A DNA stretch of 38,241 nt, taken from positions 1-38,241 of the IMG/VR virus record IMGVR_UViG_3300030397_000021, one strand, 5' to 3'. Below the pieces are notes generated by a model that saw nothing but the letters and a program-made list of their open reading frames with translations, was not told where the DNA came from and did no database searches. This DNA comes from a virus. The position numbers and the translations under genes were made by a program. This document shows, piece by piece, positions 1-38,241 of the stretch. Numbering within the stretch: position 1 is the first letter of the stretch; the number at the start of each line of letters is the position of its first letter.

Positions 1-114
1 GGAGGCCATATATACGGGGTTGGTTCATCTGCTGATGGTGTTTATGTTGGTGCTGATTACAATCCAGTAATCAACACACCTGACGCCGGACAACTGACAT
101 TGATTGTTAAGTAA
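1..114 (+). CDS. Duplicated 3' end (last 37 codons plus stop) of the tailspike gene 36133..38232
   Basis: In frame with 36133..38232 when the ends are joined. TAA stop at 112-114 corresponds to 38230-38232. Confidence 0.9.
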   Translation, partial: GGHIYGVGSSADGVYVGADYNPVINTPDAGQLTLIVK

Positions 115-123
115 AACTTAAAA
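1..123. repeat. Terminal direct repeat, copy A (identical to 38119..38241); assembly overlap of a circular or circularly permuted genome
   Basis: I compared bases 1-123 (ggaggccatatatacgggg...gtaaaacttaaaa) base by base with the last 123 bases, and they are identical. The repeat falls inside the tailspike coding sequence. Confidence 0.95.
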
Positions 124-753
124 GAAAGGCCGATCTTCATCGGTCTTTTTCTTTTCTCTGATTAGTCGGCTGTAGTAAGCGCGAAGCTCGCGGAGCTGAT
201 CGCAATCAAGGCGCAAAGATTCGTGTGGACCTTCCAACCATTCAACGAACTCTTCACCTTTCTTATTTATCAGCCCTTGCTTGAATCCAATAGAGTGCTT
301 ATCTCCGTTAATGTTGCCTGATTTGTTCTTATTACAGTTGAATAGACATTGCCTAAAAATATTGGATGTATTGAGCGCGATCTCTGGGTTTCCTCCTGCC
401 GTCCGGTAGTGACCACCGGAGTAGAGAATGGTTGGTTTTGTAGTACCACAGCTAATACAAGGCTCACCTTCATCACGAACATGGTTAACCCACTTCTGGA
501 TCACTTCTTTGGTTAGCTTGAATTGGTGCTTTCTATCGTTGTCTTTAAGCGCCTTCTTAGCCTTTCTGTTGTCCTTTTCCTTTTTGGCTTGTGATTGTAT
601 GGCCTTTTTGTTTTGTCGCTCTCTGACTGCGCGAGAATGCTCAATAGCATGGTCCAAGCTGCAAAACCAGCCTGCCGGGGTTCGTTTGCCATCGACCTCT
701 TCAGGTCGAAAGCGGTTTTTACAGAATGTGCAACGTAATTTTGAGTTTGCCAT
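118..753 (-). CDS. ninG: NinG/Rap-family recombination endonuclease
   Basis: 211-aa ORF. N-terminal Cys/His cluster (CTFC...CSLDH), CISCG, and the block GGHYRTAGGNPEIALNTSNIFRQCLFNCNKNKSGN resemble lambda NinG/Rap. AGGG lies 5 nt upstream of the ATG. Last gene of the leftward operon. Confidence 0.7.
   Translation of the reverse strand: MANSKLRCTFCKNRFRPEEVDGKRTPAGWFCSLDHAIEHSRAVRERQNKKAIQSQAKKEKDNRKAKKALKDNDRKHQFKLTKEVIQKWVNHVRDEGEPCISCGTTKPTILYSGGHYRTAGGNPEIALNTSNIFRQCLFNCNKNKSGNINGDKHSIGFKQGLINKKGEEFVEWLEGPHESLRLDCDQLRELRAYYSRLIREKKKTDEDRPFF
127..155. terminator. Intrinsic terminator after the tailspike gene (possibly bidirectional), overlapping the 3' codons of the convergent ninG-like gene
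   Basis: Stem aggccgat / atcggtct (8 bp, one G-U), loop cttc, then ttttctttt on the + strand. An A-run precedes it, so the minus-strand RNA also gets a U-tract, with one mismatch in the stem. Confidence 0.6.
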
Positions 754-755
754 GG

Positions 756-1352
756 TTACCCTACGCTTAGTAATTGTGATATTGCATTGTGAGCCGTAAC
801 TTCATCGTCAAAAGGTTTAGCCAGGACATAGCGCCAGCACACATTGAAAGCGGCCTTGTAGTAGTCTCTGAATTGTTCCTCTGACATTGCATTGAAGTTG
901 ATTGATTTAAGTTTACGTCTTGGACCAGTCGGCGTGATCTCAACATCGAAATAACCAGCCTGTTCTTTAATCCAGTCGTGAAGCGCTTCCTTGGTCTTAT
1001 TGGGAACCTGGATTTTTTGCGCCCGGTTCTGGCTTAGAGTTGCAAGAAACTGATCGCCCCAATGAGCCACTTCACCGCCGCCGCCGTTATCATCCAGGAC
1101 TTTGCAAAACCTAGCGATCAGCTTCCTTTCTGCTTCGGTTGTCATTCCATTACACGGCTCCCAATACTCAAACGTCAAAGCGATAAGCCCGGCCCAGTAC
1201 CTTTGATGGTAAGCAAGTGAACGGGCGCTTTGTTGAGTTGCGTTAATCTTGATCGCCTGGCCTATCTTCCAGCTTGCCGCCGCTTCCCTATCTGAATCGG
1301 TAGCGTAGGCAAATCCGTTATTGACCTTAATCAAAACAAATTCTTTAGGCAT
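756..1352 (-). CDS. Conserved phage protein (possibly DUF1367 family)
   Basis: ORF 756..1382. I prefer the ATG at 1352 (MPKEFVLIK...) because GGGAGA lies 5 nt upstream. The position next to ninG and the RSLAYHQRYWAGL motif are reminiscent of DUF1367. The family call is tentative. Confidence 0.6.
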   Translation of the reverse strand: MPKEFVLIKVNNGFAYATDSDREAAASWKIGQAIKINATQQSARSLAYHQRYWAGLIALTFEYWEPCNGMTTEAERKLIARFCKVLDDNGGGGEVAHWGDQFLATLSQNRAQKIQVPNKTKEALHDWIKEQAGYFDVEITPTGPRRKLKSINFNAMSEEQFRDYYKAAFNVCWRYVLAKPFDDEVTAHNAISQLLSVG

Positions 1353-1890
1353 GATTTCTCCCGTGATTTTCATGGAAGCCATGCTTAATATTTGCTTCTT
1401 TCCTTGCGCTAATTGCGTCTGCTATATCAGTGAATGCACCAAGATAAATATACTTTTTATTTACCTGTATTCCTGCCCGCCATTTATTTTGTTTTACATC
1501 CCAAGTAACCCCGGTAAACCCTGATGAATTATTTGCACTCAGCTTCAAATTCTTGGCGTTTTCTTTTTGGGTTACAGATCTTAGGTTGGCGAATGAGTTA
1601 TTCAGGCCGTTGCCGTCAATATGGTCGATTTGTTCTTTTGGAAATGAGCCCGTCATGTAAAGCCACGCTAGTCTGTGAGCTCTATAACTCTTATCTTTAG
1701 CTTTAATGAACACGTATTTTTTGCCGCTGTAGTTTCGTTGTGTTCCAGCTTTCGTGTTCGAGAACCTAGCATTCCAAGAGTTAAATGCCTTATTGGTTTT
1801 AAAAGTTTCTAGTGGTCTTTCGTTCCAAGTGAAAACCCCAGTGATGGGATCGTAATGAAGCAGTTCTTTGAGTTGTGATTGAGTAATCAT
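1345..1890 (-). CDS. Free-standing HNH homing endonuclease with C-terminal AP2 DNA-binding domain
   Basis: HNH_3-type motif YRAHRLAWLY...IDHIDGNGLNNSFANLRSVTQKEN. AP2-like block SGFTGVTWDVKQNKWRAGIQVNKKYIYLGAFTDIADAISARKEA. GAGG lies 5 nt upstream of the ATG. The stop overlaps the next gene's start by 8 nt. Confidence 0.9.
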   Translation of the reverse strand: MITQSQLKELLHYDPITGVFTWNERPLETFKTNKAFNSWNARFSNTKAGTQRNYSGKKYVFIKAKDKSYRAHRLAWLYMTGSFPKEQIDHIDGNGLNNSFANLRSVTQKENAKNLKLSANNSSGFTGVTWDVKQNKWRAGIQVNKKYIYLGAFTDIADAISARKEANIKHGFHENHGRNHA

Positions 1891-1984
1891 ATTAACCTCG
1901 TCTAGTTAATTCGTCATTGAAGAGCGCGGCAACTGGTGACGAAACCAGCTTTCGGGAGCTAACCTAGCCGCAACTGAATTATAG

Positions 1985-2227
1985 TTAATCTTCGATTTCT
2001 TTCAACTGTGAAACCAAATCTTCAGCAATATATTGGATCATCCAGTCGCAATTATCGCCGTCTTCAGTCTCCAGTTTTAGCAAGTCATACTCTTCCGGTT
2101 CAGTGGGAAAGCAATCTTGCGGCAAAGCATCATAGACACCTTTAACTTCTGGTGTATAATCAAACGTAAGCGCTGCTTCTACTTTAGTGCCGTTTATATT
2201 CAGTATCACCGTTTTTGTGTATTGCAT
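1985..2227 (-). CDS. Small strongly acidic hypothetical protein (80 aa)
   Basis: ORF with about 19 D/E versus about 5 K/R. Sits between the Dam-like methyltransferase and the HNH gene. Confidence 0.6.
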   Translation of the reverse strand: MQYTKTVILNINGTKVEAALTFDYTPEVKGVYDALPQDCFPTEPEEYDLLKLETEDGDNCDWMIQYIAEDLVSQLKEIED

Positions 2228-2254
2228 GTTATTACTTCCTTTTCTACTTTGAAC

Positions 2255-2286
2255 TGACCTAGCCGTTTTGGTTAGGTCATTTTTTT
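2255..2286 (+). terminator. Intrinsic terminator oriented on the + strand, antisense to the leftward operon
   Basis: tgacctagcc-gtttt-ggttaggtca (10-bp stem, one G-U) followed by seven T. On the minus strand the stem has an A-C mismatch and no U-tract. Confidence 0.6.
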
Positions 2287-2842
2287 ACTTCTCATAAAAC
2301 CCAGGTCTGAAGTCGTACTCAATCACTCTTGAAGGTGCTTTAAGTCCTATCGGCGTGATAATTCCAACCGCACAGCTAAACTTAGGCCCTTGCTCATTCC
2401 CGTTTTTATCCAGGAACTTTGAACCGTCCGGCCTTAAAAATTTAAGTCTGAATGGCATTTCAATGAATGTGTCACAAACTTCTTTAAGCTTTCGGCGATA
2501 AGCCACTTCCGGATTGTTAGGAATGATCATTGCCGTTGTTGTTCCATGCTGTTCACATTGATCAACCGCCCTCTCAATGAATGGCATTACATTTGAAAAC
2601 GGTGGATTGCACCATGCCAGTGTCGGACCGTAAGCATTACCAACCCAAGGAGTAATAAAACAATCCCGATCTTCTTCAAGGGTAAAGTAGTTTTTAGCCT
2701 TAGCCGTTTTTTTAAGGCAGCACACATCAAGATCGAACTCGTTACCCACAAGAGACTCAATTGAACGAATCAACCAAAAAGGCGTTTGGCCTAAATCCTT
2801 TTCGCTTTCCGGTGTGTTTGAATTACTGTTATCTACTGCCAT
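2285..2842 (-). CDS. Phage Dam-family DNA N6-adenine methyltransferase
   Basis: Catalytic motif LAWCNPPFSNVMPFIERAV, and the size and layout are typical of the phage Dam family. ATG at 2842 is preceded by AGGTG at 6 nt (the ORF track extends to a GTG at 2851). Confidence 0.85.
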   Translation of the reverse strand: MAVDNSNSNTPESEKDLGQTPFWLIRSIESLVGNEFDLDVCCLKKTAKAKNYFTLEEDRDCFITPWVGNAYGPTLAWCNPPFSNVMPFIERAVDQCEQHGTTTAMIIPNNPEVAYRRKLKEVCDTFIEMPFRLKFLRPDGSKFLDKNGNEQGPKFSCAVGIITPIGLKAPSRVIEYDFRPGFYEK

Positions 2843-2843
2843 G

Positions 2844-3101
2844 TTACGCACCTAATTTTTTTAGAAGATTTTTAACGCCACGGTGATAACCAACTTCACC
2901 GCGAATATTGAACTTTCCAGTTGAAGGCCAAAAGTCGGCTATCTTTCCGTTGTGATTAACAACAAGGTGAACACCGCGATTCTTTGATTCAAACTGAATG
3001 CCTTTATCAGCAAGAATTTGAGTAGAAGAAACAAGGTTCTTAGCCTTTTTCTTTTTGCCTTCTTCCTTGATGATTTTAAAAACTTCGCCTATCTCGCTCA
3101 T
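2844..3101 (-). CDS. Hypothetical protein (85 aa, basic)
   Basis: The ATG overlaps the upstream stop (ATGA), which indicates translational coupling. No motif recognised. Confidence 0.6.
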   Translation of the reverse strand: MSEIGEVFKIIKEEGKKKKAKNLVSSTQILADKGIQFESKNRGVHLVVNHNGKIADFWPSTGKFNIRGEVGYHRGVKNLLKKLGA

Positions 3102-3490
3102 AACGTTTGACCTATTTTTGTTATTGCTGAATGAATACGACCGCGCTCTTGTTTTAACTTGCCGATCTTCTTCTTTTGCTCATATGCTCCCTGACAGTTA
3201 GGGCATCCATAGTTAAAGATCACCTCTTCAAAGCCTGAAAACTCAGTTGGATAAGCAAACCCATCACAATAGCCGTCAACGTTTTCACGATCTTCTTTTA
3301 CCAATCTAAAGGCCAGGCTTAAACAATTTTCATCGCCTTCACGATCTAGTTCGAAATCTTCGTCTTCAGATTTATGGCAGTGCTGAAGGTTAACTTCTCG
3401 CTGAGACTGGCAAGCTTTGATTTCGTCAGATATTTCAGCGTGACGCTTGGCTAACTTAATAAGTTTTTCTCCTGGTGATTTATTTTTCAT
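3098..3490 (-). CDS. Hypothetical Cys-containing protein
   Basis: ORF 3098..3523. The internal ATG at 3490 (MKNKSPGEK) has an AAGG just upstream, whereas the 3523 ATG has no nearby SD. Contains CPNCQ and scattered Cys/His. Confidence 0.55.
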   Translation of the reverse strand: MKNKSPGEKLIKLAKRHAEISDEIKACQSQREVNLQHCHKSEDEDFELDREGDENCLSLAFRLVKEDRENVDGYCDGFAYPTEFSGFEEVIFNYGCPNCQGAYEQKKKIGKLKQERGRIHSAITKIGQTL

Positions 3491-4067
3491 CGCCTTTTCT
3501 CTCATTGAATTTTTCCAACCCATCCATTAAAGACTTCATTCCTTGTCTGGACTCCAAAGCTTGTTCTTGCAGCTCAATGCGCCCTGGCAGCTTGTCAGGA
3601 AGTAAAGCCACGTCAGTGCGATTGTATTGCTCATAAGCAGAAACAAATTCTTTACCAGCCCAAACAAGCTGGTCGGTAGTTAGTGAGCAAATATGCTTCC
3701 ATCCTCCAATAGCCTTAACAGCGGCTATAGCTTGTTTATCTTCGAGCTTTAACGTTGCGTATGAGCCAATGCGAGAAATTTCACCCATAACTGTTTGCCA
3801 TGCCATAGAAGCGCGATCTTCAATAGCTTGAGATTGTTGCTTACTAGTCCCTGATATGTGTTTAATCAGGTTCGCAGGCTTGGGGAAAAACATCCCTTGA
3901 TCTGGATCTCGATTGTGAGCAGCTACCGCTTTGCGGAAATCTTCAATAGGAACCTCAATCAAAGCATTCCAGTACATTTGACCTAAAGACTTGGTGATCG
4001 TCTTGTCGTGAATTACTGCAAGCTCTAGAAGTGTTCTTCTGAACTCGTCAAAGTCTTCATTCTTCAT
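3480..4067 (-). CDS. Replication-module protein, possibly a helicase-loader-like accessory factor
   Basis: 195-aa ORF immediately downstream of, and overlapping, the initiator gene. The N-terminal helical region loosely resembles G39P-type loader proteins. The function is inferred mainly from position. Confidence 0.4.
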   Translation of the reverse strand: MKNEDFDEFRRTLLELAVIHDKTITKSLGQMYWNALIEVPIEDFRKAVAAHNRDPDQGMFFPKPANLIKHISGTSKQQSQAIEDRASMAWQTVMGEISRIGSYATLKLEDKQAIAAVKAIGGWKHICSLTTDQLVWAGKEFVSAYEQYNRTDVALLPDKLPGRIELQEQALESRQGMKSLMDGLEKFNERKGDEK

Positions 4068-4893
4068 TTTCAGGTAACTCCCAATCTGAAAGGTTTATAA
4101 TGCTCTGCTTAGTGGCGGAGCTGTAAACTTGAGGCTCTCGATTAGCGCTTTCTCTATTGGCGTTCTCTGCAAACCTCTCCAAGTGTTCCGCATACCTGCA
4201 TATCAACTCTAAATCATCGTACTTTTGGCCGTTGCCTTTCGGGTCGGTGCCGTTGTTGTGCGGTGTTATAGAGCATCCGTAGATAGCTTGCTTGATAAAA
4301 TCAACTGAGTATCCATCTTTCAATCGAGCCTTAACTTTATCCATGCGCTTTTTAGAAAACGTTGTGTTAGGGCCTTTTTTCATCACCTCTTTCCAATAGT
4401 TGAATATTTCAAGTGGAGCGTTTCCAGCTTTAGCTGGTAAATCTCTTTCTTGGTTAATGGTTAATGGTTCTTGGTTAATGGTTAGTGGTTCTTGGTTAGG
4501 TGGCGCTTCGTTAACGGTTTGTTTTTCTTCCGTGCTAGTTTCGTTCACGCTATTAGCACGGTTCGTGCGTTTTTTCTTACGTTTCTCTTCTCTTTCTATG
4601 GCGATCCGTTGGTTTGTCTTCGCGTTGCGGTGATACTTTTCAATCTCATCTTTAATGCGATCTTGTATGTAAACGCCATTATCAAGGGTGAAAAACCTAC
4701 CAAGAACGAACTTAACCGCTTCAACTTCTTCAGTTGTGGAAGCCCAAACCCATTCTATAGCCTGTTCAAGCGTGGGAAATTCTTCACGGTCATAGCACGA
4801 GTCCATAAGAAGCGTGTACGCACCGTGCTGAAGCATGGTTAAGCGTCCGGCTTTCTTGTGGTAATCGCCTATGTTCTTCTTGTAGTAGTGCAT
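4057..4893 (-). CDS. Replication initiator-like protein (N-terminal DUF1376/YdaU-like, C-terminal phage 'conserved C-terminus' DnaD-like region)
   Basis: The N-terminus MHYYKKNIGDYHKKAGRLTMLQHGAYTLLMDSCY matches the DUF1376 signature. The C-terminus FNYWKEVMKK...RMDKVKARLKDGYSVDFIKQAIYG resembles Phg_2220_C-type domains. The start overlaps the HTH gene stop (TAATG). Confidence 0.7.
   Translation of the reverse strand: MHYYKKNIGDYHKKAGRLTMLQHGAYTLLMDSCYDREEFPTLEQAIEWVWASTTEEVEAVKFVLGRFFTLDNGVYIQDRIKDEIEKYHRNAKTNQRIAIEREEKRKKKRTNRANSVNETSTEEKQTVNEAPPNQEPLTINQEPLTINQERDLPAKAGNAPLEIFNYWKEVMKKGPNTTFSKKRMDKVKARLKDGYSVDFIKQAIYGCSITPHNNGTDPKGNGQKYDDLELICRYAEHLERFAENANRESANREPQVYSSATKQSIINLSDWELPENEE
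4449..4503. repeat. Iteron-like 21-bp tandem repeat (about 2.4 copies) inside the initiator gene linker; candidate replication origin
   Basis: cttggttaatggttaatggtt (4449-4469), cttggttaatggttagtggtt (4470-4490), cttggttaggtgg (4491-4503). It encodes NQEPLTINQEPLTINQE in the inter-domain linker. Confidence 0.5.
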
Positions 4894-5096
4894 TAATCCC
4901 CCTCACCAAGGGCGATAAACTCACTTACTTCCATATCTAAAGCTTTCGATATATTTGTTAGGGTTTCAGGATTTACGCGCTTTTGGTTCTGCATTGCGTA
5001 AAGCCTTGCGCGACTAACGCCAAGCTTTTCAGCAAACTCGCCTTTCTTAATGCCCTTTTTAGCCAGGGCGATGTTTAAAGATTTTTTGATATTCAT
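4893..5096 (-). CDS. Cro/CI-type (XRE family) helix-turn-helix regulator, 67 aa
   Basis: HTH signature KGEFAEKLGVSRARLYAMQNQKRVNPETLTNISKAL. First gene of the leftward operon. GAGG lies 5 nt upstream of the ATG. Confidence 0.85.
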   Translation of the reverse strand: MNIKKSLNIALAKKGIKKGEFAEKLGVSRARLYAMQNQKRVNPETLTNISKALDMEVSEFIALGEGD

Positions 5097-5125
5097 GTTA
5101 ACCTCTCATTGTGTTGATGTAGTAG

Positions 5126-5154
5126 ATATTAAGTGATATTTTTTTTATTGTAAA
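5126..5154 (-). promoter_or_regulatory. Leftward sigma70-like early promoter
   Basis: On the minus strand: -35 TTTACA (5154-5149), 17-nt spacer, -10 TAATAT (5131-5126). Confidence 0.65.
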
Positions 5155-5157
5155 GTG

Positions 5158-5186
5158 TTGACATAAATTTTTGTCACTGCTAAAGT
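5158..5186 (+). promoter_or_regulatory. Rightward sigma70-like early promoter
   Basis: -35 TTGACA (5158-5163), 17-nt spacer, -10 TAAAGT (5181-5186). GGAG SD at 5201-5204 precedes the ATG at 5212. Confidence 0.65.
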
Positions 5187-5211
5187 TCAATCATCAACAC
5201 GGAGACACAAC

Positions 5212-5394
5212 ATGAAAAAGGCAAGTATGAAGGTTTTAGCAGTAATAGCAGCGGTGGCGCTTTTCGGTCTTGTTGGTCAAATGGACTATGAAGACGCAGT
5301 AAACCAGGAAGCACACTATTGCGATATGGTTGAAGCTGGTAACTGGTCCGCTTACCGTGATGACATTGTTTGTTCAAAAGTAGAAGGTAAATAA
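5212..5394 (+). CDS. Small secreted or membrane-anchored protein (60 aa)
   Basis: N-terminal hydrophobic segment MKKASMKVLAVIAAVALFGLVG, then an acidic domain with two Cys. Good SD. First gene of the rightward operon. Confidence 0.65.
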   Translation: MKKASMKVLAVIAAVALFGLVGQMDYEDAVNQEAHYCDMVEAGNWSAYRDDIVCSKVEGK

Positions 5395-5395
5395 T

Positions 5396-6082
5396 ATGAA
5401 TATTATGAAAATTAAGACAGAGTGCATTTCGCCGCAAATTCCAAACTCAACATTTGGCAAGCCTTTGTTGTTAATTGTTCCGATTGGTTCGAATGTTAAC
5501 CTTCAAGGTTGCAAATTTGAAGAGGGGCTTCTTGTTATGTGTGAAGGTGATGGAGGTCTTGCTATTGCGTTTATGGTTGCGTCCAAGGTTGCACAAGATG
5601 CTTTTGGCGAAATCTTAACTAATCGTAAAAAATTCAATTGCCACATAAGTTTAAATATCAAAGATATTAATATTCATGTTGATGATAAAGGTGATCCTTT
5701 GTGGCAAAAATTTCCAGATGGCGACCTTTCTTCAATTTCTACAGGTAATGGTAAATCCATGACAACTGAAAATAAAAAAGTATTCGTATATGTCCGTGAA
5801 TATCACGGCAAAGCGTCAGTAGAGGTTTCATCTTCAGAGTTAGATTCAACTTACTGCTGTGATATTACTCGCACTGTAAGCGCTCCACTTTGTGAAATGG
5901 AAATTGAAGTGCCTTCAATCTCAAGCGGTGAAGCTCAAAAGGTTTTATCAGGTGCGCTTCTTGAAAACTTGATTGAAGAACGAGAAAAACTACGCGCTGA
6001 CTTTCACGTTAAGTTAAATCGTTTAAGTGGTCGCATTGAAGAGCTTCAAGCTATCGAGTTCAAAGGTGATGCCAATGAGTAA
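5396..6082 (+). CDS. Hypothetical early protein (228 aa) with C-terminal coiled-coil
   Basis: The ORF starts 1 nt after the previous stop. No motif recognised. The C-terminal LIEEREKLRADFHVKLNRLSGRIEELQ is heptad-like. Confidence 0.6.
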   Translation: MNIMKIKTECISPQIPNSTFGKPLLLIVPIGSNVNLQGCKFEEGLLVMCEGDGGLAIAFMVASKVAQDAFGEILTNRKKFNCHISLNIKDINIHVDDKGDPLWQKFPDGDLSSISTGNGKSMTTENKKVFVYVREYHGKASVEVSSSELDSTYCCDITRTVSAPLCEMEIEVPSISSGEAQKVLSGALLENLIEEREKLRADFHVKLNRLSGRIEELQAIEFKGDANE

Positions 6083-6824
6083 CGGTGAATTAGTTACAAG
6101 TGATCAGCAATCATCACTTCCGGTTATGGCACAGCCGCACATGCGCCTAATTGAAATTGCAGTTAATAACGGCGCTGACATTACGCAACTTGAAAAGCTT
6201 ATGGATCTACAAGAGCGTTATGAAGCGAACCAGGCTAAGAAAGAGTTCAACGCTGCAATGTCAACGTTTCAAAGCTTACTACCTGTCATTGAAAAGAAGG
6301 GTAATGTTTACTATGAGTCTAGCAAAGGCATAACTAACTATGACTTTGCAAAACTTGAAGACATCTCTCATGCAATTAATCCAGCATTAAAAGAAACGGG
6401 GCTGTCTTATCGCTGGGTGCAAAGGCAAGATCAGCAGTGGATAACGGTCACTTGTATCGTTACCCATGCAAAAGGTCACAGCGAAGAAAGTTCATTAACT
6501 TCAACGCCAGATATAAGCGGTGGCAAAGACCCACTTAAAGCAATGGCCTCAGCTATAAGCTACCTAAGACGTTACACCTTGACAGGTATACTTGGCATTG
6601 TTGTTGGTGGTGAGGATGATGATGGCGGTACAAGTGAGCTAGTGAATAGTGACCAGCCAATTAACTGCTATCCAGATGACGAGTTTAATAAAAACTTTCC
6701 AGTATGGTCTAAAAAAATAACTGACGGAAAGCACACCGTTGACTCGCTACACAAATTCTTGACTAATAAGAAAATAATTATTAGCCAAGACCAATACTCA
6801 AAATTACAACAAGTAGGAAAGTAG
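6075..6824 (+). CDS. erf: ERF-family single-strand annealing protein
   Basis: NYDFAKLEDISHAINPALKETGLSYRW...KAMASAISYLRRYTLTGILGIVVGGEDDDG is typical of Erf. ATG at 6075 has AGGTG 6 nt upstream and overlaps the previous stop (the ORF track starts at 6027). Confidence 0.8.
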   Translation: MSNGELVTSDQQSSLPVMAQPHMRLIEIAVNNGADITQLEKLMDLQERYEANQAKKEFNAAMSTFQSLLPVIEKKGNVYYESSKGITNYDFAKLEDISHAINPALKETGLSYRWVQRQDQQWITVTCIVTHAKGHSEESSLTSTPDISGGKDPLKAMASAISYLRRYTLTGILGIVVGGEDDDGGTSELVNSDQPINCYPDDEFNKNFPVWSKKITDGKHTVDSLHKFLTNKKIIISQDQYSKLQQVGK

Positions 6825-6825
6825 A

Positions 6826-8868
6826 ATGCAATTATTCAAAGTGGAACAAGGCACACCGGAATGGCACGAACTTCGTGACACTCACCTAACCGCTTCTGAT
6901 GCTTCGGCTATGATGGGCGCAAGCAAGTACAAAAGCCGTACTCAGCTAATGAAAGAAAAGAAGTTTGGTGTTAAGGAGAAAATCACTCCGGCTAAACAAG
7001 CGCTTTTCGACAAGGGCCACGCAGCAGAAGAAGCAGCTCGCGATCTTCTTGAGGTTGATATGCTTGAATCATTCGCTCCGGTTGTTTGTGGTATCGAGAT
7101 TGACGGATTAAAGCTACTCGCTTCACTGGATGGTCTATCAGAAGATCATCAAATGGTATTCGAGCACAAGCTTTGGAATGAAACGCTTGCTGAAAATGTT
7201 CGCAATAACGTGCTTGAAGATACTCACTACTGGCAGTTAGAACACCAGCTTCTTGTATCTGGCGCTGAAAACGCTTTGTTTATGACTTCAGACGGCACAG
7301 CAGATAAGCGAGAATACATGCACTACATTTCAATCCCTGAACGCCGTGAGCAGTTGATTGCTGGCTGGAAGCAGTTCAATAAAGATCTCGAATCTTTTGA
7401 AATGGAGGCCAAGAAAGAAGTTGTTGTTGCTGAAAAAACTAGCCTACCAGCTATTTCATACAGCGTAACAGGCACAGAAATCAGCACTAATATTGCTATG
7501 TGCCTTGACCAAATCAAGATAATGGCAAGTGAAGAAATGAGCAAGGTCCTGGAAACGGATCAGGACTTCGCCGACAAGGACCAGCTTAATAAAGATGTTA
7601 AGAAGGCTCGCGCCGGGCTCAAAGATATGATCGCCAAGGTTCGCGGCGAGTTTGTTAGCTACTCACAGTTTGAAGAAATCGCTCAAGAAATGGATGGTGT
7701 TCTTCAGCAAATGCAAAGCCACGGCGAGAAGCAAGTTAAACAGGCCAAAGAAGCTAAGAAGCAAGCAATCTGGACTGAAGCTAATAACGACCTTCTTAAC
7801 CATATCCAAGAAGCTAACGGCAAAATTGCACCTATGGGAATTATTTCAATCATGGGCGAGATTCGTCCTGATTGGACTGGCGCAATGAAGAACAAGCGCA
7901 CTATTGAAAGTCTTGAAAATGCGGTATCTGAAGAGCTGGCCAAGTGTAAGGTTGAGATTAATCAGGTAATGGACCGTGTTGTTCCTAACCTTCAATACCT
8001 TCGTGACCATGCAGCAGATTACAAGTTTTTATTCTCTGATGCTCAGCAGCTAGTTAACCAGGACGCTGAACCATTTCAGGCAATAATCAAATCACGCATT
8101 GCTGATCACAAAAAATCCGAAGAAGAACGCCTTGAAGCTGAACGCAAGCGCATTCAGGAAGAGGAAGAGCGCAAGGCCAAAGAAAAGGCAGAGCGTGAAG
8201 CTGAAGCAGAGCGTGAGCGTATCCGAAAGGAAGAGCGCGCCAAAGCTCAAGCTGAAGAACAGGCTAAACGTGAGCAAGAAGAAGCTGACCGTTTACAGCG
8301 TGAAGCAGAAGAGAAGGCTAATCAGCCAGAGCCAACGCCTGAACCTATTCAGCAAGCGGCAGTTGAGCAGAGCAAGCCTTTAGTTGGTGATATAGCTCCT
8401 TTCGGTATCACAAAGAAATCATATCCTGACTTGTTTGAAGAGTTTAAAGACGATTGCTCTTTCGATACGTCAGAAGTGCCTAAGCATGGTAAAGGTTATG
8501 TGATTCCTGAAATTGAGCATGAAGGCAAGCTTTACCGATACAATATGCGGCTTACTTGGGATTACTCTTGGGGAATTGAAGAGTGGTTTGATTCTGAAGG
8601 CGCTTGGCTCGTGGTTGATACCACACCTAAACAAGTGGAATCGCTATATCAAGGCCGATCTCAAACAATGCGTAACACTGAAGTTGATCCTGAAGAAAAA
8701 GTTAAAACAGTTTACTCAGTAGAATTTTATAAGCTTGGTGGTGCTAGTCGAGTTCGTTTTAACTTCAGTAATAGTGAGCACGTTACTTTTGAAGTGCCGA
8801 AAGGCGAAACGAAAGCCAACCTATTAAGCACGCTTATTGATGTAATTGAACTGATTAAAAACATTTAA
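6826..8868 (+). CDS. YqaJ-type (lambda-Exo-like PD-(D/E)XK) exonuclease fused to a long C-terminal extension
   Basis: N-terminal signature EQGTPEWHELRDTHLTASDASAMMG, then LDG...FEHK (D...ExK). About 480 further residues follow, including an E/R/K-rich helix (aa 428-505) and a terminal globular region. Confidence 0.8.
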   Translation: MQLFKVEQGTPEWHELRDTHLTASDASAMMGASKYKSRTQLMKEKKFGVKEKITPAKQALFDKGHAAEEAARDLLEVDMLESFAPVVCGIEIDGLKLLASLDGLSEDHQMVFEHKLWNETLAENVRNNVLEDTHYWQLEHQLLVSGAENALFMTSDGTADKREYMHYISIPERREQLIAGWKQFNKDLESFEMEAKKEVVVAEKTSLPAISYSVTGTEISTNIAMCLDQIKIMASEEMSKVLETDQDFADKDQLNKDVKKARAGLKDMIAKVRGEFVSYSQFEEIAQEMDGVLQQMQSHGEKQVKQAKEAKKQAIWTEANNDLLNHIQEANGKIAPMGIISIMGEIRPDWTGAMKNKRTIESLENAVSEELAKCKVEINQVMDRVVPNLQYLRDHAADYKFLFSDAQQLVNQDAEPFQAIIKSRIADHKKSEEERLEAERKRIQEEEERKAKEKAEREAEAERERIRKEERAKAQAEEQAKREQEEADRLQREAEEKANQPEPTPEPIQQAAVEQSKPLVGDIAPFGITKKSYPDLFEEFKDDCSFDTSEVPKHGKGYVIPEIEHEGKLYRYNMRLTWDYSWGIEEWFDSEGAWLVVDTTPKQVESLYQGRSQTMRNTEVDPEEKVKTVYSVEFYKLGGASRVRFNFSNSEHVTFEVPKGETKANLLSTLIDVIELIKNI

Positions 8869-8958
8869 TCAAACTGGCGGTGTAACAGCCGCCACCACTT
8901 AATCAAAAGCTTGAAACTATTCTTAACAAGTACCTTTAAATAACAAAGGAAATTTATC

Positions 8959-9138
8959 ATGCTTCCGTTGCAAGAAACCATGTATCAAATTATCGAGCAA
9001 AAGTACAATGAGAGGATTATAGAGCTTCAATTGATGAAGGCGACATGCAAGGATAATGAAGTTGAATATATCGAAAGCATGATTTCTAGATATAAGAAGG
9101 ATCTTAAAAACGTAAGGCCAATTACATTCTTAGCATAG
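8959..9138 (+). CDS. Small hypothetical protein (59 aa), below the ORF-track cutoff
   Basis: Hand translation: MLPLQETMYQIIEQKYNERIIELQLMKATCKDNEVEYIESMISRYKKDLKNVRPITFLA. AAGGA lies 8 nt upstream. It fills an otherwise 328-bp gap. Confidence 0.5.
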   Translation: MLPLQETMYQIIEQKYNERIIELQLMKATCKDNEVEYIESMISRYKKDLKNVRPITFLA

Positions 9139-9196
9139 ATTCTTAACCATGCGTCATTATATTTATGGCGCATCACAACCAAAGTAGAGATATAAC

Positions 9197-9754
9197 ATGA
9201 AAACGATTTTTACATACGACACTGAAACAACGGGCACACCTAACTGGAAAGTGCCAAGCGATTCACCTGAACAGCCTCACCTTGTTCAACTTGCTGCGGT
9301 ACTTTCTAATGCTGAAACTGGTGAAGAAATTCAATCAATGAACGTGATCATTAAGCCTGACGGCTGGGAGATTCCTGAAGAAGTAACAGCGGTTCACGGT
9401 ATCACAACTGAATACGCGATTGAGCATGGTATTCCCGAAGGAATGGCTGTGGCAATGCTTCACATGATCCGTGGTGACGCTGAACGAGTGGCGTATAACA
9501 AGACTTTTGACCAGCGCATTATTCGTATTGCAATGAAGCGCTATATGTCTGAAGAGTGCATTGAAAAGTGGGCGGTGAAAGAAGATCACCACTGTGCAAT
9601 GCGAATGGCTCAAAAAGAGCTAGGCGGTAAAAATCCAAAGCTTATTGATGCTTACAAGGCTATTTGTGGCAAAGACTTGGTAAATGCTCATAGCGCAATG
9701 GCTGACACACTGGCAGCGCAAGAAATCTTTTTCAAACTTAACTCAGGAGAGTAA
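9197..9754 (+). CDS. DnaQ-like DEDDh 3'-5' exonuclease
   Basis: Exo I FTYDTETTG, Exo II VAYNKTFDQRI, Exo III NAHSAMADTLA. Confidence 0.85.
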   Translation: MKTIFTYDTETTGTPNWKVPSDSPEQPHLVQLAAVLSNAETGEEIQSMNVIIKPDGWEIPEEVTAVHGITTEYAIEHGIPEGMAVAMLHMIRGDAERVAYNKTFDQRIIRIAMKRYMSEECIEKWAVKEDHHCAMRMAQKELGGKNPKLIDAYKAICGKDLVNAHSAMADTLAAQEIFFKLNSGE

Positions 9755-9756
9755 TC

Positions 9757-10164
9757 ATGGCAGATCGCAAAACAAACGTAGCTGATTTTATCGGTGAATG
9801 TAACGCTGGAATTATGATTGAAAAGCTTGGTCTAGCTTTAAGTGATGCCGCACTAGCTCAAATCACTCACGGTATCGGCAGCAAAAAAGCAAAGGTATCA
9901 CTTGAATTTACCTTTCAACAAATGGGTGACAACGATCAGGTTATCGTTTCTCACAAGCTTTCAACCAGCAACCCAACTAAGCGCGGTAAGAAGTTTGAAG
10001 AAGACATTACTGATACAGCTTTCTTTGTTGGCAAAGGTGGCAAGCTAACCATCAATGCACCGGAAGAAGACGACAGCGGCCAGTTCAACCTAACACATGA
10101 AAATGTTGATAAAGCAACTGGTGAAGTACAGCAACACTCAAACGTTCGCCGCCTGGCTAACTAA
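9757..10164 (+). CDS. Hypothetical protein (135 aa)
   Basis: The ORF is tightly packed after the exonuclease gene. No motif recognised. Confidence 0.6.
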   Translation: MADRKTNVADFIGECNAGIMIEKLGLALSDAALAQITHGIGSKKAKVSLEFTFQQMGDNDQVIVSHKLSTSNPTKRGKKFEEDITDTAFFVGKGGKLTINAPEEDDSGQFNLTHENVDKATGEVQQHSNVRRLAN

Positions 10165-10221
10165 TTCAAACCGCCGGGTTAACGCCCGGCAAACCTAACT
10201 AATTTTAGAGAGTAAACAACT

Positions 10222-11043
10222 ATGTCAATAACTAAAGAAGCAATCCAGCACCTTGAGAAAACTGTTCTACTTGCAGGCGTTAACGCTTCGCTTGCTGAAG
10301 TTAAAGCTCAATCGCCACTTATCGCACTTCCTGAAGGCGTAAAGCTTTCTGATCTTGAAGGTCACATGGAGCACCGCACTTCTTACCGCTTCAACTTCTC
10401 AACCAAATCAATCAAAGACTTTGGTGAATACTGCAAAGAGTTCGACAAAGAAGGCGCTAAGTGTTTTGTAAACTCTGATCGCATGTACGCAGAAACTATC
10501 TTTGACCTTGGCACAGAAGATAAACCGCTTCACCAGCGCCACAACTCAAAGCTTCAGCTTGATAAGACAGCAGCGTTTAAAGCTATCCTTTGCGTAAATG
10601 GCGATCACATGAGCCAGAAAGCAGCGGCTAACTTTGTTGAAGACTGGGCCGACAATATCAAAGTAGTGAATAGTGACGGCGAACCAATGACCAACAGCCA
10701 GGCGGCTAAGCAATTGCGTGAAATCACTATCGAGCAAGTTAGTAATCGTGATAGCAAGGTCGGCAACTTCGGCGAGTCTATGAGCGAGTTCGAGAAGATT
10801 GAAGCTAAGAACCAGGATAAGATCCCGGCAACGATTGAATTTACCTGCCAGCCTTACCACGGCTTAGCTAATCGAGCGTTTACCGTTCGTGTATCAATCC
10901 TAACTGGCGGCCAGAAACCTGAAATCTGTTTCCGTATCATTAAGCTTGAAGCTCAAGAAGAAGATATGGCTGAAGAGTTCAAAGAAATCCTGGTTGAAAT
11001 GTTCAAAGACTCTGAACTAAAAACCTTCATCGGCGAAAGCTAA
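10222..11043 (+). CDS. Conserved phage protein, possibly DUF2303/YfdQ-like
   Basis: 273-aa ORF in the recombination module. Size and context resemble YfdQ-type proteins. The family call is from memory only. Confidence 0.5.
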   Translation: MSITKEAIQHLEKTVLLAGVNASLAEVKAQSPLIALPEGVKLSDLEGHMEHRTSYRFNFSTKSIKDFGEYCKEFDKEGAKCFVNSDRMYAETIFDLGTEDKPLHQRHNSKLQLDKTAAFKAILCVNGDHMSQKAAANFVEDWADNIKVVNSDGEPMTNSQAAKQLREITIEQVSNRDSKVGNFGESMSEFEKIEAKNQDKIPATIEFTCQPYHGLANRAFTVRVSILTGGQKPEICFRIIKLEAQEEDMAEEFKEILVEMFKDSELKTFIGES

Positions 11044-11059
11044 GATTAATTAATCAAGT

Positions 11060-11088
11060 CGAACTATCTGGAATTTCCGGATAGTTCG
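11060..11088 (+). promoter_or_regulatory. Stable hairpin between the DUF2303-like gene and ssb (attenuator or weak terminator)
   Basis: cgaactatctgg-aattt-ccggatagttcg (12-bp stem, one G-U) followed by cttt. Confidence 0.45.
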
Positions 11089-11106
11089 CTTTAACAAGGA
11101 GCTTCT

Positions 11107-11613
11107 ATGGCAAGCCGTGGAGTAAACAAAGTTATCCTAGTTGGCAATCTTGGTAATGATCCTGAAATTCGCTACATGCCTAACGGGGGAGCGGTTGCCA
11201 ACATAACAATTGCAACTTCAGAAAGCTGGCGTGATAAACAAACTGGCGAACAGCGCGAGAAAACAGAGTGGCACCGTGTTTCTCTGTTCGGAAAATTGGC
11301 AGAGGTGGCTGGTGAATATCTTCGCAAGGGTTCACAGGTTTACATTGAAGGTCAGCTTCAAACTCGCAAGTGGCAAGATCAGCAAGGCCAGGACCGCTAC
11401 ACTACTGAAGTTGTTGTTCAGGGCTTTAATGGTGTGATGCAAATGCTAGGTGGTAAGGCTCAAGGTCAAGGCGGCCAACAACAAGCGCCAGCTCAACACC
11501 AACAAGGTGGATGGGGTAAACCTCAGCAGCCAGCACAGCAAAGGCAGCCACAACAACAGCCTCAATACAATGAGCCGCCAATGGATTTTGATGACGACAT
11601 TCCTTTTAATTAA
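11107..11613 (+). CDS. ssb: Single-stranded DNA-binding protein
   Basis: Canonical OB-fold N-terminus [44 protein letters not shown]..., Q/G/P-rich linker and acidic tail DFDDDIPF. Confidence 0.97.
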
Positions 11614-11664
11614 GCCCTTCAGGTCAGGGCGTAAAAGTTCGGCCTGTTACTCTATGAGGTAGAT

Positions 11665-11904
11665 ATGGGAAAGGTTTTAGATTTATTACGAAAGGGCGCA
11701 AGCGCTCCGGCTGGTGAAGTTACTCACGTTAATGAAGCCAAAACAGCAGAAGAAGCGCTTGCTGTACTTTCAAAAGAAGCAAGAAAGGCATTGCGTGAAA
11801 CGGGACTTTGGAACCAAGAGTTTCACGGCAATGAAATTGTAGCGGTGATCGCCTGCTTTATTGCGGCGAAAACTGAATTAGATAAGCAAAATAAGGATAA
11901 GTAA
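11665..11904 (+). CDS. Hypothetical protein (79 aa)
   Basis: ORF with GAGG upstream. No motif recognised. Confidence 0.55.
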   Translation: MGKVLDLLRKGASAPAGEVTHVNEAKTAEEALAVLSKEARKALRETGLWNQEFHGNEIVAVIACFIAAKTELDKQNKDK

Positions 11905-12414
11905 ATGGGTATTTATATCGGCGTAAAGCTAGTTAAAGCACTTGTAATGAATCGCCTTGAGTACAATCAGTATCGCGGGTGGCAACTTCCAGAAGATGAA
12001 AACGGATCGGATGAAGGTTATCTGGTTGAGTATCTTGATGGTGGAGAATCAAATCACCCTGATCACGAAGGTTATATTTCATGGTCGCCTAAGTCAGTAT
12101 TCGATAATGCCTATCGTCCTACTTGCGGCATGAATTTCGGTTTAGCAATTGAAGCTATGAAGATGGGCCAGAAAGTTGCTCGCGCCGGATGGAACGGCAA
12201 AGGAATGTGGTGTATCTACAACCCTGGCAGTAAAGGCGAAACTCACGCAATGTTTGAAGGTAGCGTTTACAAGAATCACGGTGTAGGCGAATGCGAGATC
12301 TTGCCTCACTTCGATATGTACACGGTTAACGCTTCAGGCCGCCGCGCAATGCTCCCTGGTTGGCTGGCTAGTCAGTCCGACATGGACGCTGATGATTGGC
12401 TTGTCGTTGAATAG
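11905..12414 (+). CDS. DUF2829-family (Tad2-like) protein
   Basis: The C-terminal half FGLAIEAMKMGQKVARAGWNGKGMW...LPGWLASQSDMDADDWLVVE matches the DUF2829 signature (GxxVxRxGW ... W.asQ.D.la.DW). Confidence 0.65.
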   Translation: MGIYIGVKLVKALVMNRLEYNQYRGWQLPEDENGSDEGYLVEYLDGGESNHPDHEGYISWSPKSVFDNAYRPTCGMNFGLAIEAMKMGQKVARAGWNGKGMWCIYNPGSKGETHAMFEGSVYKNHGVGECEILPHFDMYTVNASGRRAMLPGWLASQSDMDADDWLVVE

Positions 12415-12433
12415 CGTTATCAAGGTTGTATTC

Positions 12434-12595
12434 ATGCCTAAACGGTCAAAGGCCCAAAGGCATGAATACTTAATTAACACCGACAACTACAAAACCGCTG
12501 AAGGCATAGCAAGTAAGCGGTTGTTCTTTGATGGTCACAGCAAGAAAGACTTCAAAGAGGTTGTTATGGCTCAAGTTCAAGTATTTGATAAATAG
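12434..12595 (+). CDS. Small basic hypothetical protein (53 aa)
   Basis: ORF 12392..12595. The ATG at 12434 avoids overlap with the upstream gene. Confidence 0.4.
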   Translation: MPKRSKAQRHEYLINTDNYKTAEGIASKRLFFDGHSKKDFKEVVMAQVQVFDK

Positions 12596-12600
12596 ATTCA

Positions 12601-12609
12601 TGCTATAAT
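12601..12609 (+). promoter_or_regulatory. Extended -10 promoter element TGCTATAAT
   Basis: Perfect TGnTATAAT at 12601-12609 in a 109-bp non-coding gap. There is no good -35, which extended -10 promoters tolerate. Confidence 0.5.
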
Positions 12610-12612
12610 TAA

Positions 12613-12669
12613 TATGTGCCTAGGGAATGCAACCCGAAAGTAAGAATTCGTTACTCTTATTGGCACATA
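12613..12669 (+). promoter_or_regulatory. Structured leader (closing helix tatgtgcc/ggcacata with two internal hairpins) upstream of the AP2 gene
   Basis: 8-bp closing helix 12613-12620 / 12662-12669. Internal ggg-aatgcaa-ccc and agtaa-gaattcg-ttact. It begins a few nt after the predicted -10. Confidence 0.4.
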
Positions 12670-12704
12670 CCCTTCAGTAACGATTGACCGCTAACGAGGT
12701 TATC

Positions 12705-13316
12705 ATGCAAGAATTCATTGAAATACCAGCAAATAGAAGATCAATATCAAAGAGAAAGCCAATTTGTGGTGTTGGAATTAATGACGCGAGTTATATAACA
12801 AACTCTTTGGTATTGGGTAAAAAAGTCGTATCACTATCATATAAAACATGGAAGAGCATGATTGAAAGGTGCTATTCAGTTGGTTATCAAAAAAGATTCC
12901 CGACATATGTTGAATGCTTTGTTTGTGATGAGTGGCTTTACTTTAGTAATTTTGACAGATGGTATAAAGATAATTTTATTGAAGGCTACGATCTGGACAA
13001 GGACTTAAAGATAAAAGGCAATAAGGTTTACTCACCGTCTACTTGTATTTTTATACCTCAGTCAGTCAATAAGCTTTTCAATGAGTGTAAATCTGTTCGC
13101 GGAAAGTTCCCAACTGGCGTTTCATTTTCAAAGTCAGCAGGGAAATTCCAGTCTGCCGTAAAGTATAACGGTAAGAGAGTTCACCTTGGTTTCTTCGATT
13201 CTCCAGATCTTGCAAGAGAGGCATACAAGAAAGAAAAGAACAAAGAAATAAAAAGACAGGCAGAAATTTATCCAGAACTAAAGCAATACCTAATAAATCA
13301 TTTACTTGAGGAATAG
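12705..13316 (+). CDS. AP2-domain homing-endonuclease-like protein (no recognisable HNH or GIY-YIG motif)
   Basis: AP2-like block TGVSFSKSAGKFQSAVKYNGKRVHLGFFDSPDLAREAYKKE. The N-terminal YKTWKSMIERCYS...CDEWLYFSNFDRWY block is seen in phage endonuclease-like genes. ATG at 12705 has GAGG 5 nt upstream. Visibly AT-rich codon usage. Confidence 0.7.
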   Translation: MQEFIEIPANRRSISKRKPICGVGINDASYITNSLVLGKKVVSLSYKTWKSMIERCYSVGYQKRFPTYVECFVCDEWLYFSNFDRWYKDNFIEGYDLDKDLKIKGNKVYSPSTCIFIPQSVNKLFNECKSVRGKFPTGVSFSKSAGKFQSAVKYNGKRVHLGFFDSPDLAREAYKKEKNKEIKRQAEIYPELKQYLINHLLEE

Positions 13317-13321
13317 CAGCA

Positions 13322-13702
13322 ATGATAAAAACTAAGAACTTTAACCCTGAGACAGATCGAAAATTACTATGCACTTGTGGTCACGATGATTGTGATAAAA
13401 GAAGTGTAAACCAGTTTGCGCTTGATAGAGTGCAGGCGATAAGGGACGATCTAGGTCGTCCAATGGCGATCACTTCCGGTGGTCGATGCCCTAACCATCC
13501 TAAAGAAGTCAATAAAAAGAAACCTGGTGATCACCAAAAGTGTACCGCTGTAGATGTGCTTTATGGAAGTGTTCTAGAAAGAAACAAGTTAATGGTACTC
13601 GCTGGTAGGTACGGAGCTACACGAGTTGCCTTTGGTAAAAACTTTGTTCACATGGCATGGACTGAAACTGACGATCACAGCGTTCCAACGTGGGAGTATT
13701 GA
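13322..13702 (+). CDS. Endolysin, peptidase M15 (Zn D-Ala-D-Ala carboxypeptidase/L-Ala-D-Glu peptidase fold)
   Basis: SGGRCPNHPKEVNKKKPGDHQKCTAVDV and C-terminal FVHMAW fit the H-x6-D...H zinc site of Peptidase_M15_3. Confidence 0.8.
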   Translation: MIKTKNFNPETDRKLLCTCGHDDCDKRSVNQFALDRVQAIRDDLGRPMAITSGGRCPNHPKEVNKKKPGDHQKCTAVDVLYGSVLERNKLMVLAGRYGATRVAFGKNFVHMAWTETDDHSVPTWEY

Positions 13703-13703
13703 T

Positions 13704-14213
13704 ATGAGCTTTCTAACAAAGATAACTGATGTTGTGGGCGGTTCGTTGTTTGGCTCAGTCAAAGAGCTGATCACTGATTACTTTCCACCGGATATGTCAC
13801 CGGAGAAAAAGGCAGAGCTTCAGCAAAAGATTGATGAAATGGAGTTAAAGAAACAAATTGCCATCCTGGAAGCCGCTGCTGATGCTGAAAAAACGCTGAA
13901 CCAACGAATAGCAGAGCAAGAAGGAACAGCAAGCGACCTTAAACAGTTGCCGATAGTTGGCCGAGTAGTTTTGTTTCTTCGTGGTATGCAGCGCCCTATG
14001 TGGGGGTTCTTCGTTATGTACCTGGATTATGAATGGTTCAGTAATCCTTCAACAAAATTGCTAGGTGATAAGTTGGTTCAAACGTTCTCAAAACAGCAAC
14101 AGACAGCGCTTATTGTAATTAACCTATTGGTATTGGGTTTCTTATTTGGTGAGCGTACCGTCAAGAACCTTGAGCCACTAATAATAAAAGTGTTTGGTAA
14201 GTCAGGTAAATAA
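13704..14213 (+). CDS. Holin-like membrane protein (resembles the '3-TM holin' DUF3154 type)
   Basis: The ATG lies 1 nt after the endolysin stop. N-terminal amphipathic region, coiled-coil, then hydrophobic segments (VVLFLRGMQRPMWGFFVMYL, ALIVINLLVLGFLFG). Confidence 0.6.
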   Translation: MSFLTKITDVVGGSLFGSVKELITDYFPPDMSPEKKAELQQKIDEMELKKQIAILEAAADAEKTLNQRIAEQEGTASDLKQLPIVGRVVLFLRGMQRPMWGFFVMYLDYEWFSNPSTKLLGDKLVQTFSKQQQTALIVINLLVLGFLFGERTVKNLEPLIIKVFGKSGK

Positions 14214-14275
14214 GGTAATTTAGATGCTTGAATGATATACTTATGAGAATGTCAAGCAGCAATTAACCTATTATT

Positions 14276-14689
14276 ATGGATAAACACATGCCGATGGATT
14301 CACTTAGTTTTATACAGCGCCTTCAAGAGTACGGGGTACTCGGTTATGCGTGGATACTAATCGTAAGCTTTTGGGCTGGAACTGCTAAGTATCTAACCTC
14401 ACTCAATGGGCAGAAGCCAACCTTGTTCGGCTGGCTATCTGAAACTTGTGTAAGTGGCTTTGTCGGTATCATTGCCGCAATGACTTGCCAGTATTACCAG
14501 TTAGACTTTTTACTCACTTCAGCAATAACAGGGATCTGTGCACATAACGGCACCAGGTCCCTTTATCTTATTGGTGAAATCTTAAAAAAAAACACGACAA
14601 GCCTTAACCGCATAGCAAGCGAGCCTTCAGTTAATGAAAATGTTCGCTTAGCTAAAAAGAAGGAGCAAGACAATGGCACTAACAATTGA
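14276..14689 (+). CDS. Second holin/antiholin-like membrane protein (3 predicted TM segments)
   Basis: Hydrophobic segments GYAWILIVSFWAG, CVSGFVGIIAAMTC, LLTSAITGICA, and a charged C-terminal tail. Confidence 0.5.
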   Translation: MDKHMPMDSLSFIQRLQEYGVLGYAWILIVSFWAGTAKYLTSLNGQKPTLFGWLSETCVSGFVGIIAAMTCQYYQLDFLLTSAITGICAHNGTRSLYLIGEILKKNTTSLNRIASEPSVNENVRLAKKKEQDNGTNN

Positions 14690-15173
14690 AACTCTAGAAG
14701 AGTCAAAGTGGAGAGAGGGAAAGATTTTTACTTTCCTACACTCTAACGATTTACTGGCCGATCTTGCTATAGAGAATTTTGTTATATGCGTTGGCAGTAA
14801 GAACGTTACGCTAAAAAGTATAAATATCGAAGGTGACGCTGAGACGCTAACTTGGAAGGCGTACTCTAACTCTGAGTTTGATGAAGGAACTGGCGTTTTA
14901 TTAAACCCTATACCAAGAAACATAGCGGCTAATACCAATCCAGATATGCTTATCGCTGTAAACCCAACGATAACAAAGGAAGGATCACCATTCTTTGACC
15001 CTGCAATTCAATTGGTTGGTCAAGTTGCAGCAGGGAATCGCTCATTCTTAACTGAAAGCATCATAGGAAGCCCATTCACTTTGCTAGCAAATCACTGTTA
15101 CACAATTGAGATAACAAACAATTCAGGTTCGGACGTCAAGTATGCAACAGACTTTGAATTGTGGAATGAATAA
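14673..15173 (+). CDS. Hypothetical beta-rich protein (166 aa)
   Basis: Strong AAGGAG lies 7 nt upstream. It overlaps both neighbours (TAATG with terS). No signal peptide or TM segment. Confidence 0.65.
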   Translation: MALTIETLEESKWREGKIFTFLHSNDLLADLAIENFVICVGSKNVTLKSINIEGDAETLTWKAYSNSEFDEGTGVLLNPIPRNIAANTNPDMLIAVNPTITKEGSPFFDPAIQLVGQVAAGNRSFLTESIIGSPFTLLANHCYTIEITNNSGSDVKYATDFELWNE

Positions 15174-15817
15174 TGGGTAAAGCAAAGCAAATTAAATTAA
15201 CCGCTGAACAGTTGGAGTTAGCAAGCCAGTTAACTCCGCTTCAGCGTAAGTTTGTTTTAGAGCTCGTCAAGCCTGGAATGTCACAGCGTCAAGCCTATAT
15301 CGATGCTGGCGGTAAAGCTAAAACCGAGTCAGCACAAGACCAGTCAGCAAGCCAAATCCTAAGTAATCCTAAGGTGAATTCATTCCACAAGTCATTAATC
15401 AACACTATCGCTTCAGATGTGATTATGACGAAGCAGGAAGCCCTTGAACGCCTATCTAAGACAGCACGCGCAACTATACACGACATTTGCGATTTCAAGC
15501 TTGTAGAGGTTGTCAGCAAGGATTCTGAAGGTAACGAAAAAATCCTCTTTGATACGATTTGGACAATAAAAAACTCAGACGAGATAGATCCGGTTATCGC
15601 TGCCTCAATCAAATCAGTAACCTTCACCAAGAATGGGCCAAAGATTGAAATGTATGACGCTAACGGTTCAATCAAGATTCTTTCCGATCTACAAGGGTGG
15701 AACGCTCCACGCAAACAAGAGATCACCGGAAAGGGCGGCCAGGCTTTAGCAATCAAGGCTGATGTTAGTGCGCCTGAGATAGCAAGCGCTTTAGCTGGTC
15801 TAATGGCTAAATTGTGA
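15173..15817 (+). CDS. terS: Terminase small subunit
   Basis: LTPLQRKFVLELVKPGMSQRQAYIDAGGKAKTESAQDQSASQILSNPKV matches the Terminase_2 HTH signature. Confidence 0.85.
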   Translation: MGKAKQIKLTAEQLELASQLTPLQRKFVLELVKPGMSQRQAYIDAGGKAKTESAQDQSASQILSNPKVNSFHKSLINTIASDVIMTKQEALERLSKTARATIHDICDFKLVEVVSKDSEGNEKILFDTIWTIKNSDEIDPVIAASIKSVTFTKNGPKIEMYDANGSIKILSDLQGWNAPRKQEITGKGGQALAIKADVSAPEIASALAGLMAKL

Positions 15818-15939
15818 ATAACTATGTGTTTATCGGTGAATAAAGTATAAAAATTATCGGGGTTAGTATCTCGAAAACTGCATAAATGGTGAATATATGG
15901 AATGTTTGGAGAAAGATATAAGACTTGCCCTTGTTTTAT

Positions 15940-15966
15940 CGTTGGTGTCGTTGGTGTCGTCAACGG
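15940..15966. repeat. Tandem CGTTGGTGT x2 followed by CGTCAACGG (small hairpin) in the terS-terL gap
   Basis: cgttggtgt (15940-15948), cgttggtgt (15949-15957), cgtcaacgg (15958-15966). cgttg...caacg can pair. Confidence 0.6.
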
Positions 15967-15997
15967 CATGTTTGGTTATTTTTCTGGTTAAGATTTT

Positions 15998-17644
15998 ATG
16001 AGCGAGATAATGCAATGGGAGACAATGACGGATGCTGAAAAGATAGCCGTCAAGGTAGCAAGTGAAGCCTCTTTTGAGGCTTTTATGCGTATATTCTTCC
16101 AGTTATTGCAAGGTCAGAAGTTTAAAAAGAACTGGCACCACACTTACGAGTGCCAACTTGCTGAAGATGTTTTCTACGGAAAGATTAAACGGGGCATTAT
16201 TAACGTTGCGCCGGGCTCAACTAAAACGGAAATATGGTCTATTCACTGGCCTGTATGGTGCATTATCAAATGTATCACTGACGGCAATCCAAGAAGTTCA
16301 CGCTGGCTGCCGCTTTCTTACTCTGACGACCTGGTTGTTGAGAACGCCACAAGGGTTAAAGAGATCATCGACTCTGAAGAGTTTCAACAGCTTTGGCCTA
16401 TGACTCAAGCCAAAACCACCAAAGCAAAACATAACTGGATGTACTACGACCAGAACGGCAACCGTCATCGCCTTTACGGGACCAGTATCAACGGACAGGT
16501 AACAGGACGCCGAGCTGGTTACATGATAGAGAACTGCTTCACTGGTGCGCTTATCCTTGATGATCCGCTTCCACCGAAAGATTCAGACAGCGGCAAGCTA
16601 ATGGATAAGGCCAACAAGAAGCTTAACCGTGTTGTTCGTTCCCGTCTTGCGCATGACAACGTACCTATCATCATGGTCCAGCAACGAATAGCTAACGGCG
16701 ACAGTACTGACTTTCTAATGAGTGACAAAACGCCGGACACTTACGAAATATTTAAGGTCCCGGCCATTGTCGATCGTGAATACCTGGAAACCCTACCGCA
16801 AGAAATGAAAGAGGCTTGCATTCGTGACACTGGATTCACTTCAGGTCGTGTTAGCTACTGGACTGACAAAGAGCCAACAGAAACATTACTGGCAATGGAG
16901 AAGGCAGATAACTTTATGTTTAGCGCTCAATACCAACAAAACCCGGATGACGCACTTCAAGAAGGTGTTGTTTACAAGAAAGAGATTGAGCTACTTATTG
17001 AAGAAGGTCGCTTTTGCAATATTCCTATCGAGAAGGCGCTCCCCGTTTACACCTATTGGGACCTTGGTATCAATGACGACATGGTTTTATGGTTGATGCA
17101 GCCACACCGCAAAGAGTTACGAATGATTGCGTGTTATGCCAATCGTGATGAAGGAATGGAGCATTACATTAACTGGCTTCACGACTTCGCTGATAAGTAC
17201 GGGATTCGGTACAAAGAACACCTAGCGCCGCATGATATTTCCGTTCGTGATCTGATGACCAGAGAAAGCCGACTTGATACCGCTAAGCGAATGGGTATTA
17301 AGTTTAAGCTGGTTGAACGATGCAAGAGCAAGCGCGAATCAATCAACGCACTGAAGAAACTCTTCCCTCGCATTTGGATTGATAGCAAACGATGCGATAC
17401 AGATTCAACCGGTGCAACTGGTGATCAGGCTAAGAAAACAGGATGGAAAGGCATCAAGGCATTGCGCCGTGAGTGGGACCATGACAATGAAGTGTTTAAA
17501 GATGCTACTGGCCCTAAGTGGGCGACTAACTTCACTGATGCTATTCAGCAAATGGGCCTTCACTACAAAGAAGAGATTGAGCGCCAGAAACCACAAAGGC
17601 GCAGGACAGGCCGAGCTACTTCCGGCGGTTGGTTGGGATCTTAA
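15998..17644 (+). CDS. terL: Terminase large subunit
   Basis: Walker A-like NVAPGSTKTE, Walker B ALILDDPLPP, and a C-terminal RNaseH-like nuclease block VYTYWDLGINDDMVLW. The position is upstream of portal. Confidence 0.85.
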   Translation: MSEIMQWETMTDAEKIAVKVASEASFEAFMRIFFQLLQGQKFKKNWHHTYECQLAEDVFYGKIKRGIINVAPGSTKTEIWSIHWPVWCIIKCITDGNPRSSRWLPLSYSDDLVVENATRVKEIIDSEEFQQLWPMTQAKTTKAKHNWMYYDQNGNRHRLYGTSINGQVTGRRAGYMIENCFTGALILDDPLPPKDSDSGKLMDKANKKLNRVVRSRLAHDNVPIIMVQQRIANGDSTDFLMSDKTPDTYEIFKVPAIVDREYLETLPQEMKEACIRDTGFTSGRVSYWTDKEPTETLLAMEKADNFMFSAQYQQNPDDALQEGVVYKKEIELLIEEGRFCNIPIEKALPVYTYWDLGINDDMVLWLMQPHRKELRMIACYANRDEGMEHYINWLHDFADKYGIRYKEHLAPHDISVRDLMTRESRLDTAKRMGIKFKLVERCKSKRESINALKKLFPRIWIDSKRCDTDSTGATGDQAKKTGWKGIKALRREWDHDNEVFKDATGPKWATNFTDAIQQMGLHYKEEIERQKPQRRRTGRATSGGWLGS

Positions 17645-17829
17645 TGCGTAGTTATGGCGAAATAGCTGAAGTATGCTTTCAGCGTAAAGGCTGGAACATT
17701 TACAATTTGGCTACTGAGTATAAGATTTGGGATGGATACCGAAGCAAATCAGTGTTCGTTAATACCATGCTAGAACTGAAGCAAGAAATTAATAAGTTTA
17801 TTGGGGAAGAAAGCCATGAAGAAAATTAA
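17644..17829 (+). CDS. Small hypothetical protein (61 aa)
   Basis: The ATG overlaps the terL stop (TAATG). The ORF track starts earlier at 17629. Confidence 0.5.
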   Translation: MRSYGEIAEVCFQRKGWNIYNLATEYKIWDGYRSKSVFVNTMLELKQEINKFIGEESHEEN

Positions 17830-17950
17830 GTTTAAGTGCGAGCACTGCAAAGTTCCGGTTAAGCGCAATTCAAAACTAATCGTTCAGGAGAGTCAGCGCA
17901 AATACTGTTCTGAGCAATGCCTAATGAAGTGGAGACTCGCAAATGGCTAA
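17816..17950 (+). CDS. 44-aa zinc-ribbon-like micro-protein, below the ORF-track cutoff
   Basis: Hand translation: MKKIKFKCEHCKVPVKRNSKLIVQESQRKYCSEQCLMKWRLANG (CxxC...CxxxC). It overlaps the upstream ORF by 14 nt and the portal start by 8 nt. Confidence 0.45.
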   Translation: MKKIKFKCEHCKVPVKRNSKLIVQESQRKYCSEQCLMKWRLANG

Positions 17951-20072
17951 GTCAAAGATAGAGCAGCTTTACGCTAAACCCGTAAAGCAAAAGAAAGGTG
18001 ATAAGTCTGATGACTCATTACTTTGTACGGCCAGAAAGCGAGCTCGTGACGGTGCAACCTACTGGAAAGAAAACTGGGAAGCGGCTGAAGATGATCTGAA
18101 GTTTCTAGCTGGTGAACAATGGCCTTCACAAGTACGAACTGAGCGAGAGCTTGAACAACGTCCTTGCCTGGTTAATAACGTATTACCTACCTTTGTGGAT
18201 CAGGTCCTTGGTGATCAGCGACAAAACCGCCCATCTATCAAGGTTAGTGCCACTAACGTGACCAGAGTTACCAACCCTGAAACCGGAGAGCAAGAAGATC
18301 TTCAGATTGCTAACACTTCAGGAAAGAGTAACTATGACCTTGCAGAAGTATTCACTGGCCTGATTAAGAATATTGAATACAACTGTGATGCGGAAACAAG
18401 TTACGACATTGCTTTTCAATCTGCTGTTGAGTCTGGAATGGGTTATTTGCGTGTTCGTTCTGATTACCTGACAGATGATAGTTTTGAGCAAGACCTAATC
18501 ATTGATCACATTGAAAACCAGTTTGCTGTCACTATGGACCCAAGTGCTAAAGAGCGCGATTACTCTGACGCTAATTGGTGCTTGATTGATGACACTATGG
18601 AAAAAGAAGCGTTCACCGCCTTGTATCCTGAAGCCAGCACTGACCCGGTTAACTCTGATTCAGTTGATGATATGGGTACTTGGTTTGCTGATAACACGGT
18701 TAGAGTTAGCGAATACTTTACCCGTGAACCTGTCACAAAAGAGGTCGCACTTCTTAGTGATGGTCGTTCCGTGTATATGGATGAGTTAGAGCCTATTGTT
18801 GATGAACTACTTCAGCTGGGTGTTAGCATTGTTCGAACTCGCAAGGTTAAGACGCATAAAGTGTTTTGGCGAAAAATTACCGGGCTTGATGTTCTTGAAG
18901 GCCCAGTTGAAATACCTTGCTCAACAATTCCGGTTGTCCCAGTATGGGGTAAGTCATTGGTTATTAAGAAGAAGGTTATATTTCGCTCTATTATCCGACA
19001 CAGCAAAGACGCTCAAAGAATGGCTAACTATTTCGATAGCTCAATGACTGAATCAATCGCCCTAGCGCCTAAAGCTCCTTTTGTTGCTCAAGAGGGGCAT
19101 ATCGAAGGGTATGAACATCAATGGGAAACCGCAAACACAACTAATCGTTCTGTTTTGCCATACGTACCACAGTACCAAGGCGATCCAGGACCAAGAAGAC
19201 AGCAATCAGCATTTGTGCCAGCAGCAGAGATCACGGCCGCCAATATAAACAGCGATAAAATTAAAGCCACGCTTGGCATGTATGATGCCTCGCTTGGTGC
19301 AATGGGAAATGAAACTTCAGGCCGGGCAATCGTAGCAAGGCAGCGCCAGGGTGATCGCGGTTCGTTTGCTTTCATTGACAACTTGACTAAAGCCATTCGC
19401 CGTGTTGGTAAGATTATGGTTGAAATGATTCCACGGGTTTACGACACAGAGCGAGTTGTTCGCTTGAAGTTCTCTGATGAAACTGAAGACTTCGTTAAGT
19501 TGAATGAGCAGATCCTTGATGAACAAACAAACGAGTGGGTAACTATCAATGACCTGAACGTTGCTAAGTATGACGTTGTTGTTACTACTGGCCCGGCTTA
19601 CTCAACGCAGCGACAAGAAGCGGCTGAGTCAATGGTTCAATTCGCTCAAGCTGTTCCGGCTGCGGCTGGTGTGCTTGGTGATCTTATTGCTCAAAATATG
19701 GATTGGCCTGGTGCTGATGTTATTGCAGAGCGACTTAGAAAGATTGTTCCGCCTAACATCCTGACTGCGGAAGAGCGTGAGAGTATTGCCGAGGATATGC
19801 CAGAGCAGCAAGAACCCACACCAGAACAACAACTAGCAATGGCTGAGCTAGAAGTTAAAGGTCAAGAAATTGAAGCCGATAAAATGAAGGCGCAAGCTGA
19901 TATAGCAAAAGCTCAAACAGAGTTGGTAAAGGCTCAACTTCAAAGCGCAGAAGCTCAAGCACAGCTTCAAGCCATTCAAAACGGTCAAGGTGATGCTTAT
20001 CAGCAAGTGCGTGAATTAGTTGCTGAGGCACTGGCTGAGTTAATGGCAAACAATCAAAATGTCAAGGCTTAA
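17943..20072 (+). CDS. Portal protein (P22 gp1-like)
   Basis: 709 aa. N-terminal YWKENWEAAEDDLKFLAGEQWPSQVRTERELEQRPCLVNNVLPTFVDQVLGDQRQNRPSIKV is typical of P22-type portals. Long C-terminal coiled-coil (barrel-like). Confidence 0.85.
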   Translation: MAKSKIEQLYAKPVKQKKGDKSDDSLLCTARKRARDGATYWKENWEAAEDDLKFLAGEQWPSQVRTERELEQRPCLVNNVLPTFVDQVLGDQRQNRPSIKVSATNVTRVTNPETGEQEDLQIANTSGKSNYDLAEVFTGLIKNIEYNCDAETSYDIAFQSAVESGMGYLRVRSDYLTDDSFEQDLIIDHIENQFAVTMDPSAKERDYSDANWCLIDDTMEKEAFTALYPEASTDPVNSDSVDDMGTWFADNTVRVSEYFTREPVTKEVALLSDGRSVYMDELEPIVDELLQLGVSIVRTRKVKTHKVFWRKITGLDVLEGPVEIPCSTIPVVPVWGKSLVIKKKVIFRSIIRHSKDAQRMANYFDSSMTESIALAPKAPFVAQEGHIEGYEHQWETANTTNRSVLPYVPQYQGDPGPRRQQSAFVPAAEITAANINSDKIKATLGMYDASLGAMGNETSGRAIVARQRQGDRGSFAFIDNLTKAIRRVGKIMVEMIPRVYDTERVVRLKFSDETEDFVKLNEQILDEQTNEWVTINDLNVAKYDVVVTTGPAYSTQRQEAAESMVQFAQAVPAAAGVLGDLIAQNMDWPGADVIAERLRKIVPPNILTAEERESIAEDMPEQQEPTPEQQLAMAELEVKGQEIEADKMKAQADIAKAQTELVKAQLQSAEAQAQLQAIQNGQGDAYQQVRELVAEALAELMANNQNVKA

Positions 20073-20164
20073 TGAGTGACTTTTTACTAAATTAAGCTTA
20101 TCATTAGTTTATGGCTACCAGTGGCCTTTCACTGGGCTTAAATTCGTATAGGAACATATACGCC

Positions 20165-21082
20165 ATGAGTCAAGAAAACAACCAAGACGAAACAGCAGGT
20201 TTTGTCACAACATCAAGCGATATGCCTGAAGTTCAAACTGAGCCGCAGGAAGAGCAGCAGCAAGAAGAACAGGCCAATTCTGAAACTGATGCTACTGTAG
20301 GTGATGAAAAGCAAGAACCGAAAGGTGAAGCTGATGAACCCAAAGCAGAAGAGCAAGATGATTCCGGCAAAGATACCGCCGCCGATCACGACAAAGGCAA
20401 GAAGCCTAACCGTGTTCAAAAACGTATCGACCAGGTAGTAAGAGAGCGAGAGCGGGAGCGCAGAGAGAAAGAGGCACTTCAGCGCCGTATTGATGAACTT
20501 GAACGTGGTAAACAGTCTGATAAGTCAGAAAAGGAACCTGTAGAGGATGACTTTGAAACTTATGACGAGTACCTTGATGCTTTGGACGCTTACGATAATA
20601 AGCAGCCAAAGGGTGAAGAGAAAAAGGCTGAACCAAAACAGGATGAGCAAGAGCAACCAAGCGAATTGACTGATAGCCAAAAAACTGCAATGGCTGTGAT
20701 TAAGGAATCGGTTGATAATGCAGACAAGCCGGAAGACTTTGAAGCGGTTGCGCTTAATCCTGAAGTTCCAATCACTGGTGAAATGCTTGAAGCTTTGGCT
20801 GAGTGCGAAGACCCTGTAAAGGTAATGTATCACTTGGGCAAAAATAAAGATCTTGCTGCCGATATTGCTTCTGGTTCGCCAGCTCAGCAAATGCGAGCAA
20901 TCGCAAAACTTGATCTGACGGTAACGAGCAAACCGCCGAAACCGACAAAAACAACTAACGCGCCTGAACCTATCTCGCCTGTTGGTGGTAGTGATGCCCA
21001 ACAAAAAAGTCCTGCCGAAATGACTCAATCAGAGTATGAAGCCTGGGCCAACAAGCAAGAAAGAAAGCGACAATCTTGGTAA
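20165..21082 (+). CDS. Scaffolding protein (by position and composition)
   Basis: Highly charged E/K/D/Q-rich helical protein between portal and coat. The start at 20165 is uncertain (alternative ATG at 20111). Confidence 0.6.
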   Translation: MSQENNQDETAGFVTTSSDMPEVQTEPQEEQQQEEQANSETDATVGDEKQEPKGEADEPKAEEQDDSGKDTAADHDKGKKPNRVQKRIDQVVRERERERREKEALQRRIDELERGKQSDKSEKEPVEDDFETYDEYLDALDAYDNKQPKGEEKKAEPKQDEQEQPSELTDSQKTAMAVIKESVDNADKPEDFEAVALNPEVPITGEMLEALAECEDPVKVMYHLGKNKDLAADIASGSPAQQMRAIAKLDLTVTSKPPKPTKTTNAPEPISPVGGSDAQQKSPAEMTQSEYEAWANKQERKRQSW

Positions 21083-21097
21083 TTTAGGAGAAACATC

Positions 21098-22357
21098 ATG
21101 GCTGTTCAAAATAACAACCTACTTACAGATGACGTAATCGCTAAGGAAGCGTTACGACTACTGAAAAACAACCTGGTAATGGCTAAATGCGTTTACCGTA
21201 ACTATGAAAAAACATTTGGTAAGGTAGGCGACACTATTCGCTTGAAACTTCCATACCGTGTTAAATCCGCCTCTGGTCGCGTATTGGTTAAGCAACCAAT
21301 GGTTGATCAGACAATTCCGTTTAAGATTGACTACCAAGAACACGTTGGCCTTGAGTACACGGTTAAAGATAAAACGCTTGATATTATGCAGTTCTCAGAA
21401 CGCTATCTTAAATCTGGCATGGTGCAGATTGCGAACAAGATTGACCGATCTCTCACCATGACACTGAAGAAAGCATTTCACTCTTCTGGCACTCCTGGTG
21501 TTCGCCCTGGTAAGTATATCGACTTTGCAACGGCGGCAGCTAAACAAACAACTTACGCTGTGCCTGATGATGGTATGCGTCACGCCGTTATTGACCCGTT
21601 CACTTGTGCAACTCTATCTGATGAAGTTACCAAGCTTTTCAAAGAATCAATGGTAGAGACTGCATACAAGAAAGGCTACAAAGGTCCAGTTGCTAACTAT
21701 GCTACTTACGAATCTCAGAACTTGCCTAAGCATACAGTTGGTAATCACGGCGGCACTCCTTTAGCTGGTGCTGGTATCACTAACGGCAATGTAGTTAATA
21801 TCACTGGCGGCACGGCTTCAACTACTGGCTTCTTGAAAACTGGTGACGTTATCACCTTTGATGGTGTGTTTGGTGTTAACCCTCAGAACTACGAAACAAC
21901 TGGTTTACTCCAAGAGTTCGTTGTTACTGCTGACGTTAATACAGATGGTTCAGGCAATGCGACTATCAATATTTCCCCAGCTCTTAATGATGGTACGGCA
22001 ACAACTACCAATCAGGAGGGTCAATCAATTAGCTTGTCTGCTTACCAGAACGTAACTGCTTTGCCTGCTGAAAACGCACCAATGACAGTTCTTGGTACAG
22101 CTAACGCAACTTACGAACAAAACTACTTGTTCCACCGTGATGCTATCGCACTTGCAATGATTGACCTTGAACTACCACAGTCAGCGGTTATCAAGTCTCG
22201 CGCTGCTGATCCTGAAACTGGTTTATCACTCACTCTTACTGGTGCTTACGATATTAACGAGCAAACAGAAATTCACCGTATTGATGCGGTGTGGGGTGCT
22301 GATATGATTTACCCTGAACTAGCGCTTCGACTATGGGGTGCAACTTCTGGCGCATAA
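21098..22357 (+). CDS. Major capsid protein (P22 gp5-like coat)
   Basis: 419 aa. N-terminal LLTDDVIAKEALRLLKNNLVMAKCVYRNYEKTFGKVGDTIRLKLP matches the P22 coat family signature. GGAG SD. Followed by a strong terminator. Confidence 0.9.
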   Translation: MAVQNNNLLTDDVIAKEALRLLKNNLVMAKCVYRNYEKTFGKVGDTIRLKLPYRVKSASGRVLVKQPMVDQTIPFKIDYQEHVGLEYTVKDKTLDIMQFSERYLKSGMVQIANKIDRSLTMTLKKAFHSSGTPGVRPGKYIDFATAAAKQTTYAVPDDGMRHAVIDPFTCATLSDEVTKLFKESMVETAYKKGYKGPVANYATYESQNLPKHTVGNHGGTPLAGAGITNGNVVNITGGTASTTGFLKTGDVITFDGVFGVNPQNYETTGLLQEFVVTADVNTDGSGNATINISPALNDGTATTTNQEGQSISLSAYQNVTALPAENAPMTVLGTANATYEQNYLFHRDAIALAMIDLELPQSAVIKSRAADPETGLSLTLTGAYDINEQTEIHRIDAVWGADMIYPELALRLWGATSGA

Positions 22358-22367
22358 GTAAATTAAT

Positions 22368-22390
22368 AGCCCGGTTCGCCGGGCTTTTCC
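22368..22390 (+). terminator. Intrinsic terminator after the coat gene
   Basis: agcccgg-ttcg-ccgggct followed by ttttcc. Confidence 0.8.
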
Positions 22391-22415
22391 TAATCAGTTA
22401 AGTGAGATAATTAAA

Positions 22416-22976
22416 ATGCCAAATACGCAATTAGTTCCTATCTACCTATTCAGCAAAGAAGTGCCAAAAGGCGAAATGTTCAAGTTTCCTGGTGGTAAAG
22501 AGTCGGACAAGTACAAGCAAATGCTTGAAGATGGTTGGGTAACAACTCCGGCTAAACTTGACTTACCTCAAGAAATGAAAACGGGCGTTACCGTTGAACA
22601 GGCTTCTGAGGCTCACCCTGAAGACTTGAAGAAGTTATTGGAGTCTTACGGTTTTATCGTGCTAACTCCTGAGCAGCTTAAAGCTGAAGCTGTAAAAATG
22701 GCTGAAGTCGCAATGGATATTGAAAACTTCTCTAATGAAGATCTTATCGCTGAGGCCGAACGCCGTGGTCTTAAAGAGTCAAAGCAAGCTGAAGGTCAAG
22801 AAGGTGAGCATGATCTTGATGTTCTTTACGCACAGTTTGAAGAGAACCCTGAATCACTAACTAAAGCTGAGCATGTTGTTCTTGGTAACTCGCTTTATAG
22901 TTTAGGTCTTCGTGAGAACATGAAAGAAGAAACTTTGATCGAGAAAATCAAAGCGGCAATGAACGGAGCTGAATAA
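22416..22976 (+). CDS. Acidic hypothetical structural-module protein (186 aa)
   Basis: ORF between coat and adaptor. No motif recognised. Confidence 0.6.
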   Translation: MPNTQLVPIYLFSKEVPKGEMFKFPGGKESDKYKQMLEDGWVTTPAKLDLPQEMKTGVTVEQASEAHPEDLKKLLESYGFIVLTPEQLKAEAVKMAEVAMDIENFSNEDLIAEAERRGLKESKQAEGQEGEHDLDVLYAQFEENPESLTKAEHVVLGNSLYSLGLRENMKEETLIEKIKAAMNGAE

Positions 22977-22977
22977 C

Positions 22978-23727
22978 ATGGCTACTACGGTAGGGGATAT
23001 TATTCGCAGTTCAATGCGTAAAATTGGCGTTCTTGCTGCTGGTGAACCCCTGCCAGCCAATGAAGGTGATGACGCTTTACAGGTGTTTGCTCAAATGGTT
23101 GATGCCTGGACCAATGAAACGTTGCTTATTCCAGTAGTTAACGTTGTCACCTTCGAGCTAACTAATGATGTATCTGAATACACTATAGGCATTTATCCAG
23201 AGCCTAAACCTGAACCATTGCCAATTAACCACATTGAAACCGCTAGGCCAGAAAAGATACTGGCCGCTTTCATTCGTGACCAATACGACACAGACTACAT
23301 TCAAGAAGTAATTGACGTTAAGACCTTCTCACGCATTAGCCGTAAAACGAACGCTTCACGCCCTTCACGCTTTTATGTTCGTGAAGGTTGGCCGTTAAAC
23401 ACAATCTTGTTTGAATCGGTCCCGTACTCTTCAGAAACGCTTCACCTTGAAGTTATCCAGCCATTAAGCGAGATACTTCCTGCGGCTTGCTTAACTGAAG
23501 TGATCAACCTTTCGCCAGGATATGAACGAGCGCTTATCTATAATCTTTGCTTAGATCTTGCTGATGAATGGGGCAAACAGCCAAGCGCTGCTATTGCTAC
23601 TCATGCGGTTGAAGGTAAGAAGTGGCTGAAGCGCAATAACTACCGTGACCTTGTTCTAGGTATGGATCGCGCTGTTGCTACTCAGCGTAAAGGTATCGGC
23701 ACTTATATTATTGAGCAGGGACCATAA
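22978..23727 (+). CDS. Head-to-tail adaptor (P22 gp4 / T7 gp11-like)
   Basis: The N-terminus VGDIIRSSMRKIGVLAAGEPLPANEGDDALQVFAQMVDAWTNE parallels P22 gp4 GDLVRAALRKLGVASD...DAVDDLEAMMAEW. Confidence 0.65.
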   Translation: MATTVGDIIRSSMRKIGVLAAGEPLPANEGDDALQVFAQMVDAWTNETLLIPVVNVVTFELTNDVSEYTIGIYPEPKPEPLPINHIETARPEKILAAFIRDQYDTDYIQEVIDVKTFSRISRKTNASRPSRFYVREGWPLNTILFESVPYSSETLHLEVIQPLSEILPAACLTEVINLSPGYERALIYNLCLDLADEWGKQPSAAIATHAVEGKKWLKRNNYRDLVLGMDRAVATQRKGIGTYIIEQGP

Positions 23728-23728
23728 C

Positions 23729-25102
23729 ATGCAAAGAGAGATACCGCTTGCTGCAAATACTTCAGAGCAGGATATATCAGGCAATGAATTGTTGGTTAAC
23801 GTGTACCCTAGAAAGTCGGATGGTGGTAAGTACCCTTTCACACTAATGAACACGCCAGGGCTCGCATTCTTTTGCGAGCTACCCACGTTCCCTGTGCTTG
23901 GTCTTCACAACAATAAAGGTCGAGTATTCGCTGTTACACCTTCAAAAATGTACGAGGTATTTAAGAACGGAACATTTAAAGAGCTGGGTGATGTTGACCT
24001 TAATGGTCGCGTTGTCATGGAGGATAACGGAGTTCAGGTGGTAGTGGTTGATGGTTTCAAAGGTTTTTATTATGACGCTAACACCAATAAGGTTGAGCAG
24101 ATAACGAGCGAAGCATTCTATCCAGCCTCAACAGTAACTTATCAAGATGGTTATTTCTTGTTTGACAGAAAAGGGACTGGGCAATTTTTTATTTCTGAAT
24201 TGCTTGATGTTGCATTTGATCCGTTAGACTTTGCATCCGCTGAAGGTCAGCCTGATAACCTGATAGCAATACTCAGCGATCACCGTGAAATATTCCTGTT
24301 CGGTACTGAAACAATTGAGGTTTGGTATAACTCAGGTGCTTCAGACTTTCCATTTGAACGAAACCAAGGGGCGTTTGTTGAGAAAGGTTGCGGCGCTCGT
24401 TACTCAGTTGCCAAGCAAAACAATACTGTTTACTTCATAGGTTCCGACTTGATGGTTTATCAAATGACTGGCTACACACCAGTAAGGATAAGCACTCACG
24501 CAGTTGAGAAAACTCTAAAGGATGTAGACCTAAGCGATGCGTTTGCCTACACGTATCAGGATGAAGGTCATTTATTTTACGTGCTAACCATACCAAGCCG
24601 AGATATTACCTGGTGTTATGACATTTCAACCGGTGCTTGGCATATTAGGCAGTCATATCAGTTTGGTCGCCACCAGTCTAACAATGCGATCTTCTTTGAT
24701 TCAAAAACGCTAGTAGGTGATTTCCAGAACGGTAGAATCTATCAAATGGCTGGCAACTTCTATACTGATGACGGTGAGCCAGTTATTCGTGAGTTTGTGT
24801 TGCCTACCGTTAATAATGGTCGAGAGTTCTTAACGGTTGATAGCTTAGAGTTTGATATGGGCACTGGTGTTGGGCTTATTCGTGGGCAAGGTGATGATCC
24901 AGAGCTTAGAGTGTACTTCTCAAAGGATTCAGGGAAGACATACAGCGAAAGCTTTAAGCGTGGCCGCATTGGTAAGGTTGGTGAGTATCTAACAAGGGCC
25001 AAGGTTAACCGCTTTGGTGCTGCCAGGCAGTTTACATTTAAGGTTGAAATATCAGATCCTATACCGATTGATATTGGTGGGGCGTGGGTTGAGGTTCGCT
25101 AA
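23729..25102 (+). CDS. Tail hub / DNA stabilisation protein (P22 gp10-like)
   Basis: 457 aa. FFISELLDVAFDPLDFASAEGQPDNLIAILSDHREIFLFGTETIEVWYNSGA parallels P22 gp10 WFITDLEDESHPDRYSAQYRAESQPDGIIGIG...STIEYFSLTGA. The ATG lies 1 nt after the upstream stop. Confidence 0.7.
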   Translation: MQREIPLAANTSEQDISGNELLVNVYPRKSDGGKYPFTLMNTPGLAFFCELPTFPVLGLHNNKGRVFAVTPSKMYEVFKNGTFKELGDVDLNGRVVMEDNGVQVVVVDGFKGFYYDANTNKVEQITSEAFYPASTVTYQDGYFLFDRKGTGQFFISELLDVAFDPLDFASAEGQPDNLIAILSDHREIFLFGTETIEVWYNSGASDFPFERNQGAFVEKGCGARYSVAKQNNTVYFIGSDLMVYQMTGYTPVRISTHAVEKTLKDVDLSDAFAYTYQDEGHLFYVLTIPSRDITWCYDISTGAWHIRQSYQFGRHQSNNAIFFDSKTLVGDFQNGRIYQMAGNFYTDDGEPVIREFVLPTVNNGREFLTVDSLEFDMGTGVGLIRGQGDDPELRVYFSKDSGKTYSESFKRGRIGKVGEYLTRAKVNRFGAARQFTFKVEISDPIPIDIGGAWVEVR

Positions 25103-25806
25103 TGGCTGATAATAAAACTGAAAACCTGGTATCCAAGCCGCCTCTTCAAGTGAAGATAATCGACCAGAACGGTTTTCTATCTAGAGCATGGGCGGTGTGG
25201 TTTAGAGATCTTTTTCGCCGCGTAGCTTACAAGGGAGGAAACTCAATTGATGACAACATCAAAGATATTGACGATCTTGTTAAAGCTGTTGAAGAAAATA
25301 TAATTGCCATTGCAGCAAACAAAGAAGCAATTGAAGCTAACGCTTTAGCTATCGCTCAGAATGCTGAAGATATAGCGGCAAACACAGAAGCTATCGTTCA
25401 AAATACTTTAGCTATCGCACAGAACGCAGTAAACATAGCAGCTAACGCGCAAGCAATAGTTTTACTTGCCAATAGTCTTGATACTCACATAAACGCAAGC
25501 CAAGCTCATAATTCAAATGGTGATATAGTTGGATTTAATGATCTTGCTGATGAATCAACCGTTGGCCTAGTCAAAAGAATGGCATCAATAGCTGACGCAG
25601 CAGAGACAACTGTTAATATCACAACTTCAGATATTGGCGCAGCTCCGGCAGCTTACGACCAGATCTATACTCAGTCAGTAACCGATTTAACGAACGAAAA
25701 CAAAGCGGCAATAAATCAACTGGCTTCAGACCTTAACGATGCTATTGCGGTTCTTAATAACTTACTGGCAGAAAGCAAGTCTTCAGGCCAGATGACAACA
25801 CCATAG
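25102..25806 (+). CDS. Trimeric coiled-coil tail needle/plug-like protein (P22 gp26 position and size)
   Basis: 234 aa. 11-residue repeats IAANKEAIEAN/ALAIAQNAEDI/AANTEAIVQNT/LAIAQNAVNIA. Conserved-looking N-terminus FLSRAWAVWFRDLFRRV. Confidence 0.6.
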   Translation: MADNKTENLVSKPPLQVKIIDQNGFLSRAWAVWFRDLFRRVAYKGGNSIDDNIKDIDDLVKAVEENIIAIAANKEAIEANALAIAQNAEDIAANTEAIVQNTLAIAQNAVNIAANAQAIVLLANSLDTHINASQAHNSNGDIVGFNDLADESTVGLVKRMASIADAAETTVNITTSDIGAAPAAYDQIYTQSVTDLTNENKAAINQLASDLNDAIAVLNNLLAESKSSGQMTTP

Positions 25807-25813
25807 GGATAAC

Positions 25814-26374
25814 ATGAACGAGACAAATACAAAGCTAGAAGAATCGCGCTCACTGGCAATTGTTGCGGCTGTATCTTCAATTGATATTACTGAACGGCGT
25901 GGAAAGATTAACGCACTTGAACAGGCCATGCTTCAGGAAGAGCAAGTTCCTATTGATGTTAACCACCGATTTAATGGTGGTATATATGCGCGTGAAATCA
26001 CCATTCCTAAAGGCACCTTACTAACTGGCCGCATCCATAAGTTTGATCACTTTGATATTATGCTTAGTGGTGACATTTCCGTTTCTACAGATACAGGAGA
26101 AGTTAAGCGCCTTACTGGTTTAAATATCATGGAGGGCAAAGCTGGCAAGAAGCGAGCAGGGTACGCGCACGAAGATACACACTGGATCACGTTCCACTGT
26201 TCTGAGGAGCGTAACCCTGAAGAAATGTATGAGTTCCTAACTTGCGGCTCATTTGAAGAGCTGGAAGAGTTTAATTATTTACTTGATCAAGCAATGAAGC
26301 AAATTGAGCATGATGAGGCTGTATTAACAGAATGCGCTAAAGCTATCGTTGATAAGGGGGATTTATGTCAGTAG
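25814..26374 (+). CDS. Hypothetical virion-module protein (P22 gp14 slot), possibly a beta-barrel
   Basis: 186-aa ORF with AGGGA SD. No catalytic motif recognised. Confidence 0.55.
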   Translation: MNETNTKLEESRSLAIVAAVSSIDITERRGKINALEQAMLQEEQVPIDVNHRFNGGIYAREITIPKGTLLTGRIHKFDHFDIMLSGDISVSTDTGEVKRLTGLNIMEGKAGKKRAGYAHEDTHWITFHCSEERNPEEMYEFLTCGSFEELEEFNYLLDQAMKQIEHDEAVLTECAKAIVDKGDLCQ

Positions 26375-27051
26375 TTGCGGCGGCTATTGTTGGATCTGCT
26401 GTTGTTGGTGGGGTTGCTTCAAGTAAATCAGCGAAAGCACAAAGCCAATCAGCACAGCAAGGTATGGAGGCTGAAGAGCGCATCGCGGCAGAAAACAGAG
26501 AGCTTCAGCGCGAGCTTGCAGGGCAACAACGTGAAGATTTTGCACCTTGGCGAGATATTGGCGAGCAAGCTTTAAATCAAATTTGGTCTGGCATTAAGTC
26601 TGGTGCTTTTGAAGTCGGCGACATTGATGTAACTAAAGATCCTGGCTATCAGTTTAGAATGGACCAGGGAGTTGAGGCGCTAGATAAATCGGCGGCGGCT
26701 CGTGGTCGTTTGTTGAGTGGTGCTCAGCAAAAAGGTGTAACGGATTACTCTCAGAATGTAGCAAGCCAAGAATACGCTAACGCCTACGCGCGTGAAGCTA
26801 ACGAGAAAGCAAGGAAGTTTAATATTCTTTCTGGATTATCTTCTGGTGGTCAAGCTTCTGCTGCTGGACAGGCACAGGCAACAAGCAATCTTGCTCAAAC
26901 TGAAGGAAACATCCTTTCTAATCTTGGTAAAAGTCAGGCATACGGCTACCAACAGCAAGGTCAGGCTAGAGCCGGAGCTTATCAAGGCATGGCGCAAACA
27001 GGGAACCAGGCGGCACAAAACTGGTTAATGTATAAATCACTGGGGGCTTAG
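26365..27051 (+). CDS. Putative ejection/internal virion protein (P22 gp7 slot)
   Basis: 228 aa. N-terminal hydrophobic segment VVAAAIVGSAVVGGVASS, and a Q/G/A-rich C-terminus. Confidence 0.5.
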   Translation: MSVVAAAIVGSAVVGGVASSKSAKAQSQSAQQGMEAEERIAAENRELQRELAGQQREDFAPWRDIGEQALNQIWSGIKSGAFEVGDIDVTKDPGYQFRMDQGVEALDKSAAARGRLLSGAQQKGVTDYSQNVASQEYANAYAREANEKARKFNILSGLSSGGQASAAGQAQATSNLAQTEGNILSNLGKSQAYGYQQQGQARAGAYQGMAQTGNQAAQNWLMYKSLGA

Positions 27052-27053
27052 TA

Positions 27054-27926
27054 ATGGCAGCAAATCAATATGGTATCGACTTAGGTGAGATATACCGAAC
27101 AACCGAAGCGGTTAAAGGTGCTCGCACTCAAAACCGATTATCACAACTACAACTTGATGAGACTGAGCGAGAAATTGCAGAGCGACCAGCTAAAGAGGCG
27201 GCAGCATTAGAGCGTAAAAACTTGCTATCTGGATTGCGTCAAAAAGCGGTTGGCGGTGATGTTAGTGCTCAACAGCAATTATTAGCATTAGATCCTGAAG
27301 GTGGCGCTACGTTTATTGATGCAGTTACCAAGATGGATGAGCGAAAGATTAAAGCAACTCAGCGATCAGTTGATGAAATGGGCCAGCTTGCCGGGTATGT
27401 GCTTCAAGGTAAAACACCTGAAGAACAGGCTCGCCGTTATCAGCTAATGTATCAAGGCGTTTCTCCTGAAGTGCAATCAAAGCTACCAGAGCAATACGAT
27501 CCGCAATTCATGGAGCTGTCACTATCTAAAGCAATGGCAATGGATAAGCTACTTGAAAACCCTAAAGCTATTCAAGTCGGCGGTGAAGACGTTGTTTATA
27601 AGGCTGGTCGTGAGGTCGAGCGCAAGACTCGCCCAGTTAAAACTTCTGATTCTGATGGTGGAGGCGTTAAGTCGGCTGATGAAAGCTTGATGTATCGCCA
27701 GTCAGTAGAATTGCTTGGTGGATTGTTCGATCAGGCTGGTAATATTACAAATCTTGATCCAACCGTTAGGAATAAGGTCCAGGGCATTGCTACCGAAGCA
27801 ACTAAGATTTTCCGTGAAGGTGGCGTGACTCGTTCACAAGCTGTAAAGCAAGCCGCTCAAATGTTTGGGCTTGAAGTTCCTGACGCTGGTAGTACAGTTG
27901 ATAATGACCCTTTAGGTATTCGATGA
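27054..27926 (+). CDS. Putative ejection/internal virion protein (P22 gp20 slot)
   Basis: 290-aa ORF. The function is inferred from synteny only. Confidence 0.45.
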   Translation: MAANQYGIDLGEIYRTTEAVKGARTQNRLSQLQLDETEREIAERPAKEAAALERKNLLSGLRQKAVGGDVSAQQQLLALDPEGGATFIDAVTKMDERKIKATQRSVDEMGQLAGYVLQGKTPEEQARRYQLMYQGVSPEVQSKLPEQYDPQFMELSLSKAMAMDKLLENPKAIQVGGEDVVYKAGREVERKTRPVKTSDSDGGGVKSADESLMYRQSVELLGGLFDQAGNITNLDPTVRNKVQGIATEATKIFREGGVTRSQAVKQAAQMFGLEVPDAGSTVDNDPLGIR

Positions 27927-27968
27927 TAAACGAGCCCTTTAATTAGGGCTTAATACAGGAGAGCCGCC

Positions 27969-30900
27969 GTGAGCGAGTTCATAAAAAGCTTCAGAGAACA
28001 AAATCCTCAATACAATGACATGGCTGATGATCAGCTAGTCACTGCGCTTCACAATAAATACTATTCAGATATTCCAGTCGAAGAGTTTAATCAAAAAATA
28101 GGCTTTCAAGTCGCACCTATCGAGCCGGTTGTTAACGAACCAGTAGCAGATCAAGGTCCTGGACTAATCGCGCAGCCAAGACCGCAAGATCCAGTTAAAC
28201 CTATGTCTGGTTACGGCGCTTCTTCAGACATCCCAATCCAACAACAGGAGCCAATTCCACAGCAACAACCTGTTGACGGCTTCACTGGTGCAGCAATGAA
28301 GGCACCTGAAGAACAAAGCATGTTAGAGCTTGTAGGCTCTAAGCTTTCTGAAATAGGTGGTGGCATTGTTTCAGGCTTTGAGGGCGCACTTCCACAAGCT
28401 AAGCTTCAAGTTGCTGGTATGCTTCAGCAAGGTGAGGTGATGACACCGGAGCAGTTTGAGCAAGAAAAAGACTCTCTTGGTATGCGAATGTTTAATGGTG
28501 ACTATGATAACTATGTCAATTTCTCCAGAGCAAACAAACCGCTTTCAACCTGGCTGGCTGATAAGGGTAAAGAGATCAGCCAAGAAACCAGGGCGGAAAT
28601 GAAACCAAGTGAGTTTGAAAAGGGCTCACCTGGTTACTATTCAGAGGCGATCACTGGCTCAGTTATTAATATGCTTCCGGCATTAGGTGTTTCTTTGGTT
28701 GGTCGCCGCCCTGACATTGGACTTGGGTTGATGTTAGCACAGGCAAAGGGTGGTGCTTATGAGTCAGGCCGCCTTGAAGGTTTAACGCCACAGCAAGCAG
28801 ATAAATATTCAACTCTTATTGCTGCTGCTGAGGCTATTCCTTCAGCCATTCCAGTTATAACACTGCTAAAGCCTACCGGGAAAGTTTTAACAGACTTAGC
28901 GAAAGCTGGCGTTACTGAAGGCGGTCAAGAGGCTGTCACTCAAGCGCTGCAGGCTGGCATTGATAAAGGCTACATTAAGCCAGATATGACACTGGCCGAA
29001 GCATTAGATCGAATGGTTGAAGGTGCGATTATTGGCGCTGGCGCTGGTACTACTATGTCACTGGCAACTGGGCCAGTAGCAGAACGCATGAATAAGCGAG
29101 ATCAAGAAAAGCTTATCGAAACCCAAATCGAAAGTGAGTTTGATGCTTTGCTTCCCGATGCTGAAAAGGCAGCCATTCAAGCGCTATCACCTGAGCAAGC
29201 CCAAATTCAACAAGAGAATAAACCACAGCAAAAACAAGAGCTTAAATCAAAAGAGCCACAAGCGAAACCTGAGCCAGTTAAACCAGTTGCAAAACAAGAG
29301 TTTGAAATTGACAAGGCTCAAACTACTGAACAAGAGCCTGTTGAGCTTGAGACACCTAAAGAGAAGCCAGTTAAACAACAAATCGTTGGCAAGGAAGTTG
29401 TTGAAGCACCGATTGAAGAAATAACTATTAGTGAAGACGTTCCTCAATTCAAAGAAGGCGCTAACGTTAAAGGTGTTGTTGAACCATTGGGCGGTAAGTT
29501 TGAAAGAACTGGCGTTGCTCCTATTCAAATATGGGTCCGTGAAGATGGTCGCAAAGAAGTGATCAGCGGCCGCCACCGTTTAGACTTAGCTGAACGTAGT
29601 GGAGAAAAAACAATCCCGGCTCAATATCATTATGAGTCTGAAGGTTTCGGAGCAGATCAGGCGGCTGTGCTTGATGCCATGCTTAACATTCGTGAAGGTC
29701 AAGGTAAGGTAAAAGATTATGTCGATTTCATCAAAGCAACAAAACCAAGAAAAGCGGAAGCAGAGTCACAAGGAATACTGGCAAGGCAGACGGGCAAACG
29801 GGCTTTCACAATCGCAACTGAAGGAAGTGATGCGCTCATTACCAGCCACCGAAACGATCAGCTAACTGATGAGGCAGCAACTCGCATAGCAGAAGCGGCA
29901 CCACGCAACGAGAAACTTCAATCCGTTGGTATTAAGGCTATTCAAGACGGTAAATCTATTGCTGTTGCTGAGAATATGGTTAAAGCCGTTAAAACCATGA
30001 CAGACGAAACAGCGCAGCAAAGCGGTGATCTGTTTGGGTTCGATGATTCTGCTATGATAGAAGCTGAAAACCTGGCGAAAGCGGCAGTTAAGAAGCAAAA
30101 CGAAATCCAAAAAACTTTGTCGGCGGTACAGGGCGCAGCTAAGAGACCAGAGCTAGCCGCTAAAGAAGGCGTTGACGTTAAAAACCCTGAAGCTATCAAG
30201 GCCCGTATTGCTGAGCTTAAAGAGCAAAAGAGTGATTGGCAAAACTGGCACACTAACCCTAAGTTAACCAAAGAGCTTAAAGCTCAACCTGAAAGGGCGG
30301 TAACTGATGAGAAGCCAGCGATCACGGAAGAAGTTGAAGCACCAACACCAGAGCCAGCGGCGCAACCTTTACCTAAAGAGAAAGATACCTTTACCAACTG
30401 GAACGCTAAGGATAGTGAAGGCGGTCCGGCTGAACAGTCATTCACTCGCGGCGAATACGCCAAGGCAATAAATAGCGATAGCAAAGGCACCTTTTTTGAC
30501 GGTGGTGAAATTGAAGGTATCTCTCAAGCTAAGCAGCAAGCCAAGATTAATGGCGTTTGGCATGACTTTGGTTCTATCGTTAAAGCTGATAAGCCTGATC
30601 CCGTTAAAAAGCCAACTAAGCCAATGTCTGAAGTTGTCGAGTCTGTTAGCAAGAAGAAAGGCAAAGGTTTAACTGATGCTGATAAAGTGCCAGCACCTAA
30701 AGCTGATTACGCCGCCGAGCCAGCACAAGCTTATCGATCTTTCATGGAATCGGTAGCCAATCAAACCGCTACTGTTGCCGAAATTAAAGCTGATGCTGAA
30801 AGTCTGGTTAAAAACAAAGACGCTATCATTGCCAAGATGAGTGATCGAAAGTTCACCAAGGCAATGCTTCAGCAAATAACCCACTCGCCACGCACTGATC

Positions 30901-33900
30901 TCAAAAAGCCTCAAATGGTTAATAGTGCGTATGAGTCAATGCTTGCGGCTCACGTTATGGGTGATGCTACGTTTACCATCTTCGGAGGTTCTAAAACCTA
31001 CGAACAGCAAATGATGGAGAAGATTAACAAGCAGACTCAAGCCGATGTTGACGCAGCTTACGAGAAGCAACGTGAATACCGCGCTCAAATGAAGCAACGT
31101 AAAGACGAGTTTGTTAAATCACTATCTAACCCAGAAACCTTGCCAGAGTTTAAAGAGTTTATCCGTGTTCGCGGTAAAGACAAAATGAGCACTGAACAAC
31201 TGGCCGCTTATGACGAGCTTGTTGCTGAATCAATGGCAGAAGTTAAGCCTGAAGTTGTCAAAGCTGAAACTGAAGCCGTAACCACTGAGCGAGCTCAAAC
31301 CAAGCACACTAAAACAGGTGCGGATCTGTTTGTAGTTAAAATGGTTGGCCGTGTGCCTAAAGAACAATTCAGAGAGATAAGCGGAAAGGCTAAGCAGCTA
31401 GGCGGCTATTACTCTTCTTACTCAAAAGGTGACGCGATACCAGGCTTTCAATTTAAAACGATTGAAGCAGCTGATCAGTTTGAGCAGTTACTATCTGGCA
31501 AAGATGTGGATAAAAGCGACTTTGCGGAAGCCAAGGCTGAAGTGAAGCAGTCAAAGAAAGCTGACAAGCTTCTAGATATGGCTGAAAAGATGGAAGCCAA
31601 GGCCACAGAAGAGATTAGCAGGCCAAGACAGGCAAATACAGCAAGACGCGCTTCAATGGCTGCTAACGCCACTGAGAGAGCTGAGAAGCAACTAGCTTTA
31701 GCTAAGACGATTCGCAATATCGCCGTTAAGCTTCAGGAAGGTGAAGTTAAACACCTGGGCCAAATGAGCCAGGTTACACAGCTTGAAGAACTGATCACCA
31801 TTCAAAGACGCGCAATACCTAATGATTTGTATGAACAAGGCTCGTTTGATGGTTACTCAATTAGCCGGCCACTTAAAGAAGGCGTGACGGTTGACGACTA
31901 CATTAACCGTGTTGACTTCCCTGGTATCGAGCTTGATAGCGGAATCATTGAGCGCGTAGCCGATACATTAAAAGGTAAGCGTGGCTATGCTCGCCTATCT
32001 GCTGAGCTTCGCAAGTTGCCAAAAGGTAAGCGTGATTCACTTCGTAAGCTTACAAAAGAGCAAGGCGACAAGATCATGGCGGCCAATAAAGCCGGACTTC
32101 TTGAAGCTTATTCTCTTAGCTGGCTACCGGATCAGGTCGCAACATTAAACCGATTAGGCAAGTTGGGGATCTCAACTGGCGAGCAGTTACGCGCAGCTAT
32201 TCGTGAACTTGATTCTCTTCGAGTAGCTAAACGACAAGAAGACCCAGTTAAAAAGCTTGAGCGTGATTTAGTTGGTAAGAAGATTGAAGGCTTCTTTCCT
32301 ACGCCTACGCCATTGGTTGATCAGATGATTGACTATGCAGACATTAAACCAGGGCATGAGGTTTTAGAGCCTTCCGCTGGTAAGGGTAACATTGCAGATC
32401 AGATCATGGTTTCCGCGCCGGATGCCTCGCTTGATGTTGTTGAGTACAACACTTCGCTTGCTTCATTGCTTGAGGTAAAAGGCTATAACGTTGTTGGTAA
32501 TGACTTCCTTGAATACTCCGGCAAGCAGTATGACCGCATCGTGATGAATCCACCGTTTGAAAACTTCCAGGACATTGACCATGTTAAACATGCTTATGAC
32601 CTGTTAAAGCCCGGTGGAAAGCTTGTGGCTATCATGGGGGCTGGTGTGAAGAACTCGCGCAAGAAGGCGGTTGAGTTCCGTAAGTGGCTTGATGATGCTG
32701 GCAGTTATATTGAAGACTTGCCTGAAGGAAGCTTTAAAGGTTCAGAGCGTTCGACTGGCGTTAACACTGTAATGGTGACGATTGAGAAAAACGACACTAA
32801 CACGCTTAACTACAAGAAGGATGACAGCAAAGTTTCACCTACACCGAAAGATGGTGAGCGTGTATTTCATGCGCCTGGTCATAACTTCATTGGTACACAT
32901 AGATCTCTTGGGTATCCACCAAGGCATGAGATTGTAACCATTGAAGGCCGTAAGGTTAAGATCCCTGAGAAGCCTCAGCGCATTGAGCCGATAATGAGCA
33001 AGCTGATTAAGATAACTGGCCGCCGTATTTACTTTGGGAAAATCAAAGGTAAGTCTACTGAAGGTTTCTATCGTCCTAACGTTGGTGAGATCAGAACGCG
33101 CAGCAAGAATGACGTTGAAGTATTGGCGCACGAAATGGCCCACTACCTTGATGTGTATTCAAACATCACTCTACCTAACTTCCAGAAGCTTTACAAAGAT
33201 CCGAAGTATTCTAGTGAAGTGTCCGCGCTTAGCTATACCGATGCTGATCCGAAGATTGAAAAAATTGAAGGGTTCGCTGAGTTTGTGCGCCTATGGCTAA
33301 CGAATGCCAATGAAGCACAATTGAGAGCGCCTAAGTTCTACGATGCGTTTACCAACGAGTTAGCGCGTGATCGTAAGCTGCTTAATCCTATGCGTGATAT
33401 GCAGGACCTAATGCACAAGTTCTACTTTCAGGGTCCGGATAAGTTAGGCCAAGCGTTAATTGGTCAAGATGTTTCATTCAAGCAGCGCTTTAACGAATGG
33501 GCTTATCGCCGTGACTCGCGCATTCGTCAGCAAGTTATTGATCGATTTCATGCTGCAAGAAAGATTGAGCAAGAGTTAACCCGTAAAATCGGAACCGTTG
33601 AAGAGTCAGCATGGAAGCAATTCAGAATTGCCAATGGTGGCGCGGAAGGTATATCTGATTACATTCTTAACTATGGCACCGTTCAGTTTGACGAAAAAGG
33701 CGACCTTAAACGTAGCGGTAAAAGCTTACATGAGGTGATGGAGCCAGTTAAAACAATCAAGCTAAAGCCTGAGCATGAAGGCGAACAGAAGATTGATTTA
33801 CTAATGCGTTACTTTGCTGGTCGCCGAGCGTTAGAGCTTCACCGCCAGAAGCGTGAAAACCTGATCCCTAAGGAAACCGCTAAGGAATGGGCTCGACTTG

Positions 33901-36131
33901 GTAAAGACTACCCGGTGTTTGAGTCTATCCAGAAAGAATACCAACAGTTTAATGATCGCATGATGGACTTTTACGAAGAGGCCGGAATGATTACGCCTGA
34001 AGGCCGTAAAACAATGCAGTCAATGAATAAAGACTATGTACCTTTCAACCGTATCCGTGATCAGCTTGCTGGTGGTAAAGGTGCGGCTAGTGCCGGATTC
34101 CAAAAACTTAAAGGTGGAACCGCTAACCTGAATGATATTTTGGTAAACATTCAAGACGGAATAACGGCAAATGTCCGATCGGCATTAAACAACCGAGCTA
34201 AGCAGCGACTTTATCAATACATTTCAGGTCACAAAGACGGGGCGATTTTTGCAACCAAGATAGCGCCGGATTCTAAGCCTGTTCAGGTTTACGCCGATGA
34301 AATGCAAGCCAAGATCAGCAAGGTCCTTGAAGCTAACGGAATTGAGATAGAAGGTGATCTTGATTTAGCCGGAAAAGAACTTCTTACTTTTTGGCAACAC
34401 GGTGTTGCGCCTCGCGTTAATGAGTCGGGCAATATCGTTGATTCAGTGATCATCAATGGCAAGCCGAAGTATTACGAAGTGCAAGATCCGATGCTTCAAG
34501 AAATGCTTATGTCAATGAATCCTGAAAGCTACAGTTCATTTATGAATGTGATGTTCGGGGTTAAAAACTTCTTTACCCGTACCATTACGCTAGGTATTGA
34601 GTTTACCGGTGCTAACCTGGTGCGTGATACGGTTGGCGCGACATTCCTTAGTAAGAATAATTTCAAGCCGTTTATAAGTTCGTTCCAGGGTATGTATTCG
34701 TTTTTAGCTAAAGACAAATATTACCAAGACTTTATTCGTTCCGGTGGCGGTCACTCTAGCCGACTTGAGGGTGCAACTCGTGACAGCCAGGCAAGACGAA
34801 GAGTTAAGCTTGATGAATTTGGCGTTATGACTGGACCAGAGCGATTGTTAAGCAGTATTGATAATTTAGCTAGTGCTTTTGAGTATGGCACTCGTATTGG
34901 TGAATACAGACTTGCCAAGAAAAATATGAAGTCTGACATGGACGCTGGTTTTGATGCGAGAGAGATCTCAACTGACTTTAGTGTTCTTGGTGCTAACAGG
35001 TTCCTGACTGGCTACATTCGCACAGTTCCGTTCCTAAACGCGATGGTTCAATCACAGGATCGAGTCTTCAGGGAAGCGGTAGTGAGTAAGCGTTATGACG
35101 GAAACCCTACAGGCATGGCTATGAAGGCGTTTCTTGGCATTACGGTGCCGACTCTGATCCTTTATTTGGTGAATAAAGATGACGAAGATTACAAAGCAAT
35201 ACCGGATTACGAAAAAAGAACTAACTGGCATATTAAAATCGGTGACGGTCAGTTCGTTAAAATTCCTCGTCCTTATGATGTTGGTTTTGTTTATGCAACG
35301 ATGCCTGAATTATTTGCAAAGTATGTAGAAGATGACAAAGGCAAAGAGTTTGCTGACGGCATGTTGTGGACCATGACTCAGATGTATGGAATTGATGGCA
35401 CTCCGGCAATGATGACGGGATGGTGGGACCTGGTTAGAAATGAGAAATGGACAGGTGCGCCAGTTGTGCCGCAATCTCTTTCTGATGTTGAGGCTCCTGA
35501 ACAGTACACATCAAACACAAGCGAAACCTTTGTTCGCATGGGTGAGGCTTTAGGTATCAGCCCTATAAAAGCTGAGCACATGTTTAAGGCATACACTGGT
35601 TATCTTGGCGGTTATTTAATGGCTGGTACTGATCACCTGCTTTGGGATGAATCTAAATTTGGAGAAAAGCCAGATCGTAAGTTATCTGAAAATGTATTCT
35701 TGCGCCGCTTCTTGACTCCTGACGTTCGCCCGTCCACTGCTAATATGGAGAAGTTTTTCGAACTAAAAGAACAGTCTGATAAAATAGTTTCGACCTTTAA
35801 GCAAACTGTTGATGTTCGCCGAAAAATTAAAGGACAAGGCGGTGAAGGCAAGTTTAAAGATGATAATTTTTACGGGCTATCGGCTAAAGAAAAAGAAGTT
35901 CTATTTGGCCTAAATGATTCTATGAATCAATTAATTAAGCTAATGTATGGTAAGGAAGGTATTAAAACCGCTGAGCTTAAAATCAAATATGACAAAAATT
36001 TGTCTGGTAAAGAAAAGCGTGAGCAAATGGATAAGCTATGGCTTGCTCGCAATAAAGCATTTGAAACGTACTATAACCAAGCTAATCAGGCTTTACAGAA
36101 GGCCAAACGAGAAGCAAAACAGGAGAAATAA
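27969..36131 (+). CDS. Giant 2,720-aa multidomain (polyvalent) virion-module protein: hydrophobic N-region, ParB-like nuclease, N6-adenine methyltransferase, HExxH zincin, large unassigned C-terminal region
   Basis: Uninterrupted 8,163-nt ORF. GTG start with AGGAG 7 nt upstream. Motifs read directly: ISGRHRL (aa 532), FFPTPTPLVDQM...VLEPSAGKGNI...IVMNPPF...LLKPGGKLVAIM (aa 1442-1555), HEMAH (aa 1721). It occupies the gp16 slot between the ejection-protein-like ORFs and the tailspike. Confidence 0.9.
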   Translation: MSEFIKSFREQNPQYNDMADDQLVTALHNKYYSDIPVEEFNQKIGFQVAPIEPVVNEPVADQGPGLIAQPRPQDPVKPMSGYGASSDIPIQQQEPIPQQQPVDGFTGAAMKAPEEQSMLELVGSKLSEIGGGIVSGFEGALPQAKLQVAGMLQQGEVMTPEQFEQEKDSLGMRMFNGDYDNYVNFSRANKPLSTWLADKGKEISQETRAEMKPSEFEKGSPGYYSEAITGSVINMLPALGVSLVGRRPDIGLGLMLAQAKGGAYESGRLEGLTPQQADKYSTLIAAAEAIPSAIPVITLLKPTGKVLTDLAKAGVTEGGQEAVTQALQAGIDKGYIKPDMTLAEALDRMVEGAIIGAGAGTTMSLATGPVAERMNKRDQEKLIETQIESEFDALLPDAEKAAIQALSPEQAQIQQENKPQQKQELKSKEPQAKPEPVKPVAKQEFEIDKAQTTEQEPVELETPKEKPVKQQIVGKEVVEAPIEEITISEDVPQFKEGANVKGVVEPLGGKFERTGVAPIQIWVREDGRKEVISGRHRLDLAERSGEKTIPAQYHYESEGFGADQAAVLDAMLNIREGQGKVKDYVDFIKATKPRKAEAESQGILARQTGKRAFTIATEGSDALITSHRNDQLTDEAATRIAEAAPRNEKLQSVGIKAIQDGKSIAVAENMVKAVKTMTDETAQQSGDLFGFDDSAMIEAENLAKAAVKKQNEIQKTLSAVQGAAKRPELAAKEGVDVKNPEAIKARIAELKEQKSDWQNWHTNPKLTKELKAQPERAVTDEKPAITEEVEAPTPEPAAQPLPKEKDTFTNWNAKDSEGGPAEQSFTRGEYAKAINSDSKGTFFDGGEIEGISQAKQQAKINGVWHDFGSIVKADKPDPVKKPTKPMSEVVESVSKKKGKGLTDADKVPAPKADYAAEPAQAYRSFMESVANQTATVAEIKADAESLVKNKDAIIAKMSDRKFTKAMLQQITHSPRTDLKKPQMVNSAYESMLAAHVMGDATFTIFGGSKTYEQQMMEKINKQTQADVDAAYEKQREYRAQMKQRKDEFVKSLSNPETLPEFKEFIRVRGKDKMSTEQLAAYDELVAESMAEVKPEVVKAETEAVTTERAQTKHTKTGADLFVVKMVGRVPKEQFREISGKAKQLGGYYSSYSKGDAIPGFQFKTIEAADQFEQLLSGKDVDKSDFAEAKAEVKQSKKADKLLDMAEKMEAKATEEISRPRQANTARRASMAANATERAEKQLALAKTIRNIAVKLQEGEVKHLGQMSQVTQLEELITIQRRAIPNDLYEQGSFDGYSISRPLKEGVTVDDYINRVDFPGIELDSGIIERVADTLKGKRGYARLSAELRKLPKGKRDSLRKLTKEQGDKIMAANKAGLLEAYSLSWLPDQVATLNRLGKLGISTGEQLRAAIRELDSLRVAKRQEDPVKKLERDLVGKKIEGFFPTPTPLVDQMIDYADIKPGHEVLEPSAGKGNIADQIMVSAPDASLDVVEYNTSLASLLEVKGYNVVGNDFLEYSGKQYDRIVMNPPFENFQDIDHVKHAYDLLKPGGKLVAIMGAGVKNSRKKAVEFRKWLDDAGSYIEDLPEGSFKGSERSTGVNTVMVTIEKNDTNTLNYKKDDSKVSPTPKDGERVFHAPGHNFIGTHRSLGYPPRHEIVTIEGRKVKIPEKPQRIEPIMSKLIKITGRRIYFGKIKGKSTEGFYRPNVGEIRTRSKNDVEVLAHEMAHYLDVYSNITLPNFQKLYKDPKYSSEVSALSYTDADPKIEKIEGFAEFVRLWLTNANEAQLRAPKFYDAFTNELARDRKLLNPMRDMQDLMHKFYFQGPDKLGQALIGQDVSFKQRFNEWAYRRDSRIRQQVIDRFHAARKIEQELTRKIGTVEESAWKQFRIANGGAEGISDYILNYGTVQFDEKGDLKRSGKSLHEVMEPVKTIKLKPEHEGEQKIDLLMRYFAGRRALELHRQKRENLIPKETAKEWARLGKDYPVFESIQKEYQQFNDRMMDFYEEAGMITPEGRKTMQSMNKDYVPFNRIRDQLAGGKGAASAGFQKLKGGTANLNDILVNIQDGITANVRSALNNRAKQRLYQYISGHKDGAIFATKIAPDSKPVQVYADEMQAKISKVLEANGIEIEGDLDLAGKELLTFWQHGVAPRVNESGNIVDSVIINGKPKYYEVQDPMLQEMLMSMNPESYSSFMNVMFGVKNFFTRTITLGIEFTGANLVRDTVGATFLSKNNFKPFISSFQGMYSFLAKDKYYQDFIRSGGGHSSRLEGATRDSQARRRVKLDEFGVMTGPERLLSSIDNLASAFEYGTRIGEYRLAKKNMKSDMDAGFDAREISTDFSVLGANRFLTGYIRTVPFLNAMVQSQDRVFREAVVSKRYDGNPTGMAMKAFLGITVPTLILYLVNKDDEDYKAIPDYEKRTNWHIKIGDGQFVKIPRPYDVGFVYATMPELFAKYVEDDKGKEFADGMLWTMTQMYGIDGTPAMMTGWWDLVRNEKWTGAPVVPQSLSDVEAPEQYTSNTSETFVRMGEALGISPIKAEHMFKAYTGYLGGYLMAGTDHLLWDESKFGEKPDRKLSENVFLRRFLTPDVRPSTANMEKFFELKEQSDKIVSTFKQTVDVRRKIKGQGGEGKFKDDNFYGLSAKEKEVLFGLNDSMNQLIKLMYGKEGIKTAELKIKYDKNLSGKEKREQMDKLWLARNKAFETYYNQANQALQKAKREAKQEK
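29421..29738 (+). other. ParB/Srx-fold nuclease-like domain within the giant ORF
   Basis: IEEITISEDVPQFKEG...APIQIWVREDGRKEVISGRHRLDLAERSGEKTIPAQ. The GxHR motif lies at 29562-29579. Confidence 0.6.
32286..32786 (+). other. Gamma-class SAM-dependent N6-adenine DNA methyltransferase core within the giant ORF (no obvious TRD)
   Basis: Motif order X (FFPTPTPLVDQM), I (VLEPSAGKGN), IV (NPPF at 32547-32558), then LLKPGGKLVAIM, as in M.TaqI-type enzymes. Only about 75 aa follow before the next module. Confidence 0.75.
32886..33368 (+). other. Zincin-like metallopeptidase module (HExxH) within the giant ORF
   Basis: VEVLAHEMAHYLD (HEMAH at 33129-33143), with a downstream EGFAEF as a possible third ligand. 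The assignment rests on this motif only. Confidence 0.45.
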
Positions 36132-36132
36132 T

Positions 36133-38232
36133 ATGGCAGTTTCAATGATTGGGCCCAAGTTTTATGCTTGGGACAGAAACGGCAAACCACTGGCCTTCGG
36201 TAAGTTATACACCTATCAGGCACGTACTAACATCCCAAAGCCAACGTACCAGTCTGAAGATCAGATTGTCGAGAATACGAACCCTGTAATTCTTAATGGT
36301 GAGGGCTATGCCAATGTTTATTTGGATGGCTCTTACAAGATGACGCTCAAAGATTCGAATGACAATGAAATATGGTCATCTGATCCTGTAACATCGCAGT
36401 CTGCAAATGAGTGGGTGGGGTGTAGTTCTGTTACATATTTGAGCGCAAAGTCCTTTAAATTGATCGGGAATTATTCAGAAAGCTTTGAAGTTGGAATAGC
36501 AGTTAGAGTTAACAATTCATTACTTTACTCATATTCAACTGTTGAGTCTTCAGTTTTTGCAGGTGGAGAAACTACGGTAACGTTGATTGATTCTATTGTT
36601 GAAACTTCTGTTATATCTGCTTGTCATTCAATAGTTGGCCCTAAATCCATATCAATTGATAACGCGATAGTAACATCAACGGGAGCTACTAAAGGAAAGT
36701 CTTTAGCTGATAGGTTTGCTGATATAGATGGGATAGTAGATTCTACCTATAACATACCTGGCGATTTCGCTGATTGGACTGAGCTTTCTGAGTTTCTTGA
36801 GCAGAAATTATATGGCGGAACTAAAATAGTAGTAAGTATTGAACCTGGTATTTACCAGTGGGAAACGCTTCCTGAAATTTTTGGTAAAGAGTGGGGTAAT
36901 GGTAGAGTTTCATTTGTTGGAGCTGGCATTGATGTTACAACCATACAGTTTGACAAAAAAGATGGGGTTTATGCAGGTGCATTAAGTTCATTTGGTAAGG
37001 GACCGCAATTCCCAGTACCATCAAGTGACACAATACCAATAGTTGATAACCTGACACTGTCGGGAATAGATAGATCAATAGCAATAGACGATCCTTATTT
37101 AGATTCTATGGGTATTAGAGCTTTTGACGGTGGATTTGTTGCAATCGGTGCTGATGTTCGCATTACTCAATTCGCACGTGTTGGGGTTATGTCCGAGCGA
37201 AATGCGTTTGTGTATTGCCCTGGCATTGAAGTAGATACAACAGGGTCAGACTGTTTCGCAGCTTCACTAGGAGGTAAGATATATTGTCCTAACACGGTGG
37301 CTGATAATCCGCTTGGTCATTGTTATATAGGGTTCAGTAATGGGTATCTATATATGCCGAACTGCGTCGCATCTAATGCAGAACTTCGGCAAGATGGGCT
37401 AGGCGGGTCTGGCTTGGTGCTTACTGACGGTTCTCACGCGAGGGCTTTAAATTTTCAAGTCACAAACTGCGATGAAAGACCTATATCAGTTGCATTGGGC
37501 TCAACATGTTACGCGGAAGGTTTTAGTGAAAGCGGTAATGGTAAGCCCGTAACGGTTGCTCACGCTGGGAGTTGCTTGACCGCACCGAACGCAACAATTG
37601 TAAAGGCTAGTGGGGAACTCGCATTATTCGTAGAGAAAGAGGGACAAGCTACGTTTCAAGTTTCATCAACAGATGAGGTGTCTATAACAGGAAGGGTAAC
37701 AATCCAAGGGTGTTCTACTGTGCATATGCCAGATTCAAACATAATAAACTCCATCGGCACGAGTTTGTTTGTCAGTAACTCGACAGTTGACGCAGATCGC
37801 ATTGATTTCAGCGGATCGCCATCTCTGATTGCGCAAGCTGTTGATGGTGCAGTTCTTAAGATGGCTAACGGAACCGCTGAACCATCTACTGGTAGCGGTG
37901 TGTTATGTGATTCTGCTGAGGTACATGCTAAATCATTTTCATTGGCTGGAGCTGGTACTGATGGATTCAGAACTGAAAATGGAGGCAGGTCATACCTTAA
38001 TGGATCTACGGTCGGGAATGTAGGCCGCTATTCAATATTCTCTGATGGTCTTGGCTCATTCACAGATGCGAAGAATACAGTTGTGCAAGATGCGTTTGAT
38101 GGTTATCGATGCAATAACGGAGGCCATATATACGGGGTTGGTTCATCTGCTGATGGTGTTTATGTTGGTGCTGATTACAATCCAGTAATCAACACACCTG
38201 ACGCCGGACAACTGACATTGATTGTTAAGTAA
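36133..38232 (+). CDS. Tailspike/tail fibre with conserved N-terminal adaptor domain and beta-helix-like C-terminal region (likely polysaccharide depolymerase)
   Basis: ATG at 36133 with AGGAG at 36121-36125 (the ORF-track start at 35947 overlaps the giant ORF). The N-terminus FYAWDRNGKPLAFGKLYTYQARTNIPKPTYQSEDQIVENTNPVILNGEGYANVYLDGSYKMTLKDSNDNEIWSSDPV is typical of phage tail-fibre N-domains. The remainder is rich in G/S/T/N/V repeating strands. Confidence 0.8.
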   Translation: MAVSMIGPKFYAWDRNGKPLAFGKLYTYQARTNIPKPTYQSEDQIVENTNPVILNGEGYANVYLDGSYKMTLKDSNDNEIWSSDPVTSQSANEWVGCSSVTYLSAKSFKLIGNYSESFEVGIAVRVNNSLLYSYSTVESSVFAGGETTVTLIDSIVETSVISACHSIVGPKSISIDNAIVTSTGATKGKSLADRFADIDGIVDSTYNIPGDFADWTELSEFLEQKLYGGTKIVVSIEPGIYQWETLPEIFGKEWGNGRVSFVGAGIDVTTIQFDKKDGVYAGALSSFGKGPQFPVPSSDTIPIVDNLTLSGIDRSIAIDDPYLDSMGIRAFDGGFVAIGADVRITQFARVGVMSERNAFVYCPGIEVDTTGSDCFAASLGGKIYCPNTVADNPLGHCYIGFSNGYLYMPNCVASNAELRQDGLGGSGLVLTDGSHARALNFQVTNCDERPISVALGSTCYAEGFSESGNGKPVTVAHAGSCLTAPNATIVKASGELALFVEKEGQATFQVSSTDEVSITGRVTIQGCSTVHMPDSNIINSIGTSLFVSNSTVDADRIDFSGSPSLIAQAVDGAVLKMANGTAEPSTGSGVLCDSAEVHAKSFSLAGAGTDGFRTENGGRSYLNGSTVGNVGRYSIFSDGLGSFTDAKNTVVQDAFDGYRCNNGGHIYGVGSSADGVYVGADYNPVINTPDAGQLTLIVK

Positions 38233-38241
38233 AACTTAAAA

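Follow-up and report, generated by a model that had tools for sequence, protein, structure and literature searches.

An 8.2-kb open reading frame (27969–36131, + strand) in the window, which is the whole 38,241-nt stretch of viral DNA analyzed here, is a real gene, and its product belongs to a known kind of giant phage protein, the polyvalent proteins. Its 2,720-aa product is probably the large internal virion (ejection) protein of this phage, a member of the LPD38 class that stands in place of P22 gp16 and carries enzymes as cargo. The polyvalent class, and even the ortholog of this gene in phage BA3, are already in the literature (PMC5512222, PMC4819975), and the gene is best regarded as a useful example rather than as a new kind of system.

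Integrity and genomic context of the gene

The frame runs uninterrupted for 2,720 codons from a GTG start at 27969 to a stop codon at 36129–36131, and an AGGAG ribosome-binding site, as read from the sequence, lies 7 nt before the start (27957–27961, + strand). Its 8,163 nt make up 21.3% of the window and its product is 4.5 times the size of P22 gp16 (609 aa), in agreement with the initial annotation, which had described a single 8.2-kb frame occupying 21% of the genome. The predicted internal virion or ejection protein matches PHROG 15406 at 2353 bits, and the G+C content of the gene (0.42–0.46) is like that of the remainder of the window. Intact orthologs of 2,606 to 2,742 aa are found in many phage genomes and contigs of 36 to 38 kb, with about 92% nucleotide identity in Vibrio phages, Shewanella phage X14 and related phages. 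Because these intact orthologs are so numerous, an assembly or frameshift artifact is ruled out. Division of the gene by an internal promoter or terminator is likewise ruled out, in that no terminator-like site is present on the + strand inside the gene and promoter-like sites are depleted across the region.

The gene had been placed in the ejection-protein slot of a P22-like structural module, and both elements of this reading hold. PHROG profiles assign terS, terL, portal, scaffold, coat, an Ad3 adaptor and Hc3, and then a gp7-type “DNA ejection” protein, wherein the matches to the P22 portal and gp10 are also recovered in pairwise comparisons. The gp7-type protein (228 aa; 26365–27051, + strand; phrog_598, E = 5e-44) is followed by a 290-aa protein in the gp20 slot (27054–27926, + strand; phrog_36852, no Pfam match), and the giant gene lies between these genes and the tailspike-slot gene (36133–38232, + strand). 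The AGGAG of the latter sits within the last codons of the giant gene, and its start is ATG 36133 rather than 35947; therefore the two genes have no real overlap. The same gene order surrounds the orthologs in BA3, X14 and two metagenomic relatives. As judged from the PHROG calls on its neighbors, the gene is encoded among the late/virion genes of a portal–terminase element. Among the 14 structural-module reading frames compared, no match to P22 gp16 was found. The phage also has its own separate, small Dam methyltransferase gene.

Modular organization of the protein

Comparison with relatives indicates that the protein is modular, with constant N-terminal (aa 1–470) and C-terminal (aa 1611–2720) portions that flank two swappable blocks, one ParB-like (aa 481–775) and the other a methyltransferase (aa 901–1610). 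Indeed, these two blocks are present or absent independently of each other across relatives. The versions that occupy the same slot in sibling phages range from 1,721 aa, wherein LPD38 is the sole recorded Pfam family, to 3,867 aa, wherein an Eco57I-type methyltransferase is accompanied by an SNF2 helicase (the sibling P0051 has the helicase pair). Other relatives carry GNAT, SprT or GGDEF domains. The exact domain order described here is common only to close relatives such as X14, D478, 1.183.O and 1.211.A, and identity to close relatives is 97–98% over the C-terminal module versus 66–68% over the first 800 aa.

The N-terminal module (module A) begins with a small conserved helical domain (aa 1–45; 27969–28103, + strand) modeled by AF2 at a pLDDT of 81–91. 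This domain is kept at 48–77% identity in relatives that have a different next module (P0018, P0061), and it is possibly an incorporation signal. The all-helical core of module A (aa 110–400; 28296–29168, + strand) includes hydrophobic, Gly/Ala-rich helices at aa 227–245, 282–300 and 353–371, segments that are also helical in the AF2 model. Averaged over 19 residues, their Kyte–Doolittle values are 1.57, 1.77 and 1.15, respectively. Stretches of 19 residues with a value above 1.5 number three in the whole protein (aa 227–245, 282–300 and 2383–2401) and are distributed over both constant modules. The hydrophobic Gly/Ala-rich segments noticed earlier are thus confirmed by hydropathy, the one at aa 353–371 being the weaker. 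Module A is always N-terminal in relatives and, in the Bcep22-like proteins, is placed after an SLT domain.

The P/E/K-rich linkers proposed in the initial annotation are also found, as P/E/K/Q-rich regions at aa 400–480 and 750–800 that are predicted to be disordered. Linker 1 (aa 401–480; 29169–29408, + strand) has a P/E/K/Q fraction of 0.52–0.62 and a pLDDT below 50 for aa 405–475. Linker 2, together with an adjoining poorly conserved region (aa 776–900; 30294–30668, + strand), has the lowest homolog coverage in the protein and a pLDDT below 50 from aa 776.

Predicted ParB-like and methyltransferase modules

Neither ParB nor zincin is matched when the whole protein, or any of nine segments of it, is scanned directly with Pfam, and family alignments and structure prediction were needed to identify these domains. 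The ParB-like block (module B, aa 481–775; 29409–30293, + strand) is predicted to consist of a ParB/sulfiredoxin-fold domain, with its core at about aa 515–575, and a helical domain. Its GRHR motif (aa 534; 29568–29579) is invariant in 12 homologs, five of which match Pfam ParB_N (best E = 8e-4), and the GxxR motif is also where the profile of module B aligns with Noc (7ng0). The top 18 Foldseek matches are all KorB, ParB, Noc, pNOB8 ParB, PadC or Srx structures, 16 of them at a probability of 0.87–1.0, with E-values of 5e-3 to 0.3 and a local pLDDT of about 50–70. The ParB-like assignment that the GxHR motif had prompted is upheld by these profile and fold comparisons. An alpha/beta fold of the ParB/sulfiredoxin type with the conserved GxxR arginine is therefore predicted to be present, and its nuclease or NTPase activity is putative. 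Module B is absent from the orthologs in V. crassostreae phages.

The methyltransferase block starts with an N-terminal extension (aa 901–1395; 30669–32153, + strand) that has no Pfam match and that accompanies the methyltransferase both in phages and in bacterial genome records, mostly of Pseudomonas aeruginosa, wherein the proteins are labeled “PLxRFG domain-containing”. The N6-adenine methyltransferase core follows (aa 1396–1610; 32154–32798, + strand) and represents about 8% of the protein. It carries an FPTP “TP” motif, motif I (LEPSAGKG; 32364–32387) and motif IV (NPPF, aa 1527; 32547–32558), all of which are invariant among 10 homologs. Pfam MTS scores 30 bits against a cutoff of 23, and the core profile matches KsgA, Erm, M.TaqI, BseCI and HsdM with E-values of 2e-6 to 4e-4, so the complete methyltransferase core originally called is upheld. 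Because KsgA and Erm score as well as M.TaqI, BseCI and HsdM, these profile matches do not separate a DNA from an RNA target. When the whole protein was compared with PDB sequences by phmmer, only marginal methyltransferase matches emerged, and an NCBIfam scan returned nothing useful. No helicase family was found in Pfam, NCBIfam or PHROG scans, and the zincin-like domain comes directly after the methyltransferase.

The conserved C-terminal module

The constant C-terminal unit (module D, aa 1611–2720; 32799–36128, + strand) comprises about 1,100 aa and is modeled by AF2 with a pLDDT of 74 and a pTM of 0.64. It is the family-defining unit and the most conserved 40% of the protein. At E ≤ 1e-3, it has 68 BFVD matches that span up to the entire module and is present in 11,210 protein clusters, nearly always at the C terminus, in phages of Vibrio, E. 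coli, Pelagibacter, Bacillus and cyanobacteria.

Near its start lies a zincin-like metallopeptidase domain (aa 1650–1800; 32916–33368, + strand) with the sequence HEMAH (aa 1721; 33129–33143) and a downstream EGFAE (aa 1767–1771). Both this motif and those of the two enzyme blocks (GRHR at aa 534 and NPPF at aa 1527) are where they had first been reported. The Glu and second His of HExxH (E113 and H116) do not vary among 10 sequences with identities as low as 20%, and EGFAE is nearly invariant in closer relatives. The model of this region has strands followed by two helices that bear the HExxH and downstream Glu motifs. The best Foldseek match in the PDB is anthrax lethal factor, at a probability of 0.85 but with E = 0.58, followed by IrrE/PprI-type proteases, and Pfam Peptidase_M91 reaches only E = 0.12. 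Motif conservation and Foldseek thus bear out the original zincin call: the features of a zincin-like metallopeptidase (HExxH helix, downstream Glu and preceding beta-sheet) appear to be present, with weak support for the fold.

The last 900 or so residues had been described as carrying no recognized motif, a description that is not supported. This region contains a full-length match to Pfam LPD38 (PF18857; aa 2405–2577; 35181–35699, + strand) with E = 3e-47 and 161.6 bits against a cutoff of 27, and it is conserved and family-defining. Just before LPD38 is the most hydrophobic segment of the protein (aa 2383–2401; 35115–35171, + strand; Kyte–Doolittle 1.80 over 19 residues), a candidate membrane helix. 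The most conserved motif of module D is YVPFNR (aa 2023–2028; 34035–34052, + strand), in which R2028 is invariant.

Module D was also compared with known ejection proteins. Alignment by hhalign to T7 gp14, gp15 and gp16 and to P22 gp7, gp20 and gp16 revealed no similarity (E = 0.26–0.62). A search of PDB sequences with the module D profile returned coiled-coil noise and no ejection protein, and Foldseek against the PDB matched the zincin subdomain only, with the cyanophage A4 pre-ejectosome at a probability of 0.02.

Comparison with known systems

The presence of LPD38 together with ParB/sulfiredoxin, methyltransferase and zincin domains in one polypeptide validates the earlier assignment to the phage-type polyvalent proteins. 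LPD38 has been reported solely in this class (Iyer 2017, PMC5512222), whose members, like the protein described here, are very large single polypeptides that combine unrelated enzymes with an LPD domain and are encoded as late/virion genes. The present protein differs from that class in that its methyltransferase is without the usual helicase partner, LPD36 was not detected, and the model matched by its ParB domain is the generic ParB_N, not DdrB-ParB.

The nearest described counterparts are BA3 gene 0002 and X14 ORF1, which have the same slot and flanking genes and a module D that is 84–97% identical. Unlike module D, the N-terminal modules of the BA3 gene differ, because only about 64% of the gene is shared, at 77% nucleotide identity. 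Thalassomonas phage BA3_0002 was identified as a homolog of T7 IVP-D (gp16) in an otherwise P22-type phage by stepwise joining of HMMs (Hardies 2016, PMC4819975).

We likewise compared the protein with P22 and T7 gp16, with which it shares a gene-order position, large size, helical content and hydrophobic segments. The present protein is 2 to 4.5 times larger and carries enzymes that need the cytoplasm, as does N4 gp50 (the virion RNA polymerase). Similarity to P22 gp16 was not found by BLASTP or phmmer (E > 0.3) or by profile comparison (E = 0.26–0.27), and phrog_770 is not among the PHROG matches. Module A (aa 292–374) aligns to T7 gp16 (aa ~341–412) with E = 0.004 for the single sequence and with E = 8e-4 and a probability of 24% for a profile of eight sequences. 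These eight sequences of the T7 group were taken from GenBank phages, and a search for T7 gp16 homologs gave only sequences of at least 94% identity. The match is weak and sits in a low-complexity Gly/Ala-rich stretch. Module D has no HMM-level similarity to T7-group gp16 (E = 0.28–0.57).

Giant podovirus proteins with a C-terminal LPD38 are also represented by the “DarB-like” proteins of Bcep22 and JC1 and by phi24B gp47. Alignments of modules A and D with the Bcep22-like proteins show 24–39% identity. Unlike the present protein, these carry a lytic transglycosylase, a methyltransferase with an SNF2 helicase, and LPD3, LPD1, LPD5 or MuF domains, and they are encoded in 60-kb genomes of the F116/933W type rather than in a 38-kb P22-like genome. 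Two of them have been found in purified virions by proteomics: JC1 gp69 (4,515 aa), with 51 unique peptides (PMC9144972), and phi24B gp47 (2,811 aa). Although proteomics shows the latter to be abundant, it is not seen in the cryo-EM map of the capsid shell and tail, as would suit a protein located inside the particle (bioRxiv 10.64898/2026.04.10.717836).

An analogy to P1 DarB had been drawn, and it fails on a defining feature. DarB is packaged in the P1 head, dependent on DarA, Hdf and DdrA/B, and shields incoming DNA in cis from type I restriction. It pairs its methyltransferase with an SF2 helicase, whereas no helicase accompanies the methyltransferase here and no dar partners were seen; the protein is not DarB-like for want of the helicase. 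The likeness that remains is a gamma-class N6-adenine methyltransferase with TP…NPP(Y/F), wherein FPTP and NPPF are invariant in the present family. The TP…NPPF signature has been described for DarB-type methyltransferases (Iyer 2017, PMC5512222).

Natural replacement of the gene

Vibrio phage 1.184.A provides an example of replacement. Its homology to the window stops inside the gp20-slot gene at 27641, and two scars of the giant gene are left (window positions 34999–35127 and 35947–36395). An 819-aa protein is present instead, and its homolog in Aeromonas phage 4_4512 (tblastn, E = 5e-44) bears the annotation “DNA transfer protein”. This 819-aa protein has no pairwise similarity to P22 gp16 or module A and matches no Pfam or PHROG family. 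This particular protein is thus not indispensable to virions of this type. In the E. coli phage PTXU04, the homolog gp25 matches module D structurally (E = 1.7e-43), and its knock-down strongly lowers plating (PMC11879866), a result that does not separate a role in ejection from an essential role in counter-defence.

Proposed function and alternatives

Virion delivery of the protein is plausible because LPD38-bearing homologs are found in purified JC1 and phi24B virions. The reading frame, its slot, the identities of the domains, the arrangement of constant and variable modules and the natural replacement come from the sequence analysis itself, whereas what we say of packaging and ejection, of insertion into the membrane, of self-processing and of enzyme substrates is deduced from homologs or from gene position. 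The constant modules (aa 1–470 and 1611–2720) would bring the protein into the capsid and, at infection, carry it out via the tail, helping to build or extend a conduit for DNA across the cell envelope. The middle region would be cargo that varies between phages, in this instance a ParB/sulfiredoxin-fold domain and a helicase-less N6-adenine methyltransferase. These enzymes may reach the cell interior together with the leading DNA, ahead of all phage gene expression, and there they would most likely modify the incoming genome or protect it. By cutting the polypeptide at its disordered linkers, the zincin domain may free the modules. The constant modules also occur without a recognizable enzyme, as in the 1,721-aa relative.

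A counter-defence role for the cargo is plausible. We consider it unlikely that the whole protein serves mainly as a counter-defence effector delivered by the virion, as P1 DarB does, being dispensable for particle assembly and for DNA entry and required only when the host has restriction–modification or similar systems. The DarB-type TP…NPPF signature of the methyltransferase, a turnover of cargo among near-identical phages that resembles an arms race, and the survival of 1.184.A without the gene would all suit such an effector. However, the methyltransferase–helicase pair that defines DarB is missing, and 1.184.A has a replacement for the gene, not a simple deletion of it. The gene also lies in the slot of an essential ejection protein, with no other gp16 equivalent among the structural-module reading frames compared, and module D, which bears no counter-defence annotation, occurs also alone or without recognizable enzyme cargo. 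Moreover, the phage has its own Dam methyltransferase, and where anti-Dnd, anti-restriction and anti-retron determinants have been mapped in sibling phages of Vibrio crassostreae, they lie in early-region Dam/PAPS-Dam and exonuclease genes, not in the giant gene (bioRxiv 10.1101/2021.05.05.442762). A variant of the delivery scheme, which we hold to be rather improbable, is that the constant modules are a general delivery vehicle and that the methyltransferase and ParB-like domain remain tethered at the ejection channel as they work. In this case the ParB-like domain could be a CTP-gated DNA clamp like ParB, Noc and KorB, and the genome would be methylated, or its leading end clamped, while threading in, with ejection supplying the translocation that DarB gets from its helicase.

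Two readings without virion-delivered enzymes fare worse. Several GenBank records name the gene a methylase, its methyltransferase core is intact, and late expression would coincide with DNA packaging, all as expected of a late-expressed cytoplasmic enzyme that methylates progeny genomes prior to their packaging and is not a virion component. We judge this very unlikely, since LPD38 homologs are virion proteins, the methyltransferase is a small fraction of the protein and is missing from many same-slot orthologs, and the small Dam gene is available for genome methylation. A length of 2,720 aa with hydrophobic helices and disordered linkers is, furthermore, hard to explain for a simple modification enzyme. 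Least probable of all is an external or assembly-only structural protein (a tail component, tape-measure-like ruler or scaffold) with enzyme-like domains that are inactive relics, a reading that draws on the largely helical product, the location of the gene within the tail/virion block and the structural annotation of some relatives. It sits poorly with the invariance of GRHR, of motifs I and IV, and of the catalytic-motif Glu and second His of HExxH across distant sequences, and with the absence of the abundant phi24B gp47 from the tail and capsid-shell map. Podoviruses, to our knowledge, have no tape measure. An internal ejection protein with enzyme cargo is therefore the reading that we favor.

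More than 10,000 protein clusters contain giant LPD38 proteins, those of abundant marine pelagiphages among them, and we know of no demonstrated mechanism for any of these proteins. The versions of 1,721, 2,720 and 3,867 aa, plus the replacement by a P22-type “DNA transfer protein”, make up, within a single conserved slot, a natural series of unusual clarity. With this series, DNA entry could be separated experimentally from the cargo function, and one could ask whether enzymes that are injected shield the genome ahead of phage gene expression. For annotation, the lesson is that “DNA methylase” misleads as a name for these genes. The Shewanella X14 paper annotated its gene as a “DNA methylase subunit” and placed it in a regulation module. 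Some relatives are annotated “virion structural protein”, and one is annotated “putative portal”.

A giant gene occupies the gp16 position of a P22-like module

The giant ORF (window positions 27969 to 36131, + strand) is uninterrupted throughout its 2,720 codons and begins with a GTG start codon carrying an AGGAG sequence seven nucleotides upstream. It takes up 21.3% of the 38,241-nt window, is 4.5 times as long as P22 gp16 (609 aa), and matches the rest of the window in base composition. Megablast searches reveal the gene at ~92% nucleotide identity in isolated Vibrio and Shewanella podoviruses, including 1.183.O, 1.211.A/B, D478, ten V. crassostreae phages, and X14 (genus Bocovirus), and at 77% identity in Thalassomonas phage BA3. 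Protein searches identified intact orthologs of 2,606 to 2,742 aa on 36- to 38-kb contigs. These phage matches and intact orthologs show that the giant ORF is real and conserved, and the initial annotation of one open frame at the gp16 position is confirmed.

PHROG scans recover the gene order terS, terL, portal, scaffold, coat, Ad3 adaptor, Hc3 (P22 gp10 type), two small proteins, a gp7-type ‘DNA ejection’ protein (26365 to 27051), a 290-aa protein, the giant ORF, and a gene in the tailspike slot. Pairwise comparison likewise recognizes the P22 portal and gp10. The P22-like order proposed initially is confirmed by these scans. The 186-aa protein (25814 to 26374, + strand) equated with gp14 exhibits no similarity to P22 gp14, and therefore this equivalence is one of position only; its matches are to the PHROGs ‘short tail fiber protein’ and ‘tail fiber adhesin’ (E=5e-55). 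The tailspike-slot gene (36133 to 38232) most likely begins with the ATG at 36133, two nucleotides past the giant ORF stop codon, and its AGGAG sequence lies inside the final codons of the giant ORF, which suggests that the two genes are translationally coupled. The 185-nt overlap produced when a mechanical ORF list extends the tailspike-slot ORF from 35947 is an artifact.

Enzymatic and polyvalent domains of the giant protein

A full-length Pfam match to LPD38 (‘large polyvalent protein associated domain 38’; E=3e-47) spans aa 2405 to 2577, and a small Pfam methyltransferase match spans aa 1463 to 1558. The motifs GRHR (aa 534), NPPF (aa 1527), and HEMAH (aa 1721) are located where the initial annotation placed them, and the ParB-like, N6-adenine methyltransferase, and zincin assignments made there are each upheld by the following evidence.

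ParB is not detected by Pfam in the giant protein itself. Five of 12 homologs of aa 481 to 775 match ParB_N (best E=8e-4), and the family profile of this region aligns with the ParB-family protein Noc exactly on the GxxR motif. Moreover, the top Foldseek matches to an AlphaFold model of aa 1 to 800 are all KorB, ParB, Noc, PadC, and sulfiredoxin (probability 0.9–1.0), unanimous matches that carry modest E-values (5e-3 to 0.3) and middling local confidence.

A 10-sequence profile of the methyltransferase matches both KsgA/Dim1/Erm rRNA adenine enzymes and the DNA enzymes M.TaqI, BseCI, and HsdM (E=2e-6 to 4e-4). Invariant among the homologs are the FPTP ‘TP’ motif, motif I (LEPSAGKG), and NPPF, which constitute the signature described for EcoKI/TaqI-like methyltransferases of polyvalent proteins (Iyer et al. 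2017, PMC5512222). N6-adenine chemistry, acting on either DNA or RNA, is well supported.

In 10 sequences with identity down to 20%, HExxH never varies at its Glu or its second His, and EGFAE, located 46 residues past HExxH, is nearly invariant among closer relatives. The model of aa 1610 to 2720 (pLDDT 74, pTM 0.64) includes a beta-sheet followed by two helices bearing HExxH and EGFAE. Its zincin region best matches the fold of anthrax lethal factor among PDB entries (probability 0.85), followed by IrrE/PprI-type proteases. A lethal-factor match has likewise been reported for the peptidase of N4 virion RNA polymerase (Iyer et al. 2017, PMC5512222).

Constant terminal modules flank variable enzymatic modules

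Placement of 120 homologs on the giant protein defines four blocks. Module A (aa 1 to 470) is always N-terminal, and module D (aa 1611 to 2720) is always C-terminal. The ParB-like module B (aa about 470 to 790) is mobile; orthologs in the V. crassostreae phages lack it, and giant proteins that are otherwise unrelated carry it elsewhere along their length. Module C (aa about 900 to 1610), which combines the methyltransferase with a 500-aa extension, is missing from many orthologs and is shared with ‘PLxRFG domain-containing’ proteins in bacterial genome records, mostly of Pseudomonas aeruginosa. Identity to the closest relatives is 97–98% in module D but only 66–68% in aa 1 to 800. Other domains in the relatives’ giant proteins include GNAT acetyltransferase, SprT, GGDEF, and Eco57I-type methyltransferase with SNF2 helicase.

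Two relatives’ versions, examined in their genome context, occupy exactly the slot of the giant ORF within the same P22-like module. The 1,721-aa version has LPD38 as its sole recorded Pfam family. The 3,867-aa version (GCA_030153465.1, 38,349 bp, positions 6001 to 17604) is DarB-like, with an Eco57I-type methyltransferase and an SNF2 helicase, and accounts for 30% of its 38.3-kb contig.

A search with module D alone recovers 11,210 protein clusters at E<=1e-3 and 3,249 at E<=1e-30, with the match almost always at the C terminus of 1,000- to 4,100-aa proteins. Structure comparison also recognizes the module, along its entire length in the best matches, for example in Ralstonia phage Alix, in E. 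coli phage PTXU04, and in many phages that are uncultured, and tblastn locates it in VvAW1, pelagiphages, Bacillus megaterium podophages, and cyanophages.

Two smaller conserved elements were observed. Residues 1 to 45 (window positions 27969 to 28103) form a confidently predicted small helical domain (pLDDT 81–91) that matches no known family, is kept at 48–77% identity where the following module differs or is highly diverged, and might be an incorporation or targeting signal. YVPFNR (aa 2023 to 2028; 34035 to 34052), the most conserved motif of module D, has an invariant Arg and resembles the ‘PLxRFG’ motif for which the bacterial proteins are named; in the BLAST map, the methyltransferase module is all that the giant protein has in common with them.

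The giant gene has been naturally replaced in Vibrio phage 1.184.A

In the sibling phage 1.184.A (MG592550.1, region 5862 to 9570), homology to the window extends through the gp7-like gene and breaks off within the 290-aa gene, at window position 27641. Beyond this point, the only homologous stretches are two short, unannotated scars of the giant gene (window positions 34999 to 35127 and 35947 to 36395) that directly precede the tailspike gene. The intervening cassette encodes an 819-aa protein and gives the 290-aa homolog a different C terminus. Thus, the giant gene was replaced rather than simply lost. The 819-aa protein has a homolog in Aeromonas phage 4_4512 (E=5e-44) annotated as ‘DNA transfer protein’. 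This is the usual label for P22 gp16. The replacement is thus related to an annotated P22-type ejection protein, an argument that the slot's ejection function is provided by the giant protein.

The giant protein is most likely an ejection protein

Several elements of this view are already published. Iyer et al. 2017 (PMC5512222) defined polyvalent proteins, listed zincin, N6-adenine methyltransferase, and ParB among their hub domains, stated that LPD38 is confined to the phage type, and predicted capsid packaging, delivery with DNA, and processing by the zincin domain. Giant methylase-bearing proteins of the F116 group were described as virion proteins and homologs of IVP-D, the T7 gp16-type internal virion protein D, and the BA3 ortholog was assigned as an ejection protein (Hardies et al. 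2016, PMC4819975). This ortholog, BA3_0002, has identical synteny. LPD38 proteins are present in purified virions of JC1 (gp69; PMC9144972) and phi24B (gp47, a proposed ejection protein; bioRxiv 10.64898/2026.04.10.717836), and plating of PTXU04 is strongly reduced when its polyvalent protein is knocked down (PMC11879866). Close orthologs are named ‘methylase’ in GenBank, and the X14 paper remarks only that a methyltransferase domain sits in the largest gene. Our analysis adds that the protein divides explicitly into modules that are constant and modules that vary, that versions of graded size occupy a single slot, and that the replacement in 1.184.A left scars, findings that together make function experimentally tractable.

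Module D exhibits no similarity to T7 gp14/15/16, P22 gp7/20/16, or PDB sequences, nor does its fold resemble solved ejection proteins. A hydrophobic Gly-rich stretch of module A (aa 292 to 374) weakly matches T7 gp16 (aa about 341 to 412; E=0.004), and the match becomes somewhat better against an 8-sequence T7-group profile (E=8e-4, probability 24%), a weak signal that is consistent with the claim of Hardies et al.

We conclude that the giant protein is most likely the internal virion/ejection protein of this phage. Its domain identities, slot, and modularity and the natural swap come directly from the present data, whereas its packaging, ejection, processing, and substrates are inferred. In the scheme we propose, capsid incorporation, exit, and envelope crossing would fall to modules A and D, with hydrophobic helices at aa 227 to 300 and 2383 to 2401 as candidate membrane segments. 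The enzymes of modules B and C would be cargo that enters with the leading DNA, and the zincin domain may free this cargo at disordered linkers.

The initial proposal of a virion-delivered counter-defense protein may well apply to the cargo, but it leaves the conserved 60% of the giant protein unexplained, and its comparison to P1 DarB fails because the giant protein carries no helicase. Mapping in the sibling V. crassostreae phages placed the determinants of anti-Dnd, anti-restriction, and anti-retron activity in Dam/PAPS-Dam and exonuclease genes of the early region (Piel et al., bioRxiv 10.1101/2021.05.05.442762). The window encodes counterparts of these anti-restriction/anti-Dnd and retron-escape genes, namely a stand-alone Dam-type methyltransferase (2285 to 2851, − strand; Pfam Dam, E=1.6e-22) and an RNase T/DnaQ-type exonuclease (9197 to 9754, + strand).

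Additional features of the window

Sigma-70-like promoter matches are strongly depleted between 26000 and 38241 (5 versus 19.1 +/- 3.9 expected from shuffles), a pattern consistent with a single long late transcript that spans the giant gene. The 42 nt separating the giant gene from the 290-aa gene contain a short G+C-rich hairpin, AGCCC...GGGCT (27933 to 27950), listed by the scan solely as a minus-strand terminator-like site. Two HNH endonuclease genes are also present (12684 to 13316, + strand; 1345 to 1890, − strand), one lying ~1.9 kb upstream of terS and the other combining HNH_3 with an AP2 DNA-binding domain in a homing endonuclease-like arrangement.
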